This document shows, piece by piece, positions 1 to 64,000 of a stretch of DNA of 64,000 bases. The translations under genes and the position numbers were made by a program. The first letter of the stretch is position 1. Each line of letters opens with the position of its first letter. The DNA comes from Nitrospirales bacterium. Lineage in GTDB: Bacteria > Nitrospirota > Nitrospiria > Nitrospirales > UBA8639. The notes under the pieces were generated by a model. It made no database searches, was not told where the DNA came from, and saw only the letters and a list, made by a program, of their open reading frames with translations. Location of the stretch: contig CBDCWC010000002.1 in the NCBI GenBank assembly GCA_965223295.1, forward strand, positions 480,001-544,000, given 5' to 3'.

Positions 1-2
1 AT

Positions 3-830
3 CCGTATGGCTCAGGCTGGTATCTGGATCGTAATCGTTTTGACGGAGAGTTAGCCGCAGCAGCTGAAGAGTCAGGTGCGACTATCAATCGCGGCTTTCA
101 CCTCGAGGCGTTATATCTTGCAAATACGACTTGGGAAGTCAGTGCGTGCAGAGGTAAGCAGCAGATAAACTTCAAGGCAAAATATTTGGTTGATGCAACT
201 GGACGAAATGCCATCGTTGCGAGACGGCTCGGTTTGAAAATCTTTTCTTATGATAAGCTCATTGGGGTTCTAGGATATTTTGCTGCCCCTGAATGGCATA
301 CAGAGGAGTCTCTGCTTTTAGAATCAACAACAAATGGATGGTGGTATTCCACTCCATTACCAGGGAAAAAGGTTGTTGTGGGGTTTATGAGTGATACAGA
401 TTTGCTAAACAAGGAAAGCCATGCTCATCGCTATTTTCTGAATCAAACGATGAAAAGTATCCCACATATGCAACAGAGACTTAACGGATGTCAATGGAAA
501 ATGGGCAAGATCAAAACTGCCCATACCTCGCTTACTGAAAGACCCAAACCAGACAGTACATTTCTTGCTATAGGAGACGCCGCACTTGCCTTTGATCCTT
601 TGTCATCACAAGGAATCATAAAGGCACTACGGTCTGGGTTCCACGGTGCTCGGGCCATCTTATCGCACCATAAGGGTAAGATTAATGCTCTGACTATGGA
701 GTTCCAGAAAAATATCACCGAAATGAAGGAATACCTTCACCTCCGACAAGAATACTATGCCATGGAAACCCGCTGGACAAATTATCCGTTTTGGCAGCGT
801 CGGCATGTTCTTCCTGGGATATTCTCATGA
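3..830 (+). CDS. FAD-dependent oxidoreductase, LodB/GoxB-like (tryptophan halogenase-type fold), 5'-truncated by the window edge
   Basis: The frame is open from base 3 (PYGSGWYLDRNRFD...), upstream of the tracked ORF. Motifs VDATGR, GWWY, IGDAALAFDPLSSQGI and C-terminal FWQRR. Confidence 0.75.
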   Translation, partial: PYGSGWYLDRNRFDGELAAAAEESGATINRGFHLEALYLANTTWEVSACRGKQQINFKAKYLVDATGRNAIVARRLGLKIFSYDKLIGVLGYFAAPEWHTEESLLLESTTNGWWYSTPLPGKKVVVGFMSDTDLLNKESHAHRYFLNQTMKSIPHMQQRLNGCQWKMGKIKTAHTSLTERPKPDSTFLAIGDAALAFDPLSSQGIIKALRSGFHGARAILSHHKGKINALTMEFQKNITEMKEYLHLRQEYYAMETRWTNYPFWQRRHVLPGIFS

Positions 831-1188
831 AGAAATTAGGGTGAACTCGATTGATCTGGTGTACCGAGTGTAACGTTGCTCAAGGACGTGGAGTTTCGAT
901 ATACGATCGGCTTCTGCCATTATTCAAACTATATTAGAGAGATCCCAAGTATTTGAAACTTCTCTCCCCCTGAAGTCCTTCTATCCGTTAACGAGAGGAG
1001 GCAAGAAAAGAGGAGAAGTCCCACTTCGGAGTTGCTCTATTTTGTGCAATTGAGTCGTTCGTCAATCGAGTGCGTCATTATACTTTCATCTGGCAGCATT
1101 GTTTTTGTGAAAAGTCTTCGTGTTGTAATGCTAGACGATGTGCCATAGAAGATTCAGTTTATTGTTGGCAGACTTTTTCTTTGTCACT

Positions 1189-1294
1189 GGGGCTGTTGAA
1201 AAAAGCTGCCAGCAGCGTTCCCTGCCTTCGCCGCAGTGGCTACGAAGGCTGAAAGCGGCTTCGCGCAGACGAAGGGATTTTTTTGAACAAGCCC
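1189..1294. repeat. MITE/REP-like element, copy A
   Basis: Terminal inverted repeats ggggctgttgaaaaaa / ttttttgaacaagccc. Homologous, in inverted orientation, to 14661-14789 and 13301-13422. Confidence 0.8.
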
Positions 1295-1576
1295 GAGGCC
1301 TCGGACATGTTAAGTCGCAGAGGCTAAATGTGGGATTAATGTCATCAGTTTTCAACAGTCCCACATTGTCTACATGTTATTCAAAATAGCCCGATCGTTT
1401 GTTTTTCTGTTCCAAAGTATAAGAGATATGAAAATGGTTTGGGTCTTGTATTGACATATCAAGATTCTTACGCTGACACTTTTTGTTTTTCATTGAATTT
1501 TTAGAAAGGTGTTCACCATATTCAGCCCTCGACTATTGAAAAGAGAGAAGAGAGAGTCTGTTGTTGGGAGCTTCAC

Positions 1577-1606
1577 TTGCAAAAGATTTGCAATAAAGAC
1601 TATAAT
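1577..1606 (+). promoter_or_regulatory. Sigma70-like promoter overlapped by a perfect palindrome TTGCAAA-N3-TTTGCAA (candidate Fur-family operator)
   Basis: TTGCAA at 1577, TATAAT at 1601-1606, palindrome 1577-1593, directly upstream of the Fur-family gene. Confidence 0.6.
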
Positions 1607-1642
1607 TAGCAGTTCCTTAGAATCACTTTAAAAATACTGCTT

Positions 1643-2065
1643 ATGCTAGAGCTGACAATTAGAAAAGGGTTGAGGGCCACAGGCCGGCGAATGACTCGCA
1701 CCCGAAAAGCTGTCTTAGCGCTGTTAGAGCGTACGCATCAGCCGTTGAGTGCTTCCGAGATTTATTCCCAATTACGGAAAGATCGGATTGCCATTGATCT
1801 CGTCACGGTCTATCGAACCTTGCACGTGTTAAAGGAATTAAGTTTGGTGGTCCAATTAGATGTGTTTCAGGAAGGCCAATCTCGCTATGAGTTGAAGGAA
1901 GGTCGAAAGCACCACCATCATATTCGGTGTCAAACCTGCGGACGAATGGTCGATTTGTTGTTGTGCCCGTTAAAGAAACTAACAAAGTTAATTGAAGCAC
2001 GCACACGATTTGTAGTGGATGATCATACCTTGGAATTCACAGGTTTTTGCCCTCAATGTCAATAA
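1643..2065 (+). CDS. Fur-family transcriptional regulator (Zur-like)
   Basis: TVYRTL recognition helix, HHHHIRCxxC and terminal CxxC. Confidence 0.9.
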   Translation: MLELTIRKGLRATGRRMTRTRKAVLALLERTHQPLSASEIYSQLRKDRIAIDLVTVYRTLHVLKELSLVVQLDVFQEGQSRYELKEGRKHHHHIRCQTCGRMVDLLLCPLKKLTKLIEARTRFVVDDHTLEFTGFCPQCQ

Positions 2066-2081
2066 CACAAGAAAGACAGAA

Positions 2082-2558
2082 ATGAGCACATTTGGTCCTA
2101 AACTCTCGAAGGCTGGTTCTATCGCATCTCTAATTTGTGCGATACATTGTGCGCTTACTCCATTGGCCCTGTTGGCCCTTCCAGTTATTGCGGCTCATTC
2201 CTGGGATGGTTTAGATGGGATTTTAGGCGCCTTTTGGGCTGAAAAAACGGAATGGGTTTTCTTGGCTGTTATTGCTCTCTTAGCAGGGTTTGGCTTATTG
2301 GCAACGTATCCACGTCATCGTGATATTCGTCCGACTATACTGACCATCCTTGGCCTGACTGTCTTGACGATTTCCCATTTGTGGATTGAAGCGGGGAGTG
2401 GGCAGGAAATATTCCTTGATGTGCTAGGCGCTTCTTTAATTGCATGGGCGGGTTTTTGGAATCGTCGTCTCTGCCATCATTTGGGATGCCATACTCATGA
2501 ACAGGCTCATCAACCAACCGGGACCCAAGTCGAACCACTTCCCAAACTATCTTCCTAG
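2082..2558 (+). CDS. MerC-domain membrane protein
   Basis: SLICAIHCALTP motif, 4 TM segments, His/Cys-rich tail. Start moved to ATG 2082. Confidence 0.8.
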   Translation: MSTFGPKLSKAGSIASLICAIHCALTPLALLALPVIAAHSWDGLDGILGAFWAEKTEWVFLAVIALLAGFGLLATYPRHRDIRPTILTILGLTVLTISHLWIEAGSGQEIFLDVLGASLIAWAGFWNRRLCHHLGCHTHEQAHQPTGTQVEPLPKLSS

Positions 2559-2604
2559 TCTCGTTCTTCGATGTCCTCTCTCAACAGATAATACCTCGTT
2601 GTCC

Positions 2605-3690
2605 CTAGCCGGATACCGGTGTTTTGTGTGTTGATTTATCCAACGTTTCTGCCATTTCATCAAGAAGATGTTCTGTGTCATCCCATCCGATACAGGCATC
2701 GGTAATGGATACGCCTCTTTCGAGTGATTTGCCTGCTTCCCATTTCTGATTGCCAGACTTCAGATTGCTTTCAATCAAAAGGCCCATAATTGCGTTTTGT
2801 CCTTCGGTGAATTGGCTGACGACTGATCGAGCAACGGGGACTTGTCGAGTGTGATCTTTTTCAGAGTTGCCATGAGAACAATCAACTAAAATAGGACGAG
2901 GAATATCTTCTTTTGTCAGACTTTGAACAGCCTCGGAAATGTCTTCAGGATTATAATTCACGCGACCGCCTCCACCTCGAAGGACCAGATGACGATCGGG
3001 ATTGCCATTCGTTTTAATAATAGAAGTCAGACCGTCGGCGTTTATGCCTATAAAGCTTTGAGGATGCCGGGCGGCAATCATGGCATTGAGCGCAACCTGC
3101 AGTCCGCCGTCCGTTCCATTTTTGAGTCCGACAGGCATGGAAAGCCCGCTGGCCATTTCACGGTGCGTTTGGCTTTCGGTTGTGCGTGCCCCAATGGCTG
3201 CCCAACTAATGAGATCAGAAATATACTGCGGCGTCACCGGATCCAGAAATTCTGTGGCACAGGGCATGCCTAATTGATTAATTTGCAAAAGGATAGAACG
3301 GGCTAACTCAAAACCTTTTCCGATATCACAGGATCCATCTAGCTTTGGATCATTAATGAGGCCTTTCCAACCCACAGTGGTCCGGGGCTTTTCAAAATAT
3401 GTTCGTGCAATGATAAGAAGATGATCACAGACACGATCGTTGACACGTTTGAGCTGTTCGGCATATTGAATAGCCGCTTCCGGATCATGAATAGAACAAG
3501 GACCAATGATAACAATCAGACGGTGGGTATCATGGCCATGCAAAATATTTCGGATGGCCTGTCGGGCATGCAGGACCATTTGCCCTGTTTCTTGACTCAA
3601 GGGGAGGCGTTCCTGAATGTTTCTCGGGGCAGGAAGCGGGGCGATGTCAATAATGTTTTGGTTGTTAATACGCTCGGCCATGTGACACAT
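2605..3690 (-). CDS. 3-deoxy-7-phosphoheptulonate (DAHP) synthase, class I (AroF/G/H type)
   Basis: GPCSIHD, FEKPRTTVGWKG, IGARTTESQTHRE, DCSHGNS, SITDACIGW. Confidence 0.95.
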   Translation of the reverse strand: MCHMAERINNQNIIDIAPLPAPRNIQERLPLSQETGQMVLHARQAIRNILHGHDTHRLIVIIGPCSIHDPEAAIQYAEQLKRVNDRVCDHLLIIARTYFEKPRTTVGWKGLINDPKLDGSCDIGKGFELARSILLQINQLGMPCATEFLDPVTPQYISDLISWAAIGARTTESQTHREMASGLSMPVGLKNGTDGGLQVALNAMIAARHPQSFIGINADGLTSIIKTNGNPDRHLVLRGGGGRVNYNPEDISEAVQSLTKEDIPRPILVDCSHGNSEKDHTRQVPVARSVVSQFTEGQNAIMGLLIESNLKSGNQKWEAGKSLERGVSITDACIGWDDTEHLLDEMAETLDKSTHKTPVSG

Positions 3691-3868
3691 CCTCGGTAAA
3701 GATAAAAGCTTATGATCAGTCAGGTGATCAAAATAGCTAAAAATTAGAGAAAATTGCGGGTATTGTAATCAGAAGTTTTGTAATCAGGCAACTGTAGTGT
3801 GTTTTTAGATAACTTGGTTCTATTCTATGACCTATCTATGAACAAGATTTACCGGCGTAAGGCAGGTC

Positions 3869-4528
3869 TTAAGCCGTAGTATCGACCAGATTAGCTCTCT
3901 GAGAGGTATACCATTGAAGAATGTCTTGTTTGGCAATGTCTTGGTCAGATTCAAAAATAAATTGAATGCCGATGAGCAGTTCCTTGGTGGGGTGAATCCA
4001 TTCGATACTTCCATGGAGTTTGGAATGGTGGTCGAAGCCAGGTAGTCGACAAGAAAGATAGAGATGTAAGGCCGAAACTTTTGGCCAGGCGGATGGTGCA
4101 ATGCTGAATTGACATCCAGTGGGAGAGAGGTCGCATAGCTGAACGGGAAGAACCGCGAGAATTTGGCCATTCCTGCTCAGGGGACGTACAGCTCCGGGGA
4201 GGTCAACCTGTAAGCGAGGGAAGGACCGTGGAATTTGACGAATGATATTTGGTGGCGCTTCTAAGCGAATGGCTGGAGGAAAGGTCAAGATTTCTTGAGT
4301 GACCGTTTCAAATTCAAATATTTCTCCGTCAATATATGAACGACCCTTACATGGTGTTCCCGTTGCCAGTAACTCAAGTGGTTGATCGTTGGGAATCGCA
4401 CAGAGCAATGAATTGTCAGCGCCCAAGCCGAGTAGCGTTGACCTAATTAACACATTCTCTGGGCTGGTGGAAATGGTCAGCCAAAGAATATTTGAGCCCA
4501 TGGCAGGGTAGTCAGAAGTGGTTCCCAT
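3869..4528 (-). CDS. PilZ-domain (YcgR-like) c-di-GMP effector
   Basis: RxxxR (RSFPR) and DLSxxG (DLSPTG) motifs after a YcgR-like N-terminal domain. Confidence 0.8.
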   Translation of the reverse strand: MGTTSDYPAMGSNILWLTISTSPENVLIRSTLLGLGADNSLLCAIPNDQPLELLATGTPCKGRSYIDGEIFEFETVTQEILTFPPAIRLEAPPNIIRQIPRSFPRLQVDLPGAVRPLSRNGQILAVLPVQLCDLSPTGCQFSIAPSAWPKVSALHLYLSCRLPGFDHHSKLHGSIEWIHPTKELLIGIQFIFESDQDIAKQDILQWYTSQRANLVDTTA

Positions 4529-4714
4529 CTCTCTCTTTTCGGTTGTGGACGTTCAGGCTACAGGGCTGTAGGAGGAGAGGAAAGATTGAGAAAGAATAAC
4601 GTGTAGGAATACGCAGAGATATACAGGAACGGCATAGAAAATCTAGAATGAGATCGCAATCAAGAGAGAAAAAGGGAGGGGGCTATTGGGCTTGATTTGA
4701 GGGAAGTTGAAAGA

Positions 4715-5011
4715 CTACGAAGTGGAGGGTTCTGGAGGTGTGTTAGAGAGTTCTTGAATAAGTTTGTCCGCTAAAACTTGCGAGGAAACCGAGTAGGTGC
4801 CTTCCTTAAGAGCTTGTTGAATTTTTATGATTCGTTCGGTCCGAGTGTCTGGGAGATGTGATAGGGCCTCTTGATACTGCTTGATTGTCTGTGCTGTTTG
4901 AGAAAGCAATTTGGGTTCAGATTGTTGAGAAGACGTAGAATGTGTGGTGGTATCTTGTTGTTTGATGGAGTCAGGTTGTGGTTTCTTTGATTGCATTGGA
5001 GGCTTGCTCAT
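4715..5011 (-). CDS. flgM: Anti-sigma28 factor FlgM
   Basis: C-terminal LPDTRTERIIKIQQALKEGTYSVSSQVLADKLI. Confidence 0.8.
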   Translation of the reverse strand: MSKPPMQSKKPQPDSIKQQDTTTHSTSSQQSEPKLLSQTAQTIKQYQEALSHLPDTRTERIIKIQQALKEGTYSVSSQVLADKLIQELSNTPPEPSTS

Positions 5012-5183
5012 AGGTACAAAAGAAAAAGGATCTATGCACAGTTATTTGATCAGAAGTATGTTCTATACTAGATCATATAAAAACCAGATCAAGGAATCAA
5101 ACGTGAGTACAGTATGTGTAGATGACGTTCAGTATGGTGTTTTAATCTGGTGTAATTTGCAACCAACTCATGAATGATGACGC

Positions 5184-6089
5184 TTGTATATGGAACATAC
5201 TGCTTCGGCTGAAATTGCGAAACTTCATGTGATTGATCCTGGAGAAATCCGACAGATTCAATTAACTTTGCCGGAGAGTATCGAGGTTAAAGGAACGCGG
5301 TATGTTCTTCGGGATACGATGCGTCCAGGAACAGCGTTCTTAGCAAAGCCCTGGGGGATGCGAACGAATAAATATCGTCGGCGCATGTATACTCGGTCGA
5401 ATTCATCGTGCCAGGAACCAGGCATACTTGAGACGTTTATTAATCATACGCATCGTGCTCAAGCTGATACCTCTATTTGGTGGCAATCTGAAGTGGCTGA
5501 TAATTGGTATGAAACAGGAAAGGGGATCGATGTTCGGTTATCTGTCGATGAGAGTCAGGGTAAAGTCAGCCTGTATGAAAATGCCAGCATGTGCAAGGAA
5601 ACGAATCTTCGTTTAGAACCTGATGGAGATTGGGAAGCACGTCGGTTTGTATGTCTAGCATTTGGGACGGGTATCACTCCGTTTCTGTCGTATATTCAAT
5701 ATATGAGAAATCAGCAATGGAATCAAAAACGAGAAGGAGCTCGTGGTCATTTGACGTTGATTGCGAGTGTGCGCCATGAAAGACAATTGATGCTTCATGA
5801 AGAATTAGTCGCAATCGCAAAAGAGTTTCCTCACTGCTTTCAATATGTGCCAGTATTAACTCGTTCTTGGCCAAGTGACTGGTCGTCTCTCACTGGCCGG
5901 GTTATTCGTACCCATGTATCGCCCTCAGGGAAAGAGTGCGTTGATCTTACTCCGTTGCTTGATTTGGTTCAGGATCTTGCACAATCTGATTTGCGTGTGT
6001 GTGGCAGCAAATCTGCCTGTACTCAATTGAGACAGGGACTAATCGAAAGGAACATTCATCCTCTATCAGTGCGAATGGAGTCGTGGTAG
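5184..6089 (+). CDS. Ferredoxin-NADP reductase-like FAD/NAD(P)-binding protein
   Basis: RxYT (RRMYT), GTGITPF, CGS and C-terminal ESW. Confidence 0.7.
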   Translation: MYMEHTASAEIAKLHVIDPGEIRQIQLTLPESIEVKGTRYVLRDTMRPGTAFLAKPWGMRTNKYRRRMYTRSNSSCQEPGILETFINHTHRAQADTSIWWQSEVADNWYETGKGIDVRLSVDESQGKVSLYENASMCKETNLRLEPDGDWEARRFVCLAFGTGITPFLSYIQYMRNQQWNQKREGARGHLTLIASVRHERQLMLHEELVAIAKEFPHCFQYVPVLTRSWPSDWSSLTGRVIRTHVSPSGKECVDLTPLLDLVQDLAQSDLRVCGSKSACTQLRQGLIERNIHPLSVRMESW

Positions 6090-6130
6090 GTGTTAGCTGT
6101 ATGGGAATATGGGTGAGGGAAAACGGGGTC

Positions 6131-6415
6131 TTATCCTGCAGCAGATCGTTTGATTGAGTCGGGGATGGTCACATTAGGCCGTTTGAGTAGACGAATTACC
6201 GGCCGGCCTAAAAATGAATGATGGCCACAAATCAGGCAATGTAAGCTCAGTGTGACTAGTAGTTCTTGCTCTAATTGTTCGAGGTTCACGGTCCGTGATC
6301 CGCATCGTGAGCATCGAGGGTGTTTGTCGACTTGCGAAGATTTGGCATTTGTTTTCTTTGTTGCTGTCTTCCGTGGGCGTCCTCGTTTAGCCGGTTTTTG
6401 AGGGGTTTTTTTCAT
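6131..6415 (-). CDS. Small basic protein with AT-hook-like motif and Zn ribbon
   Basis: KRGRPRK, CxxC...CxxC; AAGGA RBS before ATG 6415. Confidence 0.65.
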   Translation of the reverse strand: MKKTPQKPAKRGRPRKTATKKTNAKSSQVDKHPRCSRCGSRTVNLEQLEQELLVTLSLHCLICGHHSFLGRPVIRLLKRPNVTIPDSIKRSAAG

Positions 6416-6462
6416 GTACCAATCCTTGGTCAAAATCAATGGAATGCTTTCAGTTGTAATAA

Positions 6463-6477
6463 ACAAATCTTATGCCA
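6463..6477 (-). promoter_or_regulatory. Candidate sigma54 -24/-12 promoter
   Basis: TGGCATAAGATTTGT versus consensus TGGCAC-N5-TTGC, correctly spaced, ~50 bp upstream of ATG 6415. Confidence 0.45.
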
Positions 6478-6619
6478 AAAGCAATGTCAAAAAATGGGTA
6501 CAAAATGCATCTAAATGGCCGTAACTTCTGCTTTACTTGGTGTCAGATAGGTAAGTTTTTCCGCTATAGCTCGGTCGAAATGTTTGTGTCGATTGATGGG
6601 TAGAGATTTATAGAAGGGT

Positions 6620-7075
6620 TTATTGAACGGAAGATTTGGCCAAAATGGCTTCAGCGCGGGCTAAGAGATTAGCCGCTTCTGTTGGGCGGTTGGCTTCCTG
6701 TAACACGCGAGCGTAACGCTGGAGAATGGCGGCGATATCCGGATGGTTAGGGCCGCTCATTTCTTCTTTCAGCTCGAGGGCTCGCTGATATTGCTGGGCC
6801 GCTTTGTTGTATTCCTGACGGTCGTGGTAAAAATTGGCCAAGCTATAAACGCTACTCAAGAGAAGAGGATTTCCCTGTCCCAAGCCCTCTGCGTTTCGGA
6901 TGGTCGTCAATAATTGTTGCTCAACCGTTGAGACTTTCAGTTTCGTCTCTTGTCGATTTTGAGGCGAGGAAGGTTGTTGGGTGTGCTGTGGTGTACATGC
7001 TGTGATTAAAACGAACAGCAGGAGAAGATCTCTCATGCTGTCGAACCTCAGATCGATTGGCCAATACATTTTCAT
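6620..7075 (-). CDS. TPR-repeat lipoprotein
   Basis: Lipobox-like LITAC; kinesin-light-chain-type TPR (YQRALELKE...GPNHPDIA). The true start is probably the internal MRDLL. Confidence 0.75.
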   Translation of the reverse strand: MKMYWPIDLRFDSMRDLLLLFVLITACTPQHTQQPSSPQNRQETKLKVSTVEQQLLTTIRNAEGLGQGNPLLLSSVYSLANFYHDRQEYNKAAQQYQRALELKEEMSGPNHPDIAAILQRYARVLQEANRPTEAANLLARAEAILAKSSVQ

Positions 7076-7226
7076 ATGATATCACGTTTGATGGTTTAGA
7101 AAGGTGAGGAATTGCCTGTCAAGAATTCTATGAATTTCATGGGGAGTGAGGCAAGCATGAACCATATTCGCGTACGCTTGATATCGTTTAGGATAGTTTG
7201 ATTAGTCTCTTTGTGAAAGGGTTCTT

Positions 7227-8315
7227 ATGCCGGTTGTTTGGTGTTCGATTTCGGCTCATGGATTTGGGCATGCCGCACAGATCATTCCTATCCTTAATGA
7301 ATTAGGATCCGTTGTCAATGAATTGCACGTCATTCTGCGCACGTGCGTGGATCCGTCTATTTTTCAAGATTATTTACATGTGAAATGGGAATTGCAGCCT
7401 GTTCCTCAAGATGTTGGCTGTATTCAGCAAGGACCTCTGGATATCGATATTCCTGGAACGTGGACAGCTCACCAAGAATTTCACGAAAACTGGATGGAAC
7501 GAGTGACCCAAGAAGCCAAGGAGATGAATGCAGAGAAAGCCAATTTAGTGCTTTCAAATATTTCCTACTTGGCACTTGCGGGTGCAAATCTGGCTGATCT
7601 CCCGGGACTCGCGATTGCCTCGTTATCATGGGATGAAGTATTGCAACCCTTTATTCAATCATCGATAGCTGATCATCAGGCTTGCTATGAGCATATTCGA
7701 CGGGAATATGCAAAGGCCAAGCAGCTCATTCGACTGTACCCTGGTATTGAGATGCCGGGCTTTCCGTTCATGACTGAGGCCGGGCCGTCTTTTCCAGTGG
7801 TAGGACCATCCTCACGGAGTTTGAAAGAACTTCTGGGGATTAGTAATGAAGAACAGCTTGTACTCATTGCCTTTGGAGGGATTCCGTTGACGAGCCTGCC
7901 ATGGGACCAGATGGAGTCATGTGCAGGGTTTCATTTCTTAGTCGGCGGCCTTCAATTAGATCCGTCTGCTAAGCGAGTGCATAATGTCACCAATATTCAC
8001 ATGCCGTTTGCAGAAATGATGCGGCAGGCGGATGTCGTCATAGCCAAGCCAGGCTATGCGACAACTGTCACGGCTGTTCATTATGGTATTCCCTTGGTGT
8101 ATGTTCGGCGAAACAACTTTGTGGATGAGCAATCGCTGGTCAACTATGCGCACAAATTTGGCAGGGCTATTGAAATGACACGGCAGGATTTTGAGTCCGG
8201 CGCCTGGGCAGGTTGCCTTCAAAAAGTGGTCACGTTGCCCTCTCCACATGTGTCTCCTCCTCGGTCAGACTATGAAGGTGTTGTGCGTGTCTTGAGGACT
8301 TATCTTGAAACATGA
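7227..8315 (+). CDS. GT-B glycosyltransferase-like protein (L-arabinokinase N-terminal type)
   Basis: ISAHGFGH, KPGY, YVRRxxFxDE. Confidence 0.75.
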   Translation: MPVVWCSISAHGFGHAAQIIPILNELGSVVNELHVILRTCVDPSIFQDYLHVKWELQPVPQDVGCIQQGPLDIDIPGTWTAHQEFHENWMERVTQEAKEMNAEKANLVLSNISYLALAGANLADLPGLAIASLSWDEVLQPFIQSSIADHQACYEHIRREYAKAKQLIRLYPGIEMPGFPFMTEAGPSFPVVGPSSRSLKELLGISNEEQLVLIAFGGIPLTSLPWDQMESCAGFHFLVGGLQLDPSAKRVHNVTNIHMPFAEMMRQADVVIAKPGYATTVTAVHYGIPLVYVRRNNFVDEQSLVNYAHKFGRAIEMTRQDFESGAWAGCLQKVVTLPSPHVSPPRSDYEGVVRVLRTYLET

Positions 8316-8339
8316 GTCAACAATCGGAGGAGACTGTTG

Positions 8340-8855
8340 TTACGTGCTCTCTGGAATAGATAATGGATACAGTGTGACGGATAAGGCTTCAAGAATGTTT
8401 GAAATTTGGAAACCATTCCGGGTTTCTTCTTTCAAAAATGTGCCAATGACCTCAACAGAATGATTAACGATAATGGGTAGAGCACCTTGTGTGCGATCAT
8501 GGCGGCCAAACACGACAATTGAATCGTTTCCTTCAGTAAGCCGAAAGACAAAATCAACATAGAGTTCTGTTTCATCTAAATGAAGTTCTGGTTGGATGAC
8601 GCGGCCTTGTACTGAAACGAGTTGCTGATCGTAGTCTTGGCTATTGGCAATCAGTTCAGTGATAGAAACTTGCTGAGGTGACGTGATAAATCTCAAAAGG
8701 TCTCGCGTATGATAGTCGATCCCAGGAGCCCCATAGGGCAGATTGATAGTGATTGAAGGAAAAGACAAGAAGAAGGGTCCATTACTCAGGTATCCATTGG
8801 ACGAGAGAAATACCGTCATGAGGCTAGTTAGCAGGTAACGGAAGAAAACGCTCAT
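8340..8855 (-). CDS. Hypothetical exported OB-fold-like protein
   Basis: Hydrophobic N-terminus; YDQQLVSVQGRV and VEVIGTF OB-like pattern. Confidence 0.55.
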   Translation of the reverse strand: MSVFFRYLLTSLMTVFLSSNGYLSNGPFFLSFPSITINLPYGAPGIDYHTRDLLRFITSPQQVSITELIANSQDYDQQLVSVQGRVIQPELHLDETELYVDFVFRLTEGNDSIVVFGRHDRTQGALPIIVNHSVEVIGTFLKEETRNGFQISNILEALSVTLYPLSIPEST

Positions 8856-8973
8856 AAAGTGATGTTGTTCTGTCTATGCTAGAACAGGGGGATCGTAGGA
8901 ACATGGAAGCATTGACGATGCTGATTCATGCGATGACCTTATGATGTCAGTATTTTAGTAAGAGAATCGTAAA

Positions 8974-9636
8974 ATGCCTGCTCTAAATTATTATGCGGTT
9001 CTTGAAGTGTCTCTTCAAGCGTCGCAGGAGGAAATCAAAAAGGCTTATCGAAAGCTTGCCCTCCAATACCATCCTGATCGGAATCGGGGAGATCGTCAAG
9101 CTGAATTGAAGATTAGGGAAATCAATGCTGCGTATGAAATTCTAGGTGATCCCGGTGCTCGAAAAACGTATGATCGGTTACGGATGGGCCATGTGGAGCC
9201 GATGGAGTTCCGTCGGGAGGAGCCGGAAGAGTCCATCTCCCCGGCAGTGGTTATTCAACGCATGGAAGGGACACTCTCAGAGGAGTCTCGTAAGCAATTA
9301 TTTAAGGTTATGATGCAGAATACAAGAAGAATCAAGGAGGAGTTGAGCCGGATTCGGGAGCGGGTCGTTCAAGTACAAGGCTACGATACGTTCTTAGAAA
9401 AAGTTGTTCATCAATGCGGAGAAGAAGGTCTGAGGGATTGGGTGACAGATGAACTCTGGCAGCTTCGTGATCGCCTTGTGGATATTGCTGTCGAAATGGT
9501 GTGCTCAGAGGTCCCTGGCTCATTTCAAGGGGCTGAGGCAATTGCTCAGGTAAGACGAACCTTACAGCAGGCCTATCATGAAGGATGGATACAAGGGTAT
9601 GCTCAAGCTTGTGAATTGTTGTATGAACGTCGATGA
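8974..9636 (+). CDS. DnaJ-domain protein
   Basis: [31 protein letters not shown]. Confidence 0.9.
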
Positions 9637-9737
9637 GCGTTTGTGCATATTCTGATAAGCAGAAGAAATCAGCACGTATATTTTCTCAAGAAGAAGGGTT
9701 TGTAGAGGCACCTTTGAATGAGGTGCCCCTGAGAGCC

Positions 9738-9998
9738 CTATTTATCAAGTGGAGATGGTGATTGTTGGAATGATTTGTCTGGTTGGTTTTGAGAGTTAGA
9801 CGTTGAAAGGGTCTGAGCTTCTTTGGACAAAGTGACCTGATCTTGAACAGGAGAAGGGGCCGTGAGACTCGGTTTTTCCTTGCTTTTGTCAGGGCCATTT
9901 TGAATCGCTTTGGTTTCTTCGAGAGCTTTCCGGTCATGGACGCTAGCTGACAAGGCTTGTGATGATGCTTGTAGAGTTTCGACGCCTCCTAAGGTCAT
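9738..9998 (-). CDS. Small hypothetical protein (flagellar late-gene-like)
   Basis: AAGGAG RBS; VQDQVTLSKEA motif typical of FlgM-like small proteins; sigma28-like box upstream. Confidence 0.6.
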   Translation of the reverse strand: MTLGGVETLQASSQALSASVHDRKALEETKAIQNGPDKSKEKPSLTAPSPVQDQVTLSKEAQTLSTSNSQNQPDKSFQQSPSPLDK

Positions 9999-10064
9999 GG
10001 TCTTTGCTCCTTTTTTATTAAGTATCTCCGGTACTGTTATGTATGGCTCAGATTATCTTCTGCA

Positions 10065-10091
10065 TTATCGGCATCTGAGGAAGATGTTTGC
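10065..10091 (-). promoter_or_regulatory. Candidate sigma28 (FliA) promoter
   Basis: Perfect GCCGATAA -10 (10065-10072) with GCAA 15 nt upstream. Confidence 0.5.
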
Positions 10092-10271
10092 GACGAGTGC
10101 AGAAAAACAAAAAAAATAAATGTATGAGAATCTAATAACAAAGAATGCTATTCAACTTGTTGGGTTTAATATGAGTAACGTTTTTCTGTAAGCATTAGTA
10201 GTTGCTGTCAATGATTCAAGAATTTTTTTGTTGAGATACCTAAACCTATGCAGTAGAAAAAGCGTACTGTC

Positions 10272-11201
10272 GTGATTACAGAATTTGTGGTGTCAACAGG
10301 TGAAAGGGTCAAGCGCCTGGATGTGTTCTTAGCCAGCCATGAGCGGAAGATCTCACGGTCTCGCCTCCAGCGCTTAATTCACACAGGGCGTATTCGAGTC
10401 AATGCGAAAAAAGTGAAGTCCAGTTTGAAGCTTAAACCTGGCGACTGGATTTCAATGGATACACCTGAACCGGGACCGATGATTGTAAACGATGAAGTCG
10501 TTCCACTTGAAATTCTCTTTGAGGATGAGTCTTTAATGGTCGTCAATAAGCCTGCAGAGGTGGTTGCACATCCTACGTCAGGTCATTGGAATGGGACGCT
10601 GTTGAATAGTCTTTTGGAGCATTTTCGTGAGGAAGGAAATATCGAGCCTGGCTTAGTTCATCGCCTCGATAAAGGAACATCTGGTCTCATGGTAGTGGCT
10701 AAAACAGACGTGGCCCATCAAATCCTTTGCGCACAGTTTGAAAAGCATTCCATAACGAGAACCTATGAAGGACTTGTGTATGGAAGCCCGCCAGAGCACC
10801 ATGGAGTCATCGAATTAGCGATTGGCCGTGATCCCAGTTATGGCAGGACGGTCTCTAGCAACTCCATGAAGCCAAAATTGGCTGTGACCGCTTTTAGGGT
10901 TCTCCAACGATTTGGAGAGGTCGCTTCTCATCTTGAACTGACTCCACGAACGGGCCGCAAACATCAGCTTCGAGTACATTTGGCATCAATCGGCTGCCCC
11001 ATCATTGGAGACGAGATCTATGGTCGTCAAGATTCCTCTCCCTTGAAGGAGTTATCCGCCTCCCGGATGTTTCTGCATGCACGAACCTTAGGTTTTCGTC
11101 ATCCTATATCTAGCAATTGGATGGAATTTCTCCTAGAAATTCCTACTGAGATGGGTAGGGTAATAAAGACATTGAAAGTACAGGCTCAAGGAGAAGTCTG
11201 A
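10272..11201 (+). CDS. RluA/RluD-family pseudouridine synthase
   Basis: S4 domain, VHRLDKGTSG, TGRKHQLRVH. Confidence 0.92.
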   Translation: MITEFVVSTGERVKRLDVFLASHERKISRSRLQRLIHTGRIRVNAKKVKSSLKLKPGDWISMDTPEPGPMIVNDEVVPLEILFEDESLMVVNKPAEVVAHPTSGHWNGTLLNSLLEHFREEGNIEPGLVHRLDKGTSGLMVVAKTDVAHQILCAQFEKHSITRTYEGLVYGSPPEHHGVIELAIGRDPSYGRTVSSNSMKPKLAVTAFRVLQRFGEVASHLELTPRTGRKHQLRVHLASIGCPIIGDEIYGRQDSSPLKELSASRMFLHARTLGFRHPISSNWMEFLLEIPTEMGRVIKTLKVQAQGEV

Positions 11202-11338
11202 CGTTTTTAGCGCTCAGGAGGTGGCTTAGTCTGAGTTTTTATAGGAGAACCTGGAGAGGTGAGTCCTCTTCTACCTGTTGAATTTTTTTGTTATGTATGA
11301 ATCGCTTCCGTAGGTGATCTGCCAAGTGACTGTTAAAT

Positions 11339-11803
11339 ATGTTGGATGTTGTTCTTTTTGAGCCAGAAATTCCACCAAATACGGGAAATATTATTCGGCT
11401 CTGTGCGAACACGGGTTTTGGTCTCCATCTCATTCATCCTTTGGGTTTTGAACTAGATGACAAGCGAGCGCGTCGTGCTGGATTGGACTATCATGAGTTG
11501 GCGCGGATGAACGATTATCCCACGCTGCAAGACTATCTAAATGCTCACAAGCCTTCCCGTGTGTTTGCGATCACGACGAAAGGGAAAAAACTCTATCATG
11601 ATGTGGCCTTTCAACCAGGTGATGCCTTGCTTTTTGGTCCAGAAACAAGGGGGTTGCCTGCCGATATCTTAGATGCTTTTCCTCCAACCCATACTCTACG
11701 AATTCCTATGCAAGCGGGGAGTCGCAGTCTGAACTTAAGTAATGCAGTAGCTGTTGTGGTATACGAAGCCTGGCGGCAAAATCAGTTTTCTGGGTTACAT
11801 TGA
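11339..11803 (+). CDS. trmL: tRNA (cytidine/uridine-34-2'-O)-methyltransferase
   Basis: [36 protein letters not shown]. Confidence 0.95.
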
Positions 11804-11893
11804 ATTCCCAGAAAGACTTTAAGAGCGTTTTGCCAAGATTTCGCCTTCTTCCCTTGAACTATAAAGATGCATTGGTTTTACTGAGAGTCTTGT

Positions 11894-13036
11894 TCATATT
11901 TCCGAGAACCCCAATCCGGTAAGATATTGTCGAAGTCCTTTCATACTTGGGGGTATGCTCACATGAGTTCTGTGAAATTCCCGACGAACGAGGTAGTGTT
12001 TGCGAAGCTTGTCAAAAAATGTAGGTCTTTCTTCCAAGGGAATGTTGAGAAGATTTTTCATGTGCTGATGGTCAGCTTCAATGTCATAGATTTTTGAGAC
12101 TGTCTCCTGTATTTGTACTTGGGGTGAACATTCCTTATGGTCTATCTGAATGAATGGCACAGTTGGTTCCGGTAGTGATTGTATCGGGTTCCACAAGGGT
12201 TTCCTGTTGAGATGCTTGCATAGAGCCGAATAAATCATGAAGGTGCCATTGGCTTTGCCATCCAGTGAGTGTCCTGCGATATGGGGAGTCCCTAGGGTAG
12301 CGGCTTGAAAGAGGTCCCAATTGATATCGGGTTCAGCTTCCCACACATCTAAAACCGTTGAGCCTATTCGGTTGTGCTGGATTGCTGTGAGCAAGGCATG
12401 GGTGTCCACGACTTCGCCTCGCGAAGCGTTAATGAAAATGCCGGTCGGTTTTATGTATTCAAAAGTTTTTTGATTCAGGAGATGGTAGGTAGGGTAAGGT
12501 CCTTCGGAAGTGAGGGGCGTATGTAACGTGACGACATCACACCCTAATGCTTCTTCTAGAGACTGGTGATCGATCTGCTTTTGTTCAGCTAGAGGCGGAT
12601 CATGAAGGACGGGGCGCATGCCTAGAGCCTCGGTCTTTTGCTTGACCAATTTTCCAATGTTGCCGACTCCGACAATTCCTATAGTTTTTTGGGTTAGCGA
12701 GAAGCTTCCTTGTGTGGCAAGGTAGAGCAGTGCTGCGATCACATATTCTGCGACTGAATTGGCATTTGACCCTGCCGCCGAAGCAAAAGGAATGTTGCGG
12801 GATTTCAGGTAGCTTGTATCTAAGTGATCTATGCCTGCAGAGGCCGAACCAACAAACTCCACTGGACTGTCTTGTAATAAATGTTGGTCTACTCTAGTGA
12901 TGGAGCGTATCAACAGAATGTTGGCGTCTACCAAATCTGAGGAGGTAATGGCTCGACCAGGAAGAATGTTTAAATTTCCCAGGCTGCCAAAGGCCTCTTT
13001 CAGATAGGGAATATTTTCTCCAGCGACGATGTTCAT
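11894..13036 (-). CDS. pdxB: Erythronate-4-phosphate dehydrogenase
   Basis: IRSITRV, GSNANSVAEY, GVGNIG, LHTPL, TPHIAGHS, LRKHY..RREF. Confidence 0.9.
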   Translation of the reverse strand: MNIVAGENIPYLKEAFGSLGNLNILPGRAITSSDLVDANILLIRSITRVDQHLLQDSPVEFVGSASAGIDHLDTSYLKSRNIPFASAAGSNANSVAEYVIAALLYLATQGSFSLTQKTIGIVGVGNIGKLVKQKTEALGMRPVLHDPPLAEQKQIDHQSLEEALGCDVVTLHTPLTSEGPYPTYHLLNQKTFEYIKPTGIFINASRGEVVDTHALLTAIQHNRIGSTVLDVWEAEPDINWDLFQAATLGTPHIAGHSLDGKANGTFMIYSALCKHLNRKPLWNPIQSLPEPTVPFIQIDHKECSPQVQIQETVSKIYDIEADHQHMKNLLNIPLEERPTFFDKLRKHYLVRREFHRTHVSIPPSMKGLRQYLTGLGFSEI

Positions 13037-13300
13037 ATGACAAGATTCCGTGTTTGTGGTTGTAGAAAATTCAAAATGCTGTGTGTCGTTATAGTATCAT
13101 GCCGCATCCCATTCGTCTTTCTGTAGATAGGTATCTGCACATCTCCACTGGTTGTGTCGAATTGCATTCTCCTGATGGTTTTGATATTTCTCATGCAGCC
13201 ATTGAGCAAAAAATAGGTAAGTTGTCACACATGAGGCTGTTGAATAATTCAATTTCAAGTTATGAAAAGGCCATCAGAGCCATGGCGGCTTCAATGCGAT

Positions 13301-13422
13301 GGGAATGGTCAAAAAAGTCCGTCCAGCAAGGCCGCAGCCATTTTGGCGTGCGGAGCGTACTGGTATTACGTGAGCACGGAAAAAGGGCAAGAACGCCGCT
13401 GGCGGCTTTTTTCAACATTCCC
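13301..13422. repeat. MITE/REP-like element, copy B
   Basis: Inverted termini gggaatggtcaaaaaag / cttttttcaacattccc; same terminal motifs as copies A and C. Confidence 0.8.
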
Positions 13423-13450
13423 CACATGAATATTGAAGAGAGGATGTTAG

Positions 13451-14338
13451 GTGAGCAAACGAAATAAGCGACAACAATTAGGTCGGTCCGAGCCATCAAA
13501 AAATTCTGCAGAGCAGCCTGCCTCGCAAAAGCCACAAGTGGCGTTTGTACTCACGATGACGCTGTTTGCGCTTGCAGTCGCTGGAATTTTGCTAACGTCC
13601 TATCTCACGTATGTTGCATGGTTTGAAGATCACCCGGCCTTTTGCGCTGAAGGCTCTGGCTGTGATCTTGTGCAAGCCAGTCGATGGTCGATGTTGATGG
13701 GACTGCCCATGGCGTTTTGGGGATGGTTGACCTATGTGACTCTGGCCTATGGTATCTGGCGAACACAATTAAAACCCACTAGTTGGACTTTCGTGCTTTT
13801 TGTCTCGGTATGTGGCTTTGCTGTTAGTGCCTACCTCACTGTTATCTCAGTGGTTGAGATTGAGGCGACCTGCCCATATTGTTTGGCCTCGTTTGCGATC
13901 ATAACAACGATTATGATTCTTACGTTGATTCAACAACCTTCTGAATGGTCGACTTCCCTAAAAGAGGCGCTGATTATCGCAGCCGTGATTGTTGGAGGTT
14001 TGCATTTACATTATAGCGGTGTATTTGATGCGGCTGCTGGTCCGGAAGATCCACAGCTTCAGGCTCTGGCGATACATCTGGTGGAGAAAGGGGTAAAATT
14101 TTATGGAGCCTATTGGTGTCCGCGTTGCCAGGAACAAAAAGCTGTTTTTGAGGCCTCAGCCCAGCGCTTACCTTATGTTGAATGTAGTTCCGGCGGTCGA
14201 GGGAGTGCACTTACCAAAGCCTGCGCTGCCGCGAAAATTAAGAGTTATCCCACCTGGATTATTGGAGAACGTCGTCTGACAGGCCTGCAAACCCCTCGCT
14301 CGTTAGCGGCTGCCACTGGGTTTGCCTGGAAAGAGTAG
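13451..14338 (+). CDS. Vitamin K epoxide reductase (VKOR)-thioredoxin fusion
   Basis: CAEGSGC loop, CPYC in the TM domain, C-terminal FYGAYWCPRC and YPTW. Confidence 0.92.
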   Translation: MSKRNKRQQLGRSEPSKNSAEQPASQKPQVAFVLTMTLFALAVAGILLTSYLTYVAWFEDHPAFCAEGSGCDLVQASRWSMLMGLPMAFWGWLTYVTLAYGIWRTQLKPTSWTFVLFVSVCGFAVSAYLTVISVVEIEATCPYCLASFAIITTIMILTLIQQPSEWSTSLKEALIIAAVIVGGLHLHYSGVFDAAAGPEDPQLQALAIHLVEKGVKFYGAYWCPRCQEQKAVFEASAQRLPYVECSSGGRGSALTKACAAAKIKSYPTWIIGERRLTGLQTPRSLAAATGFAWKE

Positions 14339-14660
14339 AACGCTTTGTTGCTAAAAAACTCTCCAGCTCTTGTAGGAATTCTCTAGCGTTTTGTTTCTTA
14401 TCCCTTCTCTGGTCTAGTCATTTTATTCTTTCTCTTCACAACTCATGTTCTCACATCTGTGTAATAATTTTTAGAAAAATTTGACTGCTCAACAGAGAGC
14501 AATGATCACAAGCTCTTCATTCTAATCCTTGAAGTTGATTGCGTCGAGAGCTTAGCTATTTGTAGACATTTAGAGTCTATCTTTTATGAAAGGGAGTGTT
14601 GAATAATGAAGATATTAAAGGGCATATTTCGCCAGGGACTCGTTGATGATGAGTGGACTC

Positions 14661-14789
14661 GGGTCGGTTCAAAAAAGTCCGCTCGTCTGCACGAAGCCGT
14701 TTCGGAGAAGTCAGGGAATGCCGTTCCCGGCCTTCGTAGCCCATCGAATTACTCCGGCGGAGTAGGCGGCAGCTTTTTTCAACAGACCT
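14661..14789. repeat. MITE/REP-like element, copy C
   Basis: Termini gggtcggttcaaaaaag / cttttttcaacagacct. Interior tcgtctgcacgaagccg and gccttcgtagcc are shared with the reverse complement of copy A. Confidence 0.8.
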
Positions 14790-14883
14790 TGAAATACATG
14801 AACGTGGTCCTATTTACTCGTCGTACTGACTCTTGATGAATTGATTCGACTTTTGATATCTAACCTTACTTGGTGAGATTCAT

Positions 14884-15447
14884 ATGAGAAGAATTGTTCA
14901 TACTTCATTTTTTTTCTATCTCATAATGCTTTTCCCACAGGTAGGCTGGACAGAAGAATTTGAATGGACTTCAATTGGTATTCGTGGTGCGGTGAACTAT
15001 AAAGACGCGGGTTTACCACCAGGAGAAAAAGTCGATTTTGAACAATTTGACGTGGTAGGAACTCTTGGGTTCCCTGGTTCTTGGGCCGTTGGCTGGGGGT
15101 GGGACGCCCGGTATCAACTCCATACCACTGCTGGGGCGTTGAGAGGCGACGGAGACACAGGGTTTATAAGTACGGTCACCGGAGGCATCGCTATGAACAA
15201 AAGCCATTGGAGAACCACGCTAGATTTTGGTGTTGGAGGGGCGTTGCTCAGCAAATGGAAATTCCCTGGGCAAAATGTGGGAGGTCCTTTTCAATTTATT
15301 GCCCATGGAGGTATTCTTTTTCATCTGCCCTGGAATCTTTTTGCTGGGTATCGATTTCATCATATGTCCGATGGCATGATCTATGGAGATAATCGGGGAG
15401 TAGACTTGCACATGCTTGAAGTGCGCTACCGTATAGGCGTTCCTTAA
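14884..15447 (+). CDS. PagL-like acyloxyacyl hydrolase (outer-membrane beta-barrel)
   Basis: Signal peptide; GGPFQF and YRFHHMSD..NRGVD catalytic motif. Confidence 0.8.
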   Translation: MRRIVHTSFFFYLIMLFPQVGWTEEFEWTSIGIRGAVNYKDAGLPPGEKVDFEQFDVVGTLGFPGSWAVGWGWDARYQLHTTAGALRGDGDTGFISTVTGGIAMNKSHWRTTLDFGVGGALLSKWKFPGQNVGGPFQFIAHGGILFHLPWNLFAGYRFHHMSDGMIYGDNRGVDLHMLEVRYRIGVP

Positions 15448-15535
15448 CCTACCTGTAATACGTTTGAGGCAGCTCAGCCGCAGTTTCTAGCACGACCGAA
15501 CTGCCTTAAACAAGTTCACATAAACGAATTGCTCG

Positions 15536-17515
15536 TTAAGGCTGTTTTATCGATAGACCATCCATTCTTTCGGCTCCGTAGCTGTAGAGGGAGCCATCCC
15601 AATTTAGATCAAACGTGCAACTGGTATTGGTGCCCAGGGAGCTTGGCGTGCAGCGCAGTACATCTGCGCTATCACCAGAAGTACTGTTGACACTAAATAT
15701 CCCACGGGTCGTCAGATAGATTTCGCCACTATCTGCGATCCAAACTCCAAAGATATCTTCGTCATTTGATTGGTTCAGACCAACATCTGACCCATCAAAG
15801 TAGAGAGCCCAGGAACCGCTCGTTGTTGTACCAAGTGAAGTAGGTGTGAAGACTAAGAGATCTTCATCCCGCCAACGAGTTCCGATCACGTTAACATTCC
15901 CAGCTGTGCTTAGCACAATACGTCCATCAGCGAGGACATGTAATGAGTCAATCTTTTCACCGTTAGTTGCCAGGCCGACGTCAGAGCCGTCAAAATATAA
16001 TTCAAAGATCCCGCTCGTGGTTGTTCCGAGACTCGAGGGAATAAAGCGGACAATGTCGGAGTTGTCGACAGTGCCTACATTGGGAATCGTGGTATCTCCA
16101 ATGAAGGACAATAGTAGCGTTCCATCATCCAACACGTGAAAGGCGTTGATATCACGGGCTCCAGCACCAGAAAGACCCACATCGGAGCCGTCAAAGTATA
16201 GGCTCCACGTATTGGTCGTTCGATTAAAGGCCAGGATGTCCTCATCAGCGAAGGAAACGCCACCTACTGAACCGCCGGATGTAGAACTCAGATAGAGGAT
16301 AGTTTCAGCTGATGGTGTGTCAGTTACTGTCCAGGTGAAATCAGTACTCGCATTGCTAACTTGTCCATCATCCACGGTAACCGTCACGTTGTATTGTCCT
16401 ACAGTATCCAGCGTCCCTGTTATCGTCCCACTTGCGCTATTTATAGCTAGGTCTGAGGGTAAACCTGAGGCACTGTAAGTTAATTGATCGCCGTCGGGAT
16501 CGCTGGCATTAATGGCTAGATTAATCACGTCACCAAGAAGATGATCTTGGTTGCCAGGGTTAGAAATAGTTGGCGGATTATTCCCACCTGGTCCACTAGG
16601 TAAATTTACTGTCAGGCGGATACCTGTGGAATGCCATAATTCTCCCCCTTCAGAAGCTAAATGAGGTAAATAGCTTCGATACCAGAGTATATTGTCTTGA
16701 CCATTGATATTTTCCCCATTGTTTCCTAGCACACTGGTAATTGCGCCGTCAGTCCAGCCACCTGCTTCACTGCTGTGATATAGTCGTCCGTAGACCTGAC
16801 TATTAGCATACTCGGTTTCGGGGATTACCGTCCCTGGGACATTCCAGGTATTGGTATCGAACGCGACATCAACTGTCATTCCATTGACCGTATCTCTCAC
16901 TTGCCATTGATGATTATTCGCTTCGGTTGCAGCTGCATCGAATTCATTGGAATAGATCTCCCAAGCGGTACCGGTATGTCGTCTGATTTGATCAGACGCT
17001 GCTCCAGCCAGATCGAAGTCCAGCCGCCAAAACGGATAATGGAGGTGGTCTGTTTGGCACTGTAAGCCTTTGGCAAAGATATGGGCGTCAATTTGACCAC
17101 TCCCGCTCAAATACCAGACTTGATATAAGATATAGGCCCCAATTTGATCCTGAAACCCTATTTCTCGCCAAGTTTCACCATTTTGGGTAAATGTCCGATT
17201 CACCACTGAACTATTTCCTGCCCATGATACAGGCAGCCCCGACCCTCCGAGACGATCTGCGTAAGGGCCACAAGCATTATTTTCATAAAATACTGTCATG
17301 ACTGGCATGCTGGCTCGTTCCAACACCTTCACGCCTTGGTAGCTGACGTTACTCAGTGACATGCCATCAAAACGACTTGAGACCTCATAGTCTAAGGTCC
17401 ATCCCTCCCAATTAACACTCCCAGCACTTTGTGCTTGAACGATTATAGGAGTCCATAGCATCAATGCCGATGCCACAATCAAGTATGTGAACATGAATAT
17501 TTTTTTTGCCTTCAT
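15536..17515 (-). CDS. Secreted copper amine oxidase-like catalytic domain + Ig (He_PIG) + C-terminal YFDGSDVGL-repeat module
   Basis: Signal peptide. CuAO-like motifs in canonical order: VNWEGW, GMSLSNVSY, ASMPVMTVFY...PYAD, IGAYILYQVW, HLHYPFWRLDFDL, LYHSSE, ENINGQDNILWY...PH. PPTISNPG Ig domain. Confidence 0.7.
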   Translation of the reverse strand: MKAKKIFMFTYLIVASALMLWTPIIVQAQSAGSVNWEGWTLDYEVSSRFDGMSLSNVSYQGVKVLERASMPVMTVFYENNACGPYADRLGGSGLPVSWAGNSSVVNRTFTQNGETWREIGFQDQIGAYILYQVWYLSGSGQIDAHIFAKGLQCQTDHLHYPFWRLDFDLAGAASDQIRRHTGTAWEIYSNEFDAAATEANNHQWQVRDTVNGMTVDVAFDTNTWNVPGTVIPETEYANSQVYGRLYHSSEAGGWTDGAITSVLGNNGENINGQDNILWYRSYLPHLASEGGELWHSTGIRLTVNLPSGPGGNNPPTISNPGNQDHLLGDVINLAINASDPDGDQLTYSASGLPSDLAINSASGTITGTLDTVGQYNVTVTVDDGQVSNASTDFTWTVTDTPSAETILYLSSTSGGSVGGVSFADEDILAFNRTTNTWSLYFDGSDVGLSGAGARDINAFHVLDDGTLLLSFIGDTTIPNVGTVDNSDIVRFIPSSLGTTTSGIFELYFDGSDVGLATNGEKIDSLHVLADGRIVLSTAGNVNVIGTRWRDEDLLVFTPTSLGTTTSGSWALYFDGSDVGLNQSNDEDIFGVWIADSGEIYLTTRGIFSVNSTSGDSADVLRCTPSSLGTNTSCTFDLNWDGSLYSYGAERMDGLSIKQP

Positions 17516-17519
17516 TTGA

Positions 17520-18443
17520 TTAATCCTCCCGACTTTCTACGACGACTTGATCGGTCAGATCAACCCAGGCGACGTATTCCGGTCCCACATCAACATTATG
17601 GTGAAAGGAGACATATCCTATTCGATGGTCGAAAAATGCTGAATTTCCGTCTGTTGGCAATGCTAAAATCGTGTTGCCTTCTAACTCCGCTACTTGGGTA
17701 TTACCTTCAGCAATCAGCGTACGGCGGGCTATCTGGATGGCCTCAGCCACTTCTGTTTCAGTAAGTGGGGGCTGATATATAACCGGAGGTATTGGATGAA
17801 TGGTGATGACTGAATCTTGGTCTACAAGAACTTCAACGGTCATATTATTTGTGTGGCTGAAAAAGGTATGGCGGACCTGGTGGTTATTTCTTTGTCCTTT
17901 CATTCCAAGTAATTCTTGGCCTACATGTACATAACGATCACCCAAAGCGATTTGGACATCTGGTGACTGCAGCGTTAGTGTGTTTGCATTTTCCTGAGCG
18001 ATAGCCGCACGACCCATTAGTGCAACCGACTGTTCTGTTCTAATATTTTCCATCGATTTTGGTTGTGGCGGAAAGACATTGCCTACAGCTTCAAAGCGTA
18101 CGTTCGGATCTGTGCTTTGATCATGATGATGGATGCGATCGTGACTGTGAGGATCATCGGGCAACACTGTTTCACGGACTCGCAATTCACTTAGGATGTT
18201 TTGCACCTCTTCATGTTGTCGCTGCCACATTTCTTTCTTACACTCATGTATGAGGTCACGGTCACGATGTTGAGTCAATCGGGAATCGGTAGAATGAATG
18301 CTGATTTGAGATAGTTGCTGAAAAAGTGCAGGATTTGTACATTCAGCTTGAACGGTCGTTGTCCACAACCCTAGCACTAGAGGGCCGAGGACTAGTCCGT
18401 TCAGGCTAAACCAATAGCCGCGTCGACGAGTCGCCGTTGTCAT
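17520..18443 (-). CDS. Secreted protein resembling copper amine oxidase N2/N3 domains
   Basis: Signal peptide, His-rich linker, EVLVD, YQPPLTETEVAEAIQI, VAWVDLTDQVVV. AAGGAG RBS before ATG 18443; ends 4 bp before the catalytic-domain gene. Confidence 0.6.
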   Translation of the reverse strand: MTTATRRRGYWFSLNGLVLGPLVLGLWTTTVQAECTNPALFQQLSQISIHSTDSRLTQHRDRDLIHECKKEMWQRQHEEVQNILSELRVRETVLPDDPHSHDRIHHHDQSTDPNVRFEAVGNVFPPQPKSMENIRTEQSVALMGRAAIAQENANTLTLQSPDVQIALGDRYVHVGQELLGMKGQRNNHQVRHTFFSHTNNMTVEVLVDQDSVITIHPIPPVIYQPPLTETEVAEAIQIARRTLIAEGNTQVAELEGNTILALPTDGNSAFFDHRIGYVSFHHNVDVGPEYVAWVDLTDQVVVESRED

Positions 18444-19189
18444 GGGGGACACTCCTTTGTTGGTATAGAGAGATTATAAGGGGGTAAGTGAAGCCATAAA
18501 GTACTACCAATAAAATAGATTCAAGGTCAAATTTAAAAAAAAGGTGAATAATAGCAATACCACAAAAGAAGGCAGGACATCTGTCAACTATGGAAATCTA
18601 AAAAAAAATCCTGGAAGGCCAATAAATTTTTGAATGGTTCTGTTGAAGTCATCGTGTGAATGAAAAGGTTACTGTTGGTCAAAATGTCCTTGGAAATATG
18701 CTTCTGGTTGGGAGACCCTAATTGTTTTTGTTTAAAAGGAGGCGTTGACATATCAGCGCTCTTTTTCTGAGATTAGTTAGATTGTTTCGAGGAAAGAAAT
18801 TCTCTGTGTCATACTCTCATAGACTGCGAACGCTTGAAGCCTGTTGTTTTGAGATTATTCAAGGAAAAAATTTTGGCTCTTTAGGCAGTACGCTAAAATT
18901 TGTTTTGATTTTTTTCATTGGGTATCTCTCCGTGTTTTTCGATTGAAGAGTCAACCTCTACAGTACGTTAATAAATCAAGGAAAAATATTTTGACTGTTT
19001 CTCAAGAGTTCACGGTAGAGATGTGACGTGCGTTTTTTTGTTTAATCCTACTACTTATAAGAAATTGTTCTTTTTTAAAATTTCCTGACATGAACCAAGC
19101 AAGGAATGTGGCAAAGTTGCCGAAAAGGAAGGAGACTTAACGAGATTAGTCATAAATTAGAAATTGGAGAAAATCTGGTGCACTGCAAA

Positions 19190-19654
19190 ATGACAGTCGT
19201 TCGAGTTGTTCTTTTTTGCTTTCTTTTCGTTGGTCTTTTTTCGAGTCCTCTTCTCTTTGCCAGTCCGACTTTTTTGAACCGACAGGCGTATCCTCTCCCG
19301 CTTGGCTTAACGGAAATTGGGAAGTTCCATAAGAATGATCTCAAGACATTTGAAATTTGGACACAATGGAGCAATCCCTCACACGAGAAAATCGTGGTCA
19401 ACGTCACCTTTACATTTTTTGACAAAGATTCTTCCGACTCGCAGTTAGGAGAAGATGGGAAGGATGATATCCTAATGACAGTGACGGAGACACTGATCAT
19501 TCCTGAGCAGACAAGCAACTGGGGAAAATATTCCCAACTCACGGCGATCGGGCACAAACTCAATCAAGGCTTTGATCACCCTGCGGAAGGTGCAGGTTTA
19601 GAATTGTACCTTGAAGCACAAGTCATTTCGGTTAAATATATTTCTCAGGAATGA
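19190..19654 (+). CDS. Hypothetical secreted protein
   Basis: Signal-peptide-like N-terminus. Start uncertain (GTG 19178 or ATG 19190). Confidence 0.55.
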   Translation: MTVVRVVLFCFLFVGLFSSPLLFASPTFLNRQAYPLPLGLTEIGKFHKNDLKTFEIWTQWSNPSHEKIVVNVTFTFFDKDSSDSQLGEDGKDDILMTVTETLIIPEQTSNWGKYSQLTAIGHKLNQGFDHPAEGAGLELYLEAQVISVKYISQE

Positions 19655-19713
19655 CATGCATTTTCTTTTGCCACTTTGCCAACGTGAATAATTTGGTAAC
19701 AGACTGGTTAACA

Positions 19714-21486
19714 CTATCCGCGCGATAGGCCATCGATATTCTCCGTCCCATAGCCGTTGGCCGAGCCATCCCAATTTAGATCGAACGTGCAACTGGTATT
19801 GGTGCCCAGGGAACTAGGCGTGCAGCGCAGCACATCTGCGCCATCACCAGAAGTACTGTTGACACTAAATATCCCACGGGTCGTCAGATAGATTTCGCCA
19901 CTATCAGCGATCCACACGCCAAAGATGTCTTCGTCATTTGATTGGTTCAGACCAACATCTGATCCATCAAAGTAGAGAGCCCAGGAACCACTGGTCGTAG
20001 CACCAAGCGAAGTAGGTGTGAAGACCAGGAGATCCTCATCCCGCCAGGTTGTACCCGTTACGTCTGAGTTGCCAATTGTGCTGATGACAAGCCGCCCGTC
20101 GTTTAAGAGATGCAGGGCATCAATATCTTCTCCGTTGGTTGTTAAGCCGACATCCGAGCCGTCAAAATACAACTCGAAGCGACCACTTGTACTTGTTCCC
20201 AGGCTTGTGGGGATAAACCGAACGATGTCCGAGTCGTCCACACTGCCTACGTCAGGAATTGTTGTTTCCCCGATAAAAGAGAGTAAAATCGTGCCATCAT
20301 TCAAGACGTGAAAGGCATTGACATCGCGGGCTCTATTACCAGATAAACCGACATCGGAGCCGTCAAAGTATCGGCTCCACGTATTGGTCGTTCGATTAAA
20401 GGCCATGATGTCCTCATCAGCGAAGGATATGCCACCAACCGAACCACCTGAGGTGGAACTGACGTACATCACATCTTGAGTTGGTGGAGCTGGATCGACG
20501 GTCCAGCTAAAATTAACAGTCGTTTGCCCGCCACGCCCGTCATTTACGATGATCGTTACGGAACTCTGGCCGTCCGTGGTCACCGTCCCGGTGATTGCAC
20601 CACTCGCCCCATTGATCGTTAATCCAGGCGGCAGGCCTGTTGTCGTATAAGTCAGCGAATCACCATCAGGATCACTGGCAATAATAGCAAGCGTCACCGT
20701 GTCCCCCACGGTATTGGTTTGGTTCCCGGGGTTGGTTACGATCGGAGGTTGATTCACCGGGGTGGAATTCACCGTCCAGGTAAAGGTCACACTATCTTGT
20801 CCCCCATTACTATCATCTACACCAACTGTGGGAGTAAATGTTCCTGCACTCGTCACGATTCCAGTGATGGCTCCGGTACTGCCATTGATACTTAACCCAG
20901 CCGGCAATCCTGTCGCATTGTACGTCAGTGTGTCTCCATCTAAATCAGACGCACTGAGGCTCAGTGCAATGCTCTCGCCTTCTGTAGAAGTTTGAGGTCC
21001 TGGATTTGTCAGAACTGGTGAAGAATTAACAATGGGTGGAGCCGGCTCGTGTTGATCAATTTGACCAAGGAAGGCCACTAACTGATTGAGTTGCGTAGTC
21101 GTGAACGAGGCGCCATCATGCGCGTTGATCGCATCAGCCAGCGAAGCGGCTGACCCATCGTGCAGATAAGGTGCTGTACTCCATAAGCCACGAAGTGTCG
21201 GAGTATCTAGACCCGTTAAAGGACCACCTAAACGACTACCACTACTCGTCTTAATCGTGCCAATGTTGTGGAGATTATTCGATGCGCTGTCTGTATAAGC
21301 TTGTCCTCTGTGACAACTGGCACATTGACTTGTTTCAAAAATCGAACGACCAGCTGCCCCATCGGGGGTCAATTCGCCATTGGTCGCGCGATTTGGACTG
21401 CTACCAAAACTCATTAAAGACTTGACATAGGCTGCCAAGGCATCGAGATCGGCACTCAAGCCCGCTTTGGCCGCGCCCAACGGGGG
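19714..21486 (-). CDS. C-terminal segment of the giant oxidase-peroxidase fusion: second haem (CASCH), 2 Ig domains, YFDGSDVGL-repeat module
   Basis: LDALAAYV, QCASCH, TPTLRGLWSTAPYLHDGS. Continues ORF 21401-21874 after a frameshift at the G5 run 21482-21486. Confidence 0.8.
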   Translation of the reverse strand, partial: PPLGAAKAGLSADLDALAAYVKSLMSFGSSPNRATNGELTPDGAAGRSIFETSQCASCHRGQAYTDSASNNLHNIGTIKTSSGSRLGGPLTGLDTPTLRGLWSTAPYLHDGSAASLADAINAHDGASFTTTQLNQLVAFLGQIDQHEPAPPIVNSSPVLTNPGPQTSTEGESIALSLSASDLDGDTLTYNATGLPAGLSINGSTGAITGIVTSAGTFTPTVGVDDSNGGQDSVTFTWTVNSTPVNQPPIVTNPGNQTNTVGDTVTLAIIASDPDGDSLTYTTTGLPPGLTINGASGAITGTVTTDGQSSVTIIVNDGRGGQTTVNFSWTVDPAPPTQDVMYVSSTSGGSVGGISFADEDIMAFNRTTNTWSRYFDGSDVGLSGNRARDVNAFHVLNDGTILLSFIGETTIPDVGSVDDSDIVRFIPTSLGTSTSGRFELYFDGSDVGLTTNGEDIDALHLLNDGRLVISTIGNSDVTGTTWRDEDLLVFTPTSLGATTSGSWALYFDGSDVGLNQSNDEDIFGVWIADSGEIYLTTRGIFSVNSTSGDGADVLRCTPSSLGTNTSCTFDLNWDGSANGYGTENIDGLSRG

Positions 21487-21870
21487 CACTCGTGGCATTG
21501 AAATCGGCATCATCCATTAATCCAGTACCGCCAGCTAGACTACGAATCTGTCCTTCGAAATCCTGCACTTCGTCAAAGTTGCTGGTCCAATGGAGACGAC
21601 CATGCTCTGACCCGCCTCGCCCATTTAGACTAATGGTATTTCGTAATCCTTCACCAAAGCCTGTCAAATCCCAAACACGCCCATCATGATCACCGTCGTT
21701 ATGACATGAGGCACAACTTATGTAAGCATCACGGGCTAGGCGATTGTCTCGAGCGTCGTAAAACAGTTGTTTCCCGTTCAGGACTTGGCTCGACAATGCT
21801 TCATTTGCGACTGTCTCATAATTTGCAATGGCATTGACCGTGAATGATCCGACATTTATCAACTGAGAGA
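21482..21870 (-). CDS. Middle segment of the giant fusion: first haem domain of a di-haem cytochrome c peroxidase-like module
   Basis: GKQLFYDA, ISCASCHNDG, GLRNTISL, LHW. Confidence 0.8.
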
Positions 21871-24800
21871 TCATAGATGCCTATGCTACGGTCCATAAAA
21901 TTATGAACATAAAGTGTTAAGCCATCAGGTGAAACCGCAAGACCCTGAGGTGCACGCCCCACATCAAAACGGAAAAGTTCAGTTTGCTGATAGGTGTCAA
22001 CGACAGCAATTTCACGACTCGTTTCTAGGGCAACGAAATAGTAGTTGCCATACAATCCAAAGGTACCTGCACTGCCCAGCCCAGCATTATCGTGATCCAA
22101 GCGCGCTGAAAAGTCTTCGCTGTCGTTGGATAAATTTATACGGGATGAAATCGCTCTGACAGTATGCTCAAAGTTTAGATTGTTTCCATCACGTAATGTT
22201 CCGCGCAAAATATTATCTTGTTTCGAGGGCACCCATGCAGTAGTGCCATCTGGTGAAATAACTGGAGCTCCTAGATAATTTGGTACCCCACGAGCACCTG
22301 CTTCGAAATCAGCCCCATTATTTACAGCTAGAACGATCGTGTTACCAACGCTCATGGTTCCAGTGTTCACGACAACGATTTCGCCACCCACTCCAACAAT
22401 TTGTGGACTGGCGGTTTGCTCGCCGGGTAATGGTGGTGTAATGAATCGAGAGACGTAGACCTTACTGCCGTCAGAGGTGATAGCGATATGGCGAGGATTG
22501 GGGCCAACATTCACACTCCCTATTTGGCTAGCGTTGCTCGGATTGAGCTGTAGCAACATACCGGTGGCTTGAAGTGCCAGGTATCCATTGTTCCCAGACG
22601 GATCAAAGAGTAGGCCAAAGGGTTGCGAGCCAGATGGGAAATTAACTGTGTTGACAACACTTAATGAGATTTGATCGATGATACTCAGCGTGGCCGAGTC
22701 TTGATTGGTAACCCATATACGACCATCTGGTGCCGTAGCTAAGCTCCGTGGTTCATTCCCAACGCCAATTTCTGCAACTTTAGTGTTGGTTATCGTATCA
22801 AAGACAGTAACTGTATTATTGTCAGGATTAACTGCCCATATTCGATCATTTCCACTTCGTGATTCGTACATCACACTCATAGAGCTGGATGGACGATTTG
22901 CTGTGAAGGGACGATGAATTGCCTGGTAGAACTGTCGAGAGACTTCTTGCGCACTATTGTCCGTCACCGTCACGGTGACAATGTAACGGCCAGGGTTTTG
23001 AAATGTATGCGAGATTGCTGCCGAGGTGCTGTATGCTGTTTCGGGAGTATTATCGCCGAAGAGCCACTTATACTGTAGTGCTCCGTTTCCGCCACTCGCG
23101 GTCGCTGTGAAGGTGATGGATTGATCAGTTGGTTGAGGGGAAGAAGTGAAGGGAGAAATGGTTATTGTTGGAGCAGGACTAATGATCCAGGTAAATGTAG
23201 TACTGTCTTGACCACCGTTGCCGTCAACCACGTTAACGGTTGTATTGAATGTCCCAGAGCTAGAAATCGTGCCACTTATCACGCCAGTAGTGTTATTGAT
23301 ACTCAAGCCCGAGGGTAGCCCACTGGAACCGTAAGAGAGTATGTCTCCATCCGAATCACTTGCACTGATGGGTAAACTTACGATGTCCCCCTCAATATTT
23401 GTTTGACTGCCAGGATTTGTTACAACGGGCGGTTGGTTCACTGGGCCAGGATTTGTCACAGTCCACGTAAACACGACACTGACATTCTCCATGCCATCAC
23501 TTATATTGAGTGTGACTGTATAGGTTCCGGCGCTATCACTGGCTAAAGTTCCCGCAATTACTCCAGTATTGCTATTGATATTCAAGCCCGGAGGTAGTCC
23601 AGTTGCGCTGTAGCTGAGGGTGTCTCCATCTGGATCGCTTGCGCTGATGGGTAGGCTTACGACGTCCCCTGCAATGTTGGTTTGATTTCCTGGATTGGTT
23701 ATGACGGGAGCTTGATTGCCGGGAGGTGAGACAAACAGTATGGTTTTTTCATTTGCGTTGTTGGCAAGAGTCCCTTGCGCGACAGGTGATCCCCAGTTGA
23801 TACCATCCGTACTAATATAAAATCGATAGGCCGACACGGTCCCATTGCCACCGCCTGGTCTGGGCAGATACTTAAATCCACCTAGATCATAACTTGCACC
23901 CAAGTTCACGACGATCTCATGAGGATGAGCTGGATCATTGTCGTCCCCAGCATTGGCAAACCATTCGGTATGCCAGAAGGTTTGGGTGTTTCCATCAATA
24001 GCATTGACGGCTCGTCCGTCTTCTCCCACTGTCTCTTGACTATCGAATGAGACCACCGACCAACCTACTTGGTTTAATGGATTGCCATTGGTGTCCAACA
24101 CATTGAGTTCAGCCATGCTTGTCCATGGTTTTCCATTAATTTCAGAATCAGCAACAAAGCGAACATATTGATGAGCGCCTGGCGTGGGAGGTTCGCTCAC
24201 GACTTGGATGACTTTGGCGATAGAAGGAACGTTTTGCTCATTGAGTGCGAAAAGCATCCAGTAACCCGGTGTCAATACGTTGCGGTTACTCTCCAATGTC
24301 AGTTGATAGTTTCCATTGTCGCTACTAAAAGGCACGTTGAGGAATCGTACATCTGTGTTGTGAGAATGAGTCGTTCCCGACATTTTGATCATGCTGAATT
24401 TCTGAATGTTGGGGGTGGCGACTACGTCGACTGTGGCTCCAAATGTTGAAATGTCTGTGGCACTAGTGATCGAGGGACGAGTAGCTAACGTGCCGTCGGC
24501 ACTAAAAAGATAAGATGGCGAGTAGATTTGGTGGTCAGGATGATCGGCATTACAGCCACACAATCCCCCGCCGCCAGAAAAGACACGGCCGTCAGGCATG
24601 AGCAGTGCCACGGAATGGTAATTGCGGGGCACTGTGTGGTCTGCCACTTCCCGCCACAGTTGAGTCTGTGGATTCCAGATTTCAGGGGTCAGAATTGTAC
24701 CCTGATCGCTAAACCATACATCCTGGGATGTGCCACCGACGACCAAGACTTCCCCTGTTGGCAACACCACAGCATTGGAATGGGCGCGCGGTTGTATCAG

Positions 24801-25793
24801 ATTGTTTACCGGCGTCACCTGAGGCGTTGTCCCATTCATGTCCACAATGGTGGCCCTATTTTTGGCACTGACTCCTCCAAGCGTCAAAACCTTGCCTTTG
24901 TCAAACATGATCATCGTGCCTGCCTGATTATTTGCATCCCAGTCGGTAATCCCCGCGGCAGTTTCCTGAATTGAGCCATTACCCTGTGGAGTGATGTAAT
25001 GCATTTGGGGAGTGGGGCCAAGATGTAGAATGTCGCCATTGGGAGCTACCGTGAGCATGGGGAACCATTCCGGGCGTCCATAATCTGTGTAGTCAAGAAT
25101 AGGACCTTGCAGATCAATGCCAGTGAGCCATTGCCACCCTGAGCCTTCCGTCCACAACTCTGGGTAACGACTTCCGGGACTGCCTAAAGCCATAAAGACC
25201 TGGCCATCTGGGAGTTGTAGGGACCCGTTGTACCAGCGACCAATATTGGCGTCGTCGATACGTCGCCAATTGTTGGTGCGATAATCAAAAAGACTGGTAC
25301 GTTCTCTCGTTCCATCACCTCCGACGACAAAGATTTGACCATTTTCCCGCATGGTAGGAATTGCACAGAACATTGAATGTTGGGCATAGTTGTCCTCGGT
25401 AATCTGTCCTGTTACCGGATCCCATATACCTGTATATGTGTTAGAACCACCATTAAAGGTAGTTCGGTTGTTCCCGCCCCAGGCAATAATTCGGCCATCC
25501 GGTAGATTGGCGGCGGACGCAAATACGAAGGGCCAAGTTGTTACTGGACCCCACTGACCGACCTGGTCGAGAGGCTCATTGGCTGCTAAGGCTTCTCCTG
25601 CGAGGGGCTCATTGGTTGATAAGGATTGTTGTTGAGGTGTAACAAATGCGGGTTCATTGCGTTGGCGAGCGAGTTCTGCTGCTGCATAGTCCTCATCAAC
25701 GTGTGACCATGCATGCCCGATTAAGCCTATTTCTAATGTGAATAAAGTCAAAAATACAAAATTCCATTTCCGCCAAAAATACTGAGATTTCAT
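21865..25793 (-). CDS. N-terminal segment of the giant fusion: galactose-oxidase-like copper radical oxidase (AA5) + F5/8 discoidin + 2 Ig + PKD + YVTN beta-propeller
   Basis: Signal peptide after GAAGGA RBS (ATG 25793). HSMFC, GRWY, RNYHSVALLMPDGRVFSGGGGLCG, TTHS, PGYWMLF; discoidin AIDGNTQTFWHT; PKD YKWLFGD; propeller VNPDNNTV and VGRAPQGLA. Confidence 0.85.
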
Positions 25794-26455
25794 GATATGT
25801 TCCTTCGGGTCTAGATACGGCCAGAGTGGTAGTCCCTGAATAACTAGTGATGGGTGGATAATTAACAAAGTCGTAGAAGAAAAAACTATGACTCATAAGA
25901 GGTACTGTGGTCTGATGAATCTTCGCGAGGTTGCACCGTGGAGATTCTCAGAGGCAGGGTTGGTCGGAAAGCTGTTGTCTGCCATTTGAAATATTTGAGG
26001 ACCTGTACAGGCCTTGGACGCCATGAACTATCAGCCAACCTTCACAGGCTGAAAGAGCCATCTGCTTAGATCAACGAAATACCATGGGATATGAAGAGAT
26101 AATTTGGGATAATTCATCCACCTCATTACAATGGCTAATATAGAGAGGCTGCTGATGACAAAGAACGCACCAAAGAGAATAGCCGGGCAGCCACGGATAG
26201 TGGGCTTGCCTATTAGCTTGGCCCCTAAGCAGGAAAACGTTTGATATTTTGGTATAGAGCGGTTTCCACATCGTCCATGTCTTTTGTCGTCATGTGATTT
26301 GTAAAGGATGATCCCTTGTCTTTCTTGTCCGTGCCTCTTCTCAGTCTATTGACTCTTGTTGCCAAGAGTGAGAGTGATAGTTCATAGATCTTTCTTTGGT
26401 ATACTGGGCGCTATAATAGAACACATTCACTAGCGCAGAAGGAGACGTGAGGCAG

Positions 26456-27814
26456 ATGAAACAGATTATGGTTGTCGGGGCAGGGGCGGTTGGTGGGTAT
26501 TTCGGAGCGCATTTAGCACGAAAGCATTCGAATGTGTCTTTTTTATTGCGGCCCAAAACACAACAGGCCGTGGCGATCAACGGCCTGACAATTCGAAGTG
26601 CGATTGGAGAGAATTTTACCGTGCGTCCTCCTTCGGCATCTCATCCACAAGACTTGCCCCAGTCTGATCTAATCATTCTAGGTGTGAAGGCATATGATCT
26701 GGATGAAGTCATGGATCAACTTGAGCCAATCTTGAGACCCGATACGACGATTTTAACATTACAAAACGGTGTCACGATTGAAGATAGGTTGAAAATGAGG
26801 TTTGGGCGGGAGCGTGTGGTGGGCGGAGTCGCATTTATTTATTCCAAGATTGCCGAGCCTGGTGTAATCGAGCATTTCAAGAAAGGAATGGTCACAATTG
26901 GCGAGTTAATGGGGTTGGAGACACCGCGTCTTCGACAAATACAAGAGTTCTTTAAGGAAGCGGGGATCCCATGCTTTTTGACTGATGATATTCGCAAAGC
27001 TAAGTGGGAGAAAATGTGTTGGAATTGTGTCTTTAATCCTCTGACCGTGGTTCTCAATGATCATGTTGCGAAAGCTTTGGACGAGCCCGCCTTGCAACCG
27101 GTCATTACCACGATTGTTCAAGAAGTCGCCGCCATCGCGATGGCCACCCAGCGAGTGCCGTTGGACGGAGATATGCCTGAGAAAGTTGTGAGATGGTCGC
27201 AAGAGCTTCGAGATATTCATACTTCGATGTACGATGATTGGAAGGCTGGACGTCAGACTGAAATTGATGAGTTAAACGGGTATGTTGTGAAAGAGGGAAA
27301 AGAATTAGGTGTGCCAACGCCCATGAATGAGATGTTGACAGCGCTTGTTAAGGGGATGACAGTACAAAAGTGTGTGGAGGAGCCAGTTGTAAGTGTAGAG
27401 GGCGATGTTCAACATGCCCTGCAATTTTCTCGAGCACATTTACGGAATCTGCCTGAGAAATATCAAGTTTCTGATATTGGCGCCGTGATGCCAAATATGC
27501 GGGGTGCGGGTGTAAAAATTCAAGCACTCTTGGAAGCCGTGACTCTTCAAGTAGGAGTTGATCATGTGACTTTTTATTCCGAAGATCAAAATTATTCAGC
27601 CTGTCTCACGGTAGATCAGGCTCATCAGTTTGGTATTTTGCTGTATGAACAAAATGGAGAAGGTTTCCCCGATGAGCAGGGAGGTCCGTTTCGATTTGTT
27701 GCTCCGGGATTGGGCGATCTGTGTGCAAATGTGAAGCAGGTTCGGGAAATAGTTTTTTCGATAGGGTCTGTTCAAGATACACGTCCTCTCAAAGCGTGTA
27801 CAGAAGAGCGGTAG
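26456..27814 (+). CDS. panE: 2-dehydropantoate 2-reductase with a C-terminal molybdopterin-oxidoreductase-like domain
   Basis: VVGAGAVG, VKAYD, LQNG, KWEK, SMYDD, TEIDELNG; extra ~140 aa with GGPFRFV and NVKQV. Confidence 0.85.
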   Translation: MKQIMVVGAGAVGGYFGAHLARKHSNVSFLLRPKTQQAVAINGLTIRSAIGENFTVRPPSASHPQDLPQSDLIILGVKAYDLDEVMDQLEPILRPDTTILTLQNGVTIEDRLKMRFGRERVVGGVAFIYSKIAEPGVIEHFKKGMVTIGELMGLETPRLRQIQEFFKEAGIPCFLTDDIRKAKWEKMCWNCVFNPLTVVLNDHVAKALDEPALQPVITTIVQEVAAIAMATQRVPLDGDMPEKVVRWSQELRDIHTSMYDDWKAGRQTEIDELNGYVVKEGKELGVPTPMNEMLTALVKGMTVQKCVEEPVVSVEGDVQHALQFSRAHLRNLPEKYQVSDIGAVMPNMRGAGVKIQALLEAVTLQVGVDHVTFYSEDQNYSACLTVDQAHQFGILLYEQNGEGFPDEQGGPFRFVAPGLGDLCANVKQVREIVFSIGSVQDTRPLKACTEER

Positions 27815-28200
27815 GAAGGGCCATCCCAGAAGTTGGCTCTTCATAAAGTTTCTGCAAAAATTTCCTTCAACTGTATAAGGTTTTTGTAAAGATTTTCATG
27901 CATCGTAAGTTTTTCAGACCGTCTTTATCACAGTCATTGAATTGGCCAACTAAGTTTCTCAACATCATCAGTCAAGCCATTCTGTAATGCCAGTAAGGGT
28001 ACAGCCTCATTTCCCTTAAACGGTTGTTTGAAGATCATGGCTTGAGTCCTTGAGTAATTGCAGGCCATAGCTTGCACGTTCTTCATTTCGCCTTGTTTGA
28101 CCATTTTCCGCCTTTTCCCTACACTCCGCTGTCATAAAAACCGCATTGTATTTTTTGATGCCTGCTTTCATTTATCTATCCTCTTTTGCAGGAGGAAGTC

Positions 28201-29493
28201 ATGGATAAACTCGAAATTTTTCCCTGGGCCAAAAACTTTGAAACCGGCATTGATGTTATTGATGAACAGCATAAGAAATTAGTGACTATTTTGAATACTT
28301 TAGCAGGGCATCTGGCGAACTGTTCTTTGCCGGACGAGATGAATACGGTCTTCGATGAGTTAGCGGCCTATGCCAACTATCATTTCAAGTCGGAAGAGGA
28401 AATTTGGAGTGCGCATTTTAAGGATGATCAGTGGTACATGAATCATCTTAAAACACATGAAACCTTCCTTAGTAATGTGGGGAATTTAAAAAAAGAAGAA
28501 GGTGAGAAATCCCTGGATAAGGTCATCCAGGATATTGTGACTTTTCTTTCGAAGTGGCTGGCTTATCATATTTTAGATACCGACAAACGCATGGCCAAAA
28601 CGATTCAGGCGATGGAATCAGGGAAGTCTCTGGAAGAAGCTAAAGCCATTGCCAATGAAGAGATGAGTGGTTCGATGAGAGTGCTGATCGATACCGTACT
28701 CAACATGTATGAGGGGATCTCCGTTCGTACTGTCGAGCTGATGCGGGAAAAGGTTCGCCGGAGACAAGCTGAACAGGCATTAGCTGCAAGCGAAGAACGC
28801 TGGAACTTTATTCTGAAATACATCTTGAGTGACAATGAAGACAATGTCTGGGATTGGGATATTGAAAACAGTATTCAATATCTTTCTGGAGTCGATCTCC
28901 CTGTATTTTATGTGGTGGATGATAGCCAGCCATCCTTCAAGAAAGATTCGACGATTCATCCGGCTGATTTTGAGAAGGTCAAAGAGGACTTGCAGGCGCA
29001 TCTTGATGGTAAAACAGATTTCTTCATTAACAAGCATCGGGTCTTACGTCATGGGGGACAGTGGTCCTGGGTGTTATCTCGAGGGAAAGTGGTCAGTCGT
29101 GATGAGCGCGGTAAGGCTTTACGGATGGTGGGCACGCAAACGGATATTACTGAGCGGGAACTGGCAGCGCTCATCTATAAAAATAGCAGTCAGGCGATGT
29201 TTGTAACTGATCTTGAAAACAAGATTATCGGGGTGAATACGGCATTTTCAAAGCTGACGGGTTATGCCGCTGATGAAATCATTGGGAAATCTTCGGCTTA
29301 TTTTTTATCGGATAGGCATGATAAGGAATTTTTCCAGCAAATAAAGGAAAGCCTGGCCTTAACTGGGCGTTGGGAAGGTGAAATATGGAATACACGTAAA
29401 AACGGAGAAGAGTTTCCCGCGTTGCAGACGATTAATGCCGTTGTCGATTCAGAAGGTGTGCTGAATTATTCTGTCGGGCTCTTATATGACTGA
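28201..29493 (+). CDS. Bacteriohemerythrin + 2 PAS sensor (N-terminal part of a hybrid histidine kinase)
   Basis: IDEQH, HFKSEE, HLKTH, WLAYHILDTD; PAS motifs IHPAD, TDITER, RKNGE. GGAGG RBS. Confidence 0.88.
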   Translation: MDKLEIFPWAKNFETGIDVIDEQHKKLVTILNTLAGHLANCSLPDEMNTVFDELAAYANYHFKSEEEIWSAHFKDDQWYMNHLKTHETFLSNVGNLKKEEGEKSLDKVIQDIVTFLSKWLAYHILDTDKRMAKTIQAMESGKSLEEAKAIANEEMSGSMRVLIDTVLNMYEGISVRTVELMREKVRRRQAEQALAASEERWNFILKYILSDNEDNVWDWDIENSIQYLSGVDLPVFYVVDDSQPSFKKDSTIHPADFEKVKEDLQAHLDGKTDFFINKHRVLRHGGQWSWVLSRGKVVSRDERGKALRMVGTQTDITERELAALIYKNSSQAMFVTDLENKIIGVNTAFSKLTGYAADEIIGKSSAYFLSDRHDKEFFQQIKESLALTGRWEGEIWNTRKNGEEFPALQTINAVVDSEGVLNYSVGLLYD

Positions 29494-30706
29494 CATCAAA
29501 GCTGCAGTTGCTGACAGAGAACGGTTATTAGAAGATCTTCAGCAAGCACAAAAAATGGAATCATTGGGTCAGCTAACCAGTGGCATTGCCCATGATTTCA
29601 ATAATCTCTTAGGAATCATGACGGGCTATTCTGGGCTCGTGCTGGCAGGTTGCGAAAGTTTGGGCGAAGAGCGACTGATAGGGTATATGCGCCAAATGTG
29701 TGCCGTCAACAAATGTGCGGCGAATTTGGTCTCACAGATGCTTGCCTTCAGTCGAAATGATGAAATCGATGATGTTCCCATGCTATTTGCCCCTTTGCTA
29801 GAAAATGACATTGAGATTATACGTGCAACCCTGCCGATGACGATTGATATTCAATTCGAGAGCGAGCCGAATCTTCCAAGTGTCATGATGAGTCCTACGC
29901 AACTGCACCAAATTCTGATGAATCTGTCTCTCAATGCTCGTGATGCCATGGAGGGCCATGGCTGTCTACGGATTTCGTTGGGCTGGGCTCGTGGGTTAGA
30001 TGTGGTGTCGTCGGTTTCGAAGAAACGGGTTCAAGGAGACTGGATTGAACTGAGCGTGAGTGATACGGGTCCAGGTATTCACCCAGAGATCGTTCAGAAG
30101 ATCTTTAATCCGTATTACACCACGAAGGATGTCGGTAAAGGGACTGGACTAGGCCTGTCGGCTATTTACGGCATTGTAGAAAAACATGGTGGGCATATCT
30201 TATTGGAGAGTGAAGAGGGAAAAGGAAGTATATTTCGCATACTTTTTGCGCCGTTGCCAAGGGATCAACAGAAGCAAGTAGAAGAGCCTGTCGAAGCGCC
30301 TTCTGCAAAGTTTATCCGAGGGGATGGTTCCGAAATTTTAGTTGTGGATGATGAACCTGGATTTGCCACATTTATCGAGGCACTCCTCACGACACACGGA
30401 TATCAGGCTATGCCATGTACCGATTGGAATCAAGCGTTAGAGTTGTTTGCTCAAAATCCTTCACGATTCTCTTTAGTGGTTGCTGACCAGCATATACCTG
30501 GAATAACCGGTATCCAGTTGATTGGAAAAATTAGAGAGTTGCGACCAGAAATTCCAGCTATTGTGTGTTCGGCGTATAGAGAGAAAGGGGATGAAGGAGA
30601 AATGATAAATAAGGATATCGCTTTTTTCGAAAAACCTCTTGATGATACTCGATTTCTGAAGGCTGTGGGCCAGTTATTGGAAGCCTGTGGTGGAGTTGAA
30701 AAATAA
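29486..30706 (+). CDS. Histidine kinase + receiver (C-terminal part of a hybrid kinase)
   Basis: AQKMESLG, IAHDFNNLL, NARDAM, GKGTGLGL, receiver VVDDE. Overlaps the upstream ORF by 8 nt. Confidence 0.9.
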   Translation: MTDIKAAVADRERLLEDLQQAQKMESLGQLTSGIAHDFNNLLGIMTGYSGLVLAGCESLGEERLIGYMRQMCAVNKCAANLVSQMLAFSRNDEIDDVPMLFAPLLENDIEIIRATLPMTIDIQFESEPNLPSVMMSPTQLHQILMNLSLNARDAMEGHGCLRISLGWARGLDVVSSVSKKRVQGDWIELSVSDTGPGIHPEIVQKIFNPYYTTKDVGKGTGLGLSAIYGIVEKHGGHILLESEEGKGSIFRILFAPLPRDQQKQVEEPVEAPSAKFIRGDGSEILVVDDEPGFATFIEALLTTHGYQAMPCTDWNQALELFAQNPSRFSLVVADQHIPGITGIQLIGKIRELRPEIPAIVCSAYREKGDEGEMINKDIAFFEKPLDDTRFLKAVGQLLEACGGVEK

Positions 30707-30740
30707 GGTTTCTCTCTCCCTGTCTTCCTGACTCTTTTTT

Positions 30741-30881
30741 GGGCACCACTAAAAACTGTTCTTTTTCGCGATGGCGGCGTCAGCGGCGTGCTCAACTCCT
30801 CATGTATTGGCCCATACTCTGCGGTTTTCCGCGCGCCGCTTCCTTACCCTCAGAAAAAATATCCAGTTTTTAGAAGTGCCC
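30741..30881. repeat. MITE/REP-like element D (related family)
   Basis: Inverted termini gggcaccactaaaaactg / cagtttttagaagtgccc; inner ctcatgta...tactctgcg resembles the core of copy B. Confidence 0.7.
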
Positions 30882-31142
30882 TTTTGTTTCGTCCAGTACC
30901 TTGAATCGACTTGGCTTTGGGCATCTCATGTTGTTGTGGTGGAAGAATCCATATCTTCCTGTCTATTCGCTTGGGCATGTGAGTTTGTTGTCTTTCCCTA
31001 GTATCCCGTTGATTCCTTTCCAGTAAATGCTTGTTTTTTAAAGAATTTTCCTGTCATTTTTGGATTGCAAGTTTGCAAGTTGCATCGTAAAATGACGTCT
31101 TCTTACTTATCTTTATTTATTCATCTGAAAGGATTGATTTGT

Positions 31143-31559
31143 ATGGCTGAGCGAACGTTAGCGATTATTAAACCGGATGCCGTAGAAAAACATGCCATAG
31201 GTGATATTACCCGAAGATATGAGGAGGCCGGATTACACCCCAGAGCCATACGCATGATGCGTCTGTCCAAATCCTGTGCTGAGGGCTTTTATGCCGTCCA
31301 TCGGGAGCGTCCGTTTTTCAATGATTTGACGACCTATATGTGTTCCGGTCCTGTCGTGGTACTAGTCTTAGAAGGGGCCGATGCTGTGAAAAAAAATCGC
31401 GATCTTATGGGGGCGACGGATCCTCAAAAAGCGGATCCAGGAACCATTCGTGCGGTGCATGGTGCATCGATTGAAGCGAATGCCGTACATGGCTCTGATT
31501 CGGTTGAAAACGCAGAAATCGAGATTCGTTATTTTTTTGCCGAATCTGAAATACAATAA
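31143..31559 (+). CDS. ndk: Nucleoside diphosphate kinase
   Basis: [23 protein letters not shown]. Confidence 0.97.
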
Positions 31560-31561
31560 GA

Positions 31562-33130
31562 GTGAGTCGCATTGAGATGTCCCCGTTTCCTACTATGTTT
31601 GCATCTTCGCTGAAAGCTTTAGCATTGTGTATCCTATGCGTTGGGATTTTGGCATCCTGTGGGCGGACCCGTCCGATACAGGGGCCCCCAATGACTGAGC
31701 CTTTTCCTCCAGCGGTTGAAATTCAGCCAGATGCCACCGAGCCTATCCTGGAAGTTGACAATGGTGAGCGTATTCGCCACATACATGAGCGGCTTTTACA
31801 AGAAGCCCAGCATTATTTTGATGGGCGTGAGTTCCAAGAGGCAATCCGGAACTTGTCAAAATTATTGGCGTTACATCCTCATGCCGAACTTGAACGAGAG
31901 GGACGGTGGTTGTTAGGGCAAGCATATGATCAGGTGAAAGATTGGGAATCTGCCCAGCGAGAATATGGCATCTTGGCCTCGGCTTCACTTGATCAACGCT
32001 ATCAAGATACGGCTGCTCAACGCCTTCAGGAAATTCAGAGTTTACTCGAGAAATTTGATGCGGCACCCCAACAGACTCAAGCCATTAGGTTTGCGTTAAA
32101 TCAGTTGCCGGCGACAGAAGGATTTGATCAGGGTATTCAGAAGATGAAGCAAGATGGAGTGACGACTTTGCTGATTGATCTTGGTTGCCAACGAAGGGCA
32201 TTGATCGGGGTCTCTTCGCAGGAGTCGCTTCCACCTCTCGTGGAGCTCCAAGCCTTATTGCGAAACTATGCTCAACGAATTCATTCTGTCGGGCTACTCA
32301 TGTATGTGGGGGTTAATCTTCGCTGTCTAGGTCATTGGGCACCTTCACAGCATCAGGTTTGGCAGGACCTGACCTATCAGATTGCAACAGGAACCTCAAA
32401 TCCTTCGAAACAGTTCGATCTGTTTCATCCCGCCTATCAGGAATTTTTGATACGTTTTCTAATCAGGCTCTGCAACGAAGGTGTGGATGGTCTGGTGTTT
32501 CTGAATGATCATCCTCTTGGGATGTACGATGGAGTCACTCGAATTGGGGTCAAGCGATTTGAAAAACAATTTGGGGTGAGCTTTGATCCCGCGCGAATTT
32601 TTCATAAGGGGTTTGATCCCATCAAGAATTCTAAACGCTCAAAAGGCACTTCTGGGATGAAGGGGGTCAATCAGAAAAATGCGTTGTTTTGGCGATGGGC
32701 GGGGTGGAAAGCTCGAGAACGACTAACGATTCTTGAAACAGTCGTGGATCGTCTTCGTGCGCAGTATCCTGCCGTGCAGTTTGGCTTAGAGCTGCATCCA
32801 CATGGATTGACGAATCCGGTGGGCGCATTAGTTGAGTATGGAGAAGATGCCATGGATGCGACGGGCCGCCCTTTTTCATTTTTCTTTGTGAGACCAGAAA
32901 TTGATCGACGCTCAACATTTACTGAGCAAGCCGTCGTAGAGAAGTTGCGCCGTATTTCAACGAAAGCCGTTCTTGATCGCTTACTCCCCGCAGTTGATAA
33001 TCCGCGGCGAGTGTGGGTCAGTATGCCTGCCAAAAGTGGACAACGTCTCCGTCAGCAAGCAGAGCATTCTCCTCTACACGATTTTCCTTCGGGGATAGGT
33101 GTAGTCCACGATCTCCGTGCCTTTTCTTAA
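31562..33130 (+). CDS. Lipoprotein with TPR region and PgaB C-terminal-like (GHL13) glycoside hydrolase-like domain
   Basis: Lipobox LASC, TPR helices, FDLFHP, DGLVFLND, FWRWAGWK. Confidence 0.55.
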   Translation: MSRIEMSPFPTMFASSLKALALCILCVGILASCGRTRPIQGPPMTEPFPPAVEIQPDATEPILEVDNGERIRHIHERLLQEAQHYFDGREFQEAIRNLSKLLALHPHAELEREGRWLLGQAYDQVKDWESAQREYGILASASLDQRYQDTAAQRLQEIQSLLEKFDAAPQQTQAIRFALNQLPATEGFDQGIQKMKQDGVTTLLIDLGCQRRALIGVSSQESLPPLVELQALLRNYAQRIHSVGLLMYVGVNLRCLGHWAPSQHQVWQDLTYQIATGTSNPSKQFDLFHPAYQEFLIRFLIRLCNEGVDGLVFLNDHPLGMYDGVTRIGVKRFEKQFGVSFDPARIFHKGFDPIKNSKRSKGTSGMKGVNQKNALFWRWAGWKARERLTILETVVDRLRAQYPAVQFGLELHPHGLTNPVGALVEYGEDAMDATGRPFSFFFVRPEIDRRSTFTEQAVVEKLRRISTKAVLDRLLPAVDNPRRVWVSMPAKSGQRLRQQAEHSPLHDFPSGIGVVHDLRAFS

Positions 33131-33283
33131 GCCCTCAGGAACTGCTTTCTTTTGCCCTCTCATGAGAGATTGTTTTTGCTTCTTCGAAACAATCGATAGG
33201 AATGTCAGAAATTGGTAAAGCCCGAGAGATCTAGGTTAGACCAGAACTGAATAGACAATATGATAGTAAAAAAAGGGGGAGAG

Positions 33284-33667
33284 ATGGAACCTCAGGATCT
33301 GCGTTATCACAAAGAACATGAATGGGTTCGTATTGAAGGGAAAAGGGCGACGTTAGGAATTAGCAATTTTGCTCAAGATGCGTTGGGCGATGTGGTGTTT
33401 GTTGATCTTCCGCAGGTTGGAGCCAAGCTGTCGGCGGAAGCTGAACTCGGTGAAGTGGAGTCTACAAAAGCGACTTCGACTATATATTCCCCTTTATCGG
33501 GGGCAGTGGTCGCAATTAATCAAGACTTAGAAGAGCATCCTGAATTGTTAAATCAAGACCCCTATGGTCGCGGATGGATTGCTGTATTAGAACTGTCTAA
33601 TCCCAGTGAAGTGGATAGGCTCATGACTGCTGAGCGATATGAATCCTTTTTAACATCTGAAGCATAA
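33284..33667 (+). CDS. gcvH: Glycine cleavage system H protein
   Basis: HEWV, AQDALGDVV, VESTKA (lipoyl Lys), DPYGRGW. Confidence 0.95.
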   Translation: MEPQDLRYHKEHEWVRIEGKRATLGISNFAQDALGDVVFVDLPQVGAKLSAEAELGEVESTKATSTIYSPLSGAVVAINQDLEEHPELLNQDPYGRGWIAVLELSNPSEVDRLMTAERYESFLTSEA

Positions 33668-35073
33668 TGTCGAGACCCAAACATATTCTTATTATTGGTG
33701 CAGGACCCGGAGGCTATGTGGCTGCGATTCGGGCGGCACAACTCGGTGCTAAAGTGACGGTGGTTGAAGAACAAGCCGTGGGTGGGGTTTGTCTAAACTG
33801 GGGCTGTATTCCTAGTAAAACACTCTTGAATCTTGTGGACCTTGGAGAGCGAGCTCGGCATGCTGAAGCATGGGGGCTCACCTTTGAAGGTCCGATTGGT
33901 TTTGATCTTACGCGAATGATTGCTCGAAAGAATGAAGTGGTGCAGTCTTTAGTGAAAGGGATTACCACTTTATTCAAACATTGGGATATCCAGCATATCA
34001 GTGGACGCGGTACCTTGGTGACTGAGCGGCAGGTGCGCGTGACTTATGAAGATGAGAGCACGAGTCTCTTGGAAGGCGATGCAATAGTGTTGGCGACTGG
34101 GTCCTCATGGCCGCAATTACCTCAATTTCCTCTTGACGGTCAGAAGGTTCTTTCAAGTAAAGATGCCCTGGATTTAACAGAGATTCCGAAAAGTGTGCTG
34201 ATCGTCGGTGGTGGCGTTGAGGGTTGTGAGTTTGCGTGTTTATTGAGTGGACTGGGGAGCCAGGTGACACTTGTTGAGATGATGCCCACGGTGTTGCCGA
34301 CTGAAGATAGTGACACCATTGCGATGCTCACTCGGGAATTCAAAAAGCGTAAAATTCAGCTCTACGTGAATACGACAATTGAAACATGGGCATTCACCCA
34401 AGGGGGAATTCAGGCTACTCTCGATTCAGGGGAGACCGTGTCGGCAGAGAAGATGCTTGTTTCGGTAGGGCGCCGTATGAATTCCAGTGACCTCGGATTA
34501 GAATCTGTCGGTGTACAAATCGGAAAACGAGCGGAGATTTTAGTGAATGATCATATGGAGACTTCGGTTCCAGGTGTGTATGCCATTGGGGATGTCACCG
34601 GGAAATCTATGTTGGCTCATGTGGCGTCAGCTCAAGGGAAAGTTGCTGCGTCCAATGCCATGGGCGTTTCTCAGACAATGAATTATGACGTGATCCCTGC
34701 AGGCATCTTTACGCTTCCAGAAATTGGACGAGTGGGCTTGACGGAACAACAAGTACGGGAACAAGGCATACAGCCAATGATCGGACGGTTTCGTTATGGA
34801 GGACTGGGAAAAGCTCAGGCTGTTGGTGAAACCACGGGACAGTTTAAAGTTATCGCAGATCAACAATCTCAAAAAATTGTAGGCGTGCATATTGTCGGTT
34901 CCCATGCGGCAGACCTTATCCATGAAGGCGCATTAGCCATGTATTCAGGTATCACTGTCTCTGGCGTAGCTAATATGATTCATGCGCATCCCACTCTATC
35001 GGAAGGTTTTATGGAAGCGGTTGAGGACATTGAAGGTTTGGCCATTCACCAGGCTAGGAAGCGCCCGTCTTAG
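33667..35073 (+). CDS. lpdA: Dihydrolipoyl dehydrogenase
   Basis: GAGPGGY, GGVCLNWGCIPSK, HAHPTLSE. Confidence 0.96.
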   Translation: MSRPKHILIIGAGPGGYVAAIRAAQLGAKVTVVEEQAVGGVCLNWGCIPSKTLLNLVDLGERARHAEAWGLTFEGPIGFDLTRMIARKNEVVQSLVKGITTLFKHWDIQHISGRGTLVTERQVRVTYEDESTSLLEGDAIVLATGSSWPQLPQFPLDGQKVLSSKDALDLTEIPKSVLIVGGGVEGCEFACLLSGLGSQVTLVEMMPTVLPTEDSDTIAMLTREFKKRKIQLYVNTTIETWAFTQGGIQATLDSGETVSAEKMLVSVGRRMNSSDLGLESVGVQIGKRAEILVNDHMETSVPGVYAIGDVTGKSMLAHVASAQGKVAASNAMGVSQTMNYDVIPAGIFTLPEIGRVGLTEQQVREQGIQPMIGRFRYGGLGKAQAVGETTGQFKVIADQQSQKIVGVHIVGSHAADLIHEGALAMYSGITVSGVANMIHAHPTLSEGFMEAVEDIEGLAIHQARKRPS

Positions 35074-35091
35074 TCGTCTGGAAAAAACTGG

Positions 35092-35592
35092 ATGATTATG
35101 CCTTTCTGGAATCCCCATCTCTATGAACTGTCTTGGAAAACATCCCTAGCTCTGAAAAGTGCCATTTTGGTCGTCGGCATTGCAGGTATAATGTGGATGG
35201 GTTGGCCATCTGCACCCATCGGCGAATTGGGATCTGACTTGCCCACTGTGGTTGTCTCACAGCCTCAGAAGTTTCCGGTTGTCTCTGTCCGACATAACTT
35301 TTCCAAGAAGCCTCCTGGTAGGAATGTCGTGAGTAATCTCCAAAAACCAGGTCGGCGGATTGGTGATCTTGCATTATCAGTTGATCTCAATCACAGTTCT
35401 CAACAGGACCTAGAAGCCTTGCCTGGCATTGGCCCAGTATTAGCCGACCGAATTGTTACGTATCGTTCAGCGAACGGAAATTTTCAACATATCGACGAAT
35501 TAGTGAATGTTTCAGGAATTGGTCAGAAACGACTTCAACAGCTTCAGCCATTTGTGAAAGTTAAAAGCACCGTCGATAATCTTGGGAGTTAA
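35092..35592 (+). CDS. comEA: ComEA-family helix-hairpin-helix DNA-binding protein
   Basis: TM helix, then VDLN, LPGIGP, VSGIG. Confidence 0.85.
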   Translation: MIMPFWNPHLYELSWKTSLALKSAILVVGIAGIMWMGWPSAPIGELGSDLPTVVVSQPQKFPVVSVRHNFSKKPPGRNVVSNLQKPGRRIGDLALSVDLNHSSQQDLEALPGIGPVLADRIVTYRSANGNFQHIDELVNVSGIGQKRLQQLQPFVKVKSTVDNLGS

Positions 35593-35609
35593 TATTTTCT
35601 ATCTAGAAA

Positions 35610-36839
35610 GTGACTGACGTGCTATCGGAACTTGATCGACAATTAGCCCTTATCCTTCGAGGAACTGTTGAAGTGATTCAGCTTGACGAGCTGAAAGCCA
35701 AATTAGCTTCGTCCTTGAAAGAGCAACGTCCTTTGAAGATAAAAGCAGGGTTTGATCCAACGGCTCCTGACTTACATCTTGGGCACACCGTGCTGATTCA
35801 GAAGCTGAAACATTTTCAAGATTTAGGGCATCAAGTTATTTTTCTCATCGGAGATTTTACTGGAATGATTGGGGATCCCAGTGGAGTATCTGAGACTCGG
35901 AAGGCTTTAACAAAAGAGCAAGTATTAGCGAACGCTAAAACCTATGAACAACAAATTTTTAAGACCCTAGACCCGAAAAAAACCCAAATTGAATTTAATA
36001 GTCGTTGGATGAGTGAGATGCGAACAGAAGCTTTGGTTGCTTTGTGCTCACATTATAGTGTGGCTCGCATGTTAGAGCGTGACGATTTTTCTAAACGTTA
36101 TCGAGATCAAAAGCCTATTAGTATCCATGAATTTCTGTATCCACTGGTTCAGGGGTATGATTCGGTGGCTTTAGAATCAGACGTTGAATTGGGCGGGACT
36201 GATCAAAAATTTAATTTGTTGGTGGGGCGGGATTTGCAGCGTGACTATGGGCAAAAGCCACAGGTGGTACTCACGATGCCATTATTAGAGGGGACAGATG
36301 GTGTCCGAAAAATGAGTAAGAGCTTTGGCAACGTTATTGCGTTAGAAGATTGTCCTGCAGATATGTTTGGAAAGTTAATGTCAATCAGCGATGACCTGAT
36401 GATGCGATATTATGAATTGTTGACTATTTCGAACCTGGATGAGGTGAAACAACAGCACCCCATGGAAGCCAAAAAGCAATTGGCAATGCAGTTGGTACAA
36501 CAATACCATGGTCTGGAAGGTGCGGAAGAAGGGAGGGCCGATTTTCAACAGCGCTTTCAAAAGCGAGATTTTCCGGATGAACCGGATGCATATATCGTGC
36601 TTACAGAACAAGACTTTAAGGATCCCAATGATCTCTCTTTCTCTTTAGTTGATATTTTGCTAAGGACGGAATTAGTGCCGAGTAAGGGTGAAGCGCGCCG
36701 GCTTATTTCTCAAAATGCCATTCAAGTTGATGGAAAAAAAATAAACGACAGTAACGGTGTCGTTTCTTTTACGCCAAAACAAAAAGTTTCTCTGAAAATT
36801 GGTAAACGTAAATTTGCAGTGATTGAAATGAGTAGTTGA
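35610..36839 (+). CDS. tyrS: Tyrosine--tRNA ligase
   Basis: [19 protein letters not shown]-terminal S4 domain. Confidence 0.97.
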
Positions 36840-36921
36840 TAGATTAGAGTCTTGTGCTTTGACTAAGCCATCCTTGACTAACCTGTAGCTCCTACCTAGA
36901 ATGCCATACCTAACCTGTTGA

Positions 36922-36996
36922 GCGGGCGTAGCTCAGTGGTAGAGTCCTTGCTTCCCAAGCAAGTTGTCGTGGGTTCAAATCCCATCGCCCGCTCCA
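36922..36996 (+). tRNA. tRNA-Gly (CCC)
   Basis: Cloverleaf GCGGGCG...CGCCCGC-T-CCA; anticodon arm cttgc-tt-CCC-aa-gcaag. Confidence 0.97.
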
Positions 36997-37625
36997 ATCG
37001 CATTCCCTCTATTCAATATCAGTCTGCTTTAGAGAAACACTCCCATAATGGCACCATCTGTTGAAACAAGGTCGCCTCTCGCGAACCTATGAAGCACTGG
37101 TGGTGAGGTAAACCGAAAGCCATGTCGGTGCCGGCAATTTGTAACTGGCGAGTGATTGATTTCGGCACGAGCAGATTTCGTCAATTCCTTTCGTCTGTAA
37201 AAAGCTTTGAATGCCATGGTGTATCAGACACTTTTGATGCCTATACGCTTGGATAGACTTTTGACGTATCTGTCGTCTCTCAGGCTGTATAGAAGAACAA
37301 TCTTGATGAACATGAAAGTCTCTAGTCAAAGTTTTTATGATTTTCATTGATCTCATGTAATTTGAATAAGAACATTACGATCAGAGAGAAAATACATTTA
37401 ACACATGTAACGTAAGTCCACTTGAATGTAGCATGCATAGTTTTTATGTGAGTTAGTTTTGAGAGTTAAAAAACTCGAAGCTAACCAAACAAGTTAAGCC
37501 GAAAAGTAAAATGTTAGAATAGCCCAAGATCAAGAATTTGAAGCTCCTCCCATTTCAGTTCTTTTCTTAATTGTTGTATTCACAATTACTGCATTGTATT
37601 CCCAAAAAGTCTTTTGTTTTTTTCT

Positions 37626-37652
37626 TACAGGTTTCGGGGTTCTTGCCGAGAA
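37626..37652 (+). promoter_or_regulatory. Candidate sigma28-type promoter upstream of riboswitch 1
   Basis: TACA-N15-GCCGAGAA. A weaker homologous site (TTCA-N15-CCCGAAAG) lies at 41409-41435. Confidence 0.4.
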
Positions 37653-37728
37653 AGGAAAGCTATAGGAGAGAGTTTCTCGTTGATCAGAAACAGGGAGCGA
37701 AACCCCTCTACTTGAAATTTATATATTT

Positions 37729-37845
37729 GGCCTCTTCTCGATAAGGGCAAACTCATCGTGAGGTGAGGACGCAAAGCCACGGGTCAGCGTGACTGATAGC
37801 CGGGTTACCGAAAGAAGGGAAGACGTGGGGATGAGGCCTTTTTTT
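37729..37845 (+). ncRNA. c-di-GMP-I (GEMM-I) riboswitch, canonical
   Basis: GGGCAAAC-tcatc-GTGA-ggtgag-GACGCAAAGCC-acGGgtc...TAGCCGGGTTACCG matches the Vibrio cholerae Vc2 aptamer, including G20, A47 and C92. Confidence 0.93.
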
Positions 37846-37861
37846 GCGAAGGAGGTATCTC

Positions 37862-40800
37862 ATGTCCAACGTTCTATCCCACCCTTTCATTCAAAAGACG
37901 CTAGTTGGATTTGGATTGTTGTTTAGTCTCGTCCTTTTTTCTGCTCCCGTTCAATCTGCCGAAACTCTGCAATGGGATGAGAACACGGAGCCAGATTTAG
38001 CCGGATACATTGTTTATCAAGGTACAACAGCGGGATCCTATGAGACTCCTATAGATGTGGGGAACGTCACAAGCTACACGGTATCGGACCTCGAACCTGA
38101 TACGACGTATTATTTTGCGGTCACGGCTCATGACACGGGGGGGAACGAAAGTGGGCCTTCCAATGAAGTGAGCATACATGTTGCGGCGCCGCCGGACGAC
38201 ACGTCGCCTACAGTGATGCTCACTTCGCCTACTTCAGGTTCGACTCTATCGGGAACTGTCATGTTGCAGGCCGAGGCGAGTGATGATACAGGGGTGGCGG
38301 GTGTACAGTTCAAGATGAACGGGACGAACTGGGGAGCTGAGGACACGACGGCCCCCTATGTTATGGCGTGGGATACGACGACTGTAACGCCAGGGGCCTA
38401 TACGTTGACAGCCGTGGCGCGAGATGCGGCAGGCAACACGGCTTCGTCGATCTCGGTGCAGGTGACCGTGACGGAGACGGAGGGAGGCTCGCGCGTGACG
38501 GCTGGGTTAGTAGCTTTGTATGAGTTTACTGAGGGGGCCGGGGCCACGGTGGCGGATACTTCAGGGATGGGCACGCCGCTAGATTTAACCATTGCAGATG
38601 TAAACGATGTGACGTGGCGACCAGGTGTGGGTGCCCTGCAGGTGAACGCGGAGACCATCGTCAGTTCAGACGGGCCTGCAACTAAGGTGCACACGGCGCT
38701 GATGGCCAGTAACGCGGTCACAGTAGAGGCCTGGGTGAATCCGGCCAATCTGACCCAGAACGGCCCGGCCCGCATTGTGAGCCTCTCGGCCTCACCCTAT
38801 TTGCGAAATTTAACGCTTGGACAGGGGGTGTTTAGTAGTGCAAGCGATCGACTTGAAGTACGCTTGCGGACAAGCAGCACGAGCTTGAATGGAACGCCGG
38901 CGGTTCCGACCGCCGAGGGCACACTGGCTGATAGATTACAACATATGGTCTACACGCGGGATGCCGCGGGCAACGTGAAGATTTACCTGGATAACACCAT
39001 CTTAGCCACGAGCACAGTCGGAGGGGACTTCAGCACGTGGGATACCACGATGCCGCTGGTACTGGCGAATGAGGTGAATGGGGAACGGGCATGGTTGGGC
39101 GAGTATCACTTAGTTGCGATTTACGACATGGCCCTGACGACGGCCCAAGTTACCCAGAACTTCACGGCGGGACCTAGGGGTAAGGGAGGAGCAACAAACC
39201 AAGCGCCGACGGTAACAGCCGGACTGGATCAGGCGGTCACGTTACCAACGGCAGTGACGTTAGATGGGACGGTGACAGATGATGGGTTGCCAACCCCACC
39301 GATGGTCAGCACGCTCTGGAGTGTGACAAGTGGGCCGGGGCCGGTGACGTTTGGGGCGGCGACGTCGGTGGATACGACGGCAAGCTTCACGGTGGCAGGA
39401 GTGTATGTACTGCGGCTGACAGCGGATGATGGTGAGTTGACCGCCTTTGATGAGGTCATGGTGCATATGGCGGCCCCACCAGATGAGACGCCGCCAACAG
39501 TGGCGCTGACTGCGCCGACAGCCGGAGCGACTCTCACAGGGACGGTCACGGTACGGGCCGACGCAAGTGATAATCGAGGGGTTGTTGGTGTGCAGTTCCA
39601 GATGAATGGGACAAATTGGGGAACCGAAGATGCGACGACGCCCTACAGCCGGGTGTGGGATACGTCCACTGCGACGCCAGGAGCCTATACAATCACAGCG
39701 GTGGCCCGAGATGCGGCGGGTAATGCAAGTACTTCAGTGCCAGTGACGGTGCACATTGCGGCCCCACCGGATGAGATGCCGCCAACGGTGGTGCTGACTG
39801 CGCCGACAGCCGGAGCAACTCTCACAGGAACGGTTACGCTGCAAGCAGCGGCGAATGATGATCAAGGAGTCGCTGGCGTGCAATTCCAAATGAATGGGAC
39901 GAATTGGGGCGCTGAGGACACGACGGCACCCTATAGCCGGGTGTGGGATACGTCCACTGCGACGCCAGGGGCCTACACAGTAACAGCTGTGGCTCGAGAT
40001 GTAGCGGGCAATACGGGTACCTCGGCCCCGGTGACGGTGCATATTGCAGCTCCGCCTCCACCGGCACAACTACCAACCCTCACCAGTCCCGAGGTGGGAT
40101 CAATTTTATCAGGGTCGACAATAAAGCTTTCTTGGAATCCGAATACGACCTCAGTCAGTGAGTGGTGGCTGTACGTCGGCAGCAAACAAGGTAGTAAGGA
40201 CATTTTAAATACTGGTTCCATGGCGAGTAGTACGCTCTCTCGGACGGTGTCGAACTTGCCAACGAATGGCCAGCCGGTGTGGGTGCGCTTGTGGTGGAAG
40301 TCGGGAGGAGGCTGGCAGTCAGAGGACTATGCCTATACTGCTGCTAGCGTCACTAACAGCACCCCAGCGATCAGTAGTCCTGCTGCGCAATCGACGTTCG
40401 CAGATAGTACAGTCACATTCAAGTGGACTCCCCACACGACCGCGGTGAGCGAGTGGTGGCTGTACGTCGGCAGCAAACAAGGTAGTAAGGACATCTTAAA
40501 TACTGGTTCCATGGCGAGTAGTACACTCTCTCGGACGGTGTCGAACTTGCCAACGAATGGCCAGCCGGTGTGGGTGCGCTTGTGGTGGAAGTCGGGAGGA
40601 GGCTGGCAGTCAGAGGACTATGCCTATACTGCTGCTAGCGTCACTAACAGCACCCCAGCGATCAGTAGTCCTGCTGCGCAATCGACGTTCGCAGATAGTA
40701 CAGTCACATTCAAGTGGACTCCCCACACGACCACGGTGAGCGAGTGGTGGCTGTACGTCGGCAGCAAAAAAAGTAGCAAGGATATCTTTAACAGTGGTTC

Positions 40801-40939
40801 TATGGGGAGTAGTACGCTCTCCCGGACGGTCTCAAATATACCGACAAACGGCCAGCCAGTGTGGGTACGGCTGTGGTGGAAGACCGGGGGTGTCTGGCAG
40901 TCAGAGGACTATGCCTATACTGCTGCAACTTCTCAATAA
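37862..40939 (+). CDS. Large secreted modular protein: FN3, 3 Big-type Ig domains, LamG-like, PKD/Ig-like and 3 C-terminal 97-aa repeats
   Basis: GGAGGT RBS, signal peptide, DLAGY..YYFAVTA, PTVxLTxP...GVQF repeats, TVEAWVNP, QHMVYT. Confidence 0.85.
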   Translation: MSNVLSHPFIQKTLVGFGLLFSLVLFSAPVQSAETLQWDENTEPDLAGYIVYQGTTAGSYETPIDVGNVTSYTVSDLEPDTTYYFAVTAHDTGGNESGPSNEVSIHVAAPPDDTSPTVMLTSPTSGSTLSGTVMLQAEASDDTGVAGVQFKMNGTNWGAEDTTAPYVMAWDTTTVTPGAYTLTAVARDAAGNTASSISVQVTVTETEGGSRVTAGLVALYEFTEGAGATVADTSGMGTPLDLTIADVNDVTWRPGVGALQVNAETIVSSDGPATKVHTALMASNAVTVEAWVNPANLTQNGPARIVSLSASPYLRNLTLGQGVFSSASDRLEVRLRTSSTSLNGTPAVPTAEGTLADRLQHMVYTRDAAGNVKIYLDNTILATSTVGGDFSTWDTTMPLVLANEVNGERAWLGEYHLVAIYDMALTTAQVTQNFTAGPRGKGGATNQAPTVTAGLDQAVTLPTAVTLDGTVTDDGLPTPPMVSTLWSVTSGPGPVTFGAATSVDTTASFTVAGVYVLRLTADDGELTAFDEVMVHMAAPPDETPPTVALTAPTAGATLTGTVTVRADASDNRGVVGVQFQMNGTNWGTEDATTPYSRVWDTSTATPGAYTITAVARDAAGNASTSVPVTVHIAAPPDEMPPTVVLTAPTAGATLTGTVTLQAAANDDQGVAGVQFQMNGTNWGAEDTTAPYSRVWDTSTATPGAYTVTAVARDVAGNTGTSAPVTVHIAAPPPPAQLPTLTSPEVGSILSGSTIKLSWNPNTTSVSEWWLYVGSKQGSKDILNTGSMASSTLSRTVSNLPTNGQPVWVRLWWKSGGGWQSEDYAYTAASVTNSTPAISSPAAQSTFADSTVTFKWTPHTTAVSEWWLYVGSKQGSKDILNTGSMASSTLSRTVSNLPTNGQPVWVRLWWKSGGGWQSEDYAYTAASVTNSTPAISSPAAQSTFADSTVTFKWTPHTTTVSEWWLYVGSKKSSKDIFNSGSMGSSTLSRTVSNIPTNGQPVWVRLWWKTGGVWQSEDYAYTAATSQ
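40070..40927 (+). repeat. Three tandem 291-bp intragenic repeats
   Basis: gagtggtggctgtacgtcggcagc recurs at 40160, 40451 and 40742. Copies 1 and 2 are nearly identical. Confidence 0.95.
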
Positions 40940-41498
40940 ATAGAATGCATTGGGGAGCCGAGGGTAACTCGGTTCCCTGTGCGATGGCGAGAGAGATGAT
41001 CGGAGCGACCCTGAGGCACGCTCTGTGAAAGCCCTAGATCGAGAGGTCCTTGCGATAACCCTATAGCTTCCCGACTCTCTACAAGAATGATTTTGGAAAA
41101 AATTAAAGCCTCATGGCATAACTTTAGAAGTTGAGTCAAAAGATTTTGAGCTGTATTTTGGCACGAGGAGAAAGTGTATAGGTATTTATTAAATAGATAG
41201 AAGATCTTCCTAATTAATCCTTAAAAGATTTTTGTATAGTGAATATTGACACAAAAAAACTTTAAGCTAGCATTTCATATAGTTAAAAAATAGACTGTTG
41301 GCATCATCTAGAATTAGCCTGTTTAGGCTCCTTCCGTTTTAATTTTTTTCTTCATTATCGTTCTACAATTTCTGCTTTTTATTTTCAGGAATTCTGCTGT
41401 TTCTTTCCTTCAGTATTATCTTTTTTTCCCGAAAGATAAATGCAGACGTTAGTTTTTGGAATTGTAGCGAAAAATCTCTTCTAAAATTCAATTTTCAA

Positions 41499-41612
41499 GG
41501 TCTTTTCCCGATAAGGGAAGACTCATTGTGAGGTGAGGACGCAAAGCCACGGGTCAGTACCACTAAGAGCTGGGTTTTCGAATGATGAGAAGACGTGGAG
41601 GCGAGGCCTTTC
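41499..41612 (+). ncRNA. c-di-GMP-I-like riboswitch, variant or degenerate copy
   Basis: Paralog of 37729-37845, but GGGAAGAC replaces GGGCAAAC and GGGTTTTCG replaces GGGTTACCG. Confidence 0.8.
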
Positions 41613-41628
41613 CCCAGGGAGGTATTTC

Positions 41629-42252
41629 ATGTTCAATGTTTACTCGAAACCTTCTATTCAAAAATCCTTGGTTGTATTTGGGTTGTGGTGTGGTCTGATT
41701 CTTTTCCCTGCATCCGTTCAATCTGCCGAAACGTTGAAATGGGATGCGAATACTGAAACAGATTTAGCTGGATACATTCTTTATCAAGGTATAACAGAAG
41801 GGTCCTATGAAACTCCGATAGATGTCGGGAATGTCACAAGTTACACGGTGTCGGATCTTGAACCTGGTATGACTTACTATTTTGCGGTCACGGCTTATGA
41901 TACAGGTGGGAACGAAAGTGGTCCTTCCAATGAAGTGAGTGTATACAATGCGGCTGCCACTTCTCAGCTATCAGTATCTGTGAGTGGTAATGGCATTGTT
42001 GTTAGCAATCCCGGTGGAATCCGTTGTGCAAGTGGCATTTGTTCCGCTTCCTATGAGACTGGTAGCGTCATTTCGTTAACACCTGAAGCCAGTCATAAGT
42101 GGAGTTTTTCTGGTTGGACTGGCGCATGTAGTGGAAGTGGGGAGTGTGTGGTTCAGCTGTCGAAAGACCAGGTTGTGGAGGCTATTTTTTCTAAGACTAG
42201 TCCTGGAGGGGGAGGGAAAGGCGGTGGAAGAGGCGGTGGGCGAAATAAGTGA
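41629..42252 (+). CDS. Secreted FN3 + InlB B-repeat-like protein with Gly/basic tail
   Basis: GGAGGT RBS; signal peptide and FN3 paralogous to the 37862 gene; FSGWTGACSG; tail PGGGGKGGGRGGGRNK. Confidence 0.85.
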   Translation: MFNVYSKPSIQKSLVVFGLWCGLILFPASVQSAETLKWDANTETDLAGYILYQGITEGSYETPIDVGNVTSYTVSDLEPGMTYYFAVTAYDTGGNESGPSNEVSVYNAAATSQLSVSVSGNGIVVSNPGGIRCASGICSASYETGSVISLTPEASHKWSFSGWTGACSGSGECVVQLSKDQVVEAIFSKTSPGGGGKGGGRGGGRNK

Positions 42253-42494
42253 ATTCTTTGAAGAGAGATCATGGTCGAATTGCAACGGATTGTTAAGGAA
42301 AATGTTTTCACGAAAGCGTAAAAATGAAATTGCCTTGTGCACGAGTAGAGGTACCCTTGTCTAGTCGACTTCGTTTTTCTAGACCTGACCGTTCCTATTT
42401 TATTTTCATAATCTTTCTATAAAATTTATCGTAGAATCATTCAGGAGGGCTTAAAGAGTTTGAATGTCTATTACGTCTTTTGGCGGGTAGCAAT

Positions 42495-42593
42495 GTGAAC
42501 AATTAACGTCTAATCTTGAGGGTGAACGCACATCCTCCTGTGTGTGGCCAGAGGAAGGTTGATTTCGATCAATCGGCCTCTGGCCATTTTTTT
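42495..42593 (+). ncRNA. Candidate sRNA with anti-SD (CCUCCU) loop and intrinsic terminator
   Basis: gcacat-CCTCCT-gtgtgt hairpin (42528-42545) abutting a long UUCG-capped stem tggccagagg...cctctggcca followed by T7. The 5' end is a guess. Confidence 0.5.
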
Positions 42594-42869
42594 ATCCTGC
42601 CGACCTGTCTTTCCTGCCCTAACTAACTTTGGAAAATGATCTACAATCATTCATGCTTCTCAGCCCCATAAGCATCAGAGGACAGACGCAAGTGAACTCA
42701 TCACACCCTCATAGTGCTCGTGGCTTCATGAAAGTAAATCCCTAGGTGGCGGTAGGATCTTAGCTAGATAGAAGAGCAAAATTTGAAAATAGTCCTATGG
42801 GCGGGTTGGAAAGAAGGTAGAGGGGCAATATGCTCTGAAAATACATTCCTTTTATACCCATATATAGAT

Positions 42870-42912
42870 GGGGGCTGCTTGGATAGAGCTATATTCAGGT
42901 GGCTCCTTTTTT
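42870..42912 (+). terminator. Terminator-like hairpin in the leader of the STAS gene
   Basis: ggggctgcttgga...ttcaggtggctcc followed by T6, ~20 nt before ATG 42934. Confidence 0.45.
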
Positions 42913-42933
42913 ATTGCAGGAAGGAATAATACA

Positions 42934-43287
42934 ATGCCAAAGAAAGAACATGTCATGCGTTGGAGTTTCCAAGTCTTCCCACATGCCATTCTCATTCGAA
43001 TCTTTGGAGTTATGGATCAAACATTAAGTCAGATGTTCGAAGAGGCTACGGAACGTGCGATGAAATTCAATGATCGACAAGTGGTGATTGACTTTTCTGA
43101 TGTTGAAGCTGTGGATCCTATCGGGCTGGTGCTCTGTGGGTATGGCCTCCATCATTTTCAACAACTCAGCATTCCTGTAGCACTGGTACGACCTCCTGCT
43201 TCTCTCCTTCCTGTTTTGAAGGAACATGGTTTGCCTGAAATTCCTCAAGTGTTCCAACAAAAAGAGCTTGTAACTGGGCGTAATTAA
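42934..43287 (+). CDS. STAS-domain protein (anti-sigma factor antagonist-like)
   Basis: VVIDFSDVEAVDPIGL; GGAAGG RBS. Confidence 0.75.
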   Translation: MPKKEHVMRWSFQVFPHAILIRIFGVMDQTLSQMFEEATERAMKFNDRQVVIDFSDVEAVDPIGLVLCGYGLHHFQQLSIPVALVRPPASLLPVLKEHGLPEIPQVFQQKELVTGRN

Positions 43288-43335
43288 TCTCTTGACTTAG
43301 TTATTCAAGAAATATTGAAAAGCCTGAAGTTTGTC

Positions 43336-43375
43336 AAAAAAAAGCGGGACTTGGCTGAAGCCAAGTCCCGCTTTC
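43336..43375. terminator. Bidirectional intrinsic terminator
   Basis: aaagcgggacttggc-tgaa-gccaagtcccgcttt with an A8 run, between convergent genes. Confidence 0.85.
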
Positions 43376-43396
43376 TAAGCTAATTATTAACAGGTT

Positions 43397-44281
43397 TTAA
43401 AGTCGTCGTAATGCCTCTATTCGATCTTCGATGGGAGGATGTGTGGAGAAAAGCTGCATGAAACTTTGGGATTGTCCAGAAATTTTCATGGTGGCTAACG
43501 CATCCTGAGAACTATATTCAAACTGAGCACGCTGCACCCATCGGTCAATGCCCTCGAGGGCGGAAATCATATATTGGCTTCCGACGGTATTTGCCGCAAA
43601 ACGATCCGCTGCGAATTCCCGTCTTCTTGACCACCAGCTAATGGGGATCATAGCCAAGAAGGAGAGGATAATTTGCAGGAAGATATAGGAAGCAAATCCG
43701 AGCATTGCGTTGCGCTCAGCAATCTGTCGATACACCATCCGACTGATAAAATAGACAAACGTATTCATGAGCCCGGCAAGGACTGTTGTGGTAAACATAT
43801 CGCCGTTATAGACATGGCCCATTTCATGGGCGATCACGGCCCTCACTTCTCCCTCATTTAAATAGTTCATGAGCCCTGTTGAAACGGCAACCATGGAGTT
43901 GTTTTTTGAAGGTCCAGTCGCAAAAGCATTGGGGTCGGGGGAGTCATAGATCCAGACTTCCGGCATGGTGATATCTAACTTTGCGGAAATCTTTTGAACC
44001 GTTTCATAGAGCATGACTTCTGCCTGAGTACGTGGTTCGGTGATTTGCCTACAGTCAATGAAAGCTCTGGCCATTTGCTTAGAAAAGGCTAAGCTAATAA
44101 ATGCTCCACCGAACCCTAAGACAAAGGCCCATAATAAGTCTTGCTGAGCGATAGATCCTCGGAGGTCAATGCCAAAAGCCGGAAGGACAAATTCTGACAA
44201 GACCGTAAAAGAAATAGATAGGGTGATGAAAATAAGGATATTGGCGACCAGTAACAACCCAATTCCTTTAAGCTTTTTCAT
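43397..44281 (-). CDS. htpX: Protease HtpX (M48 zinc metalloprotease)
   Basis: PNAFATG, AHEMGH, SRRREFAAD, STHPPIEDRI; GGAG RBS before ATG 44281. Confidence 0.95.
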   Translation of the reverse strand: MKKLKGIGLLLVANILIFITLSISFTVLSEFVLPAFGIDLRGSIAQQDLLWAFVLGFGGAFISLAFSKQMARAFIDCRQITEPRTQAEVMLYETVQKISAKLDITMPEVWIYDSPDPNAFATGPSKNNSMVAVSTGLMNYLNEGEVRAVIAHEMGHVYNGDMFTTTVLAGLMNTFVYFISRMVYRQIAERNAMLGFASYIFLQIILSFLAMIPISWWSRRREFAADRFAANTVGSQYMISALEGIDRWVQRAQFEYSSQDALATMKISGQSQSFMQLFSTHPPIEDRIEALRRL

Positions 44282-44345
44282 AGACAATCTCCTCTAGATT
44301 GATTAAACGCATCGGTGATCTTCCCCTATAACATCGGACACAGCG

Positions 44346-45200
44346 TTAAGCTACCCGTTCAAATACAATCGGGATCTGCTGTCCAATAGCCGAATGCCTT
44401 CTCCGGCGATTGTAATACGTTTCAATATACTCAAAAATACTGATCTTCGCCGTCTGTCGCGTCGGGTACGGCACTCGATGAATCAGTTCGACTTTCAGTG
44501 TATGGAAGAAACTCTCTGTGACGGCGTTATCATAACAAGTCGCTCGTCGTCCCATGCTACAACGCAACTGACTGTTTGCAATCAATTGTTGATAGCGTGT
44601 TGAGCAATACTGGCTTCCACGATCAGAGTGGAGGATGGTGCCTTTGGGAAAGCCACGACGGAACAACGCCATGCTTAGGGCATCACATACCAGTTGTTGC
44701 GTCATGCGTTGGTTCATCGACCACCCTACAATCGCTCGTGAATACAAATCCATCACGACCGCGAGATAGAGCCAACCCTCGTGCGTCCACACATAGGTGA
44801 TGTCACTGGTCCACTTCTGATTTGGGGCCTCAGCCCGAAAGTCCTGTTCCAGCAGATCGGGGGCGACTGGGTTGGAGTGTTTCGAGTTGGTTGTGGCTTT
44901 AAATTTCTTCGCCTGAATCGCTTTGAGTCCCAGAGCCTGCATTCGTCGGGCCACGCGATGCTCGCTACACTTGCGGCCCTCATGGTGTAAAGTCTTCGTG
45001 ATCCGTGGCGCGCCATACCGTTGGCGGTGCTCAGTAAAGATTTCGCGTATCCGTCGATCAAGTTGATGATTCGAGTGCTCCGGCGGACTCTGGCCACGTG
45101 CGGCCCAGTCATAATAGCCACTGCGAGAGACGTTCAGAACCCCACACATGAGGGTGACAGGCCAGGCCTTCTTCTGTTTCTCGATGAATCGATACCTCAT
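44346..45200 (-). CDS. IS3 transposase OrfB (DDE integrase core)
   Basis: WTSDITY, LHSDRGSQY, DNAVTESFF; ATGA overlap with orfA. Confidence 0.96.
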   Translation of the reverse strand: MRYRFIEKQKKAWPVTLMCGVLNVSRSGYYDWAARGQSPPEHSNHQLDRRIREIFTEHRQRYGAPRITKTLHHEGRKCSEHRVARRMQALGLKAIQAKKFKATTNSKHSNPVAPDLLEQDFRAEAPNQKWTSDITYVWTHEGWLYLAVVMDLYSRAIVGWSMNQRMTQQLVCDALSMALFRRGFPKGTILHSDRGSQYCSTRYQQLIANSQLRCSMGRRATCYDNAVTESFFHTLKVELIHRVPYPTRQTAKISIFEYIETYYNRRRRHSAIGQQIPIVFERVA

Positions 45201-45493
45201 GTGGGTTCCTTGGCAAAGAAGGCCGTGGCTTTTTTTAAGATGTCTCGCTCCATCCGAAGGCGCCGGTTCTCAACTTCGAGCTCATAGATCCGCTGTTGCT
45301 CAGCGGTGCGTTTCCCTTGGCCAGGAAAGGCTTCCGCTTTATGAGTATCCAGTTCATCCTTCCACCGCCTAATCATACCCCCACTTACGTCTAAACTACG
45401 GCCGGCGGCCGCATAACTGTACCCATGCTCTACAACTAACGCCACCGCTTCGTACTTAAATTCTGGACTGTGATACCTACGTAATCGCTTCAT
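45197..45493 (-). CDS. IS3 transposase OrfA (HTH)
   Basis: EFKYEAV, ENRRLRMERDILKKA. A7 slippery site at 45230-45236, with the -1 frame open into orfB. Confidence 0.95.
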   Translation of the reverse strand: MKRLRRYHSPEFKYEAVALVVEHGYSYAAAGRSLDVSGGMIRRWKDELDTHKAEAFPGQGKRTAEQQRIYELEVENRRLRMERDILKKATAFFAKEPT

Positions 45494-45770
45494 TCAATAC
45501 CTCGTTTCGAATTATTATATAATTCTTAACTCGGTGTCCGATATTCCATGGGAAGATCACGGTAACCGACGGTGTTTGATCCTCAAATATCATATAAATG
45601 AACGAATAGTGGTTGTACGACATAGGAAGCGAAGGTGATCGTATACTTTAACTTTTACCTGCTCGTACATAAAAGATAACCATGAAAACGGGAAAGTCAA
45701 GAATGTGAATGAGATGACCATTCTTTGTGGAATCGTTATGATAGCTCTATAATTTCTCAAAACCTCTCTG

Positions 45771-46193
45771 ATGCGACCTTCTTCCTATTATACACGATTT
45801 TTTCTTGGAATGGTCTTGTCCGCTTTCTTCTGGAGCTCAGAAAATCAAACACATGCGCAAGAACCCTTTCAAGAGGGTGCCCGATCAAGTCGGCTACAGA
45901 TTTTGATTAGTATGGAAAGTTATGTCTTTACGCCTTCTGAAACTGTGGTAGGTGCTGGACAGTCGTTAGCGCTGATCTTACACAATCAGTCGTTCCTGGT
46001 CCCCCATAATTTTTTGTTGGATGATCCTCACGGGGTGCGCGTACTAGAAGCTGACCTTTCCAGTGGGGAAAGTCAGACTCATGTCCTGACGTTGACGGAG
46101 CCGGGGGTCTATTCCTTTTATTGTGACAAACAATTACTGTTTTTCCCAAGTCATCGTGAAGAAGGTATGGAAGGTCGTCTCATCGTTCAGTAA
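45771..46193 (+). CDS. Periplasmic cupredoxin-domain protein
   Basis: Signal peptide; PHNF...FYC...H...GM type-1 Cu ligands. Confidence 0.85.
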   Translation: MRPSSYYTRFFLGMVLSAFFWSSENQTHAQEPFQEGARSSRLQILISMESYVFTPSETVVGAGQSLALILHNQSFLVPHNFLLDDPHGVRVLEADLSSGESQTHVLTLTEPGVYSFYCDKQLLFFPSHREEGMEGRLIVQ

Positions 46194-46196
46194 CGT

Positions 46197-47237
46197 ATGT
46201 CCCTGTCTCCATCTGACCGACTGCTGTTGGGAGACGTGCTCAAGGGCGTTTCCCGTTCTTTCTATCTGACTCTCGCCATTTTGCCTCAAGCTGTTCGTGC
46301 TCAAATTGGGTTAGCGTATCTGTTTGCGCGTGCCGCTGATACGATTGCCGATACAGGCGATTTAGATAATAGTGTGCGATTACAGTGTTTACAGAAATTG
46401 AAACAACAATTTAGAAATGAAACTCCTACTTGGCCGCATATTCAAAAAATCCAAGCGCAGGTCATTACAAAACAATCCGATCCAGATGAACGTCGGCTCT
46501 TAGAAAAACTCGAGCAATGTTTTCGGCTGTATCAAGGGGCGACCAGTTCTGATCAGTTTCAGATTGGACAGGTGGTATCCACGCTTATTGGTGGAATGGA
46601 ATTTGATTTGCAACAATTTCATCAAGGTGATGAAGGAACGGTTAGAGCTTTAGCGGATATCCCTGACTTTGAATATTATACTTATGCCGTAGCTGGTTGT
46701 GTGGGGGAGTTCTGGACAAAAATGATGTGTGCCCATCTCTCAGGAATGCGGTCTTGGAATCTGGCCCACATGATCCCGTTGGGGATTCGTTATGGGAAGG
46801 GACTTCAAATGATCAATATTCTTCGAGACTTACCTCGGGATTTGCAAAATGGGCGGTGTTATATCCCGCAAGTCCTCCTCAAAAAACATAATCTTTCACC
46901 TGAGCAACTTCTCAGTCCAGCATCGGCTCAGGCTTTTCGACCAGTGTTTCGACAATTGATTCAAGAGGCGAGGGAGCATTTGGATCAAGGTTGGCGATAT
47001 ACAATGGAGATTCCCCGCTTGGAAATTCGTTTGCGCTTGGCTTGTATGTGGCCTTTGTTAATTGGAATTCGCACCTTGCAAGCCCTCTCGATGAGCCCTC
47101 ATTTCCTCAATCCTGAATCGCCTATTAAGGTTACACGTCGTGATGTCTATGGAATTGTGGCTGCAACGGGAATCACAGGAGGTTGTCGCTCTCTGGGGGC
47201 AGCGTATTGGGGGTACTGGCGGAAACGGATTGTCTAA
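46197..47237 (+). CDS. Squalene/phytoene synthase family protein
   Basis: VSRSF, RAADTIAD, YTYAVAGCVG, GLQMINILRD. Confidence 0.9.
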   Translation: MSLSPSDRLLLGDVLKGVSRSFYLTLAILPQAVRAQIGLAYLFARAADTIADTGDLDNSVRLQCLQKLKQQFRNETPTWPHIQKIQAQVITKQSDPDERRLLEKLEQCFRLYQGATSSDQFQIGQVVSTLIGGMEFDLQQFHQGDEGTVRALADIPDFEYYTYAVAGCVGEFWTKMMCAHLSGMRSWNLAHMIPLGIRYGKGLQMINILRDLPRDLQNGRCYIPQVLLKKHNLSPEQLLSPASAQAFRPVFRQLIQEAREHLDQGWRYTMEIPRLEIRLRLACMWPLLIGIRTLQALSMSPHFLNPESPIKVTRRDVYGIVAATGITGGCRSLGAAYWGYWRKRIV

Positions 47238-47242
47238 ATGCT

Positions 47243-47521
47243 TTATTCTTGTTTGGGGCCCAGGAGCTTTTCCCCTTTACGGAATACGCCATAAATAGCT
47301 TGAGTGGGACAGGCATCCAGGCAGAGTCGGCAGGATTCCAAGCATCGGGAAGAATCAAATTTGTAGGGAGGGGTTGAAAGCCAGGACCCGGTTGGACATA
47401 CCGGAATGCAAATCCCATTATGGGTGCAGCGGTCGGGGTTTCTGAGTAAATGATCTCTTCTTACCATCATGGGGCTGACTCCTTCAAATAAAGCTCCAGA
47501 AAACATTTCTAACATATTCAT
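47243..47521 (-). CDS. 4Fe-4S dicluster-type ferredoxin
   Basis: CTHNGICIPVCP and CLESCRLCLDACP. Confidence 0.85.
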   Translation of the reverse strand: MNMLEMFSGALFEGVSPMMVRRDHLLRNPDRCTHNGICIPVCPTGSWLSTPPYKFDSSRCLESCRLCLDACPTQAIYGVFRKGEKLLGPKQE

Positions 47522-47955
47522 GAGCGAGGCCCTTCATGATCCCACTGATTAACTAATTTTCGAATATGGGATTTGAGTTCAGGAATACGTTCAAGGTTAT
47601 TATCGATGGCATTCATAATGTTTTTCAAACGTGCTGCTCGTCCAGCTTCTCGATCAGCTTCTGTGAGCCGGTCGTATTCATGAAAGGCTTCAGCATGTGT
47701 TGATTCAAGCTGTGGGCGTGCGGCTAAAAGGCCCGCAGTCACCATTTGAGGTTCGGTATGCACCGGAGGCGTCACAATAAATTTTCCCTGAGAAAGGAGT
47801 AACACGGTATGGAGGTCTTGCTCCGGAATGGGAATAACCTGTTCAATGGTCGAGCCGATGCTCTTGTCCCATGATGAGACCCATCCGGGGAAGGTTTGTA
47901 AGTATGCCACTTTTTCTAAGTTGGCTTGCCATTTGGCTTCATTGGTCATGAGCAA
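47518..47955 (-). CDS. Hypothetical protein
   Basis: ORF lies between two ferredoxin genes and overlaps the downstream one (ATGA). Confidence 0.7.
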   Translation of the reverse strand: MLMTNEAKWQANLEKVAYLQTFPGWVSSWDKSIGSTIEQVIPIPEQDLHTVLLLSQGKFIVTPPVHTEPQMVTAGLLAARPQLESTHAEAFHEYDRLTEADREAGRAARLKNIMNAIDNNLERIPELKSHIRKLVNQWDHEGPRS

Positions 47956-47991
47956 GATCGTTAGGACTTGTCAGTCAGTAAGTATAAGATA

Positions 47992-48336
47992 TTACGATTT
48001 GACCAATGGGAGGGAGCCATTTTTTCCAGGCATGAGGAGCCGTTCCACAATTTCCCCTTTGCCGATGTGCCGTTCCATAATTTCAGTGACATCGGCTTGG
48101 CTGCCAACCCAGTACCAGACACCTTCTGGGTAAATGACGACACTCGGTCCATATTCGCATTGATCAAGACAGCCAGCTTTATTGGCACGCACGATGCCTT
48201 TTAAGCCTAAACGCTCAACCTCTTTTTTAAAAAAGGCATGCAACCCGATAGATCCCAGTGCGGCACAACATCCTCTGGGATCTCCCTTAGGCCGTTCATT
48301 CAGGCAGATAAAAATATGGTGAGTAAATTTACTCAT
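47992..48336 (-). CDS. Thioredoxin-like [2Fe-2S] ferredoxin
   Basis: HIFICLNER..GCC, RANKAGCLDQCEYGP..YPEGVWY. Confidence 0.92.
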   Translation of the reverse strand: MSKFTHHIFICLNERPKGDPRGCCAALGSIGLHAFFKKEVERLGLKGIVRANKAGCLDQCEYGPSVVIYPEGVWYWVGSQADVTEIMERHIGKGEIVERLLMPGKNGSLPLVKS

Positions 48337-48528
48337 TTTGAAGCAAATTCATTGATTATTTTCAGGAATTTTCCGATAAAGAACTGAGGCAATCTTACCT
48401 GAGCATTCAGGAAGCTGTCTAGGAGAGAAACACATGGGCGCACAGGTGTTCTCGACACGTTGGTCGGGACGGCAGCTGAGGTAGTTGTCAGGACATCGTA
48501 TCTTAGAACATGGGAAAGGAGTCTAGCC

Positions 48529-49635
48529 ATGGTGATTGGCGTTCCCAAAGAAATTAAAGATCATGAATTTCGAGTGGCCCTGACCCCTTCAGGGGTGAAG
48601 GAGCTCTGTGGACGAGGTCACCGTGTGGTTGTACAACAAGAGGCTGGAGTTGGGAGTGGCTTTGAGGATCGGGCATATCATGAAGCAGGGGCTGTGATGG
48701 TATCCACCGCTCAAGAGGTCTTTGGGGCGGCACAGCTTATTGTGAAGGTGAAGGAGCCTCAGCCCGAAGAGGTCCTATTGTTGAAAAGTCATCATGTGGT
48801 ATTTACCTATCTGCATTTGGCTGCATCAAAAGTTCTGACTGAAAGCCTGTTAAGGAGCGGGTGTACAGCCATTGCGTATGAAACGACAGAAGATAAACAA
48901 GGCCAATTCCCGCTGTTGCGACCGATGAGTGAAATTGCCGGTCGGATGTCAGTACAAATCGGCGCTCATTTTCTGGAAAAATTGCAGGGTGGCTCAGGGA
49001 CCATGTTAGGAGGCGTTCCTGGTGTTCCGCCAGGAGAAGTCCTGGTCCTTGGCTCAGGCGTTGTGGGGTCTTCGGCCATTGCAATTGCGGTCGGCATGGG
49101 AGCCAGGGTCACGGTGTTAAGCCTGGATCTCTGGCAGATGCGGGCGTTGGATGCGCAATACCAGAATCGTATCGTGACTGTGGCGTCCACTCAAGCCATG
49201 ATACATGAGTATCTCAGACGTGCGGATTTGGTGATAGGGTCGGTCTACTTACCAGCAGCACGAACACCTCGAGTGATTACGCGATCGATGGTTGCAGATA
49301 TGAAGCCGGGTTCTGTCCTTGTCGATGTCTCTGTCGATCAAGGCGGTTGCGCGGAGACCACTCGTCCGACGACTCATACCGATCCTGTTTTTGTAGTTGA
49401 TGGTGTGCTTCATTATGCCGTTTCGAATATTCCGGGTATTGTCCCCTATACCTCTACCCTAGCCTTGACCAACGCCACGCTTCCTTTTATAGTCCAGCTG
49501 GTTGAAGGAGGGTTGGAAGAGGCGATTAAGGCCAATAAAGGCTTGCGCAAAGGCGTCAGTATCTTTAAAGGCCAATTAACCTGCCAAGCTGTTGCTGAAA
49601 CACATGGATTGGCTGCGCAGTCTCTGATCCTCTAA
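48529..49635 (+). CDS. ald: Alanine dehydrogenase
   Basis: IGVPKEIK, KVKEP, FTYLHLA, PMSEIAG, DQGGC; AAGGAG RBS. Confidence 0.96.
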   Translation: MVIGVPKEIKDHEFRVALTPSGVKELCGRGHRVVVQQEAGVGSGFEDRAYHEAGAVMVSTAQEVFGAAQLIVKVKEPQPEEVLLLKSHHVVFTYLHLAASKVLTESLLRSGCTAIAYETTEDKQGQFPLLRPMSEIAGRMSVQIGAHFLEKLQGGSGTMLGGVPGVPPGEVLVLGSGVVGSSAIAIAVGMGARVTVLSLDLWQMRALDAQYQNRIVTVASTQAMIHEYLRRADLVIGSVYLPAARTPRVITRSMVADMKPGSVLVDVSVDQGGCAETTRPTTHTDPVFVVDGVLHYAVSNIPGIVPYTSTLALTNATLPFIVQLVEGGLEEAIKANKGLRKGVSIFKGQLTCQAVAETHGLAAQSLIL

Positions 49636-49666
49636 ATTCATCTGAGTTCATTGGTATGGCAGTGAT

Positions 49667-49744
<78 letters not shown>

Positions 49745-49826
49745 TTCACCTTCCCGTTATTTGCTCGTTCTTCAGAGTGGGTTTCATTTTTTTTCATTCA
49801 ATACATACATAGATTCCAGAAATGCG

Positions 49827-50477
49827 ATGAATGAACTTGGCTTCATCATGAGCGGTGTGAGTTTGCTCGTTGCTATCGTGGCATGCTGGCTAACCTGGCG
49901 ATTGCGGCGAGAGTTATCTGATAGTAAACGAGAACGGTATTATTTGGAGCAAAAAGTCAAATCGCTGATTGCTCACATTGAATCGACCGTCGAGACGTTG
50001 CGGATTCAGACTGCACTGTTAGCTCAGGGGAAGAATGTGTCTCATTGTCTCATTCGGTCGGGCCAGTTGTATCATGAAATTTCTGCGAACGAGGCCAAAG
50101 AGTTCTTAACGAAGTCTTCGCAGTCTGAACACGTTCTATGGCTGGATGTTCGTACGACGGCTGAGTTTTCTCAACGGCATATTGCTGGAGCTATCGTCAT
50201 TCCTATTGAAGAATTGGAGACGCGTTATCGAACAGAAATTTCGCCAGCGATTGAAAAAATTGTGGTTTATTGTGTGGGTGGGGATCGAAGCCGGCTCGCA
50301 TGTGATTTTTTAAGCCGACATGATTTTTGCAATGTGTATTATATGAAAGATGGGTTACAAGCCTGGACAGGGCCTACCGAAGGCAATGAACCCAGGGGAT
50401 TGATTCAGATAACGTCAAAGGCACGGGCTTCAGCTCATGTCGGCGAGACCATATCCTCATCGGCTCATTCGATTTGA
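49827..50477 (+). CDS. Membrane-anchored rhodanese-like protein
   Basis: TM helix, coiled coil, LDVRT..EF..HIAGA, VYCVGGDRS. Confidence 0.85.
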   Translation: MNELGFIMSGVSLLVAIVACWLTWRLRRELSDSKRERYYLEQKVKSLIAHIESTVETLRIQTALLAQGKNVSHCLIRSGQLYHEISANEAKEFLTKSSQSEHVLWLDVRTTAEFSQRHIAGAIVIPIEELETRYRTEISPAIEKIVVYCVGGDRSRLACDFLSRHDFCNVYYMKDGLQAWTGPTEGNEPRGLIQITSKARASAHVGETISSSAHSI

Positions 50478-50496
50478 CAGGAGATCATTCAGTTCC

Positions 50497-50907
50497 ATGC
50501 CATCGGACTTAATTATTTTAAATGTGATGGGTCCCTATCGAGAGCCGAAGGAGCCTGCGTTCTCGTATGATTATTCAGTGCAACGACCAGATTGGGCGAC
50601 ACCCCAAGGTGTGAGAATTAAAGTTTCCATTGAACATGAGTTGGACTATCTCAAGAACAAGATTCTTAATCTTTCCGGAGGTTCGGTTGGCCAACAGCTT
50701 CGCTGCAATCAGTTGCTTGTACGAGCCATTGCTGATCAGAAACTAGAAATAGTGGATACGGATGGGCAATTGGCTGAACGCTTAGATGTGATGATTGGGC
50801 CGTTTCAAGGGGATTCTTTCGCTCATCTTTTTGGACAATTAGAGCAATGGATGAAGACTGAAAAAGAATCATTAAGGCAATCGATAAAAGATCAAATCGG
50901 GATCTGA
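50497..50907 (+). CDS. Hypothetical protein
   Basis: AGGAG RBS before ATG 50497; operonic position. Confidence 0.65.
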   Translation: MPSDLIILNVMGPYREPKEPAFSYDYSVQRPDWATPQGVRIKVSIEHELDYLKNKILNLSGGSVGQQLRCNQLLVRAIADQKLEIVDTDGQLAERLDVMIGPFQGDSFAHLFGQLEQWMKTEKESLRQSIKDQIGI

Positions 50908-50977
50908 TTAGTTTCTTGGTCAGGTTGTCTTCTTCAGTATCTTTATAAAGTGATCATGTGTTTTCCTGACACTATTC

Positions 50978-51604
50978 TTAAAATACCCGCTGATACCGTT
51001 TAGAATAGACGCCCGTTTCGTCTTCTCCAAATCCAATAGAAGCCTGCTCGGGTTTTGTCTTGTTATACAAATCAATAGCGTAATGTCCACGAACTTGTTC
51101 CATGGCGACTTCATAGGGAATGGAGCTGGGGTAAAATTCGCCAGGGGCATGGGCTCCTCGACTTAAGGATTTCGCTGACTCCTGATTGGCATACTGTTTT
51201 TCTGAAAAAATATAAATGTCAGCGATAGCAAAAGGGCTCAGTTTATCTTCTGGCGTCGTGGCAGGAATGAGTTCCTCAAGCGTCTCATCAAGACGAGCTT
51301 TCTGAAATGATTGCAAAAGAGCAATAATTTGACTGTCGGTTGTCGCGGAAGGGACGAGTATGGTTACCGCGTTCATGCCCACCACAGTATCCGTCACGGT
51401 AAAGCTAGGAATGAGATCACTGGAAACAATCCCAGGCAAAGGCCCCTTCGCAGAAGGCGAGGCGCCTTGTCGATGAGCCGGAATATCCTTCGATTTAGGG
51501 ATAATCAAGCTAATGAATAACCAAAGCCCAAAGATGACTCCAAAGACGACAATAATCGGATGAATGCCGACTCGACGTCCCTCTGTTGGTTTCTCCTCAT
51601 TCAT
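50978..51604 (-). CDS. Hypothetical single-TM protein
   Basis: N-terminal TM helix; ATGA overlap with mazG. Confidence 0.7.
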   Translation of the reverse strand: MNEEKPTEGRRVGIHPIIVVFGVIFGLWLFISLIIPKSKDIPAHRQGASPSAKGPLPGIVSSDLIPSFTVTDTVVGMNAVTILVPSATTDSQIIALLQSFQKARLDETLEELIPATTPEDKLSPFAIADIYIFSEKQYANQESAKSLSRGAHAPGEFYPSSIPYEVAMEQVRGHYAIDLYNKTKPEQASIGFGEDETGVYSKRYQRVF

Positions 51605-52518
51605 GGTGTTGGGTGATGGCTAGATCGTATTTGGCTTGATGCTGCGCTTTCTTGACGCTTGGCCGCTTCCCACCATTCATCAAGTTTCTCTAGAGGAAAA
51701 TCGTTGAGTGGTTTGCCATGTTTGGTCGCTTGTGATTCGATATAGTGAAAACGCGCAACAAATTTATTAGTGGCTTTTCGCAGAGCTTCTTCTGGATTAA
51801 TTTGAAGAAACCTCGAGATATTGACGAGTGAAAATAGTACATCTCCGAGCTCTTCCTCGATGTGCAAATCTGACTGCTTGGTTGTCAGAGACATTTGAAA
51901 CCGGTTTAGCGACTTAGATGTGCGTGTGGTGGCATCATAGAGTTCATCAAGTTCTTCTTTCAATTTGTAAAGAACCGGCTCAATCGTGTTCCAATCAAAG
52001 CCTACTTTGGAAGCCCGTTTTTGTACCAGAAAGGCCCGTTGAAGCGCTGGCGATGCTTTGGGAATTGAGGCTAAAACCGACGATGGTCCCTCTTGCTGAA
52101 CTTTTTCTTGCTGCTTTAATTGTTCCCATTGGCTGACAACCTGGCCCGACGTTGTCGGTGACTGATGCTTGTGTTTCTGGAAAACATGAGGGTGTCGACG
52201 AATAAGTTTTTCGCCCAAGTTCGTCTTGACCTCCTGATAGGAAAAGTGGCCTTGTTCTTCAGCAATTTGGCTGTGGAAGAGAATCTGGAGTAGAAGATCG
52301 CCTAACTCTTCTTTTAAAGCAGAGGGATCATTAGTATCAATGGCTTCGAGGACTTCATAAACTTCTTCTAATAAAAAAGGTTTTAAGGACTGGGTGGTTT
52401 GTTCCCGATCCCAGGGGCAGCCTTCTGGGCCTCGCAATTTAGCCACGATGGCCACGACATCAGTGGCCGGCGGCGTGTGCGGGTTGGGCACAGGAGCTTC
52501 AGGAGATTCGGTGTTCAT
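51601..52518 (-). CDS. mazG: Nucleoside triphosphate pyrophosphohydrolase MazG
   Basis: GCPWDREQT, EELGDLLLQ, RRHPHVF, GFDW. Start uncertain. Confidence 0.93.
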   Translation of the reverse strand: MNTESPEAPVPNPHTPPATDVVAIVAKLRGPEGCPWDREQTTQSLKPFLLEEVYEVLEAIDTNDPSALKEELGDLLLQILFHSQIAEEQGHFSYQEVKTNLGEKLIRRHPHVFQKHKHQSPTTSGQVVSQWEQLKQQEKVQQEGPSSVLASIPKASPALQRAFLVQKRASKVGFDWNTIEPVLYKLKEELDELYDATTRTSKSLNRFQMSLTTKQSDLHIEEELGDVLFSLVNISRFLQINPEEALRKATNKFVARFHYIESQATKHGKPLNDFPLEKLDEWWEAAKRQESAASSQIRSSHHPTP

Positions 52519-52654
52519 AAAAATAGGTTTTTCAAAGGCATCTGGTGTGAATATCGAGAGTATTATACTAATTTGGTCTTTCCTTGTAATCTCTGGATTC
52601 TTGATAGCCATGCCCTGATAATGATACTGTTTTCCTCTACTGGGAGGTTCGAGG

Positions 52655-53077
52655 ATGAGTGAAGAAGAGCAAGGCTTTGTAATTCGGGATAAACGGGGGC
52701 GTTCTTCGGCATCGGAAGAATCGGCCGAGCCGACGGCTCAACCGTCTTTAGGTCCTGAACCATCAGCGCCATCACCGTCTTCTGATGATTCTGTTCCTCC
52801 TTCTCCTCCGCTGACGTTTTCATCGTTCGTTTTTTCGCTTGGGACTTCTTCTTTAATGCTCATGGGCGAGTCTTTGGATCCTCTACAACCATCGCCACCA
52901 GTCAATTTGCCTCAAGCCAAGGAAATTATTGATATCCTCTCGATGCTTGAAGAAAAAACAAAGGGAAATCTCACGTCTGAAGAAGGATCCGTTATAGGGG
53001 ACATGTTGTATACCTTGCGGATGAAATATGTTAGTGCCACATCTGGTCAAGCCAACAAGGTTTCGCCGTTGTCTTGA
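52655..53077 (+). CDS. DUF1844-family protein
   Basis: FVIRDKR N-terminus; AKEIIDILSMLEEKTKGNLT..E. Confidence 0.8.
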   Translation: MSEEEQGFVIRDKRGRSSASEESAEPTAQPSLGPEPSAPSPSSDDSVPPSPPLTFSSFVFSLGTSSLMLMGESLDPLQPSPPVNLPQAKEIIDILSMLEEKTKGNLTSEEGSVIGDMLYTLRMKYVSATSGQANKVSPLS

Positions 53078-53218
53078 ACGCCGTCTTTCAAGCGCACACG
53101 CCTCGCTCCCTAAGCATGTTTTCAAAAGGGAAAGGGCGCCAGTCGACGCCCAACCCCTCACATTTCCTTGCGAAGTCCTCAACCTTGAGGAATAATGGAT
53201 CTGTTCCCTAGTTTTTGA

Positions 53219-55558
53219 ATGTTTCACAGGCAAGTCTCCGTGAATCTGATCTCTGAACATTTGCCAGAATCTCGGAAATTCCCACGAGCCAAACCGGCTG
53301 TGGAATCGCCAGCGGACAACTCATCCAAAACAGAATCAGCGCAAAAACGTCAACGGCGTCATTATATGCCGGTTTGGATTGTTCTGGTTCTCCTGCTGCC
53401 GTGTATTGCTTTGACCATTTATTATGCGCGGTATGGCCTCTCGGGCCCACTGCTTCCTGATTCGATCCTTCCGAGTCCTAGTTATGCTTTAGTACTCTTT
53501 CTTGTCTATTTAGATAGCGTGGGTTTGGTTGTGCTCACGCTCTTGCTCTCCCGCAATTTAATCCGGGCCTTTTTTGAAAAACGGAATAAGTTATTAGGGT
53601 CAGGGTTTCGATCAAAATTAGTGGCAGCGTTTATTGGATTTGCTCTGATCCCTACGGTCCTCCTCGCCCTGGTAGCCAGCGGAGTGATTAGTGAAGTGAT
53701 TGATGTGTGGTTTAGCGATCAAGTTATGCATGTGTTGCGAGATTCCGAAGATGTTGCACATTTATACCAAGAGGAACGAGAAGCCTTAGCCTCTGACACG
53801 GCTCGGGTCATTAGCAAAGAAATTTTTCGAGAGGATATTTTACGGCCTGAACATCGTGAATTGCTAAAATCCGTCTTGGTCAGGATGCAACATGAATATC
53901 ATCTAGCAGGAGTCGAAGTATTTTCTCCGAAAATGGAAACCCTGGCACGAAAGATGGATCCTCAGTTATCTGATGCGGTCTTGAGTTTGCCGGTTGGACA
54001 ATTGGTCTTGCAAGTGTTGGATAGAGGAAAAGCGCAGACTTCGGCACAGGAAGCCCCGGTTGGAAAATTGATTCGTGCGGCGGCTCCAATCATGGGCACT
54101 GGGAGGGGTGCGCAAGTACGTGGTGTGGTAGTCGTGTCGTCCTATGTGCCTGAATCACTATTGCGAAAAATGGATGCGATTGCTAAGCAATTTGACGAGT
54201 ACCGTCAGATTAAATCCATGAAAACTCCCATTAAGGGGGGGGCGTATCTTTTTGTCGGGGTTGTCACCTTGCTCATTTTATTTGGCGCAACATGGTTTGG
54301 GTTTTATGTGGCTCGGGGTATTACCGTACCCATTCAACGCTTAGCCGAAGGAACCGAAGCGATTGCCAAAGGACATTTAGATATTAATATTGATGTGAAA
54401 GCCACAGATGAAATCGGTACGCTGGTCCAATCGTTTAATCGCATGACCACGGATTTGCGCACGAATAAATCGCGGTTAGAGGAAATGAACTTATCGCTGA
54501 TTCAGTCAAATGTGGAAATTGACCAACGCCGGGCCTATACCGAAGCCGTCGTAGAAACGATTGCCGCAGGGGTCTTGTCTATTGATATGTCTGGACTGAT
54601 TACCAGATTTAATCCGTCCGGCGAACGTATTCTTGGCGTTCAAGGAGAGGAGTTGCGTGGGCGGCCTGTTTATGAAGCCTTTAAGCAATTTAATTTGTAT
54701 TTGTTTCAGAAGGCTTATGACCAAATGCTTGTGGAAGAAACGGATAGTTTGTCGATGGAAGGGCAGATGGAAACCCCCAATGGACGGCTCTTGACCTTAG
54801 GCCTCAGTATTTCCAGAATGCAAAACGAAGCAGGCGAGAACTTAGGGTTTGTGTTTGTGTTTGAAGATCGCACGGAGTTCATCAAGGCCCAAAAAACCGC
54901 CGCTTGGCAGGAAGTGGCTCAACGGATTGCCCATGAAATTAAAAATCCGTTGACGCCCATTCAATTGTCTGCTCAGAGGTTGCGTAAAAAGTTTTTTGAA
55001 AAATCGGCAGGCTTTGAAGAAATATTTGATCAGTCTACCGGTGTCATCATCAATGAAGTGACGAGCTTAAAAGGCATGGTCGATGAATTTTCGAAGTATG
55101 CCCGTATGCCGTTGCCTCAAATGTCCCGGCAATCATTGCATGACATTATTCAGAAAGTGATCTCTCTCTATACTGGAGCGCACCGTGATGTAAAATTTGT
55201 CGTGGAATTTGATGAAGGGCTTCCTGATTTGAATTGTGACCCTGAGCAGATGCGGCGGGTCTTTGTGAATCTCTTTGATAACGCTATTCAGGCTATTAAC
55301 GATCGAGGGCATGTTTGGGTGACGACTAAGGCAGATTGGCGGCGGCATCGTGCTATTGTGCACGTAGCTGATGATGGCATCGGTATTCAATCGGACGACC
55401 AAGAAAAGTTATTTGTGCCCTATTTTTCTAAGAAACGAACTGGGACTGGGCTGGGTTTAGCCATTGTGCATCGTATTATTTCTGATCACAATGGCACGAT
55501 CCATGCCGAAAATAATCATCCACAGGGTGCGCTATTTCGGTTTGACTTGCCTTTGTGA
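53219..55558 (+). CDS. ntrY: NtrY-like sensor histidine kinase (HAMP-PAS-HisKA-HATPase)
   Basis: KLVAAF..FALIPT, AAWQEVAQRIAHEIKNPLTPIQLSAQRL. Start uncertain. Confidence 0.85.
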   Translation: MFHRQVSVNLISEHLPESRKFPRAKPAVESPADNSSKTESAQKRQRRHYMPVWIVLVLLLPCIALTIYYARYGLSGPLLPDSILPSPSYALVLFLVYLDSVGLVVLTLLLSRNLIRAFFEKRNKLLGSGFRSKLVAAFIGFALIPTVLLALVASGVISEVIDVWFSDQVMHVLRDSEDVAHLYQEEREALASDTARVISKEIFREDILRPEHRELLKSVLVRMQHEYHLAGVEVFSPKMETLARKMDPQLSDAVLSLPVGQLVLQVLDRGKAQTSAQEAPVGKLIRAAAPIMGTGRGAQVRGVVVVSSYVPESLLRKMDAIAKQFDEYRQIKSMKTPIKGGAYLFVGVVTLLILFGATWFGFYVARGITVPIQRLAEGTEAIAKGHLDINIDVKATDEIGTLVQSFNRMTTDLRTNKSRLEEMNLSLIQSNVEIDQRRAYTEAVVETIAAGVLSIDMSGLITRFNPSGERILGVQGEELRGRPVYEAFKQFNLYLFQKAYDQMLVEETDSLSMEGQMETPNGRLLTLGLSISRMQNEAGENLGFVFVFEDRTEFIKAQKTAAWQEVAQRIAHEIKNPLTPIQLSAQRLRKKFFEKSAGFEEIFDQSTGVIINEVTSLKGMVDEFSKYARMPLPQMSRQSLHDIIQKVISLYTGAHRDVKFVVEFDEGLPDLNCDPEQMRRVFVNLFDNAIQAINDRGHVWVTTKADWRRHRAIVHVADDGIGIQSDDQEKLFVPYFSKKRTGTGLGLAIVHRIISDHNGTIHAENNHPQGALFRFDLPL

Positions 55559-55658
55559 TACAGGCGGTTGTTCTTGGCTGAGCAGTGCCTGAATCGAGGA
55601 GGTTGAGCTTGCATGTGGCTATGAAATTCCTATTCATGCCTTTGATGAAGGAGGTCTA

Positions 55659-57032
55659 GTGGCAGAATCAATTTGTATTGTCGATGATGAACCAGCCATT
55701 TTACATTCCCTGAGTAATATTCTTGAAGACGAAGGGTATCAGGTTATTGTCGCCACCAATGGGGTTGAAGCCATGAAAGTTGTCCGCAGCGACTCTCCGG
55801 ATCTGGTCATTCTGGATATTTGGATGCCGGAGATGGATGGCTTAGAAACATTGAAGCGATTGCGTTCTCAGCATCCTGGGATACTTGTTGTCATGATGTC
55901 TGGCCATGGTTCCATTGAGACTGCCGTCAAAGCGACCAAATTAGGTGCCTATGATTATTTGGAAAAACCGTTAGATTTAGAAAAAGTGACTATTTTCGTC
56001 CGTAATGCTTTGCACCAAAGGAAACTGGAAGAAGAAAATCTCAATCTTCGTATTCAAGTAGAACGACGGTTTGAGTTGGTCGGGTCTTCCCCAACGATGA
56101 ATCGTCTTCGAGACATGATTGAGATGGCAGCCCCGGCCAACAGCCGGGTCTTAATTTCCGGAGCCAATGGGACAGGGAAGGAACTTGTGGCCCGTGCAAT
56201 TCATTTGCAAAGTCCACGGCACAATCGTCCGTTTGTTGAAATTAATTGTGCGGCCATTCCGGAAACCTTGATTGAAAGTGAATTGTTCGGCCATGAAAAA
56301 GGCGCGTTTAGCGGCGCGACTGCGATGAAGCGTGGTAAGTTTGAATTGGCTGACGGCGGTACATTATTTTTGGATGAAATTGGCGATATGAGTTTAGCCA
56401 CACAAGCCAAAGTCTTGCGAGTGCTACAGGAACAACAATTTACGCGGGTAGGTGGGACCAAATTGTTAAATGTCCAAGTCCGCGTCATTGCGGCATCAAA
56501 TAAAGATTTGGCTGAAGAAATCGGCAAAGGCAATTTTCGAGAGGATTTGTATTATCGACTGAATGTACTGCCCATTGTTGTGCCGCCCCTCAAAGAACGA
56601 CGTGAAGATATTCCCGCTCTTGCGCAACATTTTCTCAAAATGCATTCTGAGGAACAGGGGATGAAGCCTAAAGAGTTTAATGCCCAAGGCCTGGAAGCTC
56701 TTGCACGACATGATTGGCCTGGGAATATTCGAGAACTTCGTAATCTAATTGAGCGTTTGTTGATCATGGTGCCAAAGCCGGTCATTGATGCCCCAGACGT
56801 GGAAATGTTTTTGCAAGGTCGAGCGTCCAGTGGTGTGCCAGCGCTGTCCGTTGGCACGAACTTTGATTCTCTTCGAGAAGCCAGAAATGTATTTGAGCGG
56901 GAAGTGATTTCTCAAAAGCTGAGAGAAAATAATTGGAATGTCTCGAAGACTGCTGATGAGTTGAAAATTGAACGTAGCCATTTACACCGAAAGATCAAGC
57001 TTCTCAATGTCGAACTCCGGCCTGAACATTAA
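55659..57032 (+). CDS. ntrX: NtrX-like sigma54-dependent response regulator
   Basis: LDIWMP receiver, SRVLISG.NGTGKE, GAFSGA, FREDLYYRLNV, C-terminal HTH. Confidence 0.88.
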   Translation: MAESICIVDDEPAILHSLSNILEDEGYQVIVATNGVEAMKVVRSDSPDLVILDIWMPEMDGLETLKRLRSQHPGILVVMMSGHGSIETAVKATKLGAYDYLEKPLDLEKVTIFVRNALHQRKLEEENLNLRIQVERRFELVGSSPTMNRLRDMIEMAAPANSRVLISGANGTGKELVARAIHLQSPRHNRPFVEINCAAIPETLIESELFGHEKGAFSGATAMKRGKFELADGGTLFLDEIGDMSLATQAKVLRVLQEQQFTRVGGTKLLNVQVRVIAASNKDLAEEIGKGNFREDLYYRLNVLPIVVPPLKERREDIPALAQHFLKMHSEEQGMKPKEFNAQGLEALARHDWPGNIRELRNLIERLLIMVPKPVIDAPDVEMFLQGRASSGVPALSVGTNFDSLREARNVFEREVISQKLRENNWNVSKTADELKIERSHLHRKIKLLNVELRPEH

Positions 57033-58416
57033 GCCTTATAGCTCTCACTTGTCTTCAGAATCTCTAGCGCCTGGATCAATCCAATCCCTCCATATTGAAA
57101 AATTGGTCGCTGGCGGATTCAGCCTTGGACGTTTGAATGGTCACGTGGTGTTATGTGATGGAGGCATTCCTGGTGAAACTATTCAAACTGAGATTTTGCA
57201 CAGGCGAAAAGGAGTGACTCAGGGGAAAATTCTCGCAGTTCAAGAGTCGGCAGAAAGCCGGGTGTTACCTGTCTGTCCGCTTGTTGATCGATGTGGGGGA
57301 TGCCAGCTTCAGCATGTGCAGTATGAGGAGCAGATTGCTCAAAAGCGGTTAATTTTAGAAGATAGCCTCCGTCGTATTGGGAAGATTTCTGATTTCTCAA
57401 TTTCATCAGTCGTTCCATCTCCTCAAGCTTATGGCTATCGGCAAGTCCTTCGTATGGGAATAGGGGAGGGGCCTGATGGTGCTTTTTTAGGATTTTTTGA
57501 ATCGGGAACTCAACAACTGTTATCTGTTGAGACCTGTTTTCTGGTCAATGAAAAAGTTCGAGCTGTTCTTGATGCTGTCCGCTCAAGGCTTTGCTCTATG
57601 GGTATTAAGGAAATGAATTTGGAAAGTGTGGAAATTCGGTGGTCGTCAATGGATGGAAATGGATTGTTGATCTTTCGTGGACAGCCAATGGCAAAAGATC
57701 ATGTTGAACGTCTGCTGAATACCTGCGCAGACATTTCCAACATTAAAGGGTGGATCTATGAATCTGTAAAAACGGAACAAAATGGAAAGCGAGGGAAGAG
57801 GAACGAGCCAATTGTAAAGGGCATTGACCATCTATGGGAAGACTTTCGAGGGATACGTCTCAAGTTAGGGTTTCGATCATTTATGCAAGCTAACTGGCCA
57901 TGCTTTCAATTGGTAGGCAAAACTATCGTGGAATGGTTGGGAAAAAACTTAAAAAGTCAACGGATATTAGAGTTATATGCGGGCACGGGGCCGTTAGGTC
58001 TCCTGTTAGCCAAACAGGGTGCCCATGTGACCTGTGTGGAAGGTAATCCCTTTGCTATGCATGATGCTCGCGAGTCAATACGTGTCAATAAGATTGGCGG
58101 ATGTCGCGTGAAGATTAGCTCGGTTGAATCCTATCTGCTCACTGTGCAATCCGGTTTCTACGATGTTATCCTTCTCGATCCTCCGCGTTCAGGGCTTACT
58201 CTGAACGTTCTCGAGCTGTTAGGAGCGTTGAAAGTTCCGAGATTGCTCTATCTGTCTTGTGATGCGCCGACATTAGCCAGGGACATCAAGGCGTTCTGTG
58301 AAAAGGGCTATGAGGTTCAGCGGATACGGCCCTTCGATATGTTTCCCCAAACAGCGCATCTAGAGGCGTTAGTGGAATTAAAAATTTCGCAACCTTCAAC
58401 TAGCCCCAAGCAGTAA
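57007..58416 (+). CDS. rlmD: 23S rRNA m5U methyltransferase (RlmD/TrmA family)
   Basis: TRAM domain, C..CGGC, SFMQAN, LDPPRSG, YLSC, DMFPQTAHLE. Start uncertain. Confidence 0.85.
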   Translation: MSNSGLNIKPYSSHLSSESLAPGSIQSLHIEKLVAGGFSLGRLNGHVVLCDGGIPGETIQTEILHRRKGVTQGKILAVQESAESRVLPVCPLVDRCGGCQLQHVQYEEQIAQKRLILEDSLRRIGKISDFSISSVVPSPQAYGYRQVLRMGIGEGPDGAFLGFFESGTQQLLSVETCFLVNEKVRAVLDAVRSRLCSMGIKEMNLESVEIRWSSMDGNGLLIFRGQPMAKDHVERLLNTCADISNIKGWIYESVKTEQNGKRGKRNEPIVKGIDHLWEDFRGIRLKLGFRSFMQANWPCFQLVGKTIVEWLGKNLKSQRILELYAGTGPLGLLLAKQGAHVTCVEGNPFAMHDARESIRVNKIGGCRVKISSVESYLLTVQSGFYDVILLDPPRSGLTLNVLELLGALKVPRLLYLSCDAPTLARDIKAFCEKGYEVQRIRPFDMFPQTAHLEALVELKISQPSTSPKQ

Positions 58417-58428
58417 CAAGGATTCGTC

Positions 58429-59466
58429 ATGACGACCTATCGTGATGCGGGTGTCGATATTCAACGAGGCGACGAATTTGTCAAGCGTATCGGGCCACTC
58501 GTGCGGTCGACATTTCGTCCAGAGGTCTTAGGAGATGTGGGTGGATTTGGAGGCCTATTTCGATTCCCCTCGGGTCGCTATCGTGAGCCGATTTTGGTAT
58601 CTGGAACTGATGGGGCTGGGACAAAAGTAAAACTAGCCCAGATGATGAACCAGCATGACACCATTGGCATTGATCTCGTGGCCATGTGTGTGAACGATAT
58701 TCTGGTGAGTGGTGCAGAACCGCTCTTTTTCTTAGATTATTTAGCTACTGGACATTTGCAAATTGAAGTTGCTGAAGCGCTGGTTCAAGGTATTGCTGAG
58801 GGTTGCCGGCAAGCTGGATGTGCATTGATTGGCGGAGAAACCGCAGAAATGCCTTCGTGCTATCCGGAAGGGGAATATGATCTGGCTGGTTTTGCCGTTG
58901 GTGTCGTTGAAGGTTCCGACATGTTGGGAAAAGAGAAAGTCAGGCCTGGCGATGTGGTGATTGGAGTGGCATCCAGCGGTATTCATAGTAATGGATATTC
59001 TTTGGCGCGAAGAGTCTTATTTGACGAACAAGGGTGGACTCCTGAAAAAAAAGTGGCAGATCTCTCAGAGTTGCTAGGAGAAGCGCTACTTCGGCCTACC
59101 ACGATTTACGTCAAGTTGGTGAAGGCGTTATTGGCCAAGTGCCAATTGCATGGGCTTGCGCATATTACCGGCGGGGGCATTACAGGAAATTTGCCTCGTA
59201 TCATTCCTAATGATTGTTGTGCTGTGATTGATCGCTCAAGTTGGCAACCGCCCCCGCTTTTCAATGTGATTCAACAGGCGGGGAAAATCGATCAAGAAGA
59301 AATGTACAACGTCTTCAACATGGGTGTTGGTCTCACAATCATCGCTCACCCGGATGAAATTGGCCAGATCTTGGACGCGACACAAGGGCAAGGGATTGCC
59401 GGGTGGGTGATGGGGGAAATTGGTCCCTCGCATTCTTCTAAATCCCAACTTGTCTATTCATCTTAG
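58429..59466 (+). CDS. purM: Phosphoribosylformylglycinamidine cyclo-ligase
   Basis: TYRDAGVDI, GGETAEMP, HSNGYS, HITGGG, FNMG. Confidence 0.97.
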   Translation: MTTYRDAGVDIQRGDEFVKRIGPLVRSTFRPEVLGDVGGFGGLFRFPSGRYREPILVSGTDGAGTKVKLAQMMNQHDTIGIDLVAMCVNDILVSGAEPLFFLDYLATGHLQIEVAEALVQGIAEGCRQAGCALIGGETAEMPSCYPEGEYDLAGFAVGVVEGSDMLGKEKVRPGDVVIGVASSGIHSNGYSLARRVLFDEQGWTPEKKVADLSELLGEALLRPTTIYVKLVKALLAKCQLHGLAHITGGGITGNLPRIIPNDCCAVIDRSSWQPPPLFNVIQQAGKIDQEEMYNVFNMGVGLTIIAHPDEIGQILDATQGQGIAGWVMGEIGPSHSSKSQLVYSS

Positions 59467-59475
59467 AAAGTTGCA

Positions 59476-60099
59476 ATGATGTCCCTGGCGCTGGGTGTGT
59501 TAATTTCAGGACGAGGATCAAACCTTTTAGCGATTCTTGAGGCAATTGAAAGTGGTAGACTGGATGCCACAGTCAAAGTCGTTGTGAGTAACAAGGCCAC
59601 GGCGCCTGGGCTGGAATTCGCGAAGAGTCGAGGTATTCAGACAGTCTTTCTTGCTCCTAAGTCCTTTGCGCAAGAAAGTCAGCCCCGTGAAGCCTATGAT
59701 TTGGCGGTGGGAAAGGTTCTTCAGGAACATGAGGTTGAATGCGTTGTGTTAGCAGGCTACATGCGTATTGCGACTCCTGCACTGATTCGGATGTTTCCTC
59801 ATAAGATGCTGAATATCCACCCCTCTCTACTCCCTGCTTTCCCAGGACTAAATGCCCAAAAACAAGCCTTGGAGTGGGGTGCTAAAGTGAGTGGCTGCTC
59901 AGTCCATTTTGTTACAGAGGGTGTAGATGAAGGGCCAATTATTTGCCAACAGGCTGTGCCGATTCACGAAGAAGACACGGTCGAAATGTTAGCTGTCCGG
60001 ATTCTAGAACAAGAGCATCGCCTCTATCCGTTAGCATTGCAATTGATGGCGCAAGGACGGCTGCGGGTAGAAGGCCGAACCGTGAAAATACTTCAATAG
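59476..60099 (+). CDS. purN: Phosphoribosylglycinamide formyltransferase
   Basis: ISGRGSN, LAGYMR, NIHPSLLP, VDEGPII. Confidence 0.97.
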   Translation: MMSLALGVLISGRGSNLLAILEAIESGRLDATVKVVVSNKATAPGLEFAKSRGIQTVFLAPKSFAQESQPREAYDLAVGKVLQEHEVECVVLAGYMRIATPALIRMFPHKMLNIHPSLLPAFPGLNAQKQALEWGAKVSGCSVHFVTEGVDEGPIICQQAVPIHEEDTVEMLAVRILEQEHRLYPLALQLMAQGRLRVEGRTVKILQ

Positions 60100-60123
60100 T
60101 GTAGGTTGAGGAATTTAGAAATT

Positions 60124-60153
60124 CCCCTCCTTTGTAAGGAGGGGGAGGGGAGG
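60124..60153. repeat. REP-like palindrome
   Basis: cccctcctt-tgt-aaggagggg followed by gaggggagg. Confidence 0.45.
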
Positions 60154-60272
60154 TAGAATTACTGATTAGCAGAAAAAACAATTCAGACGATCAAAGAGAT
60201 AGCAAGATCGCACAAGCTTCGTTATAATTCCAACGGTTACGAGGTCCTTCAGATCCCAACCTTCTCAAGCGT

Positions 60273-60348
60273 GGGGGGCTAGCTCAGTTGGGAGAGCGCA
60301 ACGTTCGCAACGTTGAGGTCGCGGGTTCGACTCCCGTGCCCTCCACCA
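60273..60348 (+). tRNA. tRNA-Ala (CGC)
   Basis: GGGGGGC...GCCCTCC-A-CCA with the G3:U70 pair; anticodon arm caacg-tt-CGC-aa-cgttg. Confidence 0.97.
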
Positions 60349-60575
60349 AAATATGTAACGCATTGCTGTTACAGATATTATTTCAGTTTCTCTTAAGCAC
60401 ACCCCCTTAGACTCTTCGCTCCTCAAATCACCTAAAAACCTTGTAGAGAGCCAGTTCTATGCGGTTCGAATGTATGGTGCTGGGAAAATCTAACCCTTCT
60501 CCTGGAATTATTGTTACATTTTTGCTGAAGCACACGGTTTAGCGGAGAGCATACCGAATCCTCTGCAACTGTCTC

Positions 60576-60857
60576 TTATAAGCTTTTTGACTTATAGCCA
60601 TAGTATATTGGGCAATTTTCTGTTCCGAGATTTTTAATACTATGGCTAGTTCCGGCTGGAATAAGAAATTCACTGTTACCATCTTGGATGAATGTCTCAT
60701 TCTCAATAGTAAATTCGTAGGTTCCACTCTCCATAAAAACCAATTCATCTTTATCAGCATGGGCAGCTTCCGTAATTCCGTTCCCTGCCTTAATGGTTCC
60801 AATACCAAATGAAAAACCTCGATCAGTCCAATTCTTCTCTAGTTCGTTTTTATTCAT
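60576..60857 (-). CDS. Cupin-domain protein
   Basis: HADKDELV..SG and IPAGTSHSIKN. Confidence 0.85.
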   Translation of the reverse strand: MNKNELEKNWTDRGFSFGIGTIKAGNGITEAAHADKDELVFMESGTYEFTIENETFIQDGNSEFLIPAGTSHSIKNLGTENCPIYYGYKSKSL

Positions 60858-60866
60858 GCTGGTTCC

Positions 60867-61743
60867 TTAATTATGTTGTTGATTGTCCTTGGCAGATATC
60901 GGGACACTATCCAGAAGCTTGGGGGTTGTACCAGAAAAATCGATCCACGAATTCGTGCCCAATAGGTGAGCACCGCTGACACTGGGTTCTTCATAACGCA
61001 TCACAAAGTTTTTGGGTCCATGAGCATAAGCAACGACCAAGCCATATTCAGCATCTAAATAGCCACCATGCGGCCCCAAGCCTGGATAACTAATACGCCA
61101 TCCTGGTCCCTCAAGTCCCACATGCCCAAAAGTCAGTTTGCCAATCACATTATCGGGCAAGACAAAGAACCACGTCCATGGACCACCTGATACGATCGTC
61201 ATCACTTCATCAATGCCCATCCCATTCTCTGCGCTATTCACGTGGAGCTTTCCAAATTTCTCTTGAAGAAAAGCCATAACCTCTGGCGTAAGAGCCTTCA
61301 TATCATACACTTTTGGATAGGGAGGGACTCCAACTTCTGATGTGGATAAAAACCCGCCCCGGTGGACCTCGGGTTTTCGACCTGCTTTGCGAATTTCATC
61401 CAGCAATTCGCCTCGATGCAGAGGGAAAAATGACAAAAGCTCGGTGCCTTCCTCTGGAGTCAGAGCTCTGGTTTGTGAGATTTTGAGCAACGGTGTGGCG
61501 GCTTTAGGTAAGGGCAATGTACTCACACGAACCCCGACGGAACGTAGCACGGCATTGACGTTATCTAACCCTTCCGTCACCGGCTTCCCATCACTGTATG
61601 AGAGTGTAAGTTGTCCTTTTGTTGGCATTGGTTCTGCAAAACTGTGTGTTGTGAGCAGAACAAACAACGCGGGGAGGGCAATATTAATCCATTTTGGAAT
61701 GACAAGTTTCTTCTCTGGGACTTGATATGAGTGAATCGAACAT
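60867..61743 (-). CDS. Exported acireductone-dioxygenase-like cupin protein; probable frameshift near the 5' end
   Basis: LHVN...DEV..IVSG and PHGG. The AAGGAG-ATG at 61743 is one base out of frame with a reading frame encoding the signal peptide KKLVIPKWINIALPALFVLLTTHSFA. Confidence 0.55.
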
Positions 61744-61806
61744 CCCGTTCTCCTTTGAATCTTGATTAGTAGTCATCATAAGTATGTAAGGAGTTAATGG
61801 TATTAT

Positions 61807-61876
61807 ATCTTTATATAAAAATACTTTATATAAAGATTTATGTCAAGTATCTTCATGTAAAGATTTATGGTAGAAT
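61807..61876. promoter_or_regulatory. Three MarR operator palindromes overlapping divergent promoters
   Basis: ATCTTTATATAAAAAT (61807), CTTTATATAAAG (61824), ATCTTCATGTAAAGAT (61849). Minus-strand TTGACA-N17-TATTTT; plus-strand TG-n-TAGAAT. Confidence 0.75.
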
Positions 61877-61883
61877 GAAAGTA

Positions 61884-62393
61884 ATGAAATCGGATTTTAT
61901 CGATGGTCTCATTAAACAATGGTCAAGAGAGCGACCGGACTTAGACTCATCAGCCATAAACGTCGTGGGGCGAATCCTGCGGTTGTCTACCTTGCTTCAA
62001 CGGCGTGGAGAGGCGAGTCTTGAGCCATTAAATTTAACCTTGTGGCAATATGAGGTCCTCGCGGCCCTGCGGCGAGTGGGCCAACCCTTTCGATTGTCAC
62101 CGACACAATTAAGGCATGCGGTGGTATTGTCCTCAGGTGCTATGACCAACCGGATTGATCGTTTAGAGACGGCGGGTTTAGTAAAGCGGGTACCTGACTC
62201 CTTGGACAGACGAGGATTGCAGATTGTTCTCACTTCTAAAGGGTTGGAGTTGATTAACCGGGCAATCGAAGCACGACTACAAGACGCAGAAGATGTGGTT
62301 CGACTCCTCAACCATAAGGAGCGTCAATTGTTGGAACCACTTCTGCAAAAACTTCTTGCAGAGATCGAAGGTAACTCAAAAAGCAGAGAATAA
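61884..62393 (+). CDS. MarR-family regulator, PecS/TamR (UrtR) type, probably leaderless
   Basis: QWSRERPDLD, VLAALRR, SSGAMTNRIDRLE, DRR. The ATG lies 7 nt after the -10 hexamer. Confidence 0.88.
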   Translation: MKSDFIDGLIKQWSRERPDLDSSAINVVGRILRLSTLLQRRGEASLEPLNLTLWQYEVLAALRRVGQPFRLSPTQLRHAVVLSSGAMTNRIDRLETAGLVKRVPDSLDRRGLQIVLTSKGLELINRAIEARLQDAEDVVRLLNHKERQLLEPLLQKLLAEIEGNSKSRE

Positions 62394-62759
62394 CGCTACA
62401 TAATTAAAATCTCATTAGTCCTTTGCTGGCGTCTTCAAGCCGTTTACTCTAAATAACTGCATCGACTGGTATTGCAAAGATGGGCAAAGATCGGCTGAAG
62501 TACTCTAAAGAATGAGGTTCCATTCTTCTAGAATCTTGAGCAATTAGTTCAAAGTTTCTCCATTGGCGTCCTACAAATCCTGCCTATAGCCTATTAACTT
62601 GCCTAAACTTCGGAGGAACGTTGTTTCTCCTCCGGCGTCAAACTTGTTTATTGAGACTGAAGCTGGTTTCCTCTAAAAGTAGAAGAATTTCATTGTTGCC
62701 GTTGAGTAACCAAATTTTTTAAAAGAGAACGAATGGGTAATATTGTGAGCTCTGGGACT

Positions 62760-64000
62760 ATGAGGTGGAATAAAAGGTGCTTTTTTACGGCCGTATTGCT
62801 GATTGCTCTGGCTCCGATTGCTGTGTTTGCTGTTGAAAAGGCTCAACGTGAAGTAGCGATATTGGCTGTTAACGATGTGTATCGAGTGGAGGGTGTGGAA
62901 GGTGGGCGGAAAGGTGGCTTGAGCATGGTGCGAGCACTTCGTACAGAATTGGAGGAGGACTATCCAGATTTACTTTTGCTTCATGCCGGAGATTTTTTAT
63001 TTCCATCACTCCTGTCGAAATGGACTCAAGGGGCTCATATGGTTGACACGATGAATGGACTGGACGGGGCACTGGGAGTTCATGATTCACATATGTTTGT
63101 GGTGTTTGGGAATCACGAGTTTGAAAAATCAAAGCCTCAGCATGCGGCCCTTCTACAAAGTCGCATTCGTCAATCTGAGTTTCAGTGGCTTGGATCGAAT
63201 ATACGGTTTTCCCAGAAAGGTGGGCGGCCGTTAGTCGCGTCGGATAATTTGCAAATCTCCAAAATTGTCAAAAGCGGAGGTGTACGAGTAGGAATTTTGG
63301 GGTTGACCACGAATAAGAAGTCTGCCCACAAGATTGCATATGTTGATGAATTTGTAGACCCGGTGAGTGTGGCCCTCACACAAACTCACCTGTTGCGGGA
63401 GCAGGGGGCTGAGGTGGTGATTGCTTTGACTCATCTGGCACTTCATAAGGATCGCGAAGTTCTTGAAACATTAGGCGAAAGAGGGCCGGATCTGATCATT
63501 GGAGGACATGAGCATCAACGACATCATGTCGAGGTCGATGGCCGCTGGATTTTAAAAGCTGACTCGGACGCTCGTACGGCAACTGTTGTCCATATACAAA
63601 TGATCGATAGAAAGCCTTTCATCTCATTTGGGTATCGCTTTTTAGACCGAACTGTCCTGACTCCAGACTCTGACATGCAGCAGTGGGTTAGCCATATTTT
63701 GAACAATCATGGGAAGTGGTATTGTGCGAATAAGAATGAAGGGCCGGGGTGTCTTAAGCAAGCGGTGGGGCAGACCTCTGTGCCGTTAAATGGTGAGGAG
63801 TTCGAAATCCGGAGTTACGAGACAAATCTGGGTAATTGGGTCGCGGACCAGATACGTTCCGTGGTTCCCAGTGCAGATATTGCATTTATTAATGCTGGGT
63901 CACTTCGCGTCAATCAAACCATTCCTCCTGGAGCGATTACACGGCGTCATGTTGAGGAATTGCTCCACTACGATAGCAAATTGGTTCAAGCCGAATTGAC
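62760..64000 (+). CDS. Secreted bifunctional metallophosphatase/5'-nucleotidase, 3'-truncated (absent from the ORF track)
   Basis: Manual translation: signal peptide, NDVYR, HAGDFLFPS, GNHEF, LTH, GGHEH, ETNLGNW.AD, NAGSLR. Alternative in-frame ATG at 62733. Confidence 0.9.
   Translation, partial: MRWNKRCFFTAVLLIALAPIAVFAVEKAQREVAILAVNDVYRVEGVEGGRKGGLSMVRALRTELEEDYPDLLLLHAGDFLFPSLLSKWTQGAHMVDTMNGLDGALGVHDSHMFVVFGNHEFEKSKPQHAALLQSRIRQSEFQWLGSNIRFSQKGGRPLVASDNLQISKIVKSGGVRVGILGLTTNKKSAHKIAYVDEFVDPVSVALTQTHLLREQGAEVVIALTHLALHKDREVLETLGERGPDLIIGGHEHQRHHVEVDGRWILKADSDARTATVVHIQMIDRKPFISFGYRFLDRTVLTPDSDMQQWVSHILNNHGKWYCANKNEGPGCLKQAVGQTSVPLNGEEFEIRSYETNLGNWVADQIRSVVPSADIAFINAGSLRVNQTIPPGAITRRHVEELLHYDSKLVQAEL

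Follow-up and report, generated by a model that had tools for sequence, protein, structure and literature searches.

The window, i.e., the whole stretch of 64,000 nt that was analysed, harbors two neighboring sets of genes, here named units A and B. All genes of both units are located on the minus strand:

19714..25793, minus strand: large gene of unit A, for a predicted secreted copper radical oxidase/di-haem megaprotein
18453..19713: spacer between units A and B, 1.26 kb
17520-18452, minus strand: partner gene of unit B, 310 aa, 4 nt upstream of the CuAO-like gene
15536-17515, minus strand: gene of unit B for a protein like copper amine oxidases (CuAOs), 659 aa, with signal peptide, Cu_amine_oxid and He_PIG domains

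In the window, the large gene appears split into overlapping ORFs, three in number (21816-25868, 21401-21874 and 19714-21513, minus strand). An intact homologue of 2,111 aa (P0069) was colinear across all three frames in tblastn. Short-read contigs from four of four runs, stemming from two studies, had one base fewer at 21482 and two additional bases behind 21864, in both cases at full depth. Correction of the two assembly indels (two bases missing at 21864, one base extra at 21482), which both fall within the di-haem domain, resulted in a single open frame of 2,051 codons from an upstream TTG at 25868; the ATG at 25793 is the likely start. Since the short reads fix both indels and the frame is then open, we concluded that the breaks are assembly errors. 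The product would be one intact chain of about 2,030-2,050 residues. Two homopolymer assembly errors were also seen in the spacer (18600 and 19081) by comparison to short-read contigs. The spacer contains an ORF on the opposite strand (19106-19654, 182 aa) without a family match in Pfam or NCBIfam. Because 1.26 kb and this ORF separate the two units, they are likely transcribed separately and probably do not share one transcript.

The large gene of unit A comprises the following features upstream of its C-terminal module:

24189..25586, minus strand: galactose-oxidase-type propeller and E-set (phmmer against PDB; Pfam PF09118, PF13964, PF07250)
25356-25373, minus strand: Cys in MFCAIP, aligned with galactose oxidases
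25221-25238, minus strand: Tyr in RWYNGS, aligned with galactose oxidases
24606-24623, minus strand: Tyr-His in NYHSVA, aligned with galactose oxidases
24351-24371, minus strand: His in THSHNTD, aligned with galactose oxidases
22941..24026, minus strand: block of binding and spacer domains (Pfam)
23730-24026, minus strand: F5/8 type C domain (Pfam)
23184-23717, minus strand: two He_PIG domains (Pfam)
22941-23171, minus strand: PKD domain (Pfam)
21834..22916, minus strand: YncE/YVTN-type beta-propeller, N-terminal to the di-haem domain (NCBIfam)
21040..21870, minus strand: di-haem domain of the CcP/MauG superfamily (Pfam CCP_MauG, RoxA-like_Cyt-c)
21701-21715, minus strand: first CxxCH (CASCH), in the second ORF together with CCP_MauG
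21310-21324, minus strand: second CxxCH (CASCH), in the third ORF together with RoxA-like_Cyt-c and two He_PIG domains
21154-21171, minus strand: PYLHDG, single occurrence
20479-21036, minus strand: two C-terminal He_PIG domains (Pfam)

On the first ORF of the large gene, Pfam recognized a galactose oxidase (GO)-like E-set (PF09118, 62.9 bits), Kelch, Glyoxal_oxid_N, F5/8 type C, two He_PIG, PKD and a YncE-like propeller. The oxidase domain matched the PDB entries 9g8h (7.1e-91) and 1gof (5e-72) in phmmer over query residues 8-468 of 481, and is homologous in sequence to AA5 enzymes over the kelch propeller (seven-bladed type) and the C-terminal E-set. The cross-link Cys and Tyr, the axial Tyr and both His residues, roles which we assume from known AA5 enzymes, are identical to 9g8h (hsMFC, gRwY, PRnYHS, tTHshNTD). 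A stretch of four residues in solved galactose oxidase ("swsg") is deleted in unit A; it bears a Trp, presumably the residue stacking over the Cys-Tyr cofactor, and some family members replace this Trp. The top NCBIfam model was that of GlxA, yet with 146.9 bits against a cut-off of 800, and in the PDB fungal GO matched better than GlxA (4unm, 4.4e-29). From these alignments the domain is assigned to the AA5 galactose-oxidase type.

The propeller preceding the di-haem domain reached 50.5 bits with the NCBIfam model beta_rpt_yvtn (cut-off 27.85) and showed weak matches to hydrazine synthase beta and YncE in NCBIfam and to YNCE and Cytochrom_D1 in Pfam. In Pfam, the di-haem domain scored 26.1 bits with PF03150 and 30.2 bits with PF21419 (cut-offs 25.6 and 26.7, respectively). 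Its two CxxCH motifs and its PYLHDG agree with the homologous two-domain fold and the P-x-L-R ... PY-x-HDG motif of the superfamily. The PDB search was performed with the di-haem domain of P0069 (72% identity across 155 aligned residues) and returned 5c2v_C (hydrazine synthase gamma, 7.7e-13), 3o5c (1.8e-12), 1iqc (6e-12) and MauG (2.1e-7). No functional subfamily of NCBIfam reached its cut-off; hydrazine_gamma (41.9 of 625 bits), MbnH (34.7 of 362.85) and MauG (27.4 of 443.85) gave partial matches only. Bacterial CcP requires an electron donor; none is encoded near the di-haem domain.

Among the 120 top-scoring GO homologues listed, 116 had the oxidase fused to the CcP-like domain. This fusion is widespread in bacteria and, judged from the homologous sequences, a conserved family and not an accident. 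A literature search found no published study of it.

The fungal AA5_2 enzymes (Fusarium galactose 6-oxidase, 1gof; 9g8h/9g43) have the homologous propeller and E-set, and their active-site residues are kept in unit A. A discoidin-type domain is also common to both. It is C-terminal to the catalytic domain in unit A, whereas in fungal galactose oxidase it precedes the catalytic domain. The peroxidase of the fungal enzymes is a separate protein, while unit A carries a YncE-like propeller and a di-haem c-type domain on the same polypeptide. The abstract of PMC12951238 describes copper radical oxidases as valued biocatalysts that start only with added peroxidase or oxidant; the initial oxidation is required and is typically performed by peroxidases, and a natural peroxidase partner is described. 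In the tandem AlcOx/PerOx of Colletotrichum, a fungal H2O2-making oxidase is reported to be combined with an activating haem peroxidase (PMC12951238, PMC9770985). For Streptomyces lividans, the abstract of PMC4736821 ties the radical copper oxidase GlxA and the secreted haem peroxidase DtpA to extracellular glycan deposition and aggregation. DtpA is a DyP-type, separate protein, in contrast to the fused di-haem domain of unit A. The order of a propeller followed by a di-haem CcP-like unit is the same in hydrazine synthase beta and gamma (5c2v), and the gamma subunit was the best PDB match of the di-haem domain. The NCBIfam models of hydrazine synthase beta, gamma and the beta-gamma fusion matched unit A only partially (41.9 versus 625 bits), and unit A lacks the alpha subunit and is fused to a copper oxidase.

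By analogy to these enzymes, the oxidase of unit A would produce H2O2 while converting a primary alcohol to an aldehyde. A glycan probably bears the substrate, because discoidin, Ig and PKD domains are present. The propeller and the CcP/MauG-type unit would consume the oxidase's own peroxide on the same chain. The di-haem unit may thereby restore the active radical state of the oxidase by re-oxidation, as the fungal peroxidases and DtpA/GlxA suggest, or it may oxidize another substrate that the propeller holds.

Unit B contains the following features:

18120-18131, minus strand: His-rich stretch HSHDRIHHHD in the non-conserved N-terminal part of the partner
16601..17428, minus strand: compact CuAO-like catalytic domain, about residues 30-305 (PDB profile, hhalign, Foldseek)
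17255-17257, minus strand: Asp87
17132-17134, minus strand: Tyr128
17045-17047, minus strand: His157
17039-17041, minus strand: His159
16661-16663, minus strand: His285
16322-16576, minus strand: He_PIG Ig domain (Pfam)

The Pfam family Cu_amine_oxid matched the 659-aa protein with 28.0 bits (cut-off 27) over 48 of the 407 profile positions (17-64), and phmmer gave no PDB match for the CuAO-like domain. A profile search against the PDB identified AGAO (6.9e-8) with Tyr, the HxH motif and the third His aligned. Alignment to E. coli TynA by hhalign had 84.5% probability over 254 columns, and Asp87 was aligned with the Asp of "LDSGDYG" in TynA. The AF2 model of the domain (pLDDT 89.8) retrieved exclusively CuAOs among the top 50 Foldseek matches (best E 9.3e-13, TM(query) 0.65). 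All 34 aligned family sequences retain Asp87, Tyr128, His157, His159 and His285; we take Tyr, the three His and Asp to be cofactor precursor, copper ligands and catalytic base as in CuAOs. Thus, the domain is CuAO-like by predicted fold and by key residues, and it shares its beta-sandwich fold and aligned catalytic residues with canonical CuAOs (AGAO 3x3x/1av4; TynA). It comprises about 280 residues compared to about 400 in these enzymes, ends at about residue 305, and the chain has no N2/N3 domains. Binding domains are instead appended at the C-terminus. The residues flanking the cofactor Tyr are non-canonical, since unit B reads Ala-Tyr-Ile-Leu in place of Asn-Tyr-Asp/Glu-Tyr. Among the 34 aligned members, 14 have Asn before the Tyr and 20 have Asp after it; Ile following the Tyr was found only in the copy of the window. 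Due to the flanking Ala and Ile, cofactor formation in unit B could depart from that of canonical CuAOs.

Of 71 related loci, 68 encode a homologue of the 310-aa partner directly upstream of the CuAO-like gene, and the two genes often overlap by 4 nt. The loci with the pair belong to at least eight phylum-level groups, as named in the record titles. Partner and CuAO-like protein are fused in two loci (L015, L055) and also in P0013 and P0028 (E 1e-49). Conservation of the partner is confined to the C-terminal ~190 residues. The predicted complex of both proteins had a score of 0.86, while the best control had 0.17; 58 of 80 solved complexes came up to the mark set for this score, as did 2 of 110 mismatched pairs. 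The runs shared at least 75% of contacts, and the pLDDT of the partner was at least 82. The predicted interface includes three stretches (residues 82-88, 124-129 and 149-154), which surround the catalytic Asp, the Tyr and Cys153. According to this model, the conserved C-terminal part of the partner is predicted to cap the active-site face of the CuAO-like domain.

The partner showed no detectable sequence homology to the N-terminal domains of CuAOs, whose place it takes as a separately exported protein. It had no sequence match in Pfam, NCBIfam or the PDB, none of 31 partner members matched the N2/N3 Pfam families, and hhalign against the N-terminus of TynA resulted in 4.45% probability over 20 columns. 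It is therefore conceivable, but in our view rather doubtful, that the partner is not a structural subunit and rather acts as an exported chaperone, a pro-domain-like inhibitor or a copper-delivery factor, masking the active site until maturation. The predicted cover over the face with Tyr128 and Asp87 and the His-rich HSHDRIHHHD in the window's copy would suit such a role, but the His-rich stretch is outside the conserved part. The single-chain fusions, in which an N-terminal partner is followed by the catalytic domain as in canonical CuAOs, argue for a subunit. So does the sole hhalign match, which aligns the C-terminal strand of the partner with the final part of TynA domain 3, directly ahead of the catalytic domain. 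We thus prefer to view unit B as a two-gene enzyme, in which a minimal CuAO catalytic domain of 280 residues would act together with a separately exported subunit of 310 aa. Most likely it would convert a primary amine to an aldehyde, NH3 and H2O2, and the amine is plausibly polymer-bound, e.g., peptidyl-lysine.

Both the large protein and the CuAO-like protein end in the same module:

19717-20478, minus strand: C-terminal propeller module, copy 2 (unit A), 85% identity to copy 1
15539-16300, minus strand: C-terminal propeller module, copy 1 (unit B), 254 aa

Exactly two copies of the module were found in the genome of 3.78 Mb (100% and 85% identity, 250 of 254 residues). At the DNA level, identity between the copies varies in a mosaic pattern (63-97%), and a patch of 180 nt reaches 93-97%; such patches fit recent exchange between the copies and selection for the same binding specificity. 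The fold is a four-bladed, hemopexin-like propeller, although Foldseek ranked six-bladed kelch domains first with low TM values (0.34-0.43). In comparison to the hemopexin-like propellers of MMP-12 (3ba0), plant albumin (3s18), hemopexin (1hxn), MMP-2/-9 and vitronectin, the module is longer by about 60 residues and does not belong to the family at the sequence level: the hemopexin Pfam family gave no match at E<=10, and no Pfam family matched at E<=0.01 (best DUF4984, E 0.036). The module is present in 3,320 protein clusters, where it is accompanied by cadherin-like, Ig, PKD, CBM6/35 and laminin-G domains. Locally, units A and B are linked by adjacency, by the same strand and by the module, which is limited to these two proteins in the genome.

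The domain assignments of a preliminary description of this DNA held up. It had named a galactose-oxidase-type enzyme fused to a di-haem CcP/MauG-like domain (PDB matches including CcPs and MauG, Pfam, the two CxxCH motifs, the corrected single frame of 2,051 codons), a CuAO-like enzyme (AGAO profile match, hhalign to TynA, Foldseek) and a nearly identical module at the end of both proteins. It had also regarded the amine oxidase as split. This is true in the sense of a conserved two-gene unit; a descent of the partner from CuAO N-terminal domains could not be demonstrated by Pfam or hhalign.

We then compared the neighborhood in other genomes. A GO domain or the module was present within 10 kb in none of 80 loci around CuAO-like relatives, and a single locus (L033) had a weak propeller and CcP match. 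The genome of the nearest relative (G041) has the pair with a CuAO-like domain of 87% identity, but searches for GO (E<=1e-20) and for the module (E<=1e-10) returned nothing there. The congeners with a true GO orthologue (G016, 95%; G015, 73%) have no CuAO-like gene, and none of 40 relatives has both. Sister species thus possess one enzyme or the other, and the proposed system is not conserved. The C-terminal parts also vary: the CuAO orthologue with 87% identity (P0004, L013) ends in laminin-G-type domains, and the GO orthologue with 89-95% identity (P0070, G016) has a P-domain at its end and neither propeller nor haems. Outside the CuAO pair, L013 showed no synteny.

These data bear on the dedicated cascade proposed in the preliminary description, in which the CuAO-like enzyme converts amine to aldehyde, the radical oxidase converts aldehyde to acid, the di-haem domain captures peroxide and ammonia is supplied to a nitrifier. 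The adjacent and co-oriented units, the module shared by only these two proteins and the nearest named records of the host (Nitrospirales, Nitrospira) would agree with it. However, the lack of co-occurrence elsewhere was a refutation test set beforehand, and the dedicated system fails for this reason. Furthermore, no aldehyde dehydrogenase, transporter or other common neighbor was found around the CuAO pair, the GO domain is nearest to galactose and alcohol oxidases and not to known aldehyde-specific enzymes, and a search for ammonia monooxygenase (amoA-type) gave no match, with the controls of the same search equally silent. We consider the cascade unsupported and highly improbable. That the units are mere chance neighbors without a functional link, sharing the module due to rapid C-terminal shuffling among surface proteins of the lineage, is unlikely as well, although less so. 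The exchange of C-terminal parts among close relatives, the missing synteny of L013 and the occurrence of the module in thousands of unrelated architectures are in line with shuffling. This reading does not easily explain that both of the two copies in the genome sit on these neighbors, or the DNA patches with 93-97% identity.

A further alternative concerns the di-haem domain, which might be a MauG-like maturase and not a peroxidase or activator. In this case, peroxide would serve to form or repair a protein-derived cofactor, namely the Cys-Tyr of the oxidase domain on the same chain or the quinone of the neighboring CuAO-like enzyme. The requirement of DtpA for GlxA maturation, as stated in the abstract of PMC4736821, would be a precedent. 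The partial NCBIfam matches to MauG, MbnH and the MauG-like family SAM_quin_mod and the presence of MauG among the PDB matches point in the same direction. Against this, the top PDB matches were hydrazine synthase gamma and true CcPs, and such a domain is missing from the surroundings of CuAO pairs in other loci. Moreover, both cofactors are self-processing with Cu and O2 in the studied enzymes. We regard a maturase as very unlikely.

Taken together, the locus probably comprises two separate, widespread and unstudied secreted copper-oxidase units, which are adjacent here and each of which has gained the same targeting domain at its C-terminus. The hemopexin-like propeller would be a binding module that probably leads both enzymes to the same extracellular ligand. 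A common target is plausible, and with the same ligand both enzymes would modify the matrix of the cell. A distinctly less likely extension of this reading is a co-targeted matrix-modifying set, docked by the propeller on one extracellular polymer of the Nitrospirales aggregate. The radical oxidase would then convert glycan alcohols and the two-subunit mini amine oxidase peptidyl or polymer amines to aldehydes, while the di-haem unit would use the peroxide of both to keep the oxidase active and to drive cross-links. If true, this set would be a bacterial counterpart of cross-linking of the lysyl-oxidase/peroxidasin type, built from three unstudied protein families.

To our knowledge, work on copper amine oxidases has dealt with single-chain enzymes. 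A minimal catalytic domain that pairs with a conserved, detachable cap subunit would add a new architecture to this class, and the pair would also serve as a small model of cofactor biogenesis. From a natural oxidase-peroxidase on one chain, it could be learned how activation and the removal of peroxide are built in. The 254-residue propeller represents a large family of domains for which Pfam has no model, and its presence on both proteins is a testable hint at one extracellular target for both enzymes.

In the window, the gene for a galactose-oxidase-type (GO) oxidase fused to a di-haem CcP/MauG-type domain (large gene, unit A) and the copper-amine-oxidase-like (CuAO-like) gene with its upstream partner gene (unit B) are arranged as follows.

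15536-17515 (-): CuAO-like gene, 659 aa, signal peptide
17520-18452 (-): partner gene, 310 aa, 4 bases upstream of the CuAO-like gene
Spacer of 1.26 kb between the partner gene and the large gene
19106-19654 (+): opposite-strand ORF between the units, 182 aa, hydrophobic N-terminal stretch
19714-21513, 21401-21874, 21816-25868 (-): large gene as assembled, three overlapping frames

The three frames of the large gene are colinear with P0069, an intact homologous protein of 2,111 aa (Nitrospira sp. according to its source), relative to which the frame changes at about 21864 and about 21482. We compared contigs from four public short-read runs (X1-X4, two studies) with the window over 15500-25900. 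In all four runs and at full depth, one base was missing at 21482, within five consecutive G (plus strand), and GA was inserted behind 21864, in a short TC repeat on the coding strand. The corrected large gene is one frame of 2,051 codons; the start at 25793 in the preliminary description is the first ATG, 25 codons inside this frame. Since neither frameshift was present in the short-read contigs of the four runs, we rejected the assumption of a pseudogene. The large gene is intact, and the single fused oxidase/di-haem gene that had been described was confirmed. Two homopolymers in the spacer (18600 and 19081) were one base shorter each in runs X1 and X2. The differences from the short-read contigs, about four indels per 10.4 kb (18600, 19081, 21482, 21864), three of them in homopolymers, indicate that the window carries consensus indel errors.

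Other split or oddly fused ORFs of the window may likewise be assembly artefacts; possible cases are a PAS sensor (28186-29493) followed by a kinase/receiver frame (29486-30706), and ApbA fused to a molybdopterin-oxidoreductase fragment (26447-27814). One low-depth contig of run X3 had a joint leading back from 19682 to 15551, which we attributed to an assembly-graph join via the repeated C-terminal module; a rearrangement was rejected. Over 19100-25300, runs X3 and X4 contained identical contigs plus contigs with 46-77 differences per 500-950 bases, which indicates that the same material also contains this gene from a related strain or species. The 182-aa ORF had no Pfam or NCBIfam family and may be non-coding, judging by length differences of 3 nt and 86 nt in the related strains of these two runs. 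Scans for promoters and terminators gave counts at shuffle level (14 vs. 17.0 and 11 vs. 8.6, respectively). A look-up of RNA data sets containing the region listed none. The GC content was 0.589 at 38001-40000 and about 0.46 elsewhere in the window.

The oxidase section of the large gene comprises galactose-oxidase E-set, Kelch and Glyoxal_oxid_N domains. F5/8 type C, two He_PIG, PKD and a YVTN/YncE-type propeller form the middle, and the later part contains CCP_MauG with the first CxxCH, the second CxxCH with a RoxA-like cytochrome motif, and two further He_PIG domains. Residues 90-570 matched solved galactose oxidases (9g8h, 7.1e-91; Fusarium 1gof, 5e-72), and Streptomyces GlxA was a weaker match (4unm, 4.4e-29). 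The copper-site Cys, Tyr, Tyr-His and His were identical in the alignment to the solved enzyme, and a four-residue stretch with a Trp in solved galactose oxidase was deleted in unit A. The match to 9g8h and the aligned copper-site residues strongly supported the galactose-oxidase-type domain named in the preliminary description. A CcP-like domain was also present in 116 of the 120 best GO homologues listed (phmmer, E<=1e-5), the exceptions being P0068 (the window's own truncated frame), P0070, P0080 and P0084. The sources of the listed homologues were Nitrospira, Caldilineaceae, Blastocatellia, Acidobacteria and Pseudomonadota. Judged from these sequences, the oxidase/CcP-type fusion extends beyond this genome.

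Both CxxCH motifs and PYLHDG were found in the di-haem domain of the window. As query against the PDB we used its counterpart in P0069, which is 72% identical over 155 aligned residues. The best match was hydrazine synthase gamma (7.7e-13); CcPs from Shewanella (1.8e-12) and Nitrosomonas (6e-12), an MbnH-type enzyme (2.1e-9) and MauG (2.1e-7) were also matched. The motifs together with the CcP and MauG matches confirmed the assignment as a di-haem CcP/MauG-like domain. All NCBIfam matches were far under the cut-offs, which places the domain in the superfamily and in no named subfamily. After PYxHDG, the CcP 3o5c reads '...AVNTMAD', the P0069-type family '...AVTAHAG' and the protein of the window AINAH (21118-21132), so that Met is replaced by His. 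With this His, the second haem may have another axial ligand. No small cytochrome c or copper-chaperone gene was detected among ten scanned neighbours of the fusion.

For the 659-aa protein of unit B, Pfam gave one He_PIG Ig domain and a marginal Cu_amine_oxid match (28.0 bits vs. a cut-off of 27, profile positions 17-64 of 407). Residues 1-310 as query matched 67 proteins (E<=1e-3, 3,163 candidates), nearly all of which share an N-terminal domain (about 300 residues) and differ in the C-terminal binding domains behind it (P-domain, FN3, He_PIG, CARDB, CBM6, ricin-type, laminin-G). A profile of 34 members (A1) aligned with the catalytic domain of Arthrobacter AGAO (6.9e-8), with 'iGnYdiy' on 'IGNYDYG', 'HiHypyWRlDfDldg' on 'HQHIFSARLDMAIDG' and the last His on 'GLTHF'. 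By hhalign, E. coli TynA was matched over 254 columns with 84.5% probability, and Asp87 fell on the Asp of 'LDSGDYG'. Asp87, Tyr128, His157, His159 and His285 were invariant in 34/34 sequences. The AF2 model of the domain (pLDDT 89.8, pTM 0.85) had copper amine oxidases throughout as its 50 best listed PDB fold matches (best E 9.3e-13, TM 0.65 on the query). The profile, hhalign and fold matches thus agree with the copper amine oxidase-like domain proposed before. Several features argue against simple membership in this family, however: the domain has about 280 residues compared to about 400 in CuAOs, the single sequence found nothing in the PDB at E<=1 (phmmer), and the Tyr is flanked by Ala and Ile here, with Asn in 14/34 and Asp in 20/34 members of the family.

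In a scan of one genome per species, the CuAO-like domain had at least 500 relatives. We kept the best 80 loci, which according to the record titles stem from Nitrospirota, Gammaproteobacteria, Actinomycetota, Rhodothermales, Acidobacteriota, Chloroflexota, Binatia, Eisenbacteria and Saprospiraceae. Of those, 71 had at least 700 nt of upstream DNA, and in 68 of the 71 the gene immediately upstream was a homologue of the partner. A 4-nt overlap between the partner-type gene and the gene behind it is frequent, and in two loci (L015, L055) partner and CuAO-like domain form one frame. When 335 proteins were searched with the partner profile, it matched P0013 and P0028 in their N-terminal halves (E 1e-49) and, weakly, the distant 550-aa proteins P0062, P0063, P0064 and P0066 (1e-6 to 2e-5). 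Nitrospira-type genomes commonly have a divergent form of the CuAO pair (Nitrospiraceae-type loci L065-L092; about 33% identity). The catalytic proteins of this subgroup comprise 300-340 aa and lack C-terminal domains, and its loci share a few small neighbours without known family (13-16 loci).

The complex of catalytic residues 28-310 and partner residues 115-310 was predicted with a score of 0.86, the best control reaching 0.17; among solved complexes, 58 of 80 came up to this mark, and among mismatched pairs 2 of 110. The runs had at least 75% of contacts in common, with a partner pLDDT of at least 82. The predicted interface on the catalytic domain (82-88, 124-129, 149-154) is the face with Asp and Tyr. 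The model supports binding of the partner to the active-site face of the catalytic domain. The partner itself had no Pfam or NCBIfam family, and 31 members of its family gave nothing below 0.015 in Pfam, no family in more than one member and the N2/N3 families of the CuAO N-terminus in 0/31. Against the PDB, its sequence gave only chance matches (phmmer, E 0.67-0.82) and the family profile a best E of 0.37; in the protein atlas only unnamed clusters were hit (best score 0.89). In an hhalign comparison with the TynA N-terminus, only 20 columns were matched, at 4.45% probability, the last strand of the partner coming to lie where TynA domain 3 ends. Homology between the partner and the CuAO N-terminal domains was not supported by these comparisons. 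A His-rich HSHDRIHHHD (18120-18131, residues ~100-111) within the non-conserved N-terminal portion of the partner may be a lineage-specific tail that binds metal.

The last 254 residues of the CuAO-like protein and the unit A protein were 85% identical, which verified the common C-terminal module of about 250 aa on both proteins. The 3.78-Mb genome has no further copy, and the DNA identity between the two is mosaic, with 63-78% in parts and 93-97% across a 180-nt patch. By exhaustive search, 3,320 representative clusters contain the module (1,447 of them at E<=1e-30), with 1-5 copies per protein and mostly C-terminal. No Pfam model covers it. Its companions in 28 shorter carriers were Ig, cadherin-like, PKD, kelch, CBM6/35 and laminin-G domains, and among the proteins fetched earlier it also occurred on the CuAO-like P0002 and P0003 and the oxidase/RoxA-like giant P0097. 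The AF2 model (pLDDT 92.9, pTM 0.91) has four repeated blades. Foldseek gave weak kelch matches only (TM 0.34-0.43); in a full structural scan, hemopexin-like four-bladed propellers ranked at the top, followed by MMP-2, MMP-9 and vitronectin.

The preliminary description had suggested that both units form a co-localised surface cascade (amine to aldehyde to acid) with release of ammonia and capture of peroxide, or alternatively a matrix cross-linking system. Adjacency, orientation and the module link the units locally. Within 10 kb, neither a GO domain nor the module occurred in any of the 80 CuAO-like loci; one locus (L033) showed weak propeller and CcP matches. Of 40 related genomes, 14 had the CuAO-like gene and two a true GO orthologue (G016, 95%; G015, 73%), both without the CuAO-like gene. 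In genome G041, whose CuAO pair is the closest (87%), GO was absent at E<=1e-20 and the module at E<=1e-10, and no flanking gene was shared with the window. The nearest relative (L013) shared no synteny beyond the CuAO pair. After clustering of 3,231 ORFs from the 80 loci, no cluster beyond the pair occurred in more than 16 loci; nine examples of neighbour clusters were housekeeping genes or had no family. A dedicated system was thus not supported, and the links between the units are local. We consider the metabolic cascade very improbable. The families of amoA/pmoA (PF02461, TIGR03080) gave no match in the genome; as all 14 control genomes were equally silent, this negative is uninformative.

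Among the homologues, what is conserved is the fusion protein alone and the two-gene CuAO pair alone. In the oxidase orthologues P0070 and G016:C3:2084591-2086033, a P-domain replaces propeller, haems and module, and the CuAO-like orthologue of L013 (P0004) has laminin-G-type domains at its C-terminus. Catalytic domains that are 87-95% identical between sister species and carry entirely different C-terminal domains indicate quick C-terminal swapping in this lineage.

In the openly searchable literature we came across no publication that describes the oxidase/di-haem fusion, nor one describing a minimal or split CuAO, and a review of copper radical oxidases contained neither 'cytochrome' nor 'fused'. 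New here are the predicted capping by the partner, the fused partner-CuAO forms, the hemopexin-like assignment and family size of the module, and the negative co-occurrence of the units.

We regard it as probable that a self-contained oxidase-peroxidase (unit A) and a two-subunit minimal amine oxidase (unit B) are brought to one ligand by the propeller; a version in which both are co-targeted to modify a matrix appears unlikely, though less so than the cascade. In the reading as two units, the radical oxidase of unit A would convert a glycan-type substrate to aldehyde and H2O2, and the di-haem unit would consume the peroxide and in doing so either maintain the active radical state of the oxidase or oxidize a further substrate. 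This working would be like that of the GlxA/DtpA pair (PMC4736821) and similar to that of a fungal oxidase/peroxidase tandem (PMC12951238). For unit B, acting as a two-subunit minimal amine oxidase, the substrate may be an amine bound to a polymer, as its appended binding domains suggest. Both units would most likely be brought to one extracellular ligand by the propeller that they have in common.
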